A DNA stretch of 64,000 nt, taken from Eledone cirrhosa. Its lineage: Eukaryota. The stretch covers positions 226,238,001 to 226,302,000 of the forward strand of contig OZ024743.1 of NCBI GenBank assembly GCA_964016885.1. The letters are read 5' to 3'. Shown one piece after another: positions 1 through 64,000 of the stretch. The notes beneath the pieces were generated by a model. It saw only the letters and a program-made list of their open reading frames with translations, ran no database searches and was not told the DNA's origin. Position numbers and translations under genes: made by a program. How positions within the stretch are numbered: position 1 is the first letter of the stretch; every line of letters starts with the position of its first letter.

Positions 1-2565
1 ATAGGCTGTCCACAATTCAAGGTAGTCAGCTAAGCTACACGGACCACAAATTCATGATCTGTGTGCTTGACTTAGATAGGCTTCATAGACGAGGACCCGG
101 CTACTGGAAGCTAAACGCGTCCTTACCAGCGCGCAAGGGCTACAGAGACCGGATTAGCGAACTAGTTAAGCGGGCGTTGACGGGGGCCATCGTCAACAAC
201 AAGTGGTGGTTGCTCTGAAAAGAGCAATTAGAATATAGTCCATTAGGTTTAGTAAGGTTTTAGCAATAGAGAAAAATAGAGCAGAGGGAGAATTAGTTAG
301 AAAATTAGACGAGGCGCTTAGTAAAGGCATCGCGACCGACGTACTTGCGGCGAAATTGCCCCTTGACCAATTCTTCAATGCAAAGTACGAAAGCTCCGTT
401 GTCAGAGCTAGGGTGCGTGCTCTCAGACACGAGGGGACGAAAGCCGTTCAATGGGCCCGAGTGGCGGAGGCGCGTTGTGGCAACAAAGCCACGATCCGGT
501 CTTTGGTGGACCACGACGGGCGCATGCTACTCGATCCCGGGCAAATGTGTGAAACTTTTCAACGACACTTCGCACAGCTGTTCGGGGACAGCGTCGGGCC
601 GGATCGAGGGATGGACTTTAGTGTCTACCTGGACGGACTGCCGCGGCTCTCGGCCACTGAGGAGGAGTGTTGCGAAAAGCCGATAACAACCGCTGAAGTA
701 CGGGAGGCAATGACTGCCTGCACAAGGGGTAAATCGCCTGGTTTGGATGGTCTGCCCTATGAACTTGACGTACAAATGCCAAACTTGTTCGGAGGCCTCT
801 TGGCGGACGACTACTGCAACTGGCAACAGAACGGGAGAATTCCCAGCTCTGTGAGCCGAGGAGCGGTGGCGCTGCTGAGAAAGGATAACATAGATAATTT
901 TAGGCCCATAACTCTGCTAAACACAGAGTTCAATATTTTGGCGAAGGTGCTAGCAAAAAGGTTGGCGCTTGTCGTTGGTGGTCTGGTGGGAGAGGCACAG
1001 ACATGCGCCATTCCCGACAGATCCATCCACTACAACCTCCACCTCATGCGATACATCGTAGAGAGGGTAGCTAGGGAACCTGGCACGGGTGGGTCTTTGA
1101 GAAATTTAGATCAGTCGAAAGCCTTCGATAGGGTCGACCATCGTTACCTAGCGGCAGTCCTGAGGGCGGCTGGCTTTGGGCCCGTCTTCAGAGGCTGGAT
1201 CACTGCCATGCACAGCGACATCTGCTCTGTAGTGAGAGTGAACGGTCACCTTTCGGAACCGTTCAACATCATGCGCTCGGTCCACCAAGGATGTCCCCTC
1301 TCGTCCCTATTGTACGTATTGACTCTCGACCAATTACTGCACAAACTGGAGACGTTGAGGGGGGTCCCGCACGAACTAGGATGCGGAAGATCCGTGTCAG
1401 CATATGCGGACGATGTCACCGTAGTGGTGTCGAACGCCAAACACATCGAGGCGATCGGCAGGGTGGCTTCTCTCACCCAGAAATGGGCCGAAAGGAAGCT
1501 ATCCCTGAAAGGTCGAGCGGAGGTGGCTAACACGTACATCGCGTCCGTCATCTACTACCGCCTGACCGTCGTACCTTGTCCTAAGCCCCGCCTGACTGCG
1601 CTGGAGCGTTTGCTCTTTCGCTTCTTGTGGAAGGGACGCGCTCCGATGGTCAGGCGCTCCATCTGCTGTCAACACCCGCTACGTGGAGGGCTGGGCATGC
1701 CGTGGCTGATGATGCGCAGACACGCGCTCAGGCTACGACATCTTCACCTCTTCCTCGACGGTGATCAGGTGTGGTCGCCGTTTGCTAGACACGTTTTTCC
1801 CCAGCTCGTCTCCTTGACGGAGCTGCAGTCCTGGGTCAAGCGAAGACCGAGAGGGACCGCTTGGAGACTGGAATGTCTTCAGGCGTCACAGCCCTCGACC
1901 AATCGGGCAATGTGATCGGTGGAAACTCCTCCTCGGCGTTCTATAGGGGATTAGTGGAGGGGAAGTGCGACGACGTACTTGGAGAAACTCTAGGCGTCGA
2001 CGAAAATCAACTAGCCAATCTCTTCGGAAGGACTTTCGAGCCGGGGCCTATGGACAACTTCCAGAAATCCCTGGCCTGGCAGTGCTACCGAGGAGCCTTG
2101 CCAGTTCGGGATAAACTTTACAGGCATGGAGGTGCCGTCAGCCGGGCATGTCCGAGATGCGCACAGGGCGACGAAACCGTCCTGCACGCACTCGTCCAGT
2201 GTCCGAGAATTGCTGACTTGTGGGTTTATGTCGAACACCTGCTGTCACGTGTAGGACGGATCCAGCTATCAGCTGAGTCCATCGTGAGGATTGCCCCGCC
2301 CTCTTCCTTTAGCCGGGAAGGGCAGGCAGTTTTTATCTGTCTGGTGGCCATGGCGAGAGAGATAGTATGGTGGACACGTTTGAAAGGGCTGAAGACGAGC
2401 ACTTACCTCTTCGGTGATGCTCTGATTGACTTTTTCAAATTTCATTTGAAAAGGAAAATCAGAGTAGAGAGGGAAGTGCTCTCTTCCCAGCATTTTGTTG
2501 AAAGATGGGTGAGAGAAGCAAGTATGGCCCGAGTGAATGGGCCTACTCTGAGTATATATCTGTAA
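1..2565 (+). pseudogene. Disrupted ORF2 (APE-RT-Zn finger) of Tx1-like element T1
   Basis: ORFs 356-1915 and 1861-2565 joined by a frameshift; versus the copy at 8561 it lacks a long segment after EAIG (junction near 1460) and a few residues in RKD..NFRP. Confidence 0.88.
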
Positions 2566-2811
2566 ATTAAAGGTGGAAAACTGGGAGAGGGCACTTGCCT
2601 TGGTGGTCAGGGTCATTGTGGCCTTTTACTGGGCTTTCTCCACAAATGTCCCTCCGTAGTCTCGCCCTATTGGGGAATTTTTCATTGTTATTTTTTGTTA
2701 CATCCTCTGTTTTTGTTTTTACACGCAGAAATGCCCATTTGTACCGTCCTGTATTGTCCTGCACTGTCCTTAATGTCTACTTTATGTAAACCCTTGTGGT
2801 TAATAAAGAAA
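1..2811 (+). mobile_element. Tx1/L1-clade non-LTR retrotransposon, family T1 (5' part outside the window), ending AATAAAGAAA then (ATT)n
   Basis: End of APE domain (TDHK, GPGYWKLN), RT motifs (KSPGLDG, FRPITLLN, KAFDRVDH, QGCPLS, YADD), C-terminal CPRC...H...C finger; 3' UTR with AATAAA and simple-repeat tail. Confidence 0.93.
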
Positions 2812-2813
<2 letters not shown>

Positions 2814-2852
<39 letters not shown>

Positions 2853-2856
2853 GTTA
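2814..2856. repeat. (ATT)n microsatellite, LINE tail or target
   Basis: Direct reading. Confidence 0.95.
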
Positions 2857-3177
2857 TACCATACTCATCTCATGACTACAGAGATAACTTTATTCCTATT
2901 CGAAACATCCTTTAAGTTTCCAGCTAAGTGGAAAAGAGCAACGAGATAATAAGTATTATACTCAATGACTCGCCAGGAATTGATCTCATTACCTTACAAT
3001 AACGAAACACACAATCCATTCAGACGTACCTCCGCAATGTGAAGTATCTAGGGCGAAGTAAAATAGAATCTAGTCTGTCTACTGTACTTTAGAGTAGGAT
3101 AAAATAGAATGGGAAAGTTAAAGATCGATGGAAAAACAAAAATACAAAACCATGTAAATGTTAAATATACTGAAACC

Positions 3178-3180
<3 letters not shown>

Positions 3181-3261
<81 letters not shown>

Positions 3262-3321
3262 ATAATATATCATGATGATGATATATATACATACATATAT
3301 ATATATATACATATATACATG

Positions 3322-3353
<32 letters not shown>

Positions 3354-3411
3354 GATATAGATATACACATATATATAGATATACATAGGTATTAGGAAAA
3401 TCTATTTATAC

Positions 3412-3491
<80 letters not shown>

Positions 3492-3620
3492 GTATCATAA
3501 AACGTATATATATATATGTATATACATGTATGTCTATATATACGTATATATATATATGTATATCTATGTATGTCTATGTATATATATGTATATATATATG
3601 CGTGTGTGTGTGTGTGTGTG
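3181..3620. repeat. (TA)n/(TG)n compound microsatellite, representative of dozens of such tracts in the window
   Basis: Direct reading. Confidence 0.97.
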
Positions 3621-3829
3621 AATACTACAAGAATACAATATTTGATAAATGCAGCTTAATTAGTAGGATATTTAGTGAATTATTTGAAATGAGGCAGGTG
3701 TGGTTTATTATAGAAAGAATCGATTGATTGAAGAAGATCGAAGTGAAATGGCAATATTAAAGTTGTGCAAAAAATATGTCTCGAATTAGTAGTGATACTT
3801 TTACCTATAAGTGTCCATTGAAATGGTTA

Positions 3830-4215
3830 TAGTGGTGGTGGGTGCGGTGGTGGTAGGCGTGTTGGTGGTGGGTCTTTTGGTGATTGTTGTGGCTGTGTTG
3901 ATCATGGTAGAGGGAGAATGGTGGCGGTTATGATAGTGGTTATATTGTTGGTGATGGAGGTGCCGGTGTTGCTTGGGCTATTTTGGTGATGATGATAGTG
4001 ATGGTTAAGTCAGTGGTGGTGTAGTAGTGATGGTAGTGATAATGTTAGTTTTGCTGATGATTCTGATAGTGGTAGGCTTTGTGGTGGCACTGATGTTTAT
4101 AAGTGGGATATCTGCAATGATAGTCACTGTTACTGTGATGATAGTGATATTGATGGTCGGATTGACTGGTTGTGATTATATTGCTGATTAATATAATGAT
4201 AGTGATGATCATGGT
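3830..4215. repeat. Degenerate GGT/GAT trinucleotide low-complexity region
   Basis: Direct reading. Confidence 0.8.
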
Positions 4216-4325
4216 GCTGACAAAAATAAACTATAGTAATATAACGATTTGAAAGTTTTATTTTGATGAACCATTCACTCAAACTGTGTACTACATACTG
4301 GGAATTACTGTTGTTACTATTATTG

Positions 4326-4712
4326 CATTGGCAACATCATTAGAGCGTTGATCAAAATGCTTTGTGATATTTGCTTTAGGCTTTTGACGTTCTGAGATCG
4401 AATCCCACCAAAATCAACTTCGCTTTTCGAGTCCGATGAAATAAAATACCACTCGAGTACTGGAGGTTATATAATTCACTTGTTGGATTTGTGCATAAAT
4501 TAGAAGCCGTTGCTAGAGTGGCAGAATTGGTAGAGTGTTAGAAAAAATACTTTGCGGTAATTCTTCCGTTTCTTTCAGCTCTGATTTCGAATCATACCAA
4601 AGTCGACTTTACATTTTTTCTAATGTATCAGTCAATTAGTTAGATCTTATAATCTACTGATTTCTCCACTAGAGAATTTCTAGCCATGGGCCTAGATTAA
4701 AAACCGTTATTA
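4326..4712 (+). mobile_element. Two decayed tandem SINE copies of the family seen at 50405
   Basis: TGGCA..A.TC.TTAGAG head, TCTGAG.TCGAATCC B-box-like motif, AAATAAAATACCA and TAGAA.C tail similar to the intact copies. Confidence 0.6.
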
Positions 4713-5057
4713 TCACAATTTGTAGTATGATTGTACATATGTTACACTGTTGGAGGTAGGCACAAGGGGGAGTTTGGTGTGTGTTGATGAAGGGAATGTA
4801 ATAACTGTTAGGGGTAGATTACAGAGAATGCCATTTAGTTGTACTTAACTAATTGACTATCTATTCTTCTTTTACTCTGTACTGAAGAGGTGCAAAATGC
4901 AGAAACATCCTGCACATGGATATGAAAGAATTCCATTCAAAATATACCGTTAGTTATCTATCTTATATTTTGAGGTCAAAATCATTCGGTCCGACTATTA
5001 TTTGTTTCTTTGTATATTTGCAAGGCCGCTAATATAGTTACTGCAGCTGGTGCTGCG

Positions 5058-5137
<80 letters not shown>
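5058..5137. repeat. (ACT)n microsatellite
   Basis: Direct reading. Confidence 0.97.
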
Positions 5138-5146
5138 ACACATATA

Positions 5147-5232
5147 TATGCTGGTTTCACTGTTAGCTCCTCTTTTTTATTCTTCATCCGTACATCACGT
5201 CACTGGCTTCAATGATTCAATGATAGCATATA
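5147..5232. repeat. Short dispersed repeat; reverse-complement relative at about 15881-15970
   Basis: CACTGGCTTCAATGATTCAATGATAGCATAT matches the reverse complement of ATATGCTATCATTGAATCATTGAAGCCAGTG. Confidence 0.75.
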
Positions 5233-5245
5233 TATATATATAGCG

Positions 5246-6096
5246 ACTGTTCGTTTAATTTGTCCAGGTGTACTTTTTCTCAACCTGATTAGTGCTATCG
5301 TTGCTCTGGTATACATTGTGTGTTAGTTTAGCCTACCACAATGTTCGATTTATCAAGCTATTTAAACGTATGTTATTACTCCAAGGTCCTATCTTATCGA
5401 GTGATTTACTAACTCACCATTTCATATAAGTAGGCCGAATTCACTTGCAAACCGCCAGAGATTCGATTTTACTGATTTCCAATTATATTATTCTCCTAGG
5501 TTTAATAATTAACTAATTAATTTAATTAGACAATCCTGTTGATTGGTTAATTATTAGTGTTTGTTTTATAACATCTAGTCGAGAGCTTATCATGATTATT
5601 AGCGGGAATTTAAAATATTTCCTTTTTTGCTAACTTTTTGAATAACCGCCTGGGACCGGGGGTTATTTCCCTTAGCACGTGATAATTATAGATGCGATTA
5701 GCAGCTTATAGCAGCAACATATAATTTATAACAGGAAGAGCGATAAACCTGTTGATAAACTGAATCCAACGTTCGGTCACCAATACCAGGAGCTTGCCTT
5801 TCAAGTAAGTCTGATATTTGATTTCGGATTCAAAGAAACACTTTCAAAGAAACACTGTTCGTTTAATTTGTCCAGGTGTACTTTTTCTCAACCTGATTAG
5901 TTCTATCATTGCTCTGGTATACATTGTGTGTTAGTTTAGCCTGCCACAATGTTCGATTTGTCAAGCTATTTAAACGTATGTTATTACTCTAAGGTCCTAT
6001 CTTATCGAGTGCTTTGCTAACTCATCATTTCATATAAGTAGGCCGAATTCACTTGCAAACCGCCAGAGATTCGATAGTACTGATTTCCAATTATAT
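5246..6096 (+). mobile_element. Non-coding element with about 240-bp direct terminal repeats (5246-5488, 5854-6096), pLTR/retrozyme-like, inserted in (TA)n
   Basis: Near-identical direct repeats, period 608; each carries the ATTACTC..TCGAGT hairpin; diverged relative at 58030-58470. Confidence 0.75.
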
Positions 6097-6099
6097 ATA

Positions 6100-6234
6100 T
6101 AACAAAGAAGGTATGGTAAGATACCAGGTGGACCATAACGCACCAGAGTACTCGATACTTAGGGTAGTAGAGTGGGTAATGTAGATCGGATCTAGCTGTC
6201 GAAACGGCCGGCGCTTAGCTGTCGAAGTCTTGAC

Positions 6235-6235
<1 letters not shown>
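6100..6235. mobile_element. Short (TA)n-inserted repeat family F, copy 1 of 5
   Basis: GGTAAG.ACCAG.TGGACCATAACGCACCAGAGTACTC.ATACTTAGGGTAGTAGAGTGGGTAAT recurs at 23861, 28377, 42806 and 50984. Confidence 0.85.
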
Positions 6236-6279
<44 letters not shown>

Positions 6280-6282
6280 AAT

Positions 6283-6379
<97 letters not shown>
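6235..6379. repeat. (TATC)n microsatellite, 5' flank of Tx1 copy A
   Basis: Direct reading. Confidence 0.97.
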
Positions 6380-6615
6380 AAATAATCTAGCTGTCGTCTG
6401 TTCTACAGCGTAGATGTAATTCACTTCGCGCAGAAGTTTTGTTCAAATTTATTGCGGAAATTTTGTAAGTTCAATTTTAATTTTGATACTATTGTGTAGC
6501 TTGACCCCCGTCTGAACTGTCAGGCGGTGGGTCAGCTCATCTTTACCCCTCCTAGGGGTGAACAACCTGTTTTTAAAAATTTTGTGGCATAAAAAATTTC
6601 AATCGTCTGACAGAA

Positions 6616-8527
6616 ATGTTAAACGAAGCTAACGAAAATGGTGGTGGGGGGACAGCGGTAAGAGTTGTAAGCTCGCACGCTTTAGTCTCCCCTTCCTTCC
6701 CAACTAACGTCATAGAGAAGGAAAGGAAAAATAAAATAAAAACAGACGAATCTGCGGAGAAAAATGACGAAAACGCAAATCTGGACATTGATTCCAACAA
6801 CGAAAAAAAAAAAAATTTGAAAAATTGAATGACAATATTAATACCACAAACAAAGACACGACAAACACAAAAATAACATTTGAAAACAACATCATAACAG
6901 AAAGCAAAGCAGACGACAAAGTCAACACCAATAATATTTCATTTGCACAAACAACAAAGAAATCTTTGACATATATACCTGCAAATATTTCAGATGTGGC
7001 ACAAAGAATTACAGACGCCAAACAATACATAACTGAAGGAGAAAATGGTATTTTATCGGTAAAAATGCCTCAAGAACTCACCAAAGACATTGAAAGTCGA
7101 ACGGTCATTTTCCGCACCATCAACAACATTTCTAAAAAACCTGAACAGCCAACTCAAACAGAAATCAAAACAGTTATTACAGAAGTACTTAATGAAACCA
7201 CTTTCATAAGAAAAGACAGACTGTATGGAAGCCTAGCGATTATTATGAAGAACGAATCGGCAGCAAAAAAATGTGTTTTGTCACCGATTCGTTCGAAAAG
7301 TTTTACCTTTTATCCATCTTATATGGGTAAAAGAACTCAACGCATATGGCTGGATGCAATGATGCCAGATGTGGATTACTGCTGGCTCATAGCTGGCTTC
7401 ATCGATCCAGCGAATGACAACGTGATTTCCATTGGGAAAACCACAGGCAATGCGTTCAGTGGAACAGGTATAGAACTTGTAGTGCAAATGAAGCCTAAAC
7501 GCATCGCTCAAATACCCGACAGAATCCTATTAGAGGGCCACGGGTATATAAACATTACCGTGGAGGGGAGAAGGCCGTCCTGTCATATCTGTGCAGGCAG
7601 AGGGCACCTGAAGGCGGCTTGTCCCCAACTCAACAAAAATAAAACCCTGCTACCAACACCAGCTCCACCACCACCACCACAACAGATAAACAAACAACAA
7701 AACTCAGTCCCACCCAACCCGTCCCTCAGTAAAACTACACCACCACCACAACACAAACAGTCAAACACATTACCCCAAAACAAAATACAGGCCCACCCAA
7801 CCCCTCACTCAATAAAACAACACAACCACCGCAGCCACAACACACAACACAGTCTAACATAGTGACATCCATCTCCCCCACAAAGAAAACCAACACGGAA
7901 ACATTAACAGCAAACATACCTCTTCCCTCCAACACTGAAGATAACCCAACAAATTCGGAGGAAAAAACGGAGTCCTTCAGACAGATTAAAAGGAAAAAAA
8001 GAAAACATGTGCAAAACACACAAGGCCAAACAACCCCCACCCACATGTCATCACAATCCAACAAAACACAAAACACCCCTCCAGCAACAAATAAAACCAA
8101 ACCTGCCCCTCCCCTCTTCGAAACACTCACACCATCCGAAAAAAAGACATTACACTATACTTACATCAACAGAAACAAAAATAAATTAAATGAACTCATA
8201 AACAATAATCCTTCGGTACAAACCGAAGGTGTAAACTTTGTTTCTTCAGAAAACTACCCACATTTAAAATTAATAAAGATCCCAATGAACCTCTTCCAAA
8301 AACTAAAAAAGGATTTTAAGGAGGACGTAGGACTACCCTCTGTCAAACCCATAAACTGCGTCCTACTAAAAAGCTTTCCCCCTCCTCTTCCCCTCCCCAA
8401 CACAACTCCAAACACCCCAACCCAACCACACACTGACGACCCCACACCACCTCAAGACACCCCTTCACCCAACACCCCCGACCCCATGGAAGTCGTGCGA
8501 CCCGAACCCCGGGAAGCAGAAAGGTAG
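6616..8527 (+). pseudogene. ORF1 (gag-like, CCHC zinc knuckle CHICAGRGHLKAAC, Pro/Thr-rich tail), frameshifted
   Basis: ORFs 6616-6828, 6825-7862 and 7862-8527; shifts at the A-run near 6803-6815 and near 7765. Confidence 0.85.
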
Positions 8528-8560
8528 GTCAATACACTCTCCTTTGGCTTTGCCGCCCAC

Positions 8561-11500
8561 ATGGATGTGTTAAGAGTAGGATGTTTGAATGCACGTGGCC
8601 TGGGCTCAACTTGGAAGCAAGCAATGCTTCTAAATAACCTCAGGTCATGTGGTATAAATGTAATGGTTATCTGTGAGACACGGATCAGCGTCGTGCGGTA
8701 GCTGGCCCCTACCTTCGATGACTTTGAGGTGCATGCATCTCTCTGTCAACCTGGAGGTGGGGGTGGGGTTGTCGTACTGCTGCAAAAACACCTGGGTCTT
8801 GCCGTACAGGCTGTTCACTCGGACCCGGAGGGTCGTTTGTTGGTGCTAGACGTTGGCAGTACTGAAGGTGAGGCCTTGAGACTAGTCGCCGTCTACTCCC
8901 TTTTCGGAGCTGAACGGCCCGACTTCTTCCACCGTTTGGAGACTTTTCTGGGAACGTCGCGTTCCCTGCTTCTAGCGGGGGATTGGAATGACATCCTAGA
9001 TGCAAGTTGGGACTATGCAGGAGCATGTCCTAATAGAGGGGGGTGTAACAGCCTCAAGGGGTTACTCGATCGTTTTAACTTGGTCGATAGATATCGACTA
9101 GATTTTCCAACTGTGCCTACCTGGACTTGGACGAACCACAGTGGTCAATCTAGATCGTACTTAGATAGACTCTTAGTTAGAAGCAAGGATAGGGACATAT
9201 TAAGCTGTCCAGAAATGCTCACGGTTGGCTATACGGATCACAAATTAGTGACCTGCGTAGTCAATCTCGAGAAAACACATAAACAGGGTCCCGGTTACTG
9301 GAAACTTAATTTGTCTTTACCGGCAAAAGAGACTTACAGAAACCGGATTAGCAGGTTAGTTAAGGAGAGGTTGACAGGTGCAATCGTCAACAACCGATGG
9401 TGGGCATCTCTCAAAAGAGAGATTAGAACAGAATCAATAAGTTATAGCAAGATGTTAGCTGCCCATAGGAATAGAAACGAGAAAGAATTAACAGGTAAAT
9501 TAGAAGAGGCAATGAAGAGCGAAGATGTGGCCAGAGTGCTGGCATCGAGGACGGCTTTGAACCAGTTTTTCGTTGCAAAGCACGAAGGCTGCGTCATTCG
9601 AAGTAAAATACGTGCTCTAGGTAATGAGGGGGCCAAAGCCGTTGGCTGGGCCCACGTGACAGAAGCTAAGAGTGGAAATCGATCCACCATCCGGTCGTTG
9701 CAAGACGAGGATGGACGGGTGATCCGGGAGCCTAAGCAGATGTGCGAGGCCTTTCAAAGGCACTTTGCCCGATTATTCGGGGGAGGAGAGGGTCCGGGCG
9801 GGGACGTGGATTTCGGTCCATACCTCGACGGCCTGCCGCGTCTCTCGAGCGAAGAGGCAGAGTCCTGCGAGGGACCAATCTCGGCTGATGAGTTCGGGGA
9901 TTATCTGAGCCAATGCAGCAGACGCAAATCTCCAGGTCTCGATGGTATACCTTACGAACTTTATTTAGCAATGCCGGTCTTCTCCTCCGAACTCCTCGAA
10001 GCGGTCTACTGCAATTGGCAGCAGAACGGGAGAATTCCTTGTTCTGTAGCCAAGGGCGTAGTCTCGCTGGTGAGGAAGGACGAGAACAAGGGAGATAGTA
10101 TACATAATTTTCGGCCCATAACCCTGCTAAACACAGAGTTAAAGATTTTGGCCAAGGTTTTAGCAAAGAGGTTGGCGCTTGTCGTCGGTGACCTGGTGGG
10201 AGATGCGCAGACATGTGCTATCCCATCCAGGTTCATTCACGATAACCTCCACCTCATGCGATACATCATAGAGAGGGTTGGCAACAAACCCGGCTTCGGT
10301 GGGGTCCTGATCAACTTGGATCAGTCTAAGGCCTTCGATAGGGTCGACCATGGTTACCTGGATGCGGTGCTAGCGGCGGCTGGGTTCGGTCTTGTTTTCA
10401 GAGGCTGGATCACTGCCTTGCATAGCAACCACATCTGTTCTAGGATCAAGGTGAACGGCTACCTTTCGAAGCCGTTCGAAATCACACGATCCATTCAACA
10501 GGGGTGCCCTCTCTCCTCCCTTCTGTACGTATTGACTCTCGAGCCTTTACTGAGGAAGTTGGAGTTGTTGCAGGGTATCCCCCTGGAACCAGGATTGAGC
10601 CAAGCGGTGTCGGCCTACGCCGATGACGTAACAGTAATGGTATCGACCGACTCGGAGATCGAGGCGATCGGTACCTTACTGGAGGATTACGAAAGGTTGT
10701 CAGGAGCGAAACTGAACCGGGAAAAATTCATCGGGCTGCAACTCGGAACGTGGAGAGGCGGACCGATGCCTCCTGATGGTGTCGTCGGACACTGGACGGA
10801 GGGCCCGGTAAAGTTGCTTGGGGTCTGGTTTGGACCGGACCTCCAGGTGGAAAAGAACTGGAACGAGGTTACGAACAAGGTGTTTGAACTAACCCAGAAA
10901 TGGGCCAAGTGCAAGCTGTCCCTAAAAGGCCGGGCGGAGGTGGCGAACATTTACATAGCGTCCGTCACTTACTACCGCCTAACTGTCGTGCCTTGCCCTA
11001 AGGAATCACTCACCACCATGGAACGTATGCTCTTCCAATTTCTTTGGAAGAAGCGCCCTCCTATGGTGAGAAGATCCATCTGCTGCCAACAACCTTCGAA
11101 AGGATGGCTGGGGATGCCGTAGTTGATGATGCGTAGGCACGCATTAAGGCTACGGCACCTACAGGTATTCCTCACTGGTCAACCGGTGTGGGCTCCGTTC
11201 GTGAAACGAGCCTTTCCGAGACTCGTCTCGTTCAACGAGCTACAGTCCTGGGTCAAGCAAAGATCCGGAAAACTGGGAGACTGGCACACTGAGTGTGCTC
11301 AGGCGTCAGGGCTCTCTGGCAAGCGGGCCAGGCCATCGGTGGAGAATCCACCTCATCATTCTATAGAGGGCTGGTGGCTAGCAGGGGCGATGACACCCTT
11401 GGAGAGTCGCTGGACATGGAAGAAGACGAACTGTCCAGCCTGTTCGGTAGGACTTTCGGCCCAGCACCAATGGACAACTTCCAGAAGTCACTGGCCTGAC

Positions 11501-11997
11501 AGTGCTACCGGGGGGCTCTACCCGTTCGAGAGAGGCTCTACAGACACGGGCGCCCGGGCAGGGATCCCTCAAAAAAGATTTGCCCTAGATGCGTGCGTCA
11601 CGAAGAAACCGTTGCCCACGCATTGGTGCAATGTCCGGGCGTGGCTGATCTGTGGGGCTACGCCGAACGACTGCTGTCGCGGGTGGCGCCGATTCAATTG
11701 ACCGCCGAGTCCGTGATGACAATCAAACCGCCTCCCCTCTTCACAAAGGAAGCAAAGGCGGTTTTTCTGTGCGTAATAGCCATGTTGAAAGAGGTTGTTT
11801 GGTGGACACGATTGAAAGGTCTGAGGTCAGGCAACATCCTCTCTGGCCATAGTCTGGTCTACTTCTTCCGATATCACTTCGGAAGAAGGATAAGAATGGA
11901 GAGAGAGGTGCTTGGCCACAGGCAGTTTTATGAAAGGTGGGTGATAGTGACGAGAATGGCTCGTGTAAATGGGCCTTCTCTGTATACCATCCTGTAG
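8561..11997 (+). pseudogene. ORF2 (APE endonuclease-RT-Zn finger) with stops and a frameshift
   Basis: MDVLRVGCLNARGL start, GDWN, SYLDR, TDHK; RT QGCPLS and YADD; CPRC..H..C; stops at about 8698, 11120 and 11497 where copy B has CAG or TGG. Confidence 0.92.
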
Positions 11998-12211
11998 GTA
12001 AAGAAGTAAAGGAGAGGGGAGCACCTTCTCCATGTGCTCCCCGGGCAAAGGATTGCACACTTTTTCGGGGGTGTGTGCAACCCCCATCACGTCCCCTCCC
12101 TTTTGAGGTTATTTTCGATTATTTTCATGATACACCCTTTTTACTCGATTGTATGTAAACTCCCCCTTTGTATTTGTCCCTTCTTTTTATGCCTTTATGG
12201 TAAATAAAGAA

Positions 12212-12249
<38 letters not shown>

Positions 12250-12290
12250 ATATATATATATATAAATAAAGAAGCATATCTATTTATATA

Positions 12291-12942
<652 letters not shown>

Positions 12943-13223
12943 GTATATATATGTATATATACATATGAATTAAATTCAAACAGAAGATAAGGCGTCCGTC
13001 ATCAGTGATCTTCCAGCCGTCGTTGGTATTTCTTCGCATTAAAGAACATATACCTCTGGCTGATGCGAGCAATAACTAAAAAAAAGTTATTGGGACACGT
13101 AGAATAGGGTGAAGCGAGCGAGACATGTAAAGAAACAGAGATGGTAATGCAACGGAAAGAGAGGAAGAGGAGAAACAGGTCTATACATATATACACATTT
13201 ATATATATATATATATATATAAA

Positions 13224-13264
<41 letters not shown>

Positions 13265-13663
13265 GTATGGACCTGTTTCATACATATTCATACATATATC
13301 AATGATATACATAAATGGAAACTATATTTATAAAACGATATTTATTCTATTATATATATTTCAAGGGTACCAAATCTTTGGTACGCGCTCAACAGATGAA
13401 GTACAAAGTTTGTTTTATAAATATTGATATATCCAGGAATGAAACCTTAACGGTTCAAGTTTCACCTGTATAGTTATTCCATTTATTAATATCATTGATA
13501 TTATACTCCAGAAAATTTGTCGAGTGCTTCGAATCTGTTATAAATATATCTGTTGAATTACCAACAAATTAAATATTCCTTTGCTTATATATACATATAT
13601 ATAGATACATATATATATATATATATATATATTGTTATACTTTGGGAGGGTCATGTTGCGAAA

Positions 13664-13706
<43 letters not shown>

Positions 13707-13906
13707 ATTAGAGTTAACACTTAATTGGAACCCTGCAACTATTAAGCTCCAAGTATAAATACTGAGCTGATAAATAATATATAGTAAGAAACACAGTAAA
13801 CCGTGTGTCTAAAATTACAAGGGTTGAAAAACCACATTTGTTTGAAATATTTAACCAAGAAGCAGACAGAATGATAAAATATACAAACCGCCTCAATAAC
13901 CATTAT

Positions 13907-13988
13907 ATCTCTCGGACAGATTATCCCTAATCTGTTTCGCCCTGAGTGTGTTTGTAACAGATAATCCTGGGCTTCATCAGCGAGAGAT
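13907..13988 (-). ncRNA. Type I hammerhead ribozyme
   Basis: Minus strand: ATCTCTCG-CTGATGA-A-GCCC..GGGC-GAAA-CAGATT aggg at AATCTG-TC^CGAGAGAT; 8-bp stem I, full stem III, GUC site. Confidence 0.9.
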
Positions 13989-14246
13989 TCTGATTAAATG
14001 CCACAAACACTATTTGCCAACGTTCACACAGAAAGATGAATTTGTCACCTCGTGCTCCGCTAGTCAAACGTGGTAAGCGTGTATTGAATAGAAATAGAAA
14101 TAACAGTCCAACACACGCAACTTAATAAGCTCAACTTTCGTGTCTAAAATTACGAGGGTATAAGATACCACTAATGTTTCAAAAATTTAATCTAAACCAT
14201 ACAGTATGATATATTAATTGTATACTGACCGTATCAAAAACATTTC

Positions 14247-14334
14247 ATCTCTCGGACAGATTTTAGACTCAATCTGTTTCGCCCTGAAAAATTATGTTTC
14301 TAACATAATCTGTAGACTATCATCAGCGAGAGAT
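14247..14334 (-). ncRNA. Type I hammerhead ribozyme
   Basis: ATCTCTCG-CTGATGA-..GTCT..GGGC-GAAA-CAGATT..AATCTG-TC^CGAGAGAT. Confidence 0.82.
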
Positions 14335-14613
14335 AGATTAAATGAAACAAAACACCTCTAACAGCAATTTGAGGACCAAAGATATGTTCCTTGTGGTCTA
14401 CACGCTATAAGTGGTATGAGTAGTTATGCTAGAAATTAATAACTCTATATTTTATTTGTATTTCGGCTCCTTGAATGGGTGAGCTTATACACTGAGTGGG
14501 ATAAGGCTATTATTTCTAGCATAACTACTCATACCACGTATAGCGTGTAGACCACGAGGAACATATCTTTGGTCCTCAAATTGCTGTTAGAGGTGGTTTG
14601 TTTCATTTGATCT

Positions 14614-14703
14614 ATCTCTCGCTGATGATAGTCTACAGATTATCTGTTACAAACACAATTTTTCAGGGCGAAACAGATTGAGTATAAAATCTGTCCGCGA
14701 GAT
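14614..14703 (+). ncRNA. Type I hammerhead ribozyme (inverted copy)
   Basis: ATCTCTCG-CTGATGA-..-GAAA-CAGATT..AATCTG-TC^CGCGAGAT. Confidence 0.82.
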
Positions 14704-14812
14704 GAAATGTTTTTGATACAGTCAGTATACAATTAATATATCATACTGTATGGTTAAGATTAAATTTTTAAAACATTAGTGGTATCTTATATATATATAT
14801 ATATATATATAT

Positions 14813-15498
14813 GAATAAGCATGTATACGTACATACATATATGTATACAGACGTACAGTAGTATGTATATATACATACATGCATATATATATACATATGT
14901 ACGTATGGATTCACCGAACATTTATTATAATGCTCGGTGTGTTTGTAAAGAAACATCCCGAATTAAGCCGTACAGTGTCTAGCAACCATCGTTGCTCATT
15001 TGTTCAACACTGACAAAGAAACGCTGTACTAGTTTCAAGCTTATTAGCTATCGTCAGCAACGTATACCTTCCTGCCAGATGGTTGAACGTCTGAAAGTAT
15101 ATACTTTCCTTATGCATATTAACGGCTGAGCAGCCTAATTTGCATATCAAGTGAGTTAATCGGCCGGGGTACCGAAAACGATAAACGGAAAAAATGAAAC
15201 GAAATTTCATTTCTTACTCTTAGTACGGCTGCTACTTAAATATAAGTATGTATACGTACACACATATATGTATACAGACGTACAGATATATACATACATG
15301 CACACATATATATATATGTACGTATGGATTCACCGAACATTTATTATAATGCTCGGTGTGTTTGTAAAGAAACATCCCGAATTAAGCCGTACAGTGTCTA
15401 GCAACCATCGTTGCTCGTTTGTTCAACACTGACAAAGGAACGCTGTACTAGTTTCAAGCTAGTGAGAAATAAAATTTCGTTTCATTTTTTCCGTTTAT
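14813..15498 (-). mobile_element. Family G retrozyme-like tandem repeat (unit about 420-450 bp), about 1.5 units with a short inverted end
   Basis: Period about 427 (14816 vs 15243); same family at 26490-26980 and 47540-48430. Confidence 0.85.
15021..15063 (-). ncRNA. Minimal type I hammerhead (family G)
   Basis: ACGTTG-CTGACGA-T-AGCT aata AGCT-T-GAAA-CTAG-TA^CAGCGT; palindromic CTAG in place of stem III. Confidence 0.85.
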
Positions 15499-15547
15499 AT
15501 ATATATATATATATAGAAGTGGTTACACAACAGTTACTTCACCATAC

Positions 15548-15585
15548 CGAGAACAATTGTTTCACCTTAGCGGATCCTCAGCTCA
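15548..15585 (-). ncRNA. Minimal type I hammerhead
   Basis: TGAG-CTGAGGA-TCCgctaaGGT-GAAA-CAATTG-TT^CTCG; short stem II. Confidence 0.7.
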
Positions 15586-15801
15586 TAATCTTTATGCGCT
15601 GACAATTGTTCTCGGTATGGTGAACTAACTGTTGTGTAACCAGTTCTACTTAACTCGTCCAATGGACTGGGTGCTCTACCACTACGGATGTTACCTTCCA
15701 GTGTTCTACCGCTATATATATATATGGGACGAGTTAGATAGAAGTGGTTACACAACAGTTAGTTCACCATACCGAGAACAATTGTCAGCGCGTAAAGATT
15801 A

Positions 15802-15839
15802 TGAGCTGAGGATCCGCTAAGGTGAAACAATTGTTCTCG
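15802..15839 (+). ncRNA. Minimal type I hammerhead
   Basis: Same motif on the plus strand. Confidence 0.7.
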
Positions 15840-16128
15840 GTATGGTGAAGTAACTGTTGTGTAACCACTTCTATATATATATATGCTATCATTGAATCAT
15901 TGAAGCCAGTGTTATGATGTACGTTTGAAGAATAAAAAGGAGGAGATCTATGACTGGACATTGAAACCAGTGGTGTGTTATTGTTTGAGGGAAAGACTAA
16001 GAGAGTGGAACTATATGACGGAACAGTGACTGAAGAGACAACAGTGCCTTATTAAGCTCTAATTAGTTACTTAGATATTCTGCCAAGAACATCTATCTGA
16101 TCTATAATTTGTTTTTTAATTATAAGTA

Positions 16129-16238
<110 letters not shown>

Positions 16239-16424
16239 ATATATATATCGATACGTGTGTGTGTATGGAGGTGTGTGAGTCTGTGTTTTTTATGAGTGTG
16301 TGTTTAGTTATATTCCTATTTCTTTTATCTATAGTTTTGTATATTATATATACTAACACATTATGTAATTACGTATAATTTACACTGATATAGTTGCATA
16401 CATATAATATATAACTGCAAGTTT

Positions 16425-16542
<118 letters not shown>

Positions 16543-16912
16543 CAATATATTAACAGATGGAAACTATATTTGTATTTATTTGATGTTTATCCTACACCGA
16601 TGTGTAACTGAATCTGTCATATATAGCTACGCGTGATATTTGCTATAGACAGATGCAATTCTCACTTTACTTTTATCTATCCTTACATATAGATATAGAT
16701 ACAGTCACCATTATTTTCGCCTGTGGCTTTCCGTAGGGAGACATCAATGTGTGTCTTCTATGAGTAATTGTTGTTTTATTGTTTTAACAAATGACTGAAT
16801 GTGGTAGCAACTTACATAGCTGTCCACTGTCAATGTTTTCTAGTCATTTAGTTTTTTAGTTACATAAGAGTTTAATGATCTATTGAGGCTTGAGTGTATA
16901 TCACATATGTGG

Positions 16913-16975
16913 ACGCAACCTGGCTTAATGGTTAAGAATTTTGCCTCCCAATCATAAAGTTTCCAGTACGTTCAC
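16913..16975 (+). mobile_element. Decayed tRNA-derived SINE head
   Basis: TGGCTTAATGGTTAAG A-box-like motif followed by TTGCCTCCCAATCAT. Confidence 0.45.
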
Positions 16976-16989
16976 TTCACATACGTGAA

Positions 16990-17230
16990 CGGAAAAGCCT
17001 AAATGAACTGATACAGAAACTAGGCATAAAAGGAATCAAGTACTGTGTGCTAGAGAGGAGATTACGTTAGTATGGACATGTGATGTGTATGAAGGATGAC
17101 AGTTGCATAAAAAGGTGCAGGGCGCTCAAAGTCGATGAAAGCCTTGGGGTGGGGAGACCCAGAAAGACTTGGGATGAAGTGATAAAAGCCGACTTTTCCC
17201 AATTGCACCTTTCAAAGGCGATGACACACA
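16990..17230 (+). mobile_element. RTE-clade LINE 3' fragment
   Basis: Translates ..ERRLR*YGHVMCM..GRPRKTWDEVIKAD, typical RTE C-terminus. Confidence 0.75.
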
Positions 17231-17289
17231 TACTGTATATATGCTGAAGTATATATACAGTATGCCCTACCCCCACCCCACCGTCTCAT

Positions 17290-17620
17290 ACATCTCCCCA
17301 ACCCACACTGTAAAGTGGTCATGATGGTGACACGGTAAACATCGCCTAGCCCACACTGAAAAGTGGTCGTGTATTGGTCACAACAAAATGCACCCAGTCC
17401 ACACAGTAAAATGGTCTTGTTGGTGTCACGATAAAAGCACCCAGTACTTACTGTAAATGAGATTGGTATTAGGAAGAGCATCCAGCTGTAGAAACCAAGC
17501 CCAAATCTGTTCTGTATGAGCCTGTATGAGCATGGTCACCTGACTTAGCATTGCCTACAACAGGACAACTCAACTAACCTAGGCTAGTGAGGTGAGATGA
17601 ACATAAAACGGTGATGATGA
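17290..17620 (+). mobile_element. SINE body/tail with about 47-bp internal repeats and (GAT)n end
   Basis: Repeated CACACTGTAAAGTGGT units, AGGAAGAGCATCCAGCTGTAGAAACC core, TAAAACGGTGATGATGA tail. Confidence 0.6.
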
Positions 17621-17660
17621 CACACACACACACACACATATACATATATAGTATCTATCT

Positions 17661-17786
<126 letters not shown>

Positions 17787-18078
17787 ATATATATATATAT
17801 CTTTCTATTTATCTATCTATCTATCTATTTATCTATCTATAAATAATCTAGCTGTCGTCTGTTCTACAGCGTAGATGTAATTCACTTCGCGTAGAAGTTT
17901 TGTTCAAATTTATTGCGGAAATTTTGTAAGTTCAATTTTAATTTTGATACTGTTGTGTAGCTTGACCCCCCGTCTGAACTGTCAGGCGGTGGGTCAGCTC
18001 ATCTTTACCCCTTCTAGGGGTGAAAAACCTGTTTTTAAAAATTTTGTGGCATAAACAAATTTCAATCGTCTGACAGAA

Positions 18079-19978
18079 ATGTTAAACGAAGCTAACGAAT
18101 ATAGTGGTGGGGGGACAGCGGTAAGAGTTGTAAGCTCGCATGCTTTAGTCCCCCCCTTCCTTCCCAACTAACGTCATAGAGAAGGAAGGAAAAAATAAAA
18201 TAAAAACAGACGAATCTGCGGAAAAAAATGACGAAAACACAAATCTGGACATGGATTCCAACCACGAAAAAAAAAATTTGAAAAATTGCATGACAATATT
18301 AATACCACAAACAAAGACACAACAAACACAAAAATAACATTTGAAAACAACATCATAACAGAAAGCAAAGCAGACGACAAAGTCAACACCAATAAGATTT
18401 CATTTGCACAAACAACAAAGAAATCTTTGACATATATACCTGAAAATATTTCAGATGTGGCACAAAGAATTGCAGACGCCAAACAATATATAACTGAAGG
18501 AGAGAATGGTATTTTATCGGTAAAAATGCCTCAAGAACTCACCAAAGACATTGAAAGTCGAACGGTCGTTTTGCGCACCATCAACAACATTTCTAAAAAA
18601 CCTGAACAGCCAACTCAAACAGAAATCAAAACAGTACTTACAGAAGTACTTAATGAAACCACTTTCATGAGAAAAGACAGACTGTATGGAAGCCTAGCGA
18701 TTATTATGAAGAACGAATCGGCGGCAAAAAAATGTGCTTTGTCACCGATTCGTTCGAAAAATTTTACCTTTTATCTATCTTATATGAGTAAAAGAACTCA
18801 ACGCATATGGCTGGATGCAATGATGCCAGATGTGGACTACTGCTGGCTCATAGCTGGCTTCATCGATCCAGCGAATGACAACGTGATTTCCATTGGGAAA
18901 ACCACAAGCAATGCGTTCAGTGGAGCAGGTATAGAACTTGTAGTGCAAATGAAGCCTGAACGCATCGCCCAAATACCCGACAGAATCCTATTAGATGGCC
19001 ACGGGTATATAAACATTAGCGTGGAGGGGAGAAGGCCGTCCTGTCATATCTGTGCAGGCAGAGGGACCTGAAGGCGGCTTGTCCTCAACTCAACAAAAAG
19101 AAAACCCTGCTACCAACACCAGCTCCACCACCACCACCACAACAGATAAACAAACAACAAAACTCAGTCCCACCCAACCCGTCCCTCAGTAAAACTACAC
19201 CACCATCACAACACAAACAGTCACAACACATCACCCAAAACAAAATACAGGCCCACCCAACCCCTCACGCAATAAAACAACACAACCACCGCAGCCACAA
19301 CACACAACACAGTCTAACATAGTGACATCCATCTCCCCCACAAAGAAAACCAACACGGAAACATTACCAGCAAACATACCTCTTCCCTCCAACACTGAAG
19401 ATAACCCAACGAATTCGGAGGAAGGAACGGAGTCCTTCAGACAGATTAAAACGAAAAAAAGAAAACATGTGCAAAACACACAAGGCCAAACAACCCCCGC
19501 CCAAATGTCAACACAATCCAACAAAACACAAAACACCCCTCCAGCAATAAACAAAACCAAACCTGCCCCTCCCCTCTTCGAAACACTCACACCATCCGAA
19601 AAAAAGACATTACACTATACTTACATCAACAGAAACAATAATAAATTAAATGAACGCATAAACAATAATCCTTCGGTACAACCGAAGGTGTAAACTTTGT
19701 TTCTTCAGAAAACTACCCACATTTAAAATTAATAAAGATCCCAATGAACCTCTACCAAAAACTAAAAAAGGATTTTAAGGAGGACGTAGGACCACCCTCT
19801 GTCAAACCCATAAACCGCGTCATCCTAAAAAGCTTTCCCGCTCCCCTTCCCCTCCCCAACACAACTCCAAACACCCCAACCTCACCACACACTGACGACT
19901 CCACACCACCACAAGACACCCCTTCACCCAACACCCATGGAAGTCTTGCGACCCGAACCCCGGGAAGCAGAAAGGTAG
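18079..19978 (+). pseudogene. ORF1 of copy B, frameshifted
   Basis: ORFs 18286-19071, 19322-19693 and 19744 onward match copy A ORF1. Confidence 0.85.
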
Positions 19979-20011
19979 GTCTCTACACTCTCCTTTGGCT
20001 CTGCCGCCCAC

Positions 20012-23000
20012 ATGGATGTGTTAAGAGTAGGGTGTTTGAATGCACGTGGCCTGGGCTCAACTTGGAAGCAAGCAAAGCTTCTAAATGACCTCAGGTCATT
20101 TGGTATAAATGTAATGGTTATCTGTGCGACTCGGATCAGCGTCGTGCGGCAGCTGGCCTCTACCTTCGATGACTTGGAGGTGCATGCATCTCTCTGTCAA
20201 CCGTGAGGTGGGGTGGGGTTGTCGTACTGCTGCAAAAACATCTGGGTCTTGCCGTACAGGTTGTTCACTCGGACCCGGAGGGTCGTTTGTTGGTGCTAGA
20301 CGTTGGCAGTAATGAAGGTGCGGCCTTGAGACTGGTCGCCGTCTACTCCCCTTTCGGAGCTGAACGGCCCGACTTCATCCACCGTTTGGAGACTTTTCTG
20401 GGAACGTCGCGTTCCCTGCTTCTAGCGGGGGATTGGAATGACATCCTAGATGCACGTTGGGACTGTGCAGGAGCATGTCCTAATAGAGGAGGTGTAACAG
20501 CCTTAAGGGGTTACTCGGCCGTTTTAACTTGGTCGATAGATATCGACTAGATTTTCCAACTGTGCCTACCTGGACTTGCAGAAACCACAGTGGTCAATCT
20601 AGATCGTACTTAGATAGATTCTTAGTTAGAAGTAAGGATGGGGACATATTAAGCTGTCCAGAAATGCGCACGGTTGGCTATACGGATCACAAATTAGTGA
20701 CCTGCGTAGTCAATCTCGAGAAAACACATAAACAGGGTCCCGGTTACTGGAAACTTAATTTGTCTTTACCGGCAAAAGAGACTTACAGAAACAGGATTAG
20801 CAGATTAGTTAAGGAGAGGTTGACGGGTGCAATCGTCAACAACCGATGGTGGGCATCTCTCAAAAGAGAGATTAGAACAGAATCAATAAGTTATAGCAAG
20901 ATGTTAGCTGCCCATAGGAATAGAAACGAGAAAGAATTAACAGGTAAATTAGAAGAGGCAATGAAGAGCGAAGATGTGGCCAGAGTGCTGGCATCGAGGA
21001 CGGCCTTGAACCAGTTTTTCGATGCAAAGCACGAAGGCTGCGTCATTCGAAGTAAAATACGTGCTCTAGGTAATGAGGGGGCCAAAGCCGTTGGCTGGGC
21101 CCGCGTGACAGAAGCTAAGAGTGGAAATCGATCCACCATCCGGTCGTTGCAAGATGAGGATGGACGGGTGATCCGGGAGACTAAGCAGATGTGCGAGGCA
21201 TTTCAAAGGCACTTTGCATGATTATTCGGGGGAGGAGAGGGTCCGGGCGGGGACGTGGATTTCGGTCGATACCTCGACGGCCTGCCGCGTCTCTCGAGCG
21301 AAGAGGCAGATTCCTGCCAGGGACCAATCTCGGCTGATGAGATCGGGGATGCGCTGAGCCAATGCAGCAGACGCAAATCTCCAGGTCTCGATGGTATACC
21401 TTACAAACTTTATTTAGCAATGCCGGTCTTCTTCTCCGAACTCCTCGAAGCGGTCTACTGCATTTGGCAGCAGAACGGGAGAATTCTTTGTTCTGTAGCC
21501 AAGGGCGTAGTCTCGCTGGTGAGGAAGGACGAGAACAATGGGGATAGTATAAATAATTTTTGGCCCATAACCCTGCTAAACACAGAGTTAAAGATTTTGG
21601 CCAAGGTGTTAGCAAAGAGGTTGGCGCTTGTCGTGGGTAGCCTGGTGGGAGATGCGCAGACATGTGCTATCCTATCCAGGTCCATTCACGATAACCTCCA
21701 CCTCATGCGATACATCATAGAGAGGGTTGGCAACAAACCCGGCTTCGGTGGGGCCCTGATCAACTTGGATCAGTCTAAGGCCTTCGTTAGGGTCGACCAT
21801 GGTTACCTGGATGCGGTGCTAGCGGCGGCTGGGTTCGGTCCTGTTTTCAGAGGCTGGATCACTGCCTTACATAGCAACCACATCTGTTCTAGGATCAAGG
21901 TGAACGGCTACCTTTCGAAGCCGTTCGAAATCACACGATCCATTCGACAGGGGTGCCCTCTCTCCTCCCTTCTGTACGTATTGACTCTCGAGCCTTTACT
22001 GAGGAAGTTGGAGTTGTTGCAGGGTATCCCCCTGTAACCAGGATTGAGCAAAGCGGTGTCGGCCTACGCCGATGACGTAACAGTAATGGTATCGACCGAC
22101 TCGGAGATCGAGGCGATCGGTACCTTACTGGAGGATTACGAAAGGTTGTCAGGAGCGAAACTGAACCGGGAAAAATCCATCGGGCTGCAACTCGGAACGT
22201 GGAGAGGCAGACCGATGCCTCCCGACGGTGCCGTCGGACACTGGACGGAGGGCCCGGTAAAGTTGCTTGGGGTCTGGTTTGGACCGGACCTCCAGGTGGA
22301 AAAGAACTGGGACGAGGTTACGAACAAGGTGTTTGCACTAATCCAGAAATGGGCCAAGTGTAAGCTGTCCCTAAAAGGCCGGGCGGAGGTGGCGAACATT
22401 TACATAGCGTCCGTCACTCACTACCGCCTGACTGTCGTGCCTTGCCCTAAGGAAACACTCACCACCATGGAACGCATGATCTTCCAATTTCTTCGGAAGA
22501 AGCGCCCTCCTATGGTGAGAAGATCCATCTGCTGCCAACAACCTTCGAAAGGAGGGCTGGGGATGTCGTGGTTGATGATGCGTAGGCACGCATTAAGGCT
22601 ACGGCACCTACAGGTATTCCTCACTGGTCAACCGGTGTGGGCTCCGTTCGTGAAACGATTTTCCGAGACTCGTCTCGCTCACCGAGCTGCAGTCCCGGGT
22701 CAAGCAAAGATCCGGAAAACTGGGAGACTGGCACACTGAGTGTGCTCAGGCGCTCAGGGCTCTCTGGCAAGCGGGCCAGGCCATCGGTGGAGAATCCACC
22801 TCATCATTCTATAGAGGGCTGGTGGCTAGCAGGGGCGATGACATCCTTGGAGAGTCGCTGGACATGGAAGAGGACGAACTGGCCAGCCTGTTCGGTAGGA
22901 CTTTCGGCCCGGGACCAATGGACAACTTCCAGAAGTCACTAGCCTGGCAGTGCTACCGAGGGCTCTACCCGTTCGAGAGACGCTCTACAGACACGGGCGC

Positions 23001-23444
23001 CCGGGCAGGGATCCCTCGAAAAAGATTTGCCCTAGATGCGTGCGTCACGAAGAAACCGTTGCGCACGCATTGGTGCAATGTCCGGGCGTGGCTGATCTGT
23101 GGGGCTACGCCGAACGACTGCTGTCGCGGGTGGCGCCGATTCGATTGACCGCCGAGTCTGTGATGACAATCAAACCGCCTCCCCTCTTCACAAAGGAAGC
23201 AAAGGCGGTTTTTCTGTGCGTAATAGCCATGTTGAAAGAGGTTGTTTGGTGGACACGACTGAAAGGTCTGAGGTCAGGCAACTTCCTCTCTGGCCATAGT
23301 CTGGTCTACTTCTTCCGATATCACTTCGGAAGAAGGATAAGAATGGAGAGAGAGGTGCTTGGCCACAGCCAGTTTTATGAAAGGTGGGTGATAGTGGCGA
23401 GAATGGCTCGTGTAAATAGGCCTTCTCTGTATACCATCCTGTAG
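20012..23444 (+). pseudogene. ORF2 (APE-RT-Zn finger) of copy B, multiple frameshifts and stops
   Basis: Six consecutive ORF fragments matching copy A. Confidence 0.92.
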
Positions 23445-23658
23445 GTAAAGAAGTGAAGGAGAGGGGAGCACCTTCTCCATGTGCTCCCCGGGCAAAGGAT
23501 TGCACACTTTTTCGGGGGTGTGTGCAACCCCCATCACGTCCCCTCCCTTTTGAGGTTGTTTTCGATTATTTTCATTTTATACCCTTTTTACTCGATTGTA
23601 TGTAAACTCCCCCTTTGTATTTGTCCCTTCTTTTTATGCCTTTATGGTAAATAAAGAA

Positions 23659-23762
<104 letters not shown>

Positions 23763-23781
23763 ATATCTATATCTATATAAC

Positions 23782-23860
<79 letters not shown>

Positions 23861-23865
<5 letters not shown>

Positions 23866-24052
23866 AACCAGTAAGACCCCGACAGCTGAGCTCAAGCCGT
23901 TTCGACGGCTAATTCTGGACTGAATTAGCCGTCGAAACGGCTTGAGCTCAATGGTCGGTGTCTTACTGGTTCCTATTACCCACTCTACTACCTCAAGTAT
24001 TGAGTACTTTGGTGCGTTATGGTCCACCTGGTTCCTTACCACATTTCCTTCG

Positions 24053-24055
<3 letters not shown>
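23861..24055. mobile_element. Family F copy with a 55-bp inverted end
   Basis: Arms 23861-23915 / 23922-23976; (TA)n flanks. Confidence 0.85.
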
Positions 24056-24137
<82 letters not shown>

Positions 24138-24370
24138 TATAGATATATATATATAGTAAGAATAATAAATTTGAAGACTAAAATCCAAAGAGGGCTCGAT
24201 AAGGATAAATATATATATAGAGATTTTGAGTATATGTTGGTTGTATACCAACACCATAGTATGCAGGCTGGAGCACTCGACGAAGTGCGTAGGTTGGTTT
24301 GGTTACTCCGGGGTAATGTAAAATAAAGTTAAATAAAAAGTCAAATGTTTAAAATTTAGCTTCGTTTATT

Positions 24371-24425
24371 ACAGCTATATATATTTCAGTGACAACCATC
24401 TTTGGCTGTGACCTCTTCAGGCAGT
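24371..24425 (-). ncRNA. Type I hammerhead (family H)
   Basis: ACTGC-CTGAAGA-GGTCACAGCCA aaga TGGTTGTCACT-GAAA-TATATA-TA^GCTGT. Confidence 0.78.
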
Positions 24426-24644
24426 TTGAATTAGTGTGGTATAGACAAGTACATATGTTGTTGAGGTGTATAATATTGTCAATACTCTGATATGCCCAGT
24501 TGCTGGTTGGGTTGTTAATTCACTGAGGAACTGGAATCATATGATTCATATGATTCCATTTCCTCAGGAACTGGACATATCAGAGTATTGACAATATTAT
24601 ACACCTCAACAACATATGTACTTGTCTATACCATACTAATTCAA

Positions 24645-24699
24645 ACTGCCTGAAGAGGTCACAGCCAAAGATGGCTGTCACTGAAATATATATAGCAGT
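24645..24699 (+). ncRNA. Type I hammerhead (family H)
   Basis: ACTGC-CTGAAGA-stem II-GAAA-TATATA-TA^GCAGT. Confidence 0.85.
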
Positions 24700-24744
24700 A
24701 ATAAACGAAGCTAAATTTTAAACATTTGACTTTTTATTTAACTT

Positions 24745-24827
<83 letters not shown>

Positions 24828-25447
24828 CGCAAGTGTGTGTATATGAATATATACGGCTGCATATATATATATATACAAAAGAGAAGAATATTGTTACTTT
24901 AAACGTGTAATATTCGTAACCTCTTACGTCTTACTTTCATTTACAAATATTTAGAGATTAACTTTCGTGTCACCAAAGCATTTGTAAGTAAAACGTATTA
25001 TGTAGGCATTTTATACGACCAAATATATTATTTTTTGCTTTTGTTTGCACCTCCAATACTTGATACAGAGAATCACATGCCTCTGTATCAATGAAATACC
25101 ACCACTTCTGTAGTTTCATCATACAGATGGTGTAGTATCAGCTGGAGCATTCACAATTCATTGGGAGGAGTATTTTAGCCTTGCCATATTGGTGTAGGTC
25201 TTCTTCATTTTGAGAAACAATGATGGGGAAGCGCCACATCTTATACACACAAACACACACACGCGCGCACATGTATATATATATATGTGTGTGTGAGTGT
25301 GTGTATACATAGAAACGTAGTGAGAGAGGGAAAGAGAGTGTCTAGAAATAGTATCTATAGAGAGAGACAGAGAGAGTAGAAATAAAGGGGAGACCGTGGG
25401 TAGGGAGAGAGAAAAACAGCGTCTAGAAATAATAACTCTAGCGAGTC

Positions 25448-25544
<97 letters not shown>

Positions 25545-26096
25545 GGAGAGATAGAGAGATAGATAGATAGATAGATAGATAGAGAGAGAGAGGGGAGTAA
25601 ACAGAGACAGTAGAGATTAAAGAGGTCAAAAGGAATTGGTTGGCAAAATAGAAATAACATGAATAAAACGGTGAAAAAATGAGATATAAAAGGATAGACG
25701 GCTAAAGAATATATTAGCTATTAAAATTAAACAACCTCCCTTTCTAGACGAAAGCAACAGTAAATAGAACGACAAGAGCTAAAACAACAACAACAGAGAC
25801 AACAACAATGACGACGATGACGAAGTAAACAGCATCAATATAAGCAACAACAACAATACAATCAACAAAAAGCATAGTATATCACCCCCACCGCAGTGCC
25901 TCATCTCACTAGTGATATAATGCAGCACAATAAATCATAAATCATATATCGCAATCCATTTATTAGATAAATAGCAAGACTCGTGAATCACACATATTAC
26001 ACAAGCACAAACACAATTGCAACCATGCTCCCTCACACAAACATATATACTTAAAATCATAATTAATGAATCTAGATATATATACGTGTATGTTAA

Positions 26097-26182
<86 letters not shown>

Positions 26183-26284
26183 GTGTGTGTGCGCGCGCGT
26201 GTCTGTCTGTGTGTGTGTACATATATACACATATATATATACATATATATATATGAGTGTGTATATGTATATGTGTAGACATAA

Positions 26285-26351
26285 AAAGAACGAGATGGTG
26301 AAAGAACGAGAGGGTGAAAGAACGAGAAGGTGAAAGAACGAGAGGGAGAAA
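26285..26351. repeat. 16-bp minisatellite x4 (GAACGAGAGGGTGAAA)
   Basis: Direct reading. Confidence 0.85.
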
Positions 26352-26489
26352 GAGAGAAGTCTAATATACTGTACACAAAACACTTTATTTAAATTGTCAA
26401 CATAACATTTCACTACATATTTATTGATATACACATATGCACACAACGGAGAGGATATACGAATTATGTATATATATATATATACATAT

Positions 26490-26980
26490 AAGTATGTATA
26501 CGTACATACATATATGTATACATACGTTCAGTAGTATGTATATTTATACATACATGCACATATATATATATATATGCATGTATGGATTTACCGAACATTT
26601 ATTATAATGCTCGGTGTGTTTGTAAACGAACATCCCGAATTAAGCCGTACAGTGTTTAGCAACAAGGAAGGTGCTGACGATAGCTAATAAGCTTGAAACT
26701 AGTACATCGTTCCTTTGTCAGTGTTGAACAAAAGGGCAACGATGGTTGCTAAACACTGTACGGCTTAATTCGGGATGTTTGTTTACAAAGACACCGAGCA
26801 TTATAATAAATGTTCGGTAAATCCATATATGCATATATATATATATGTGTGCATGTATATATATATATACATACTACTGTACGTCTGTATACATATATGC
26901 ATGTACGTATACATACTTATATTTAAGTAACAGCCGTACTAAGAGTGAGAAATGAAATTTCGTTTCATTTTTCCGTTTAT
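26490..26980. mobile_element. Family G copy arranged as an inverted repeat
   Basis: 26490-26663 is the reverse complement of about 26745-26920. Confidence 0.85.
26670..26710 (+). ncRNA. Minimal type I hammerhead (family G)
   Basis: GGTG-CTGACGA-TAGCTaataAGCTT-GAAA-CTAG-TA^CATC. Confidence 0.82.
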
Positions 26981-27151
26981 ATATATATATATATATACAT
27001 ATAGGGTGTCCCACAAAAATGTACACACCCCAACAGCATTCTACTATATATATATATATATATATATTCGTCTCCATATCTATATATCAATAAATGGATA
27101 GAGACGTTATGTATTTACACACATACACAGACACACACACACACGCACACA

Positions 27152-27244
<93 letters not shown>

Positions 27245-27650
27245 GGTGTGTATGTGTAAAGCTGCAATGATACAGAAACATAGCTATATGTCATGCAAAA
27301 CTATTTACATGTTTTTCTGCTCGTACAATTACGAACACAAACACACGTATATATGTATATCAGACCTCACAGATAAATACACTAGAGCAAACATATTTAC
27401 AATAACACATATATACACTTACAAGGACAAATAGCAAATGAACTGCTGGGAAAGTCATAAATCAAAAACAACCAATTGTTTTAACAATAATGACAAGTAA
27501 AGTGTTTGTATCACACACACTAGTATATATATATATATATATATATATAGGTATGTATATATATATATATATAATATAATATATATATATATATATAGAG
27601 AGAGATAGAGAGAGAGAGATAGATAGATATTTATACTCACACAGACACAC

Positions 27651-27697
<47 letters not shown>

Positions 27698-27839
27698 AAT
27701 ATGTATATACACACCCAAACACACGCGCACGCATATCAATCTATCCATTTATCTCTCTCTCTCTCTTTCTCTTTCTCCTCTCTCTATCTCTAACTCTCTC
27801 TCTCTCTATATCTATATATAAATAAATAAATGTTTACAC

Positions 27840-27987
<148 letters not shown>

Positions 27988-28376
27988 GCATAAATATGCT
28001 TATGAATACATGCATGTGTATGTATATATACAGACATAAATGAAAGAATTAAACAAAGCTAGATAACCACAAGTGGACATAATGCTCGTCACATAACAAC
28101 GAAGCGTTTGAATCTGATATTCTATGGCAATTTCATGCCCGTCTGACATTTGAATTCTTCAGTTTATATTTCCACTGTCGTAAGCTTGAGTGTTTTTCAA
28201 TTAACCAAATATATCAAAGTTCACCTAACGCCTACATAGTGACTGTTTTATTTCTTAATAGTATTACATTACGTTATGCTGCGTTTGCGCATGTTCTGTG
28301 GGTGAACTGTGTTTATCGATAGACACACACAAACACATACTTATAAGTATATATTAAGTATATGAATATATATATA

Positions 28377-28462
28377 TAACGAAGGAGTTGTGGTAAGGAA
28401 CCAGATGGACCATAACGCACCAGAGTACTCAATACTTAGGGTAGTAGAGTGGGTAATAGGAG
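28377..28462. mobile_element. Family F copy (partial)
   Basis: Sequence identity to the 6100 and 42806 copies. Confidence 0.85.
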
Positions 28463-28513
28463 AAATATGTTTATCAGAAAGCTGTTGAAGTGTGTATAAA
28501 TGTTTTTAGGAGA

Positions 28514-28554
<41 letters not shown>

Positions 28555-28712
28555 TATATATATACACACACACATATATATATATAAATATATATAAACG
28601 TTTGAATATGTATAATAAAGCCAAAACAATGCAGGTATGGACATAGAATAAAGAATGCAAATGCAAAAGATATTTGTTGACAATTAGTCTTTTACCTTAG
28701 ATTTATTTAAAT

Positions 28713-28752
28713 GTCCTTAATTTTCGAGATAATATCTCTTCATCAGAGGGAA
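28713..28752 (-). ncRNA. Minimal hammerhead in the P1 3' pLTR
   Basis: CCT-CTGATGA-A-GAGA tatta TCTC-GAAA-AT-TA^AGG. Confidence 0.7.
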
Positions 28753-29176
28753 TTAAAGGTCTCAAACCAGCGTTCTAAATAGCTTGCCAAGTCATGCTGA
28801 CAGGAAATGGTATAGAGTATCTGTTCTATCGCTAATGTCAAAGAGTTAAAATTAGGTGGATAAAGAGTAGTCTCCCTTTAAAAGGTTTTTTTTTTGTTTT
28901 TTTTTGTTTTTTTTATATACATGCCTGTTTAAGTGTGTGGGAGAATGCATGAAGGTGTAAGTATGTGAGTGTGTGTGTGTGAGTGTGAGAAGATAAGTCT
29001 ATTCGTAAATGTGGGGGATAGGTGTTATCTGGTGTTAGAACTGGTTTTGTGTGTGTATGTGTGAGAGAGAATAAGTGGAGGTGTAAGCGTGTGTGTGTGT
29101 GTGCGTGCGTCCGTGTGTGTATGTGTGTGTGTGGGGGGCGGGGGGGGGGGGGGTAAATATGGGGCTAGAAGCTGTA

Positions 29177-30870
29177 TCAGGTTATAAATTGGGTGTTGAG
29201 TTCTAGTCTATTATTGATTGGTGGTTGTGTTTTATCTATAATTAGTGCTTCCTTAATTCTAAGATTGCCGAGGTTTCTTTCCTTACTTTCTATCCTAACT
29301 GTTATGGTTTTGTCGGTGTTTTTGCATTTAACTAGGTGTTTCTTAAATGAGGAAGCGTTAGAATTGAGGTGTTCTTTTATTCTTATGTGGAGTGGTCTGG
29401 TGGTGCTAGTTACGTAGAAGTTGTTGCATTTGTCACACTCTAGTCTGTATACGACGTAAGCCTGGTGGCATAGGTCTGTGTCGTTGATGGGGCAATTGGC
29501 TAGTCTGCAGCAGTTGTCATGTCTGGTGGAGTGTCTTTTGGTTAGCTGTCCGCGTAGAGAAGGACCTGAGTGGGCCAGTTGGATATCTAGTCCCTCTCGT
29601 CTGATAGCTCTGCGGATGGCTGTTGTTGTTTCTTCACTGGAGTGTGGGAGCTTCAGGAAGCAAGTGTTAGTGTCTCGGGTGTGGTGTCCTCTGTTCTTTC
29701 TGGCACGGTTTGTGGTGGATCCGTTCAGTTTGAGTACTTCCAGGAAATGTGTGGTGTGTGTGTCTCGGTCTCTAGCGTCGGTGCATTTGTTCTGGATACG
29801 TGCCAGTTCGTTCCTTATGTATCCGAACTTGGCACCGAGTGGGAGGGCCGATCTGAAATGTACGAACAGGCCCCTACTGGCGGCTTTTTATTTATAGAAG
29901 CAGGTGTGGATGTTGCCTCCCTCTGTTACCCTGAGTTGGAAGTCCAGTAGGGATAGGGATCCGCGGTCATCGGGGTGTTCCATGCTGAACTTTATACTGG
30001 CGTCCATGCTGGAGAATGTTGCGTATATTTTATCTGCCTCCTCACGGGATGATGTAAGGATGAGTATGTCATCTACATATCGGGTGAAGAAGGTATGGGA
30101 ATGGCAGGTGTTGAGGGCTCGGCATTCTAGCTGGTTCATGTAGGTGATGGCCAGCAGTCCCGATAGGCTGGATCCCATGGGTAATCCTGCTGTCAGTCTG
30201 TATGTGTGGTGGTGGAAGGTGAAGTACGTGTTGTCTACTGTGAAGGACAAAAGCTGGTGTATGTCCGTCGGGTGGAGGCCGTAGCAGTGGATGTCCTCTG
30301 CGACCACGCAGTCTGTCAATAAATCGACAGCTGGATGGGCGGCGACTGTAGTGTAGAGGGAGACAACGTCGAGGCTAAAGGCGTATTTATTTAGTTTAAG
30401 TTGTTCTGGCTGGAGTTGGTGTAGTCTACGTATAACTTCGTCGGAGCTACTGACATGCCCGGGAAAGGTGGAGAGTAGAGGCTTGAGGACCTGGGAAAGG
30501 AGCCAGAAAATTTTGTATAGGGGTCCTTCTATGCTAGAGACGATGGGTCTTATTTGCGTCTTAGTACTCTTCTTGTGGGTCTTGATGAGGTGGTAGAAAG
30601 TGGGCAGTCTGCTATTTCTAGTGGTGTAGTTGAGCTTAACTTTATTTGGGAGTTGTCTTCTCCTACAGATATCGAACCAGATGGAGTTGGTCTGTTTTTC
30701 GATCTGGGCTGCAGTCATGTCCGGGATCTCTGTGTATAATTCATTGTCGCTTAGGTGTTCAAAGGCTACGTTGTTGTATGTGGCTTGAGAGATGACACAA
30801 AACTCTTTACCTTTGTCGGATGGTAAGTATATAAGTTCCCTATTCCGTAGGTTCTTCAGGGCGAGTTGTT
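29177..30870 (-). pseudogene. P1 RT-GIY-YIG ORF (one in-frame stop at 29888)
   Basis: PSDKGKEF, KTHK..RPIVS, DVVSLY, GLPMGS, RYVDD; my manual translation continues CRLANCP..C..VVYRLECDKCNNFYV..RIKEH..EAL..IN to TGA at 29177. Confidence 0.88.
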
Positions 30871-31425
30871 GAACATACTACACTGCCAATACAGAGGAAC
30901 AAGGCAACAACACACGCACATACACACAAGCGAGACAACAACACACGCACACACACAGTAACATTTAACAAACAGACAGAGAATTGGCTGACAGCTAGCG
31001 CCAACCCACTCCCACATTCGGCCGCTGACCTCTGCCCGACCGACCCCATTTCATGCGCACGCGCGCTCTGCTGAATACCTCAGATATTCAAAACAACAAA
31101 CAGCGGAGGACGCGTTTCGCACCTTTCCGACAGATAACCTTTCCCCCAACCCGGAAAAAAACACCAGTTGATGGATGTGAATCCGAAATATATAGGGACT
31201 ATTAAATCTCTCCCAAGGTAACTCTCTCTCTCTGGTGTTGTTATTTTTATTTTATCCTTTATACTCTTTCCTTTATTCTTCTACACGCCTTATACACACC
31301 ACGCATCTCAACGTACACCCACTTACATCTCTCTCTCCACCACCGGATCTTGTTACCCGGAGATTTACCCATTTGCATTGTCGAGGCTTCCAAACGACTT
31401 AAAGATATTTACCTATTATTCCACA

Positions 31426-34024
31426 ATGCTTCAAGCCAACTTCAATACTCTATTATCCTTACACCTGGGCCAGGAATTGTTTGCATCCGTAAGGGAGCTG
31501 TTTAGACTGTCGGAGAAATGGGCCAACGCTGGCTGTCAAATTATTTTCCTTAAACGCTGCCTAAAAAACGATGTCATCCCCAACACCATCAGGAACATCC
31601 GCTTACCAGTAAGCCTACGTACACCAGCTTTCCAAAACACCACTAACCGCATACATCGCACGTGTATTAAACAGATCCTGAGACATCTCAACCGCCAATT
31701 ACACGTCCATAAGCGGACACTCTCAAAGCGGACACTTCGACTGTCAATAGCACCCGGGGACTTGCTCCTGAAAATCACTAAAGCAATCGACCAGTGCTAC
31801 CACTCCAGAGTCCAATACGAGAAAAAACGGCTCAAGCGAAAATATGAGTGGATCTTGTCGAAACGCCACAACGAGAATATCGACACTAACGAACAGACGG
31901 ACCAGAACCACTTGGAAAACAACAACTTAACAACCGCCACCGCCGCATCCACAAACACCGAGCCACACCTCAACGATGCGACGCACCTGGTCACTGACCT
32001 AACCGGCACTCTCACGAACGACGAGCTGAAACTCCTACACCTCGGACTCAAGTTCATCGTCTCACAACGTCTCGACGACAGACTGAAACTCAACATCGAG
32101 GCCAACTTTTGTCGAGCCGCTTACCAACTTAAATGGGTGACCGCCATCAATAGCGCCACAGAAAATAACAGCGCCTACGCAACCCACCCCAAGTTCCCCA
32201 CTTACCACCGAGACAACCCACTCCACCTCCACCCTCCAACCACGAACTCGACACTAAACTCATCAGGCTAAAACACTCCATCTCGGATATACTTCACAAA
32301 CACACACACGCACAACACATAACCTCACCAAATATCAACTCACCACTCTCTCCAACCTAAAATCGAAGAACCTCATCTATCTCCCCTCCGACAAAGGAAA
32401 AGAATTCTGCGTCATCAGCAGAGAGGCCTACAACACCCTGGCCCTCCAACACCTTGACGATGACAACCTCTACTCCAAGGTCACAGGAATCACTCCCGCG
32501 CAGATAGAAGAGCACATCAACGCCGCCTGGACCAACATCTGCGACCGGCGGAAGCTCCCGAAGAAGCTGAGATACAACCTCCTCACGAGGAACAGCAGAC
32601 TACCCGCCTTCTACCACCTCGTGAAAACACACAAACAGGGACCCGACCTGAAGATCAGGCCCATTGTATCGAGCGTGGAGGGACCACTCTACAAAATTTC
32701 ATGGCTCCTAGCCAGAATACTCAAACCCATCTTAGACACCTTGCCGGGACACATTAACAGCTCCGAGGAGGTGTTGAAGCGCCTGCATCAAATGGATCCC
32801 GACACCAGAAGGAATAACAGATATGCCTTCAGCCTTGATATAGTCGCTCTCTACACCTCGGTCCCGGCACTCCCGGCCGTCAATATACTGATGGAACGCG
32901 TCCAATCCACCGACCTACACTGCTTCGGGCTCACCACCACTGACATCCACCAACTCCTATCCATCGTCGTCGTCAACACCTACTTCGGATTCCTTGACCA
33001 AACATACCAACAAACCTCGTGATTGCCCATGGGATCAAGCCTGTCGGGTGTGCTAGCGATCTCTTACATGGACAACATCGAGCGCAAGGCACTCAACGCC
33101 TGCCACCCTAACGCCGTCGCCTTTTTCTCAAGGTACGTGGACGATATCTTCATCCTCACATCTTCCCAAGACACGGCAAACAGAATATATGAGACGTTCA
33201 ACAACACGGACGAGAACATTGACTTCAGTGTTGAACACCCCAACGAAGACGGGTCACTTGCCCTCCTCGACTTCCGAATCAACATCACGTAACAGGGAAG
33301 GATCCACTGCAACTTCTACCGAAAGGCAGCCTGCAGGAACCTGTTCGTTCACTACAAGTCCGCCCTCCCTAACAGTGCCAAAAGAGGATACATCACGAAC
33401 GAGATCGCGCGAATCAAAAACAGATGCAGCGATCCTGCGTGTGGTGTCTCTCATACCAAGCGATTCATCGAGGTGCTGGAGACGAACCCTACCTCGCTCA
33501 CAGACAGAGCAGGAGACACCAGACACAAGAGACAGAGATGCACCCAAGGCAAGTGCTTCCTTAAAATGCCACACCTGGGCGAGAATACCACCAACGCTAT
33601 CCGCAAGGCTATACAGAGGGGGGCGAGGCTCGACATCCACCTGGCCCACTCGGGCCCCTCCCTGCGAAGATGCCTCTCCAGGAAACCCGGGAAATCAACT
33701 GACGCGTGCTCCCTCAGAGACTGCCTGATACGCCATTCGAACTGTTGCCTACGCACATACGTCGTGTATAAGATAGAATGTGACAGGTGCAACCAATAAT
33801 ATATAGGTAGCACAATCCGACCTTTGCACATCCGGATCAAGGAACACACTAAATCCAGAGCCTAGTCTTTCCGGAAACACATAGACAAATGCGGAAACAA
33901 AGACGGAAGGCCCATTGTCACAATTCTTGCGACTGAAAGAAACGTCGGCACGTTACGTATCAAACGCCTGACACCGCAAATAAACAATCGATCCGAGAGA
34001 AGCGAAATGAGGTGGCTGGTTTAA
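31426..34024 (+). pseudogene. P2 RT-GIY-YIG ORF, disrupted
   Basis: FLKRC..VIP N-terminus, KTHK, DIVALY, PMGS, RYVDD, Cys linker, VVYKIECDRC..YIG; several stops and frameshifts. Confidence 0.9.
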
Positions 34025-34420
34025 GTTAACAAACGATGCAGCAACACACGCACACACACACACAAACGAGACAACTACACACGCACACGCACACACACAC
34101 AGTAGCATTCCACCATACGAACATACTACACTGCCAATACAGAGGAACAAGGCAACAACACACGTACACACACACACACTCAAGCGAGACAACAACACAC
34201 ACACACACACACACACAGTAACATTTAACAAACAGGCAGAGAATGGACTGACAGCTAGCGCCACCCCACTCCCACATTCGGCCGCTGACCTCTGCCCGAC
34301 CGACCCCATTTCACGCGCACGCGCGCTCTGTTGAATACCTCAGATATTCAAAATAACAAACAGCGGAGGACGCGTTTCGCACCTTTCCGACAGACAACCT
34401 TTCCCCCACCCCGGAAAAAA

Positions 34421-34456
34421 CCCCAGTTGATGGATGTGAATCCGAAATATATAGGG
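34421..34456 (+). ncRNA. Variant-core minimal hammerhead-like motif in the P2 pLTR (also 31162-31197 and 56697-56731)
   Basis: CCC-CAGTTGA-T-GGAT gtga ATCC-GAAA-TATA-TA^GGG; core deviates from CUGANGA. Confidence 0.55.
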
Positions 34457-34659
34457 ACAATTAAATCTCTCCCAAGGTAACTCTCTCTCTCGTGTTGTTA
34501 TTTTTATTTTATCCTTTATACTTTTTCCTTCATTCTTCTACGTACACCCACTTACATCTCTCTTTCCACCACCGGATCTTGTTACCCGGAGATTTACCCA
34601 TTTGCATTGTCGAGGCTTCCAAACGACTTAAAGATATTTACCCATATATATATATATAC

Positions 34660-35105
34660 ATATAATTAGTATTTGTGTCCCAATATAGCGATATACACAA
34701 GTGTTTACGTGTTATATATCGAATAATAAACGAGATGTTTATGAAAAACATTTAAAAACCTTTCGCTATGAATTTTTAAGGGTGTGACCAGCGTCGCACC
34801 GCATCTCAGCAAAATCAAGGGGAAGCAATCGACCACGCGTCGCTGAGTTCTTTCTCGCTCGTTGGCGGTTATCAAGATTACATATCATCCTATTTTTGCT
34901 GAGATTGATATAAGTTAGAATCAGATAGATTTTTTTGCTTATGTATATGATCTGATGAAGCTCATTTGCATATGGAGCAGTAGCAGGCTTGGCTTTAATT
35001 AAAGATTAGTATGGCTGCTCCAACAAATGTATGTCCTTGTTGTATATCGAATAACATACGGAATGTCAATGAAAAACATTTGAAAGCCTTTCACTACGAA
35101 TTTAT
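34660..35105. repeat. Non-coding element with diverged direct repeats of about 90 bp (period about 330) between (TA)n tracts
   Basis: TATATCGAATAA..ATGAAAAACATTT.AAA.CCTTTC.CTA.GAATTT at about 34715 and 35044. Confidence 0.6.
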
Positions 35106-35391
35106 ATATATATATATATATATATGTGAAGTAATTCCATGGTAAATGGAATAATTGCCTTATGTTGTTTATTACATAATAATAATATATATATATATAA
35201 ATATATATATATATGCGAGTAAAATCATAACCCATCATCTCATTCTGCTTTTGAAAAACAGAAGAACTGTGAAACCGGTAAAAGAGACAAATGGATATTC
35301 TTAAAAAGACTCCAGTTGCATTTTCGATTTCTTTCACTCGTGTAGGACATCTGTTTTTTTAATAAAAAAACAAAAAGAAAAGTCATTAGCT

Positions 35392-35429
<38 letters not shown>

Positions 35430-35435
<6 letters not shown>

Positions 35436-35802
35436 AAGTAAAAGCGAAGTAGTTTCAGGTGTTCAAGTCTTTAATAATAATGCTGTGATATATATTTCAT
35501 ATTTCAATGACGACACTGGCCACACTGTTCTGTGTGCGAGTGTTGTGGCATCATCAGACAGCTTGTTACATAAGGTTATGCTTCCGAGGCAATCCAAGTT
35601 GAATCGACATGGGAACGGACGAAGTGTGTGCTTTTGGGTTCTTCATCCGTTCCCCTTTGAGTACCAATTCACCCTCTCCGGTCTCAGGACTTGAACACCT
35701 GAAACTACTTCGCTTTTACTTATTCTATATTTACTCCGTCACTCCTATGTGGAAAAAGTACGCTGAGTGCTTGAATCGAATCGCATCAATATTTACCCTA
35801 AG
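35430..35802. mobile_element. Small (TA)n-inserted element with 38-bp inverted repeats and a hammerhead
   Basis: 35432-35469 / 35688-35725 are reverse complements. Confidence 0.8.
35482..35562 (-). ncRNA. Type I hammerhead with long stem II
   Basis: GCTGT-CTGATGA-..ACAACACT..AGTGTCGT..-GAAA-TATATA-TC^ACAGC (GAAATAT is duplicated). Confidence 0.72.
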
Positions 35803-35854
35803 TATATATATATATATACATATAAATATCATTTCTGATGTATTCATACATACA

Positions 35855-35918
<64 letters not shown>

Positions 35919-36699
35919 TATATGAATAAACATTTTTGTCTTTGATATCGAGACGAAGTGAGAGTATATTTGAATTCATAGAAAAATGAGAAAACTAGAA
36001 CAGCTGTTAAAACAACCAAATACTGTCCATGACAGCGATCGGCAAATATACTTTTGAGGACAGAGACCAGCGGACAGCAGTCAGCAGCGAGACAGTCCAC
36101 GTGAATGGCGATATACAAGACAAGTACGAAATCATGCTGATGATGAAGATGTCTGTGTGAACTTGTGTTGTACATCGCTTATATTTACTTATTTCTTCCA
36201 GTCGTTTCTATACACCAACACACTTCTCTTTGTCCCCCCTCTGTATTTCATCTGCCTGTCACGCATTTCGTAGATCAATCAAATGTGAAGAAAAACAAAT
36301 CCCTATTGGGAAAGCGACTCTACAGATTTCTAAAATACTGACCGTTCTTTGAACTATCGACATCATACTCCAAGATTGCCATTTAAATAAAAGTGTTCAG
36401 TGACTTAACAAATTTCACTGACTATATTTAGAATTAAAAACAATGGAATCAGAATAACTTGTCGCTAGGGATAATGAACACAACCACAAGGATATGGTCC
36501 GAACGTGGAAAAGCCGAACTTCCACTACCATTGCCTCCATCTCTCTCGCCCTCCCCATCTCTCTGTATGGTGAGCAATTGGGGTCTCATGTGCTGGCCTC
36601 CCACAGTGTCTCTCTGTGGACCACTGGCCGCTGGTTTCTATCTTCTGACGCATATTTTTATATCGCTGTCACAACTGTTTTGTCTTTTTTTCTATGAAT

Positions 36700-40498
<3,799 letters not shown>

Positions 40499-40641
40499 GA
40501 GTGTTTGTATCCTTATAGATTTCTATATACCGATGTCTGTGTATAAACATAGGTATAAATAGACATAAGGAAACTATTTTTGGGTGTCTTTCAAAAATGT
40601 CGTTACAGCTTTGATTTCCTCCCCCAGCGAACTTTTAGTAC

Positions 40642-40818
40642 ATTGGCAGTACCGGTATATGGTCTGACGCCATGTTTGCAAAGAGTTACGGCCCTTTATG
40701 GTCTGACTTCAAATGCCGCCGAGGTTAACTTTGCCCTTCATCCTTACGGGGTCGATAAAATAAAGCATCAGTAAAACACTGGGATAACTGCTGGCCTTGT
40801 GCCAAAAGTAGAAACAAG
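40642..40818 (+). mobile_element. tRNA-derived SINE, MetaSINE-like core
   Basis: TTCAAATGCC B-box-like motif; TTTGCCCTTCATCCTTACGGGGTCGATAAAATAAAG core. Confidence 0.85.
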
Positions 40819-40949
40819 TATATTAGTGTTTGCTATTGGTTCGTATATTTCTTTCGTTAACTAAATTTTTAATATTTAATTTTGGCTAACATTATGCGTA
40901 ACTCTTTCCATATGTGTAAACATCTATGTTTATACATCAAGCAGTTATG

Positions 40950-42450
40950 TTCGACTTTCTTTGGCAAGTCGTTTTGTCGGAACAAACGAAATCTAGACGT
41001 TTATCGCAGTGGGTATATGTTTTCATTGTCTCTTTGATTAGAATATCATGACAGTTAGCTTTCATATACTTTTCTGCTAATACAACGAAGCCACAAGCTA
41101 TAATAGTCATGTTATTATCTCAAACAACATTTCGTGTATAACTTATGACATTTATTCGCTATTTTTCTGCTGCAATACCTATATATTTTCCTCATATCTC
41201 TTTCCCACTTTCTCTTTTTTCCTCTTTCTAACTTGGTAGAATAAACCGGCTGTTCGTACCTGGAGAAGTATGGACTTTGCCAGATTTAAAATGTCCAAGA
41301 CGATGTTTTATATGACGGTGGCGTTCGTACAACTCCAGAGGGAGTTCAGGGCCCATGGATTTGTACATTTCTTAATGTGTATAGCAACAACACAGTCATG
41401 TCTCTAGATATAATCTATCTTTATGAGGACCTGAGAATTGGAAGTAATTGATTAATTCTTTATGTTGATTTTATAGTCTTCAGTTGACGTTAATCCTTTG
41501 TTTTTATTATTATTTTTTTGGTAGGCCAGTTATTGATTTTAAACATCTAAAACTCAAACCTATTTTTGGCTTTAGTCCAGAATGTTTATCTTATATTTGC
41601 TTTGATATTGCCTGACTTCCTGTCTGTTCTGTATATGGCTTTTATACCCATTTGTTATTTAGTACTATTTTGGTGTTCCGCTTTGATTTCATATTTTCTG
41701 ATGTTTTGTCATTCTAAAGCTTGATAAAATTAGCTTCTATTGCAATCATATATTTTCATTTAATATAGAGAAATACATTTTTCATATAATATTATAATAC
41801 TGATCGCCAGTTTAATTTCGCTTCTTTCTAATTGAATTTTCTACACCTACTGTGGATACGTTATGCTAGCTTTTAATTTATATCAGTCCTCTTCCTTGTG
41901 CATAATAAAGCTATACCTGGGGGATCTATTCTATTTACACCAGCCTTTGGGATGTTGGGCTCAAATTTTGAAGGAGTTGATTGTTTTTCCGGTCACGCAC
42001 TTTGATTAATTTAACTTCAAATTTATTCCAATGTTTTTTTATGACTAAAATGACTAGTGAGTTTGTAGCTGGAATCTTATTTCTAGCAGAAAGTATACTT
42101 TTCAATAGTTATTTTAATTTTCTTATAGTTTTCTTTTAGTTTCTCCCACATTACTAGGTGATGTATATTAGAAAACTCATGCTGGCGTAAGACATTGCTT
42201 CTTTTATTTTAGCAGTCGTTTATTTGGATGGATTTGAGGAATGTGAGGAATCATTAGCTGCTATGTTATGCAAATCGAAACATTACATAGAAAAATAGAG
42301 TTTACTTCATTAGATACGTCCCAGTTACTTTTCTGTTATTGTCTGTCATTATTTATCATCAGTTTATTTCTAGCCAGGGAGCAGCTGTCTTCCGTTGTTT
42401 CATAGGAAATAATTTTATTACTGATAGATTTCTGCTTTATTATTTCCTTC
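40950..42450 (-). mobile_element. Heavily decayed LINE-like coding relic
   Basis: Minus strand near 41320-41361 reads KSMGP(E)LPLELYE, resembling the RT domain-0 motif KSPGPDG.P.E.Y; no long ORF; boundaries approximate. Confidence 0.3.
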
Positions 42451-42755
42451 TCTAACTGTATTGTGTATATTCATTCATATTGCAGTGACGTATTTATTAC
42501 TGATGGTCCTTCATTTTCTCTTTATCCCTTACTCCGTCACTATGGCAACAATTTCATATGATTTTTTTGTGTCTAAATTGTGCTGTTTGTTCTTTTATAT
42601 TTAATGTGTATAGTTGAATGGCTTTGTATATTTTGTAAGTGTACTGATTTGTTTGATGAAAATAAACAAAACACACAGAAAAATGTAATAAATTAACATA
42701 TTTTACTGAATGTTTATGGACTTTCCTGCTTTCTCCGTCTATCTCTCTTTCCACA

Positions 42756-42805
<50 letters not shown>

Positions 42806-42950
42806 TATAACGAAGGAATTGTCGTAAGGAACCAGATGGACCATAACGCACCAGAGTACTTAATACTTAGGGTAGTAGAGTGGGTAATAGGAAAAAGAAT
42901 GACCCCGACGGCAGAGCTCAAGCCGTTTCGACGGCTATTTCTGGACTAAA
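42806..42950. mobile_element. Family F copy
   Basis: Sequence identity to the other copies. Confidence 0.85.
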
Positions 42951-43357
42951 TTAGAATTTTTTGCCTGGTAAATAAATAGCCGAACTTGTCAAGGGGTACT
43001 TCCTTATATGGGAAGATTGTAGTTGTCGAGAGGATTGGTCAAAATTTGTTGTAAACACAAATAAGTCTAGCATGGCAATTGGTGGGAGGCAGGGCTGGCT
43101 GAACTTGCCTGTAGAACAATGAAGGAGTGAGTAGAGCCGGTCAAGCGTTGAAAGTGAAATCTATACACCAGATTCTAAGGATAGTGTATGAAAAGTCGAA
43201 AATTCGTTCTGGAGAAAATGGAGGAGGGAGATTATAGAATAGGTAAGTCAAATGAGAGTAATAGACAATAACAAATAATATAAAGAAATATAAAAAAAAT
43301 ATATATAAAATTAGATAGTGATTAATGAATAAAAAAAAATAAAGTAGAGTCTAGAAA

Positions 43358-43592
43358 CAGCTGCTCTAATTAGTAGGTGTTGCTTGTACGGCCAAAGCTA
43401 TAGAAAAAGTTAATAAGTTGAGAATGGAAAATACTAAATAAGAAATTTTAGAAGTGGGTAGTGAAAAAATATAAAGCAAACGTTTCAGCGGTCTAACACA
43501 GCTGCTATAAATAGTTAAGCGTATTCCGCCAATGCTATCTTACAATTACAGGTTAATAAGTTGAGAATAGAAAATACTAAATAAGAAATTTT
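43358..43592. repeat. Local tandem duplication, period about 140 bp
   Basis: CAGCTGCT..GTTAATAAGTTGAGAAT.GAAAATACTAAATAAGAAATTTT occurs twice. Confidence 0.75.
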
Positions 43593-43945
43593 GAAGAAAT
43601 TTTTTTAAAGTTTTTTTTTATGTATCCTTGGAGTCATTTGAGTTCTTAAAAAATCACTTCTAACTTCCTTTATACTTCCTTACTGTTTTTATAATCTAAT
43701 TAAGTAGTTATTCCTTTGTATACTCTCTTAAATTTTCATAAATTTGGAATTATTTGGATGTTTAAGTTTTGACTTACAACTATTAATAAATATAATTTTG
43801 CCAAACTTACTTTAATCTAATAAACTATACTAGATTTTCTCTAATGTAAAATACTATACATTTAAATAATTTATAATCCATAACATACACATCTAAACCA
43901 ATATATGATTACTAATACATCTTAATATAATATAAATACTTCCGC

Positions 43946-44095
43946 TTTAATTTTTAATTTTTAATTTTTAATTTTTAATTTTTAATTTTTAATTTTTAAT
44001 TTTTAATTTTAATATTATTAAATAAAATTTTTAATATTAAAATAAATTTTAATCTTTAATTTTGATTTCTAATTTTTAATTTTAATCTAATTTTT
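43946..44095. repeat. (TTTTAA)n hexamer repeat
   Basis: Direct reading. Confidence 0.9.
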
Positions 44096-44214
44096 CAACT
44101 TATCATTATAAATATATATATATATACAAATTGCAATCAAATTTTTCCGAAAAAATATCTTACCTTCTCCAATAATTAATATTATGTATTTTGCGAAATC
44201 CAGAGACTTTCAAT

Positions 44215-44635
44215 AATGACCAGAAGTCGACCCTAAATACTACTAATAGCTCTAGGAAAGCCACGAACGATAGCACATCTTTTAAACTTTGATTTTGAAA
44301 TTAGGTTTATAATTATCAATTTTCTTTATGCATTTGTAGCTGTCTCGGTGGCCTAGTTGGATGAATCATAGCCGGTGGTGATCCTGATCTGAAGTTCTGG
44401 TTGTAAAATAAAAACTGAAAAAGGCTACACGTACCTCTTGACCAGGATTGAACCCAAGGGCAGGATCTACACCGTCTCTAGTACCTACCGCTAGGCCACA
44501 GAGACGAATACAAAAATCTTATGAAAATTCATGGTTATAAACTTACTTTCAAAATTTTCAAAGCAAAGTGTTGTGGCATCATTCATGTCTTTCTTAATGT
44601 TATTGCTCCTACTTAAGGTCGACTTCTAAATCATT
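44215..44635. repeat. Diverged inverted repeat whose arms end in convergent tRNA-like heads
   Basis: AGAAGTCGACC..TTTTGAAA.TA.GTTTATAA..GTCTC.GTGGCCTAG on both strands. Confidence 0.75.
44434..44505 (-). ncRNA. tRNA-like Pol III unit (pseudo-tRNA or SINE head)
   Basis: 72 nt; A box TGGCCTAGCGG, D stem GCCT/AGGT, B box GGTTCAATCC, downstream T runs; anticodon arm non-canonical. Confidence 0.5.
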
Positions 44636-44817
44636 TGAGTGTTCCATAAATTACATCATCGTTTTGTTTCACATCTATCTAGACTTTATTTTAACCTGTA
44701 ATCCATGTTTCATTTCTGTTCCACCTTACTGCTCCCTCCCTCTCTCTCTCGCGCTCTTTCAATAATGACCTTTGGTCTTTCACACTCACTCAGTATATAC
44801 ATATATGTGTCTGTGCG

Positions 44818-44887
44818 TGTGTAAAACCCCCGCTGTCATTTCTTGTAATGTCCCATTTTTGTACGCCCCTGTGTCAAATAAAGAAAG
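44818..44887 (+). mobile_element. Tx1-type 3' end remnant
   Basis: TGTAAAACCCCC..TGTCCC..TTTTGTACGCCCCTGTGTCAAATAAAGAAA resembles the T1/T2 3' termini. Confidence 0.55.
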
Positions 44888-45362
44888 ATATCTATATATA
44901 TATATAATAATATATGAAGTTTTTCCGTAGGAAAGGTAAAGGAAAAGAGAGTGCTCTATGTAGGCTACAGAGCTTATTAGTTATGTAATAAACAACATAA
45001 GATAATTATTTCATTTACTAAAGGTTTCACGAAGAAAGACGAGCCTGGCACAGACGTCTGACTTCGGTATTCAGAATTAAATTTTATTTAAAATGGAAGT
45101 GATATGGATTTCAAAACAAAGTCTAGGACAATTGAAAGCGAGGCTGAAATAAAATAACGGATATAATATAAAGGGGAAAATAATAAATGTATATGTATAT
45201 ATACAAACACACATATACAAGCACATATTCACGCATATACCTTGACTCACACACTCACACATACGTACATGTGCGCCTACATGCACATACAAACACACAC
45301 ATATGCATGCGCTCCTACACCCACACATGCGCACATACACGCACACATGCACGTACCCATAA

Positions 45363-45413
<51 letters not shown>

Positions 45414-45420
45414 CATACAA

Positions 45421-45459
<39 letters not shown>

Positions 45460-45572
45460 GCCAACTTATGCAGCTTCATATGCTATTGAGATTAATCACC
45501 TCATTTACACAGACGAGAAAACTATATATTCTCGACTGTTTTGAAGTCCAGCAGTCGCAAGCAGTTAGAGGG

Positions 45573-45616
45573 ACCGTACTGAAGAAAGCCAGTCAAGCCT
45601 GAAATGCATAGACGGT
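45573..45616 (+). ncRNA. Minimal type I hammerhead in a 260-bp island between microsatellites
   Basis: ACCGTA-CTGAAGA-AAGC cagtcaa GCCT-GAAA-TGCA-TA^GACGGT; stem I extends via GTCCAGCAG/CTGCTGGAC. Confidence 0.75.
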
Positions 45617-45716
45617 TGTACCCTTTGCTTCTGCTGGACACCACTAGAGGGCGCAAGCCCCGTTGTATGCATAGCTCCGGCTTCCTAAAACCGTGTTTCT
45701 TAAGAAATACAAAATT

Positions 45717-45843
<127 letters not shown>

Positions 45844-45889
45844 GCATATATACATATATAGTGCTACATATATAGTGCTATATACTGCT

Positions 45890-46245
45890 ATATATAGTTC
45901 CTCAGATATACTGCTATATACAGTTCCCCAGAGAAATAACAACACAACTAGCTGCTGGACATATCGATGTATTGACGGAGTAAAACACGCTTCAACAACA
46001 TGTGTACCAGTCTTTCCCACACCAATTCGGACTGCCTGAAGAGGTCACAGCCAATGATGACTGTGACCGAAATATATATATAGCAGTATATCTATAATTT
46101 ATAATAAACGAAGCCAAATTTTACATATTTGACTTAATTATTTTACATTACTCCGAAGTAAACAAACCAGCCTGCGTACTCCGTCGAGTGCTCCAATCTG
46201 GATAATGCTATGTCGTTAAAGAACCATCATATACTAACAAAAAAA
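45890..46245 (+). mobile_element. Family H element, single arm
   Basis: Diverged homolog of 24222-24750. Confidence 0.8.
46031..46087 (+). ncRNA. Type I hammerhead (family H)
   Basis: ACTGC-CTGAAGA-GGTCACAG..CTGTGACC-GAAA-TATATATA-TA^GCAGT; perfect stems I and II. Confidence 0.9.
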
Positions 46246-46391
46246 AAATCTATATATCTATATACATACATATATATATATATATAAACACATATACACA
46301 TACATATACACACATACACGCAATATCTGTACATACAGGCACATACACATACATATATATATACACACGCATATACAATATAAGAACAAAA

Positions 46392-46435
<44 letters not shown>

Positions 46436-46451
46436 CTATGCGTCCACATAA

Positions 46452-46482
<31 letters not shown>

Positions 46483-46483
<1 letters not shown>

Positions 46484-47327
46484 TCTAGGGCGGGTAAAAT
46501 TCCACGGACCTGTCTCCGGCAGTCTCTGTCCCTCATTATCGCTGCCATGTTCTGCGTCTCCAACAGACCGGTGTCTGTCTTTAGGGCACCAACATACGTT
46601 AACCTTGGCCTTCCTCTTCCAGTGTGTCCATGTAGGGGCTCCCACAGGAGCACTGAGAGCAATGTCAACTCTGGATGTCGGTGAGCATGTCCAGCTAACC
46701 TCAGTCTCCTCTGTATCACTTTTGAGCTGACTTTTGGGAGGCTCCCATACAGCTCTGAGTTTTTCATCTTCAGTGTATACTGATTAATGTTTAGAGCCAT
46801 CCTCAGCATTCTCGTGTAGCACACATCCACCATCTGAGTGAGTTTCTTGGTCCGTGTCCAAGTCTCAGACCCGTACAGCAGCACATACTCCACTACAGCA
46901 ATGAAGAGGCGGATTTTCAGGTCTTTGCGCCTTGCACTGGAGAAACACCAGAACTCTGGCTTTACTGTAGCACCGACTCAGAGCAGGAGAGTTAAGGCGA
47001 AAAAGATGTCGGATACTGAATTTGCCGACGACATAATTTTGGTGACAAATACAGTGAAAGAGGCAGAGGATTGATGCAGGAGGTTGAGACTCTGTCGATG
47101 AGGGTGGGGCTGAGAATGTATGAGACTAAAGCAAAATATCTTGTAGAGAATGTTGAGAAGCCAGAGGGGATCACTAATGTAGGAGGGAAGCCGCTAGAAT
47201 TGGTTGAGGACTTCCTGTATTTGGTAGCAAAGGTTGGGAATACGGAAGATGATGTGGTTGAGAGGAAGAGCAAAGCCTGGGCAGCGTGCCACAGCTTGAG
47301 ATCGATGTGGAAGTCGAACCTTCGTAA

Positions 47328-47331
<4 letters not shown>
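46483..47331. mobile_element. 5'-inverted RTE-clade LINE fragment
   Basis: Plus 46933-47331 encodes FADD..FLYL..KSNLRKD; minus 46930-46490 continues RKDLKIRLF..LLYGSETW..RRLRLAGH..GRPR. Confidence 0.88.
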
Positions 47332-47398
<67 letters not shown>

Positions 47399-47445
47399 AA
47401 TAAGATAACAAGGACGATTGATTACGTCTTGATTACGTTTATTGG

Positions 47446-47535
47446 ATGGTGACGCGCGTTTCGCGACTAATCATCTCAAGGTTCGATCTGTATCGATCTG
47501 AGCTGGCTCTGTAATCCGCGGTTCGTCAGGCCCAT
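47446..47535 (-). ncRNA. Hammerhead-like motif with long branched stem II
   Basis: ATGGGC-CTGACGA-..GCGG..TCGC-GAAA-CGCGCG-TC^ACCAT; stem I imperfect. Confidence 0.6.
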
Positions 47536-47653
47536 TGTAATGTTACATACAGGCATACATACATACATATATATATATACCGTATACCTTTCTGCCAGAT
47601 GGTTGAACGTCCGAAAGTATATACTTTCTTTATGAAAATTAACGGCTGAGCAA

Positions 47654-47690
47654 CTGACGATAGCTAATAAGCTTGAAACTAGTACATCGT
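47654..47690 (+). ncRNA. Family G hammerhead lacking the 5' strand of stem I (at the junction)
   Basis: CTGACGA-TAGCTaataAGCTT-GAAA-CTAG-TA^CATCGT. Confidence 0.65.
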
Positions 47691-48098
47691 TCCTGTGTCA
47701 GTGTTGAACAAAAAGGTGACGTGGTTGCCTAAACACTGTACGGCGTAATTCAGGCTGTTTGTTTGTTTACAAACGAACAAACCGAGCATTATAATAAATG
47801 TTCGGTAAACTTTGACGTGCATATATATATATATATATATGTGTGCCTGTATGTATATATGTACATGCTACTGTACGTCTGTATACATATATGTATGTAC
47901 GTATACATACATACTTACATTTAAGTAAGTGCCGTACTAAGAGTGAGAAATGAAATTTCGTTTCATTCTATTCCATTTATCATTTTCGGTGCGCCTGTCC
48001 GACTGAACTCGCTCGATATGCAAATTAGCCTCTCAGCCGTTAATTTTCATAAGGAAAGTATATACTTTCGGACGTTCAACCATCTGGCAGAAAGGTAT

Positions 48099-48141
48099 AC
48101 GGTGCTGACGATAGCTAATAAGCTTGAAACTAGTACATCGT
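48099..48141 (+). ncRNA. Minimal type I hammerhead (family G)
   Basis: ACGGTG-CTGACGA-stem II-GAAA-CTAG-TA^CATCGT; 6-bp stem I. Confidence 0.88.
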
Positions 48142-48458
48142 TCCTGTATCAGTGTTGAACAAAAAGATGACGTGGTTGCCTAAACACTGTACGGCGTAAT
48201 TCAGGCTGTTTGTTTGTTTACAAACGAACAAACCGAGCATTATAATAAATGTTCGGTAAACTTTGACGTGCATATATATATATATATATATGTGTGCCTG
48301 TATGTATATATATACATGCTACTGTACGTCTGTATACATATATGTATGTACGTATACATACATACTTACATTTAAGTAAGTGCCGTACTAAGAGTGAAAA
48401 ATGAAATTTCGTTTCATTCTATTCCATTTATATATATATATATATGTATATATATATG

Positions 48459-48504
<46 letters not shown>

Positions 48505-48602
48505 CATATATGTATATATATATATATTTATAAACAGTTCTAGTCCTGTAGAATCTCTTATATATATATATATATATATATGTATATTTATATATATGTA
48601 TG

Positions 48603-48716
<114 letters not shown>

Positions 48717-49401
48717 CATATATATATAAGGGCACATTAATAAGTGTTCGACCTTGTACATTTATATGAACCACGTGAACAAATGTTTAAGTCTTTGAAA
48801 AACAGCGAAAGATGATTTAGAAATCCAATGATGTACCTGTGCCTACAGCAGGCTCGGATTAGTTATATGATACATTAAATTACATAAATATTTATTTATT
48901 AAATAGATGCTTTAAATACAAATAAATTGACCATAGCATATATTAGACGGAAATAATTGGAAATCATGGAAAAAAAGCATATAAACATTGTTGACATTAA
49001 GAGGAATTTCATATATCTGAGTGACTTCTTTCTTAAATCAGATTCATAAATATTATAATTGAATAAATACATAAAAACGAATTTGTTTACTTATTTTGAA
49101 ATTTAGAAATGAATAACAAACGGAAAAGATTGATAGTTATCGTACATTCTCTATTCTATTGTATATGATATATTTTATATATTAACTGAGGAATTTTGAA
49201 GTTATAATTCTTCGTCTAACGATTGTAGCTTCATGTTAATAAACATGGACAGAAATTTGTTGGACTTCAATTGTCTGAGGATGCCTCTACAGCGTTACTC
49301 GACCTGCTAGATATATTAGCAATATCATCCTTATCAGAATTGACACGCTTGATTATTTGGATGTTATAATGCTGAGGGTTGAGATGGGGACGGTTTCTAA
49401 A

Positions 49402-49588
49402 TAATTGTTTCTACTTTTGGCACCAGGCCAGCAATTACCCCAGTGCATTACTGGTGCTTTATTTTATCGAACCCTATAAGGATGAAAGGAAAAGTTAACC
49501 TCGCTGGGCTTTGAACTCAGATCGTAAAGGACTCTAACTCTATGCTGCAAAGCATGGCGTCCGATCCTCTACTGTTACTGCCAATCCA
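49402..49588 (-). mobile_element. MetaSINE-like SINE
   Basis: Reverse complement of the 50405 family. Confidence 0.85.
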
Positions 49589-49734
49589 CGGTTTCTAAAT
49601 AATGCTGATAGTTATTAAATGCCTCGTAAGCATTTGCCAATTCGGGTGACGAAAGATAAACTGGAAATCAGTTTATAGGTAGATTTTATACCACTTTGAT
49701 AATGACTAGGGAATGGTGGTTAACTTTGTAACAG

Positions 49735-50100
49735 TACAGCAGTCAAGCTCGTGACCGTGGAGACTTCTGGTGTCCTTGGCTTTAGGATCACCTCCCTTCT
49801 CACCACCATCGGCACTGATTTGCCTACCCGGAGGTGTGAGCCTCGCGACCTGGAATGACTCTCCCAGCGCATCTTACTCACCATCCTGCGGGTAAATGCC
49901 TTCTCTATTCTGTCCGCCCGGCTGTTAGGTGGCCAGTGCATGGGCCCCTATTTGCTCACAATAGTGAGAGATGGGGTGAGCGAGAGAGACGGAGGCAGGG
50001 ACAGTGGGAATTTGGATCTTTTGTGTTCGGATCTGGTGTATATATCTGTATATAAACAGAGAATGTGTGTAAAAGCTATTTCTTGTACAGTAAAGTTATG
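49735..50100 (+). mobile_element. 3' remnant of an RLE-type (CRE-like) non-LTR element
   Basis: Translates VKLVTVETSGVLG..IG..LE*LSQRILLTILRVNAFSIL, like the P.AVET.G..G and QR.S.AIQRGNA motifs; second copy at 61850. Confidence 0.6.
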
Positions 50101-50404
50101 TTAATATTTCTAGATAATGTACAGTATATACAGTTGTAGTTAATATAATATGTACCTTAATGATTTCCCTGTAAAATCCACTGGAGTGTAAAACGTTGTA
50201 ACAGTTTGTATAAGTAATCATTCTCGCATTCAACAGAAAATTATGTGAAATTTATGCGATATTATTGGCTGTAGTCCCAGGAAATTCCTCGAGATAATCT
50301 TTGTCGCAGTAAAAATCACTGTACACCTCTTAGCTGTACGTGGTGATTTTTATTGTACTGTGTATTGCGGGAATCGATCTTGCATAGGCATTATTAACTA
50401 ACCT

Positions 50405-50598
50405 TGGCGGTGAATTGGCAGTATCGGTAGAGAGTCGGACGCCATGCTTTTCAGCGTAGTTTCGCCCCTTTACGGTCTGAGTTCAAATCTCGTCGAGGTT
50501 AACTTTGTTTTTCATCCTTACGGGGTCGATAAAATAAGGTACTAGTAATGTACTGGGTAATTGCTGGCCTTGTGCCAGAGGTAGAAACAATTATTAAC
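50405..50598 (+). mobile_element. MetaSINE-like SINE
   Basis: TGGCAGTATCGG A box, GAGTTCAAATC B box, TTTCATCCTTACGGGGTCGATAAAATAAG core, TAGAAACAATTATTA tail. Confidence 0.88.
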
Positions 50599-50928
50599 TA
50601 ACCTTAGATTATATACGTTAAACCTTTTGTTGTAGTCATATACGTCTTGTAAGTGTAGTCTAAGTAATATAGCTATGTCCGTAGAAACTGGCTGATGTAA
50701 CAAGCTCAACTTCTCATCAAATGACAATCAGTGGTATTTAGCATCCATGAGCGTATCACCTATCATTCTTAAAACGGTGGAAAAATTCGAAGTGCGTTTT
50801 GCATCAATAAAAAAACAAAACATTTGATAACTCGTATATGAATCAAAATAATAATACAAATATTAATACAAATATTAATACAAGTTCTTGAATATTTGTT
50901 TGCATGTTTCCATGTCTACATTTTAAAA

Positions 50929-51380
<452 letters not shown>

Positions 51381-51646
51381 CACACACACATACACACACA
51401 CGTACAGACACACACAGACACACACAATGCACACACACATATATATATATATAGTGTTCGAGAGTGTGGATGTGTGTGTGTGAGCGAAATGTGTGTGAGT
51501 ACACAAATACATATACAACAATGGGTGTGTTTTTACGTAATTTGCTTATGAACCGGTTGGGCTGGGGTTACCTTCAAATCTCTGACGCCTTGGCTAAATC
51601 TCTTCTACTTCCACATCGATTTAACTATATCGCACACACACACATT

Positions 51647-51727
<81 letters not shown>

Positions 51728-51834
51728 ATATATCAAATATAGAGGTGGGTATCTCTATAATTATGTAATGTTCCGTTCTTTCTTCCCAATTCAATCATTG
51801 CCACTCTCCCACTATCAGTATATAATATATTCAA

Positions 51835-52020
51835 GGGCGGTGGATTGGCAGTATCGGTAGAGGGTCGGACGCCATGCTTTCCAGCATAGTTACGTCCCTT
51901 TACCATCTGAGTTCAAATCCCGCCGAGGTTGACTTTGCCTTTCATCCTTACGGGGTCGATAAAATAAAGTACCAGTAATGCACTGGTAATTGCTGGCCTT
52001 GTGCCTAAAGTAGAAACAAG
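51835..52020 (+). mobile_element. MetaSINE-like SINE
   Basis: Same family as 50405. Confidence 0.88.
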
Positions 52021-52108
52021 TATATAATATATTCATTCATATATAAATACACACAAATATATATATATATGAGTATATATATATACATGTGTGAATAATA
52101 TATATATA

Positions 52109-52166
<58 letters not shown>

Positions 52167-52436
52167 TATGTATGTGTTTAAATATAAAGGTGTGTGCGCG
52201 CATGTGTGTATTTACGTTCTATATCTTGGAAGGTGCTATGGGTTTAATTATATTATATAGATACATACACACATACAGACACATAGACAATCACACAGAC
52301 ATAAACACACATATAATAGACTAGAGACAGTTCCCCCATCAAAACCTATTGAGCAATTTAATGATTAAATGCGTAAAGTAAATGACGCTTACACATGGAC
52401 ATAGAGATACAAGAACACACTAACAACAACACACAC

Positions 52437-52495
<59 letters not shown>

Positions 52496-52560
52496 TTTGT
52501 ATATATATATATATATAATTTATATATATATATATAAGTATATCATTTATATATATATAT

Positions 52561-52634
<74 letters not shown>

Positions 52635-53613
52635 TTGTATATACATACACATGTACAGCTATATATATATATATACATAGTTTATATATACTTATCTCTC
52701 ATTATATATACTTATCTCTCTCTATCTCTATCTCTTTCTCTCTCTATCTCTCTATCTCTCTATATATATATTCCTATGTATGTATGCGTGTGTATTTATG
52801 TACATGTGTATAGGTGGGCGTGTGACGTGTATTTATATGCACATGATGTGTAGGTTTGTTTGCATAGGCAGACGTGCACGTCATATGGATGATTTTATCT
52901 TTCGATTGAGAAGTGCGGCCATATTAAGTTTGAGCAGTTGAAATATAAAGTCAACGTAATTAAATTGGACAAGGACTAGTTTGTCATAATGACTGCACAT
53001 ACTATCAACTAATTCACTGAGAATGTCTTTGCAGTACTTAAACTGCCATAATTTTCAATAACTGCTACTCAACTAAATGAACATTTAACGGAATAATTAT
53101 GAATTACTATTTAGATTGTCTCTCCAAGGGCTTGGATCGCTTTTAACTTGACAAGAAATGCCACACAAGACATGGATTACAATCTGAGCTAAGTGATAAA
53201 ACGAAAGAATGAATTAATTTCCTAACAAGTCCACTTGCTTGCTTTTAAATTATATTTCCGTACAATACACCAATACGAGCGGCGTAGGATAAATGTGAAG
53301 CAGTTTAGTGTTTCCGCTTTATAAATACTGGTTCGAATTGCATTGACCCTGTCACAAATATATCGGAGCGTAGTTTGTTTTTATTATAGATTTCGTATGT
53401 AGTTACAAGGAGAGGAGTAAATAGATTCGATTACATCAGCCCTTGGACTTTACTGATACGCCATCTTACATACAACATATTAACATTATTAACACGTTAC
53501 ACTATAAACATACTCGGTCAAGCGCTAAACAACCACTTTTATAGTTTTCCATGATCGAAGCTTATCGGCATTATACAACAATACATTTGAGCATGTTTTC
53601 ACAATGGCTATGG

Positions 53614-53670
<57 letters not shown>

Positions 53671-53695
53671 CATCTCTCTCTCTCTCTTTCTCTCT

Positions 53696-57117
<3,422 letters not shown>

Positions 57118-57207
57118 AACGTTAAGACCCTCTTCCTGCTATATCAAGCGTTAACCTAATATATCCCTTGCATATACTGTACCGATTGTGTTGTTATTTC
57201 TGTTTAC

Positions 57208-57278
<71 letters not shown>

Positions 57279-57283
<5 letters not shown>

Positions 57284-57916
57284 GTTTAGAAACACACAGA
57301 TACATGCGGACACACACATATACATGAATGCATCCGCACCCAACCGTGAGTTAAGGGTGCCAACTTCACCGATGTTGCTCAATGAATGACTGGGACAGAC
57401 CAATCCGGTTGAACTAGACTGAACCAGTATCAGAGTTAAAAATACATTATGAAGAGAGAAGAAACCTTTAGATATAATTAGTAATAAAATGTATCATACC
57501 TAAACTGCTCCTAGATTCCTCGACTACGTAGTTTCGTGGCATAAACAAAAACAATACATCATAAAGATATAGAGTCCCTGCGAGGTCTGCCGACTTATCA
57601 AGAGGATACCTGATTTTACTAGTCCCAAGAACGCGTCTACACGACGTGAGAAAGAATCCCAAAAGGCGGAGGGGGAGATAGTCACGCGATATAACGGTCG
57701 AGAAACAGAGCTAAGCCTCTTATAACCACGAAGAAAATACCACGGAGGCGGAGGGGGTATTTATATCGAAGCCGTAGAAGAGGTGGTGAAGGAGGCGAGA
57801 AGTATGAGTAATGGAAGCTTTCCAGCAATCCCCACACTTCAAAGATTGCTCGACCAGAGGGAGTTATTAACAATATGTTTAGAAACACACAGATACATGC
57901 GGACACACACATATAC
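57279..57916 (-). mobile_element. Non-coding element with about 46-bp direct repeats, period 593
   Basis: AATATGTTTAGAAACACACAGATACATGCGGACACACACATATACA at 57279 and 57872; shared hairpin on the minus strand. Confidence 0.65.
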
Positions 57917-57941
57917 AAACACACACACACACACACACACG

Positions 57942-58020
<79 letters not shown>

Positions 58021-58022
<2 letters not shown>

Positions 58023-58472
58023 CACACCGTGTTTTGGGTTAGAACGAAAGCCTGTTGAGAAAGTAAATTCCTCTGTTCGATCTACCAGAAACCTAACTTG
58101 TATACACCACAAACGGATTTTGTTGATTTCGGATTTTACAGAAACCTCACTTGGATATTCAGTAATTTGCAAGTGACGGTCCAGGTATGTTATATATACA
58201 GATATGTGCATATATGTATGTATGTATGTATATTTTTATATGTATATATATATATGTGTGTGTATGTGTGTGTATATCCTTTTCTCACTAGTCTGTTCTT
58301 TCGTTGCTACAGATCACGCGGCTGAATTAGCGGTTGCTATTTTCAATTTGCAAAGCCCTTTAAACTGTACGTTATTACTCTGAGGTCTATTCCTCGTCGA
58401 GTACTTGGCTGCACTGCTGAAGGCATTCGTTGGCTTAGCTGCTGATCGAACTTCGAATATGCTGTACTATTG
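58021..58472 (+). mobile_element. Diverged relative of the 5246-6096 element, interrupted by a microsatellite
   Basis: Shared blocks CCTGTTGA.AAA, TTGATTTCGGATT..AGAAAC, TCGTTGCT and GTTATTACTC..TCGAGT in the same order. Confidence 0.65.
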
Positions 58473-59317
58473 TATATATATATATATATTCATATATATA
58501 CATATATATATATACACGTATATACATATATATACACGCATGTATAATATATATATATGCGTATATATCTGTGTGTGCATGTACATATATATGCTTATAT
58601 ATGTGCGTGTGTATGTAGATATACCTACATGCATATATACCCTTACATATATATATATATTGGTAGATTGATAGATATAGAAATAGATCAGCACTCAATG
58701 TTATCCACTTTATTATAGTAAATGTCCATCTACCATGTACTGTCTGTTCTATCCAACTTGGTAAAATGATTAAATACCGAACTATCTAAATTAAAGGAAA
58801 GAAAAATCAACAAATAAACATGAAGTACTAAGATATACCAATTCCACCAACATTTATTTCTCGAAGACACCTGAAATTCAGAATAGAAACTAGAAGACAA
58901 TTATTGCTTCAAACAATAAAACATTAATTAACTATCTAGACACATCTTTTATTAAATGAAGCCCAATGTCTTATTTTTTTTTTATTGAATTATACTTACT
59001 TCATACAGCTCCTTTATTCTGACATGCAGAAGCGAAAAAATTATTACTAAATAATTCTTGTAGTTCATTTACACATTGTTTATTTTTTATTTTTGAATCT
59101 TCTGTTAGTACGCAGATTGTTTTTCATATATTTTTGTTCTTGTTTTGTTTTCAACTTCTTTCTTGAATAGATGATTATGATGATGATGGTAATCCACTAC
59201 TCCCCTTTCTCTTCTCCTTCTCTCCTTCCTCATCACCACCATCATTGCTACCATCATAACCACCAAAATAACTGCCGTCATCACCACCAGCCTTTTCTTA
59301 TCGTCATTGTTGTTCTA

Positions 59318-59975
59318 GGTGGGTTGGTAGTATCAGCAGAGTGTCGAACGCCATGCTTTCCAGCATAGAGTTTCATCCCTTTACAGATTAAGTTCAAATC
59401 CCGCCGAGGTTCTCTTCGCCTTTCATCTTTACGAGGTCGATAAAATAAAGTACCAGTAATTTACTGGGTAATTGCTGACTTTGCGCCAAAAGTAGAAACA
59501 ATTATTATTATTTGTGTTTCCTCTCTTCCTTGAATTTTGGTTTCCTTTCTTGCTTAGTGGCTTCCCGACATTATTAGGCAGTAATCGGTAGAGCATCGGA
59601 TAACATGCTTCGTAGCATAGAGTTACGTCTCTTTAGGTTCTGAGTTGAAATCCCGTCGTGGTTAGCTTTGCCTTTGCCCTTCATTCATACTGGGTCGATA
59701 AATTAAAGCACCAGTCACGTGGTGGGGTCCATTTAATCGACTTTCCCCTCCCCCAAAATTGCTGGCCTTGTGCCTATATAAGAAACCATTATTATAGTAT
59801 CGATAGAGGGTTGGACGCCATGCTTTCTAGCATAGTTACGTCCCTTTACAGTCTGAGTTCAAATCCCGCCGAGGTTAACTTTGCCTTTCTTCCTTATGGG
59901 GTCGATAAAATAAAGTACCAGTAATGTACTGGTAATTGGTGGCCTTGTGCCTAAAGTAGAAACAATTATTATTAT
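59318..59975 (+). mobile_element. Three tandem MetaSINE-like SINEs (59318-59510, 59576-59794, 59796-59975)
   Basis: Each has the GGTCGATAAA.TAAAG.ACCAG core and TAGAAAC/AAGAAAC.ATTATTA tail. Confidence 0.88.
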
Positions 59976-59989
59976 TTTGTTTCTCATTC

Positions 59990-61412
59990 ACGACAATAGC
60001 GGAGAGAATGTCAAGGTCCTTCTTTAAAAACAAGAAAAGCGGACCCGAACCCCCAATCGCAAGTGAAGACCGTACTAAACTGCTTCATGCCAGACATCGA
60101 ACGCACAGCAAGGGGCAAACAGTTTGGTAGCATCTCGGTGTTATTCAAAACTGAAGCCCTTGCAATAAAATACTGTCGTCCGCTACAAAACAGACCAATT
60201 AATATTGTAACCATGCAGGTAAAAGTCTGCCTTCCCAGGATCCCGCCAGGGTTGGATATCTGGTGACTCATGCGATGCGTAGTAATGGAGCGTAGTTATA
60301 TCCTCCTTGAAGTCAAAGAGATATAGATTGAGACTGGTTTACGACTCGCTTGGAAATTCTTCCCCCAATCAAACGTGAAGAACATCCCTGATCATGTTCG
60401 CTTTCTGAACGTTTCAGATATCCAAGTGGTCACTTAGAGCAAAAGGCCACACAATTTCATCTGCGGTCAAATGACTCACCAATATTCCTTCCACGCTCAG
60501 CTAAAAAATCGCAAGGAGCCGCAGAGTACCACTACTACGAACACAAGCAGCTCAACAACAACTACAACAACTGCACCAGCAGCGTAGATCAACAGCAGCA
60601 ACACCAACATAAGTAACAATAGGTACACCAATAGTTGCACCAGCAAGACCAACTCTCTCACTAACAGCAGAAAAATAAGCACTACCACCATCAAACCCAA
60701 TAACACCAAATGGACCAGCAAAAGAATCAACACTAATACTAACTGCAAGAAACTTAAAAGCCATTCCACCATAGCTCTTCCTCTTCCCCTTTTCGAAACA
60801 TACACACTCGCCCTCACTCACACATTCATACAACAACATAAATCGGAGTCAGGTGACTCAGATACAGAAACCTCCTCTTCTCGCAGCGAGGAAGAGATGG
60901 TACCCCAAAAGGCAAAAACACAAAATCTGAAACATAAATCCCCTCCCCTCCCCCCGCCAAAAAAGAACAAAAATGAAACATAAATGACCCCCCCACCCCC
61001 CAAGAAAAAATAAGATATCCTGCAGCATTTCAACACACACAGTAAAACACTCCAGAAAACACTGAAATCACACAGAAATCACAGAAAACAAACACAGACA
61101 CACCCACAACAGCACATCTGCCAACACTACTACCGTTACCACAGACGTAAACGCGCACAACTATAACAACCAACGACACATACACCAAACTTTGTGCTAG
61201 TAAGTTTGAATATTAATACCTGGAGGTTGTCCTCAAGGCAGCTGGCTTAGTTTCCCATCTTCAGTGGCTGGATCGCTACAATGCACAGCGGCATTTGCTC
61301 GGTGTTCAAAGTAAATGGCTACCTTTCGGAACCGTTTGAGATTTAGCTCTCGGTTCATCAAGTGTGCCTTCGCTCAACACTTCTGTACGTATTGATTATA
61401 GAGCTATTACTT
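59990..61412 (+). mobile_element. Internally deleted Tx1-like relic (ORF1 remnant plus RT fragment)
   Basis: ARGKQFGSISVLFKTEALAIKYC resembles T2 ORF1; 61262-61412 reads GWIATMHSGICSVFKVNGYLSEPFEI..LLYVL. Confidence 0.7.
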
Positions 61413-61439
61413 GTTAAGCCTTTAAACAAAGATATATAG

Positions 61440-61550
61440 GTAATGGTGATGACGATGGTGATGATGATGACGGTGCTGAAGAGGATGGTGAAGATAGTGA
61501 TGATGATGATGATGCAGATGATTACGGAGGCGATGATGGTGATGTCGACA
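61440..61550. repeat. Degenerate (GAT)n
   Basis: Direct reading. Confidence 0.85.
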
Positions 61551-61849
61551 AGAGTAAAAAAGATAACAATAATTATGATTAATTAGCATTCACTTCATTA
61601 CACGCAGTCGTTGCTAAGAATAAGCTTAAGATATATTTAAAGTCTGATATAAAGTTAAGTCCCCAGAGTGTCTGCTCTTTTAATTATTGCCATGAAAAAT
61701 TTCGCCATTGGTTAGAAATGTAAACAGACCAAAATACAATGGCATAGAATAGTTCATTTGTGTTTAACGAGGAAGTTTATACAAACATTTGAGGATTTTG
61801 CTTAATAAGAATGAAGATAAATCTTATGTGCCGTAGGTTTACACTACCA

Positions 61850-62080
61850 CGTAGCCATCTCTATCCCCCAACTCATCACCATCGGTACTGAGTTGGTTAC
61901 ACGCAGGTGTGACCCTTGCGAGCTGGAATAGCTCTTCAAACGCGTCTCCCTCACAATCCTCCGGTGAAACCCCTTCTCTATTCTGTCTGTCGGGTGCGCG
62001 GCGCGACCACCACGTGTTCCCGAATTTGTTTATAATAGTGAGAGATAGGGAGAGCGAGAGAGATGGAGACAGTAACTTTA
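61850..62080 (+). mobile_element. Second CRE-like 3' remnant
   Basis: Homologous to 49795-50000; LE*LFKRVSLTILR*NPFSIL. Confidence 0.58.
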
Positions 62081-63375
62081 CCACCATAATCATAATTATA
62101 TATGTATATATGTATATTCACACACAACTTGTGCTTTTCTGATAATTGAAAGGCCTTATTTACAGTCTATTCACAGAGTTTGTACTTTTAGTTGTTGATT
62201 CACTATGATGTCAAAATTAATTTTTTTGATCATTAATAAATTATTTTTTCAGTATTCCTTTATCATACATTTGACATGTCATTTCCTATTTCCTGTTGTT
62301 TTCGTTATTGTTGAATATTTTAGTCTTGGTTATCTTATTTTCGGTTCGAAGAATTCTTTTTAGTGTTTAATGTAAAGCATAGGCTAACCCTTTCGTAACC
62401 GCATTTCTAATGATGTATACACTATTTCAATTAATTAATAACACATTTTGAGTGACTTTGTAACGTTATTAACTATTTCATTGCTAACATAGCATCCTAA
62501 CCAATTATTCTCATACAAAATTATCATAGGACCCCTTTCAAATTTGAGGTTTTGTTTCATTGAACCTGAGCCGGACTTTGATCGGGTTGGTATCAAAATT
62601 GTAGTCTTGAATTTAGTTAAATAGTCAACTCCAGTTGGGTTCTAACCATTATCCTGCAATTTAGATTGAACAATACAATATTTTTTCTAACAGAAATAAG
62701 AATAAAATATATTATTTCACGAGACAGAATGTTATATGAACGATAGAAATTATATAAAACGTACAATTAAAAACCAAAGCGGAAATTAATACAAAATCTT
62801 TACAAAGAAACAAAATATCATTAAATAATTTTGATATTAATTTCTAACAGATGCAAAATGTCAGAAATTTGAATGGAGAGTGAACTGATTAAATCTGGTG
62901 AAATATTTTCTCTACATCGGACGGATCAAAGAAAGAAAATCGAGGCTGGCGAACTTTGAACGCGGAACGTAAAGAGCAGGAAGAAATCCAACAATGCATT
63001 TTGTCCAAATCTCTAATAATTCTTTCAATCCATATCACTTACAATCCTTATTATAGCGTATCTTGTCATTCTTTTTGTAAGTTTCATGATAGGTCCAATA
63101 GTGTAAACAAAAACGCTTCAAGAAACCATATTACCATTTTGAGTGTCAGAGATTGTATAATTTATTTACTAAGAGAAGGTGTCATATAAGAGAGATTTAG
63201 CTGCAATACGTCCAATGACAAGTATAGGGCTTCTATTGTGCAACTGTTTATCTGGGAGTCGGTATATATAGATATAAATTAAGAAACTTATAATCATACA
63301 CAAATACACCCTCACACATAGAAAGATGCAATAACAATGCAAATAAAAGTACTCTCACATGCGAGTACGTAATTG

Positions 63376-63452
<77 letters not shown>

Positions 63453-64000
63453 TGATGTCTGGTGTCTATGGTGTGTACATCTATATGTATAAATCAATCT
63501 TAGAATCAAACATATAAAACTATGCAGATGGATGCCTGCAAATACAAACACCCACACACACATACGCGCGCGCGCACACACACACATACACACACACACA
63601 TACAGACACACAGACACACACAAACACACACACACACACACAAACACACACCCACACACACATGTACATCTGTAATCAAACATATCCTCCTCACAAACGT
63701 ACATACACAAAACCATGTATAAGTCGATTTCCGAGAGTTAGTAATTCTACTATTATATATACTTCATTCTCGACCAAATTAATTTAATATCAGTTATTCA
63801 ATGACACAGTGTTGCTCTAAGATGGAATGAAGGGGTCAACCCTAAGCTTTGCAAACTAGCAGTTGAGGCGAATTACTATGACACACATTTATGAGCTGAA
63901 TCTAATAGTATTAATGTAATATAGGAAATGGTGAACTTGTCAATTACAAGCATAGACAGCAGCAACAACAAGAACAACTACAACTGCAGCAACAGTTGCA

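Follow-up and report, generated by a model that had tools for sequence, protein, structure and literature searches.

The locus described here lies in a 64-kb window of Eledone cirrhosa DNA (the window being the whole stretch of 64,000 nucleotides that was analysed) and consists of an insertion of 1.09 kb (13703..14791) between two (TA)n runs, at 13663..13702 on the left and 14788..14812 on the right. The insertion is non-coding: its longest stop-free stretch is 83 codons, and it holds no RT + GIY-YIG frame of the kind that marks an autonomous PLE. Six PLE frames of the window gave no tblastn match to it, neither as a coding trace nor as the sign of an autonomous partner. Three related units can be distinguished (GC 34% for the insertion, 34-37% for units and element). 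U1 (13805..14139, minus strand) carries the ribozyme HH1 and is diverged from the other two; U2 (14140..14436, minus strand) carries HH2 and is 5'-truncated at about 14436; U3 (14477..14791, plus strand) carries HH3. The left arm (14159-14436, in U2) and the right arm (14512-14791, in U3) are identical at 267 of 280 positions, with perfect runs of 39, 35, 33, 27 and 26 bp, and it is this inverted arm of about 280 bp that places the third ribozyme on the plus strand, as an earlier note on this DNA had proposed. The copies stand head to head with their 3' ends toward the TA runs, the right run lying 93 nt 3' of the HH3 cut.

All three ribozymes are type I hammerheads, each with the core C3-A9, G12-A15, U16.1 and H17, three helices, and helix I open. 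HH1 (13907..13988, minus strand; core start 13980, C17 at 13915) has a helix I of 8 bp, an extra A after A9, a helix II of 4 bp closed by a 26-nt loop (13968-13943), a helix III of 8 bp and a GUC site with its predicted cut after 13915. In HH2 (14247..14334, minus strand; core start 14326, C17 at 14255) helix I is also 8 bp long, UA follows A9, helix II has 4 bp (two of them G.U) and a 29-nt loop with a hairpin of its own, helix III has 7 bp, and the predicted cut at the GUC site falls after 14255. HH3 (14614..14703, plus strand; core start 14622, C17 at 14695) is an inverted near-copy of HH2, with the same UA insert, 8 positions in helix I, a helix II of 4 bp, a 31-nt loop II, a helix III of 7 bp and a GUC site with its predicted cut after 14695; it is predicted to misfold. 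These helix III lengths of 7-8 bp include the A15.1-U16.1 pair, and loop III measures 4 nt in HH1 and 8 nt in HH2 and HH3. The helices adjoining the core are intact in HH1 and HH2, while HH3 has a U.C mismatch (U14619.C14698) at pair 3 of helix I. For HH2 a shorter alternative to helix II, formed through a GAAA inside loop II, was rejected; it leaves helix III with 2 bp and is absent in HH1 and HH3. The earlier description of three hammerheads with a full stem III and a GUC site, of two minus-strand ribozymes 340 nt apart (cut to cut), and of minimal forms close to the element thus agrees with what we find.

A strict hammerhead descriptor matched three times in the 64-kb window and not once in 200 block-shuffled windows. 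At gathering score Rfam gave 0 matches in the window, to a hammerhead or any other family, and it also missed the minimal hammerheads present there. When Rfam matches were taken by E-value over 12400-16100, 74 were found up to E = 10, none of them a hammerhead and nearly all of them microRNA models on simple repeats or foldbacks. In bacterial and archaeal genomes a helix III pattern had four exact matches, none with a hammerhead core within 80 nt upstream, which we take as chance, and phages and plasmids gave no match. A sigma-70 promoter scan found 6 sites against 8.5 expected; this bacterial consensus is uninformative for a eukaryote.

The history of the units can be read in part from where their likeness begins and ends. 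U3 resembles U1 well into the 75-nt spacer between the arms, to about 14477 (nhmmer, 0 of 300 shuffles; 1 of 1000 in a second test). Most of the spacer is therefore the 5' part of the plus-strand copy, as U3 aligns with U1 from about 14477, whereas U2 itself starts only at about 14436. The likeness of U1 and U3 begins at a similar distance from their cores, with a shared motif 152 and 141 nt upstream, and that of U1 and U2 stops 110 and 115 nt past their cuts. The sequence 5' of U3 (14437-14476) is unlike the 3' end of U2, contrary to a strict tandem unit, and the truncated member here is the first unit of the tandem. Because the arms are far more alike than U1 and U2, which are too diverged for Tandem Repeats Finder, the divergence of the tandem predates the inversion. 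The unassigned 3' extension (13703..13804, minus strand) bears a weak likeness to the start of a unit; as a third partial unit, which would make the full unit 383 nt, it was rejected as non-significant (96 and 104 of 300 shuffles, 111 and 264 of 1000). No core was found on the opposite strand inside any unit, so the ribozyme on the plus strand represents the same motif inverted at the DNA level. Neither nhmmer nor a covariance model built from the three copies, with filters off, found a further copy of the element in the 64-kb window, the best other match of the latter (E 0.17) falling on the element's own opposite strand; its status as a family thus rests on one locus.

In a global alignment of U1 and U2, all 28 positions of helices I and III and all 13 core positions are identical, as compared with 123 of 188 in the flanks (stems versus flanks, Fisher p 1.9e-5). 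The stems remain better kept when set against the better-conserved 3' flank alone (73 of 95; p 0.0018), and identity falls to 27 of 35 in domain II and 2 of 6 in loop III. The comparison of stems with flanks that had been called for, here made on two units, therefore came out in favour of the stems, and the surroundings have diverged as described. The further statement that only loops differ holds for helices I and III, which are unchanged, and not for helix II, where two C-G pairs have become U-G, nor for the insert after A9 (A vs UA). No compensatory change was seen at any of the 15 pairs of helices I and III, so that the support for these stems comes from conservation, not covariation, with U1 and U2 as its only two independent lineages. 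Judged from sequence, this selective conservation argues that the ribozymes were active while the two units diverged; local gene conversion could be an alternative source of the identical stem tract.

The folding of the RNA was predicted with ViennaRNA, in which pseudoknots and tertiary contacts lie outside the model. In isolation HH1 and HH2 fold into hammerheads, helix I having a probability of 0.78 and 0.82, and HH3, at 0.02, fails to do so; the z-scores for the whole folds of all three are modest (-1.1 to -1.9). In the native upstream context of HH1, all seven snapshots that vary the 5' start place the hammerhead 2.4-5.4 kcal/mol above the ensemble, and its cost over all 20 snapshots is 0.9-6.8 kcal/mol. 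The corresponding cost is 0.9-3.9 kcal/mol for HH2 without the arm and 9.2-11.8 kcal/mol for HH3 even without the opposing arm. These predictions call for caution over monomeric activity at this locus. HH1 and HH2 can probably cut as monomers, in line with the plausible monomeric activity of hammerheads with so long a helix III. HH3, by contrast, has probably decayed and been carried along as a passenger; the antisense copy probably arose as a by-product when the element inserted in the PLE manner, and is not best seen as a third functional ribozyme.

A read-through RNA of either strand is predicted to form a long hairpin (MFE -577 and -544 kcal/mol), which bears out the earlier note's expectation of long dsRNA. 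The same hairpin buries HH2 or HH3, and enforcing a hammerhead within it costs more than 100 kcal/mol; the proposed release of an RNA of about 340 nt consequently fails for the read-through transcript. Since read-through traps HH2 and HH3, release needs a transcript that starts in or near the spacer, past most of the arm. The RNA expected from double cleavage (13915..14254, minus strand, 340 nt) is predicted, as a circle, to have an MFE of -89.5 kcal/mol (z -3.9), with none of 100 shuffles as stable. Helices I and II are absent from this structure, and the ribozyme is blocked.

A candidate for a pseudoknot or a blocking helix lies at the 5' flank of HH1 (13992..14010, minus strand), which is complementary to loop II (13966-13948) over 12 bp + 5 bp. 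This predicted helix of 17 bp (-21.7 kcal/mol) was equalled in 0 of 2000 shuffles of either strand, in a test window chosen after the fold had been seen, and it competes with the HH1 hammerhead fold. Among sampled minus-strand 24-mers, the best non-overlapping partner of the loop is the matching HH2 flank (-15.9). The proximal 5 bp can form in all three copies, with one one-sided change (A-U to G-U) and no two-sided change, and the 19-nt partner in loop II is identical between HH1 and HH3. The pairing is weaker in HH2 (11 and 9 of 2000 shuffles) and HH3 (20 and 22 of 2000), and two G.U pairs of the HH1 helix are U.U mismatches in the other copies. What is more, the 3' flank of HH2, used as a control, pairs with loop II equally well (-14.1 vs -12.9), and the HH2 loop forms its own hairpin. 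The short form would be a pseudoknot, because it crosses helix I, while the full helix, which leaves a linker of 5 nt, should open helix II; two states are proposed on these grounds. The helix may thus act in one of two ways, as a brace or as an off-switch: the proximal 5-6 bp could steady the active fold as a pseudoknot, and pairing over the full length would keep the released RNA from folding into the ribozyme. The cutting rate of HH1 and HH2 may be set by this helix.

The element lies in a repeat-rich window with decayed retroelements and 116 tandem-repeat rows, mostly microsatellites. Relaxed searches yielded 13 hammerhead or hammerhead-like cores (those at 15581 and 15806 judged by eye, that at 47654 5'-truncated), which we grouped by eye into eight loci. 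An inverted piece is present at six of the eight, and head-to-head ribozymes on opposite strands occur at three: the element, 15516-15871 and 24220-24750. A long non-palindromic helix III is found only in HH1-HH3 among the 13 cores. The locus at 15516-15871 is a foldback flanked on both sides by (TA)n; its hammerhead-like cores, at 15581 (minus) and 15806 (plus), stand head to head, and its helix III region is palindromic. A second family (24220-24750 and 45921-46263) comprises hammerheads at 24420 (minus), 24650 (plus) and 46036 (plus), in which a TA run serves as helix III and the site ends in UA; the head-to-head pair at 24220-24750 has unequal 3' ends. Minimal hammerheads with a U.U at the base of helix II form a third family (47579-48431, 14903-15498 and 26576-26980), whose member at 47579 consists of a 451-nt tandem and a 72-nt inverted 5' piece. 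A foldback at 12441-12745, with 101-nt arms that are 91% identical, lies beside a (TA)n run; no hammerhead core was found in it.

Among 11 frames of the window that were scanned, three match RVT_1 and two match GIY-YIG just below the curated cut-off. One RT frame also carries an AP-type endonuclease domain, and one PLE-type RT frame has 139 homologs (best identity 58%), many of them annotated RT + GIY-YIG. A decayed PLE at 28586-30877 (minus) encodes RT followed by GIY-YIG; about 430 nt beyond its frame is a minimal hammerhead (28746), at a distance of 132 nt from the nearby (TA)n run. Two further PLE copies, 31222-34641 and 53786-56988 (both plus), are 93-95% identical over the coding part, with no hammerhead at their ends by the descriptors used. 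A PLE-like sequence at 37140-40244 (minus) combines RT and GIY-YIG-like frames, of which the upstream one contains a long run rich in asparagine. Two LINE copies with AP endonuclease and RT (6380-12211 and 17841-23658, about 96.6% identical) flank the studied region, each adjoining TCTA-type repeats, and a more distant relative (69%) lies at the start of the window (34-2550). A short interspersed repeat of about 185 nt is present in at least six copies, 76-94% alike (40642-40826, 49392-49589, 50406-50596, 51836-52033 and 59318-59983).

The element resembles the metazoan non-LTR retrozymes described in PMC7229834 and bioRxiv 10.64898/2026.07.22.740005 in its tandem non-coding units of a few hundred bases with a GC below 50%, in having one type I hammerhead per unit and a structured predicted circle, and in the presence of PLEs in the same genome. 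Its two consecutive units, 340 nt apart and with a GC of 34-37%, fall within the 150-450 bp and GC below 50% given for these elements (PMC7229834), which have been linked to pLTRs (bioRxiv 10.64898/2026.07.22.740005). It departs from them in its strongly diverged units, those of published retrozymes being near-identical. In PMC7229834 (Cervera and de la Pena), circles predicted to block their ribozyme, as here, are described only for viroids, retrozymes of plants and some of those from mussels; for the majority of metazoan retrozymes the circle is predicted with the ribozyme free, which must be blocked by unknown means. Of nine Xenopus retrozyme dimers that were predicted, only one showed cleavage in vitro (bioRxiv 10.64898/2026.07.22.740005), which counts against a retrozyme-type reading of the element.

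With the hammerheads of PLE pLTRs, notably those of the Hydra clade (PMC4209133; PMC8557442), the element shares an extra nucleotide after A9, opposite-strand pairs, a tandem and inverted layout, (TA)n flanks and a 3' end about 90-115 nt past the cut. The pairs reported in PMC4209133 lie 100-700 bp apart, and the extra nucleotide likewise follows position 9, a variant known with one inserted nucleotide. Among the PLE features described in PMC8557442 are partial tandems accompanied by a 5'-truncated copy in inverted orientation and, in the Hydra clade, (TA)n targets; the supplement of that paper gives an antisense hammerhead in Penelope-13_HM. The first four pairs of helix III are the same as in 4 of the 26 Hydra-clade rows of that supplement, which is a lead only. 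A difference is that no RT-EN frame is present in the element. The ribozyme itself is an atypical variant, with its long helix III, its loop II of 26-31 nt and the candidate helix between flank and loop II. Canonical metazoan hammerheads usually have a helix III of 1-2 bp (PMC4209133) as against 7-8 bp here, and, as read by eye, neither a helix III above 4 bp nor a loop II above 10 nt occurs in the 56 rows of PMC4209133 or in the 26 Hydra-clade rows of PMC8557442. Helix III and loop II of the element thus exceed all 82 published metazoan PLE rows compared, a set apart from the many invertebrate motifs of the PMC7229834 supplement, which may include closer relatives.

A large helix III is reported in PMC4209133 only for fungal and protist PLEs, and the monomeric activity is that of the fungal hammerheads; two rows of spike-moss PLE-X1, marked as deviating, have a loop II of about 30 nt, as in the element (PMC8557442 supplement). 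These are endonuclease-lacking, non-animal PLEs, those of fungi and protists with no recognised contact between helices I and II (PMC4209133). A stable helix III removes the requirement for a dimer in type I hammerheads (PMC4209133; PMC7761336). Monomeric activity is the less surprising because PMC7761336 reports a stable helix III and monomer cutting for the majority of type I motifs from invertebrates. In a viroid hammerhead, cleavage is moderately slowed by an additional A after A9 (PMC1636495); further hammerhead background was taken from PMC6155905. Perreault et al. (2011, PMC3088659) report loop II pseudoknots in hammerheads of all three types, amounting to about 40% of representatives; the Watson-Crick pairs of these beside helix I (see also PMC7936874) are similar to our candidate. 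The complementarity here reaches up to 17 bp, which should be too long alongside a closed helix II and, unlike known pseudoknots, may also be an off state; in the crystallised PK hammerhead (PMC11300833) the pseudoknot replaces helix II, unlike in the element. No published description of this hammerhead variant was found in the literature searched, which for the most part did not extend to subscription journals.

We consider it likely that the element is a non-coding, PLE-mobilised insertion of the retrozyme type. Its layout, a partial tandem with an inverted, 5'-truncated copy placed head to head, is ordinary for PLE-driven insertions and is an already-known PLE/retrozyme pattern. (TA)n microsatellite lies on both sides, and we give it modest weight because such runs are common in the window. 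In the scheme that we favour, a transcript of the tandem units would self-cleave at each GUC, and ligation may then turn the unit-length RNA into a circle. Acting in trans, a PLE reverse transcriptase-endonuclease would nick a (TA)n target and begin to copy the RNA at a point about 90-115 nt downstream of the ribozyme. If both target strands are primed, the outcome would be head-to-head copies, both 3' ends facing the TA flanks, and hence a ribozyme on the other strand. In published work a purified PLE protein cut AT-rich DNA on both strands and extended each of them, with copying begun 85-92 nt past the ribozyme cut (+111-118 vs +26; PMC11167929), and the right end of the element, 93 nt past the HH3 cut, is near this distance. 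Two features of that system count against the scheme: ribozyme cleavage needed the protein, and it was not needed for insertion (PMC11167929). So does the comparison with possible autonomous partners, in which six PLE frames of the window gave no tblastn hit and five PLE end regions only two DNA matches of 29-34 nt (E about 0.01). One circle should give near-identical units, and U1 and U2 diverged long before the arms, so that the source would be a master made of two units, or else a template jump linking two subfamilies, and not one small circle.

The alternative that fares best, which we regard as unlikely, is that a single insertion event joined 5'-truncated 3' ends (pLTR pieces) from two autonomous PLE subfamilies related to each other, and that these are the units, with no non-autonomous family and an accidental 340-nt spacing. 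Most PLE insertions are 5'-truncated, tandem and inverted (PMC8557442), U1 and U2 are too diverged for one circle, the sequence 5' of U3 is unlike the 3' end of U2, and the hammerhead at 28746 shows that long non-coding PLE ends exist in the window. Against this reading, the likeness of U1 and U3 begins at similar core distances, and the 340-nt circle is more structured than all 100 shuffles. The element has, moreover, no coding trace, and none of the 82 metazoan PLE rows has so long a helix III. It is very improbable that the host keeps the locus as a regulated dsRNA or a sense/antisense ribozyme device, as a source of small RNA or an editing substrate; the near-identity of the arms, their long perfect runs and the stability of the hairpin are what it would explain, yet two other loci of the eight have a head-to-head ribozyme pair, six of the eight have an inverted piece, the layout is a known PLE insertion product, and HH3 carries a mismatch in helix I. 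We give least credence of all to the idea that a viroid-like circle, replicating and equipped with ribozymes in both of its polarities, left an integrated copy here: the long helices, and a loop pseudoknot that may form, recall the hammerheads in HDV-like circles of toad and termite (PMC7936874), and the circle is self-paired with its ribozyme blocked, but those motifs are type III, the plus-strand ribozyme here is a DNA inversion with no opposite-strand core in any unit, and the (TA)n flanks and PLE-like ends indicate retrotransposition.

Within the favoured reading of a PLE-mobilised, retrozyme-type insertion, a more specific and tentative proposal, doubtful as a whole, is that the element belongs to a family of animal retrozymes that moves as a heterodimer of two diverged repeats and has a distinct type I variant, in which the long helix III and the extra nucleotides after A9 are combined with a 26-31 nt loop II that acts with the 5' flank as a two-state switch. 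The switch would form a short pseudoknot when cutting and a long helix protecting the circle. In the ribozyme, PLE traits, namely the extra core nucleotide and the TA flanks, are combined with a stem whose length would suffice for monomeric cutting, and the diverged tandem bears on how PLE enzymes build composite insertions. The element also offers a directly testable self-pairing block for retrozyme circles and, if the proposal of a heterodimer with a two-state switch is true, would provide a compact model of how metazoan retrozyme circles avoid re-cutting.

What the first reader, a model, noticed from the sequence alone, without database searches (positions are those of the whole stretch)
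47540..48430. Family G: a 451-nt ORF-less tandem unit with one hammerhead per unit, a candidate circular-RNA retrozyme
Seen: head-to-tail period 451 (predicted cleavage after 47684 and 48135) with no coding capacity; three independent loci in this window (14813, 26490, 47540) with different permutations and inversions; stem I co-varies between loci (ACGTTG/CAGCGT vs ACGGTG/CATCGT). Established: non-LTR retrozymes are short tandem units processed into monomeric circular RNAs. Inference: the permuted multimeric inserts reflect rolling-circle reverse transcription of a circRNA.
Basis: partly seen in the sequence, partly recalled or inferred. Interest (0 to 1): 0.78.

Follow-up and report, generated by a model that had tools for sequence, protein, structure and literature searches.

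The report
Hammerhead mini-retroelement with Penelope-type insertions
This is a short, protein-free jumping element with a self-cutting RNA motif, of a kind already known in animals; its insertion scars point to a Penelope-type enzyme copying it from one fixed start point for more than one full unit, as a circular RNA template would allow.

Summary
Real, and a known kind. The 451-nt unit (47654-48104) has no long reading frame, one type I hammerhead with a palindromic helix III, and folds strongly (z -6.7). The locus is 1.7 units plus a 74-nt inverted piece. Two corrections. First, the three loci are not random permutations: all end at the same unit position and run into (TA)n, as do 55 + 47 contigs of a run of the same species label, and each has an inverted 5' segment. 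That is the published Penelope-like (PLE) insertion anatomy, and PLE RT/GIY-YIG genes lie in the window. Second, the first hammerhead here has lost stem I; no locus has two intact ribozymes, so these look like daughter copies. Copies run through the predicted cut site five times, none of six 5' ends stops there, and units within an insertion are each other's closest relatives. This fits a circle read for more than one lap, but also an uncut transcript of a homogenised array. No RNA data, genome or parent element could be examined. Verdict: new member of the animal non-LTR retrozymes / non-autonomous PLE passengers (about 0.85); circular template about 0.5.

The parts
47654..48104 (+). Complete 451-nt unit (unit positions 1-451, counted from the first base of the hammerhead core)
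48105..48431 (+). Second, partial unit (positions 1-327), ending at the fixed 3' end; 4 substitutions against the first
47579..47652 (-). Inverted 5' segment (unit positions about 377-450); its outer end abuts, in unit coordinates, the start of the forward part
47648..47690 (+). Hammerhead a: core, helix II and cut site (after 47684) intact; 5' strand of stem I lost at the inversion joint (2 of 6 pairs)
48099..48141 (+). Hammerhead b: intact type I motif, 6-bp stem I, 4-bp helix II above a U.U mismatch, palindromic helix III; cut after 48135
47981..48104 (+). 124-nt stretch between the fixed 3' end and the next hammerhead; its last part pairs with the bases after the cut site to extend stem I
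48400..48418 (+). Conserved hairpin just upstream of the fixed 3' end (first copy 47949-47967); candidate signal for the RT start (inference)
48429..48728 (.). (TA)n microsatellite into which the element's 3' end runs (presumed target)
47536..47578 (-). Ambiguous TA-rich piece resembling unit positions 162-212; a second fragment or chance microsatellite likeness (its 12-mer also occurs at 46330)
14818..15460 (-). Locus 1, inverted segment: 643 nt, more than one full unit (period 419); one intact hammerhead (15063-15021) and one 5'-truncated; cut sites after 15446 and 15027
15461..15498 (+). Locus 1, forward 38-nt piece ending at the fixed 3' end, then (TA)n
26489..26663 (-). Locus 2, inverted segment (unit positions 71-260)
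26670..26980 (+). Locus 2, forward segment from just upstream of the hammerhead (5 of 6 stem I pairs) to the fixed 3' end, then (TA)n

Best explanation
Family G is a non-autonomous retroelement of the animal non-LTR retrozyme type, copied by the RT/GIY-YIG protein of a Penelope-like element. Steps: (1) a source locus with two or more units is transcribed (inferred); (2) two hammerheads swap their palindromic helix III strands and cut after each GUA, releasing a 420-451-nt monomer (motif shown, activity inferred); (3) the monomer is ligated to a circle by a host ligase (inferred from mussel and axolotl retrozymes); (4) a PLE protein nicks (TA)n DNA and starts reverse transcription at a fixed internal site 296 nt downstream of the cut, just past a conserved hairpin (fixed end and target shown; enzyme inferred); (5) the RT runs through the ribozyme junction, sometimes for more than one lap, giving partial tandems whose units are sisters (read-through and sister units shown; the circle inferred); (6) the other target strand primes a second cDNA, giving the inverted 5' segment (anatomy shown; mechanism from PMC11167929). 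The three loci are daughter insertions, each with at most one intact ribozyme. Class assignment about 0.85; the stated confidence is for the whole chain with a circular template.
For: Fixed 3' end into (TA)n at 3 of 3 loci (chance of three ends within +-1 nt about 4e-5). In run X1, 55 contigs break off at 47980 into TA repeats and 47 at 47967 into the variant form of the same end. Inverted 5' segment at 3 of 3 loci. Same-strand stretches of 778, 643 and 311 nt, all longer than the 296 nt that a cut linear monomer allows; 0 of 6 5' ends at the cut site. Units within an insertion are sisters: of 21 informative columns, 15 join L3a+L3b, 4 join L1a+L1b, 1 joins the two L2 pieces, 1 crosses loci, none joins first-with-first or last-with-last units; bootstrap 100, 92, 51. 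Stem I pair read as G.U, U.G and probably A-U; the G>T and T>G changes have matching shares in X21 (434/8182 and 494/8454 on one strand, 5659/10522 and 6281/12416 on the other). The two listed variable sites inside 48105-48135 are N7 and loop II. Double hammerhead -19.0 against -1.1 kcal/mol for the single fold. Monomer folds at z -6.66 and -7.75, 0 of 100 shuffles each, with a shared architecture. PLE genes in the window: RVT_1 or GIY-YIG hits in 5 of 9 frames tested; two of these elements end in (TA)n.
Against: No RNA evidence of any kind. None of the three insertions reaches two full units, which a free-rolling RT might exceed; a linear source of limited length explains that easily (n=3). 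In vitro a PLE hammerhead was not needed for insertion, uncut RNA was the main substrate, and no reads ended at the cut site (PMC11167929). Eight of nine Xenopus retrozyme dimers did not cleave in vitro (bioRxiv 2026.07.22.740005). The motif lacks the G-C pair at the base of helix II and has no Rfam match. Core conservation in the run data is not significant alone (0 of 12 core sites among 38 listed variable sites, P 0.17; 18 rows not shown). Part of the folding score comes from self-complementary TA/TG repeats. L2's two pieces differ by 5.1%, near the between-locus 5.4-9.3%. No autonomous partner with a clearly shared end was found. X1 may be the sample the window came from.
Confidence: 0.5

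Rival explanations
1. Same element and same PLE enzyme, but the template is an uncut linear read-through transcript of a tandem source locus whose units are homogenised by DNA-level processes; the hammerhead cuts rarely or only trims flanking host RNA.
For: Uncut RNA was the dominant substrate of a PLE protein in vitro (PMC11167929). All three insertions hold under two units. Palindromic helix III motifs cleave poorly unless dimerised (PMC4209133). 3 of 6 5' ends fall within or just upstream of a hammerhead (post hoc P 0.014), which could mark a transcript start as well as an RT pause.
Against: Needs separately homogenised sources for each lineage: the L3 type differs from L1/L2 at 15 informative sites plus indels and both L3 units carry all of them. 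None of the three loci is a long array, and none has two intact ribozymes.
Confidence: 0.3
2. The template is a linear monomer, and the RT makes tandems by jumping from the 5' end of one molecule to the same or another molecule.
For: PLE copies are typically followed by a second copy in tandem (PMC8969392 passage). Jumping back onto the same molecule would also give sister units.
Against: The unit-to-unit sequence is seamless at the cut site and at the fixed end in L1 and L3, no joint from 47980 is listed in the runs, and 0 of 6 5' ends lie at the cut site.
Confidence: 0.1
3. The copies are only 5'-truncated pseudo-LTR ends of an autonomous PLE elsewhere in the genome, not an independent ORF-less element.
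For: The anatomy is that of PLE ends; Xenopus retrozymes are related to PLE pLTRs (bioRxiv 2026.07.22.740005). The genome could not be searched, and 380 loose-end rows were not shown.
Against: At L1 and L3 the sequence upstream of the hammerhead runs back into the element's own 3' end within 124 nt, leaving no room for an ORF. Contigs in X1, X4 and X6 also read through that point. No shared end with the window's PLEs. A parent that donated the ends may still exist.
Confidence: 0.07
4. A DNA-level repeat (fold-back element, satellite seed or repair-made duplication) in which the hammerhead-like motif is chance.
For: The region is rich in microsatellites and palindromes; no Rfam support.
Against: One fixed end with variable, inverted other ends is a reverse-transcription pattern; the motif is far beyond chance and its stem I changes on both sides.
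Confidence: 0.03

Closest known systems
Metazoan non-LTR retrozymes (coral, mussel, axolotl; PMC7229834; PMC7761336; bioRxiv 10.64898/2026.07.22.740005)
   Same: ORF-less head-to-tail unit, one type I hammerhead each, GC under 50% (37%), strongly self-paired monomer, no LTR-type layout, PLEs in the same genome. The U.U at the base of helix II recalls axolotl HHR_Amex2.
   Different: At the top of the published 150-450 bp range, within the 51-972 bp of the 2026 survey. Seen here as dispersed insertions under two units with a fixed 3' end, inverted 5' segment and (TA)n target; the parts of these papers that I read do not describe that anatomy. Circular RNA not shown here.
EN+ Penelope-like elements (Penelope/Poseidon, Neptune, Naiad; PMC8557442; PMC11167929; PMC4209133)
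   Same: Partial tandem, 5' truncation, inverted 5' copy, fixed internal RT start downstream of a hammerhead, palindromic helix III, microsatellite insertion bias. Two loci have inverted segments starting about 60 nt short of the main end, like the PLE 'tail'.
   Different: No RT/EN ORF; the whole element is 420-451 nt. The putative tail is about 60 nt rather than 30-40 nt and rests on two loci in TA-rich sequence.
Non-autonomous Chlamys PLE derivatives such as MRC1 (PMC8557442 passage)
   Same: ORF-less PLE passengers with pLTR-like partial tandems and head-to-tail insertions.
   Different: Algal; most Chlamys lack canonical hammerheads; they share 3' ends with autonomous families, which could not be shown here.
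Newt satellite 2 and Schistosoma Sm-alpha hammerhead repeats (PMC6155905 passages)
   Same: Few-hundred-bp tandem repeats with a type I hammerhead; the newt motif works as a dimer.
   Different: No sequence comparison was made; G was seen as short dispersed insertions, and long arrays could not be checked.

Membership tests
Metazoan non-LTR retrozyme | Head-to-tail unit of a few hundred bp | tested here: met
   451 nt at L3, 419 nt at L1
Metazoan non-LTR retrozyme | One type I hammerhead per unit (core, helices I-III) | tested here: met
   no Rfam support
Metazoan non-LTR retrozyme | No protein-coding frame | tested here: met
   longest stop-to-stop frame in the repeat 77 aa; the short frames were not searched against protein libraries
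Metazoan non-LTR retrozyme | GC under 50% and highly self-paired monomer | tested here: met
   GC 0.37, 67% paired as a circle; z -6.66 and -7.75
Metazoan non-LTR retrozyme | An 'active' locus: two consecutive units with complete hammerheads (criterion of the 2026 preprint) | tested here: inconclusive
   0 of 3 window loci meet it; source loci elsewhere could not be searched. This concerns activity of a locus, not membership of the family
Metazoan non-LTR retrozyme | Self-cleavage at the predicted site | not testable with these tools
   needs in vitro transcription
Metazoan non-LTR retrozyme | Accumulation as monomeric circular RNA | not testable with these tools
   no RNA holder listed
Metazoan non-LTR retrozyme | Co-occurrence with autonomous PLEs | tested here: met
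   RT and GIY-YIG frames at 29177-30877, 37140-40244, 53591-56298
PLE-mobilised element | Fixed 3' end with variable 5' truncation | tested here: met
   3 of 3 loci; 55 + 47 contigs in X1
PLE-mobilised element | Partial tandem and inverted 5' copy | tested here: met
   inversion at 3 of 3 loci, partial tandem at 2 of 3
PLE-mobilised element | Microsatellite or AT-rich target | tested here: met
   (TA)n after the 3' end at 3 of 3 loci
PLE-mobilised element | 30-40-nt 'tail' from two RT start sites | tested here: inconclusive
   L1 and L2 inverted pieces start about 60 nt short of the main end, in TA-rich sequence; that region was skipped
PLE-mobilised element | 3' sequence shared with an autonomous partner | tested here: inconclusive
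   only a 14-of-16 match near the 3' end of the PLE at 37140-40244, p 0.04-0.05 in one of 27 comparisons; the rest of the genome was unavailable
Autonomous PLE | RT plus GIY-YIG ORF | tested here: not met
   the unit closes on itself within 451 nt
Plant LTR retrozyme | Type III hammerhead in LTRs | tested here: not met
   the motif is type I; PBS and PPT were not searched

The most novel reading that the evidence does not exclude
These insertions record a Penelope-type RT starting at a fixed internal site on a ribozyme-made RNA circle and running more than one lap, from either nicked target strand. That would be genomic evidence for the proposed but unshown idea that circles regenerate the tandem structure that PLEs need, and G would be a 450-nt minimal substrate, with a mapped start site, for testing it in vitro.
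Probability: 0.45. Interest if true: 0.62.

Novelty: new member of a known kind. Interest (0 to 1): 0.4.

Why it matters
The class is published, and the link from retrozymes to PLEs has been proposed from shared ribozymes, co-occurrence and pLTR homology. A 2020 review says that animal retrozymes show no motif that reveals their mobilising partner (PMC7761336). Here the insertion scars supply that link: fixed end, inverted 5' copy and (TA)n target. How PLEs rebuild more-than-unit copies, and what their hammerheads are for, is still open: a circle was proposed in 2014 (PMC4209133), while 2024 in vitro work found uncut RNA to be the main substrate (PMC11167929). A very abundant 450-nt family with a mapped start site lets the two be told apart by counting insertion lengths and by a circle-versus-linear template assay.

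Tried and rejected
Whole-genome search: no genome is held. Exact pattern scans for the ribozyme or the 3' hairpin found 0 loci in metagenome contigs, viral contigs and genome contigs. Sequencing runs: 23 listed, no RNA holder listed; this says nothing about expression. The read-end piles in RAD-seq run X21 (47954, 48026, 48042, loose ends at 48199) all sit at AATT sites and were rejected as library cuts; so were joints next to those sites. The 16-fold fall in X1 depth just past the fixed end agrees with most copies ending there but is partly an alignment effect, so it is not used as a copy count. Rfam hits at E<=10 are TA/TG-repeat matches to miRNA and similar models, all below gathering score. 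A 13-nt match to the PLE at 31222/53591 lies inside its coding frame: chance. An apparent G>A bias in L3 weakened on polarising (3 G>A in L3b, 1 A>G in L3a, 1 G>A in the inverted piece). Single-sequence folding of the 43-nt ribozyme does not return the hammerhead fold and is not significant, as expected for a weak helix III. Random permutation was rejected. No protein homology search or clade tree was run for the window's PLEs. Earlier findings: one irrelevant note by sequence, none by words or place.

Full report
Setting. The window looks like animal DNA crowded with microsatellites (116 rows), LINE-like frames and Penelope-like elements. Of 9 frames tested, 3 hit RVT_1 and 2 hit GIY-YIG, three of the five below the curated cut-off. 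No whole genome is held. Unit positions below count from the first base of the hammerhead core (47654 or 48105); the predicted cut follows position 31.

The observation. The 451-nt period is exact: 48105-48431 repeats 47654-47980 with 4 substitutions in 327 nt. The core motif occurs 4 times in the window and never in 100 shuffles. The longest stop-to-stop frame inside the repeat is 77 aa. The intact ribozyme (48099-48141) has a 6-bp stem I, a 4-bp helix II above a U.U mismatch and a palindromic helix III. This matches the description of metazoan type I motifs that work as dimers (PMC4209133). The double-hammerhead fold evaluates at -19.0 kcal/mol against -1.1 for the single fold. Rfam does not recognise it. 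The only listed variable sites inside the core span are N7 and loop II, but this is not significant alone (P 0.17 on 38 listed sites, 18 rows unseen). Monomers from L3 and L1 fold at z -6.66 and -7.75 with a shared long extension of stem I; TA/TG repeats contribute to that score.

Mapped on the unit, L3 is an inverted piece (379-450), a full unit and a partial unit ending at 327. L1 is an inverted 643-nt stretch of more than one unit plus a forward 38-nt piece ending at 327. L2 is an inverted piece (71-260) plus a forward piece from just upstream of the ribozyme to 327. All three end at the same base and run into (TA)n. In run X1, where 5160 contigs were laid, 55 break off at 47980 into TA repeats and 47 at 47967 into the variant spelling of the same end (6 X1 loose-end rows shown, 380 rows over all runs not shown; X1 may be the window's own sample). 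So the loci are not random permutations. Fixed 3' end, 5' truncation, partial tandem, inverted 5' copy and microsatellite target are the features described for PLE insertions (PMC8557442). A purified PLE protein nicks and extends both target strands and starts at fixed internal sites downstream of its hammerhead (PMC11167929), which accounts for both the fixed end and the inversion. The L1 and L2 inversions begin about 60 nt short of the main end, near the loop of a conserved hairpin; this may be a second start site like the PLE tail, or priming on TA-rich sequence (P about 0.016 under a uniform model). The first ribozyme at L3 keeps 2 of 6 stem I pairs, L2 keeps 5 of 6, and L1's first copy lacks the start of the core. 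No locus has two intact ribozymes, so these are most likely daughter copies.

What the template was. A cut linear monomer would allow 296 nt from the fixed start to the cut. The observed same-strand stretches are 778, 643 and 311 nt; they cross the cut site five times, and 0 of 6 5' ends lie at it. The template was therefore a circle, an uncut multimer, or a molecule that the RT re-entered. Units within an insertion are sisters: 20 of 21 informative columns group copies by locus and none by first or last position, with bootstrap 100, 92 and 51. A two-unit linear master copied without homogenisation would group first units with first units; that is not seen. A circle gives sister units at once. 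An uncut transcript does so only if each source array is homogenised. Against the circle: all three insertions are under two units; L2's pieces are 5.1% apart; uncut RNA was the main substrate in vitro and the ribozyme was dispensable there; 8 of 9 Xenopus dimers did not cleave. I put the circle at 0.5, the uncut multimer at 0.3, template jumping at 0.1.

Partner. None was identified. The PLE at 37140-40244 has a C-X4-C-X2-C linker before its endonuclease, the motif associated with Neptune elements and microsatellite bias, and ends in (TA)n. It shares 14 of 16 bases with G near both 3' ends, but at p 0.04-0.05 among 27 comparisons this is only a lead. The PLE ending at 34645 also ends in (TA)n.

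Comparison with what is known. Animal non-LTR retrozymes are established, with circular RNA shown in coral, mussel and axolotl and PLEs proposed as the mobiliser (PMC7229834). A 2026 preprint ties them to PLE pLTRs by co-occurrence and homology. Circles as the source of more-than-unit PLE copies were proposed in 2014. In six searches of the held library I found no paper that maps fixed ends and inversions for a retrozyme family; subscription papers and Repbase are outside that library. What I saw: bioRxiv 10.64898/2026.07.22.740005 parts 1-3 of 5 (abstract to discussion; supplements not seen); PMC7229834 parts 2-4 of 6 (supplement unreadable; its figure S9 may show insertion anatomy); PMC11167929 parts 1-2 of 4; PMC4209133 parts 1-2 of 4; passages only of PMC8557442, PMC6155905, PMC8969392 and PMC7761336.

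Verdict. A genuine, very abundant ORF-less hammerhead retroelement: a new member of a known kind. The added value is the PLE-type insertion signature and the read-through of the cut site, which make a standing question about PLE replication testable. Interest 0.40.

Noticed in passing
window 24209-24754 and 45921-46263: A second ORF-less-looking hammerhead family (cores at 24650+, 24420-, 46036+; TA-palindrome helix III, long helix II). The 24.3-24.75 kb copy is an inverted repeat ending in (TA)n; the two loci are about 74% alike.
   Followed up: partly
window 15503-15884: A third hammerhead family directly beside locus 1: an inverted repeat (88.5%) with cores at 15806+ and 15581-, both arms ending at the same site in (TA)n, as if both target strands were primed at one start site; each arm has an internal direct repeat.
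   Followed up: partly
window 13805-14791: A fourth family with hammerhead-like cores (14326-, 13980-), a 630-nt inverted-repeat layout (90%) and an older 74% copy upstream; it abuts locus 1. These cores did not pass the structure-aware scan.
   Followed up: partly
window 47395-47535: Just upstream of the finding, on the minus strand, a degenerate hammerhead-like motif with a palindromic helix III; no other copy in the window.
   Followed up: partly
window 36830-36870, minus strand: The 3' end of a Neptune-like PLE shares 14 of 16 bases with Family G unit positions about 270-285, in both cases close to the (TA)n junction; weak.
   Followed up: partly
run X6, laid on window 47931-48209: A single 478-nt contig at depth 8 under another organism label covers the fixed end, spacer and ribozyme without a break; 478 would equal a 448-nt unit plus a 30-nt overlap, as a cyclic contig gives. 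One end was not shown, so this is unverified.
   Followed up: no
window 30871-34645 and 53786-56988; 29177-30877: Two 92%-identical copies of a PLE with RT then GIY-YIG, pseudo-LTRs (30871-31416 and 34119-34645) and a (TA)n junction; a 65%-alike relative lies inverted just upstream. All have broken frames.
   Followed up: partly
window 6234-12422 and 17695-23863; 34-2550: Two 95.6%-identical 6.2-kb LINE-like elements with two frames, and a 69%-alike relative at the window start.
   Followed up: no
window 40642-40826, 49392-49589, 50406-50603, 51836-52033, 59318-59520, 59795-59983: A dispersed family of about 185 nt, six or more copies at 76-92% identity in both orientations.
   Followed up: no
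Family G 5' ends at 15460, 26670, 47654: Three of six 5' ends fall within or just upstream of a hammerhead, 14-35 nt past the cut site (post hoc P 0.014): an RT pause at the structured ribozyme, or a transcript start.
   Followed up: partly
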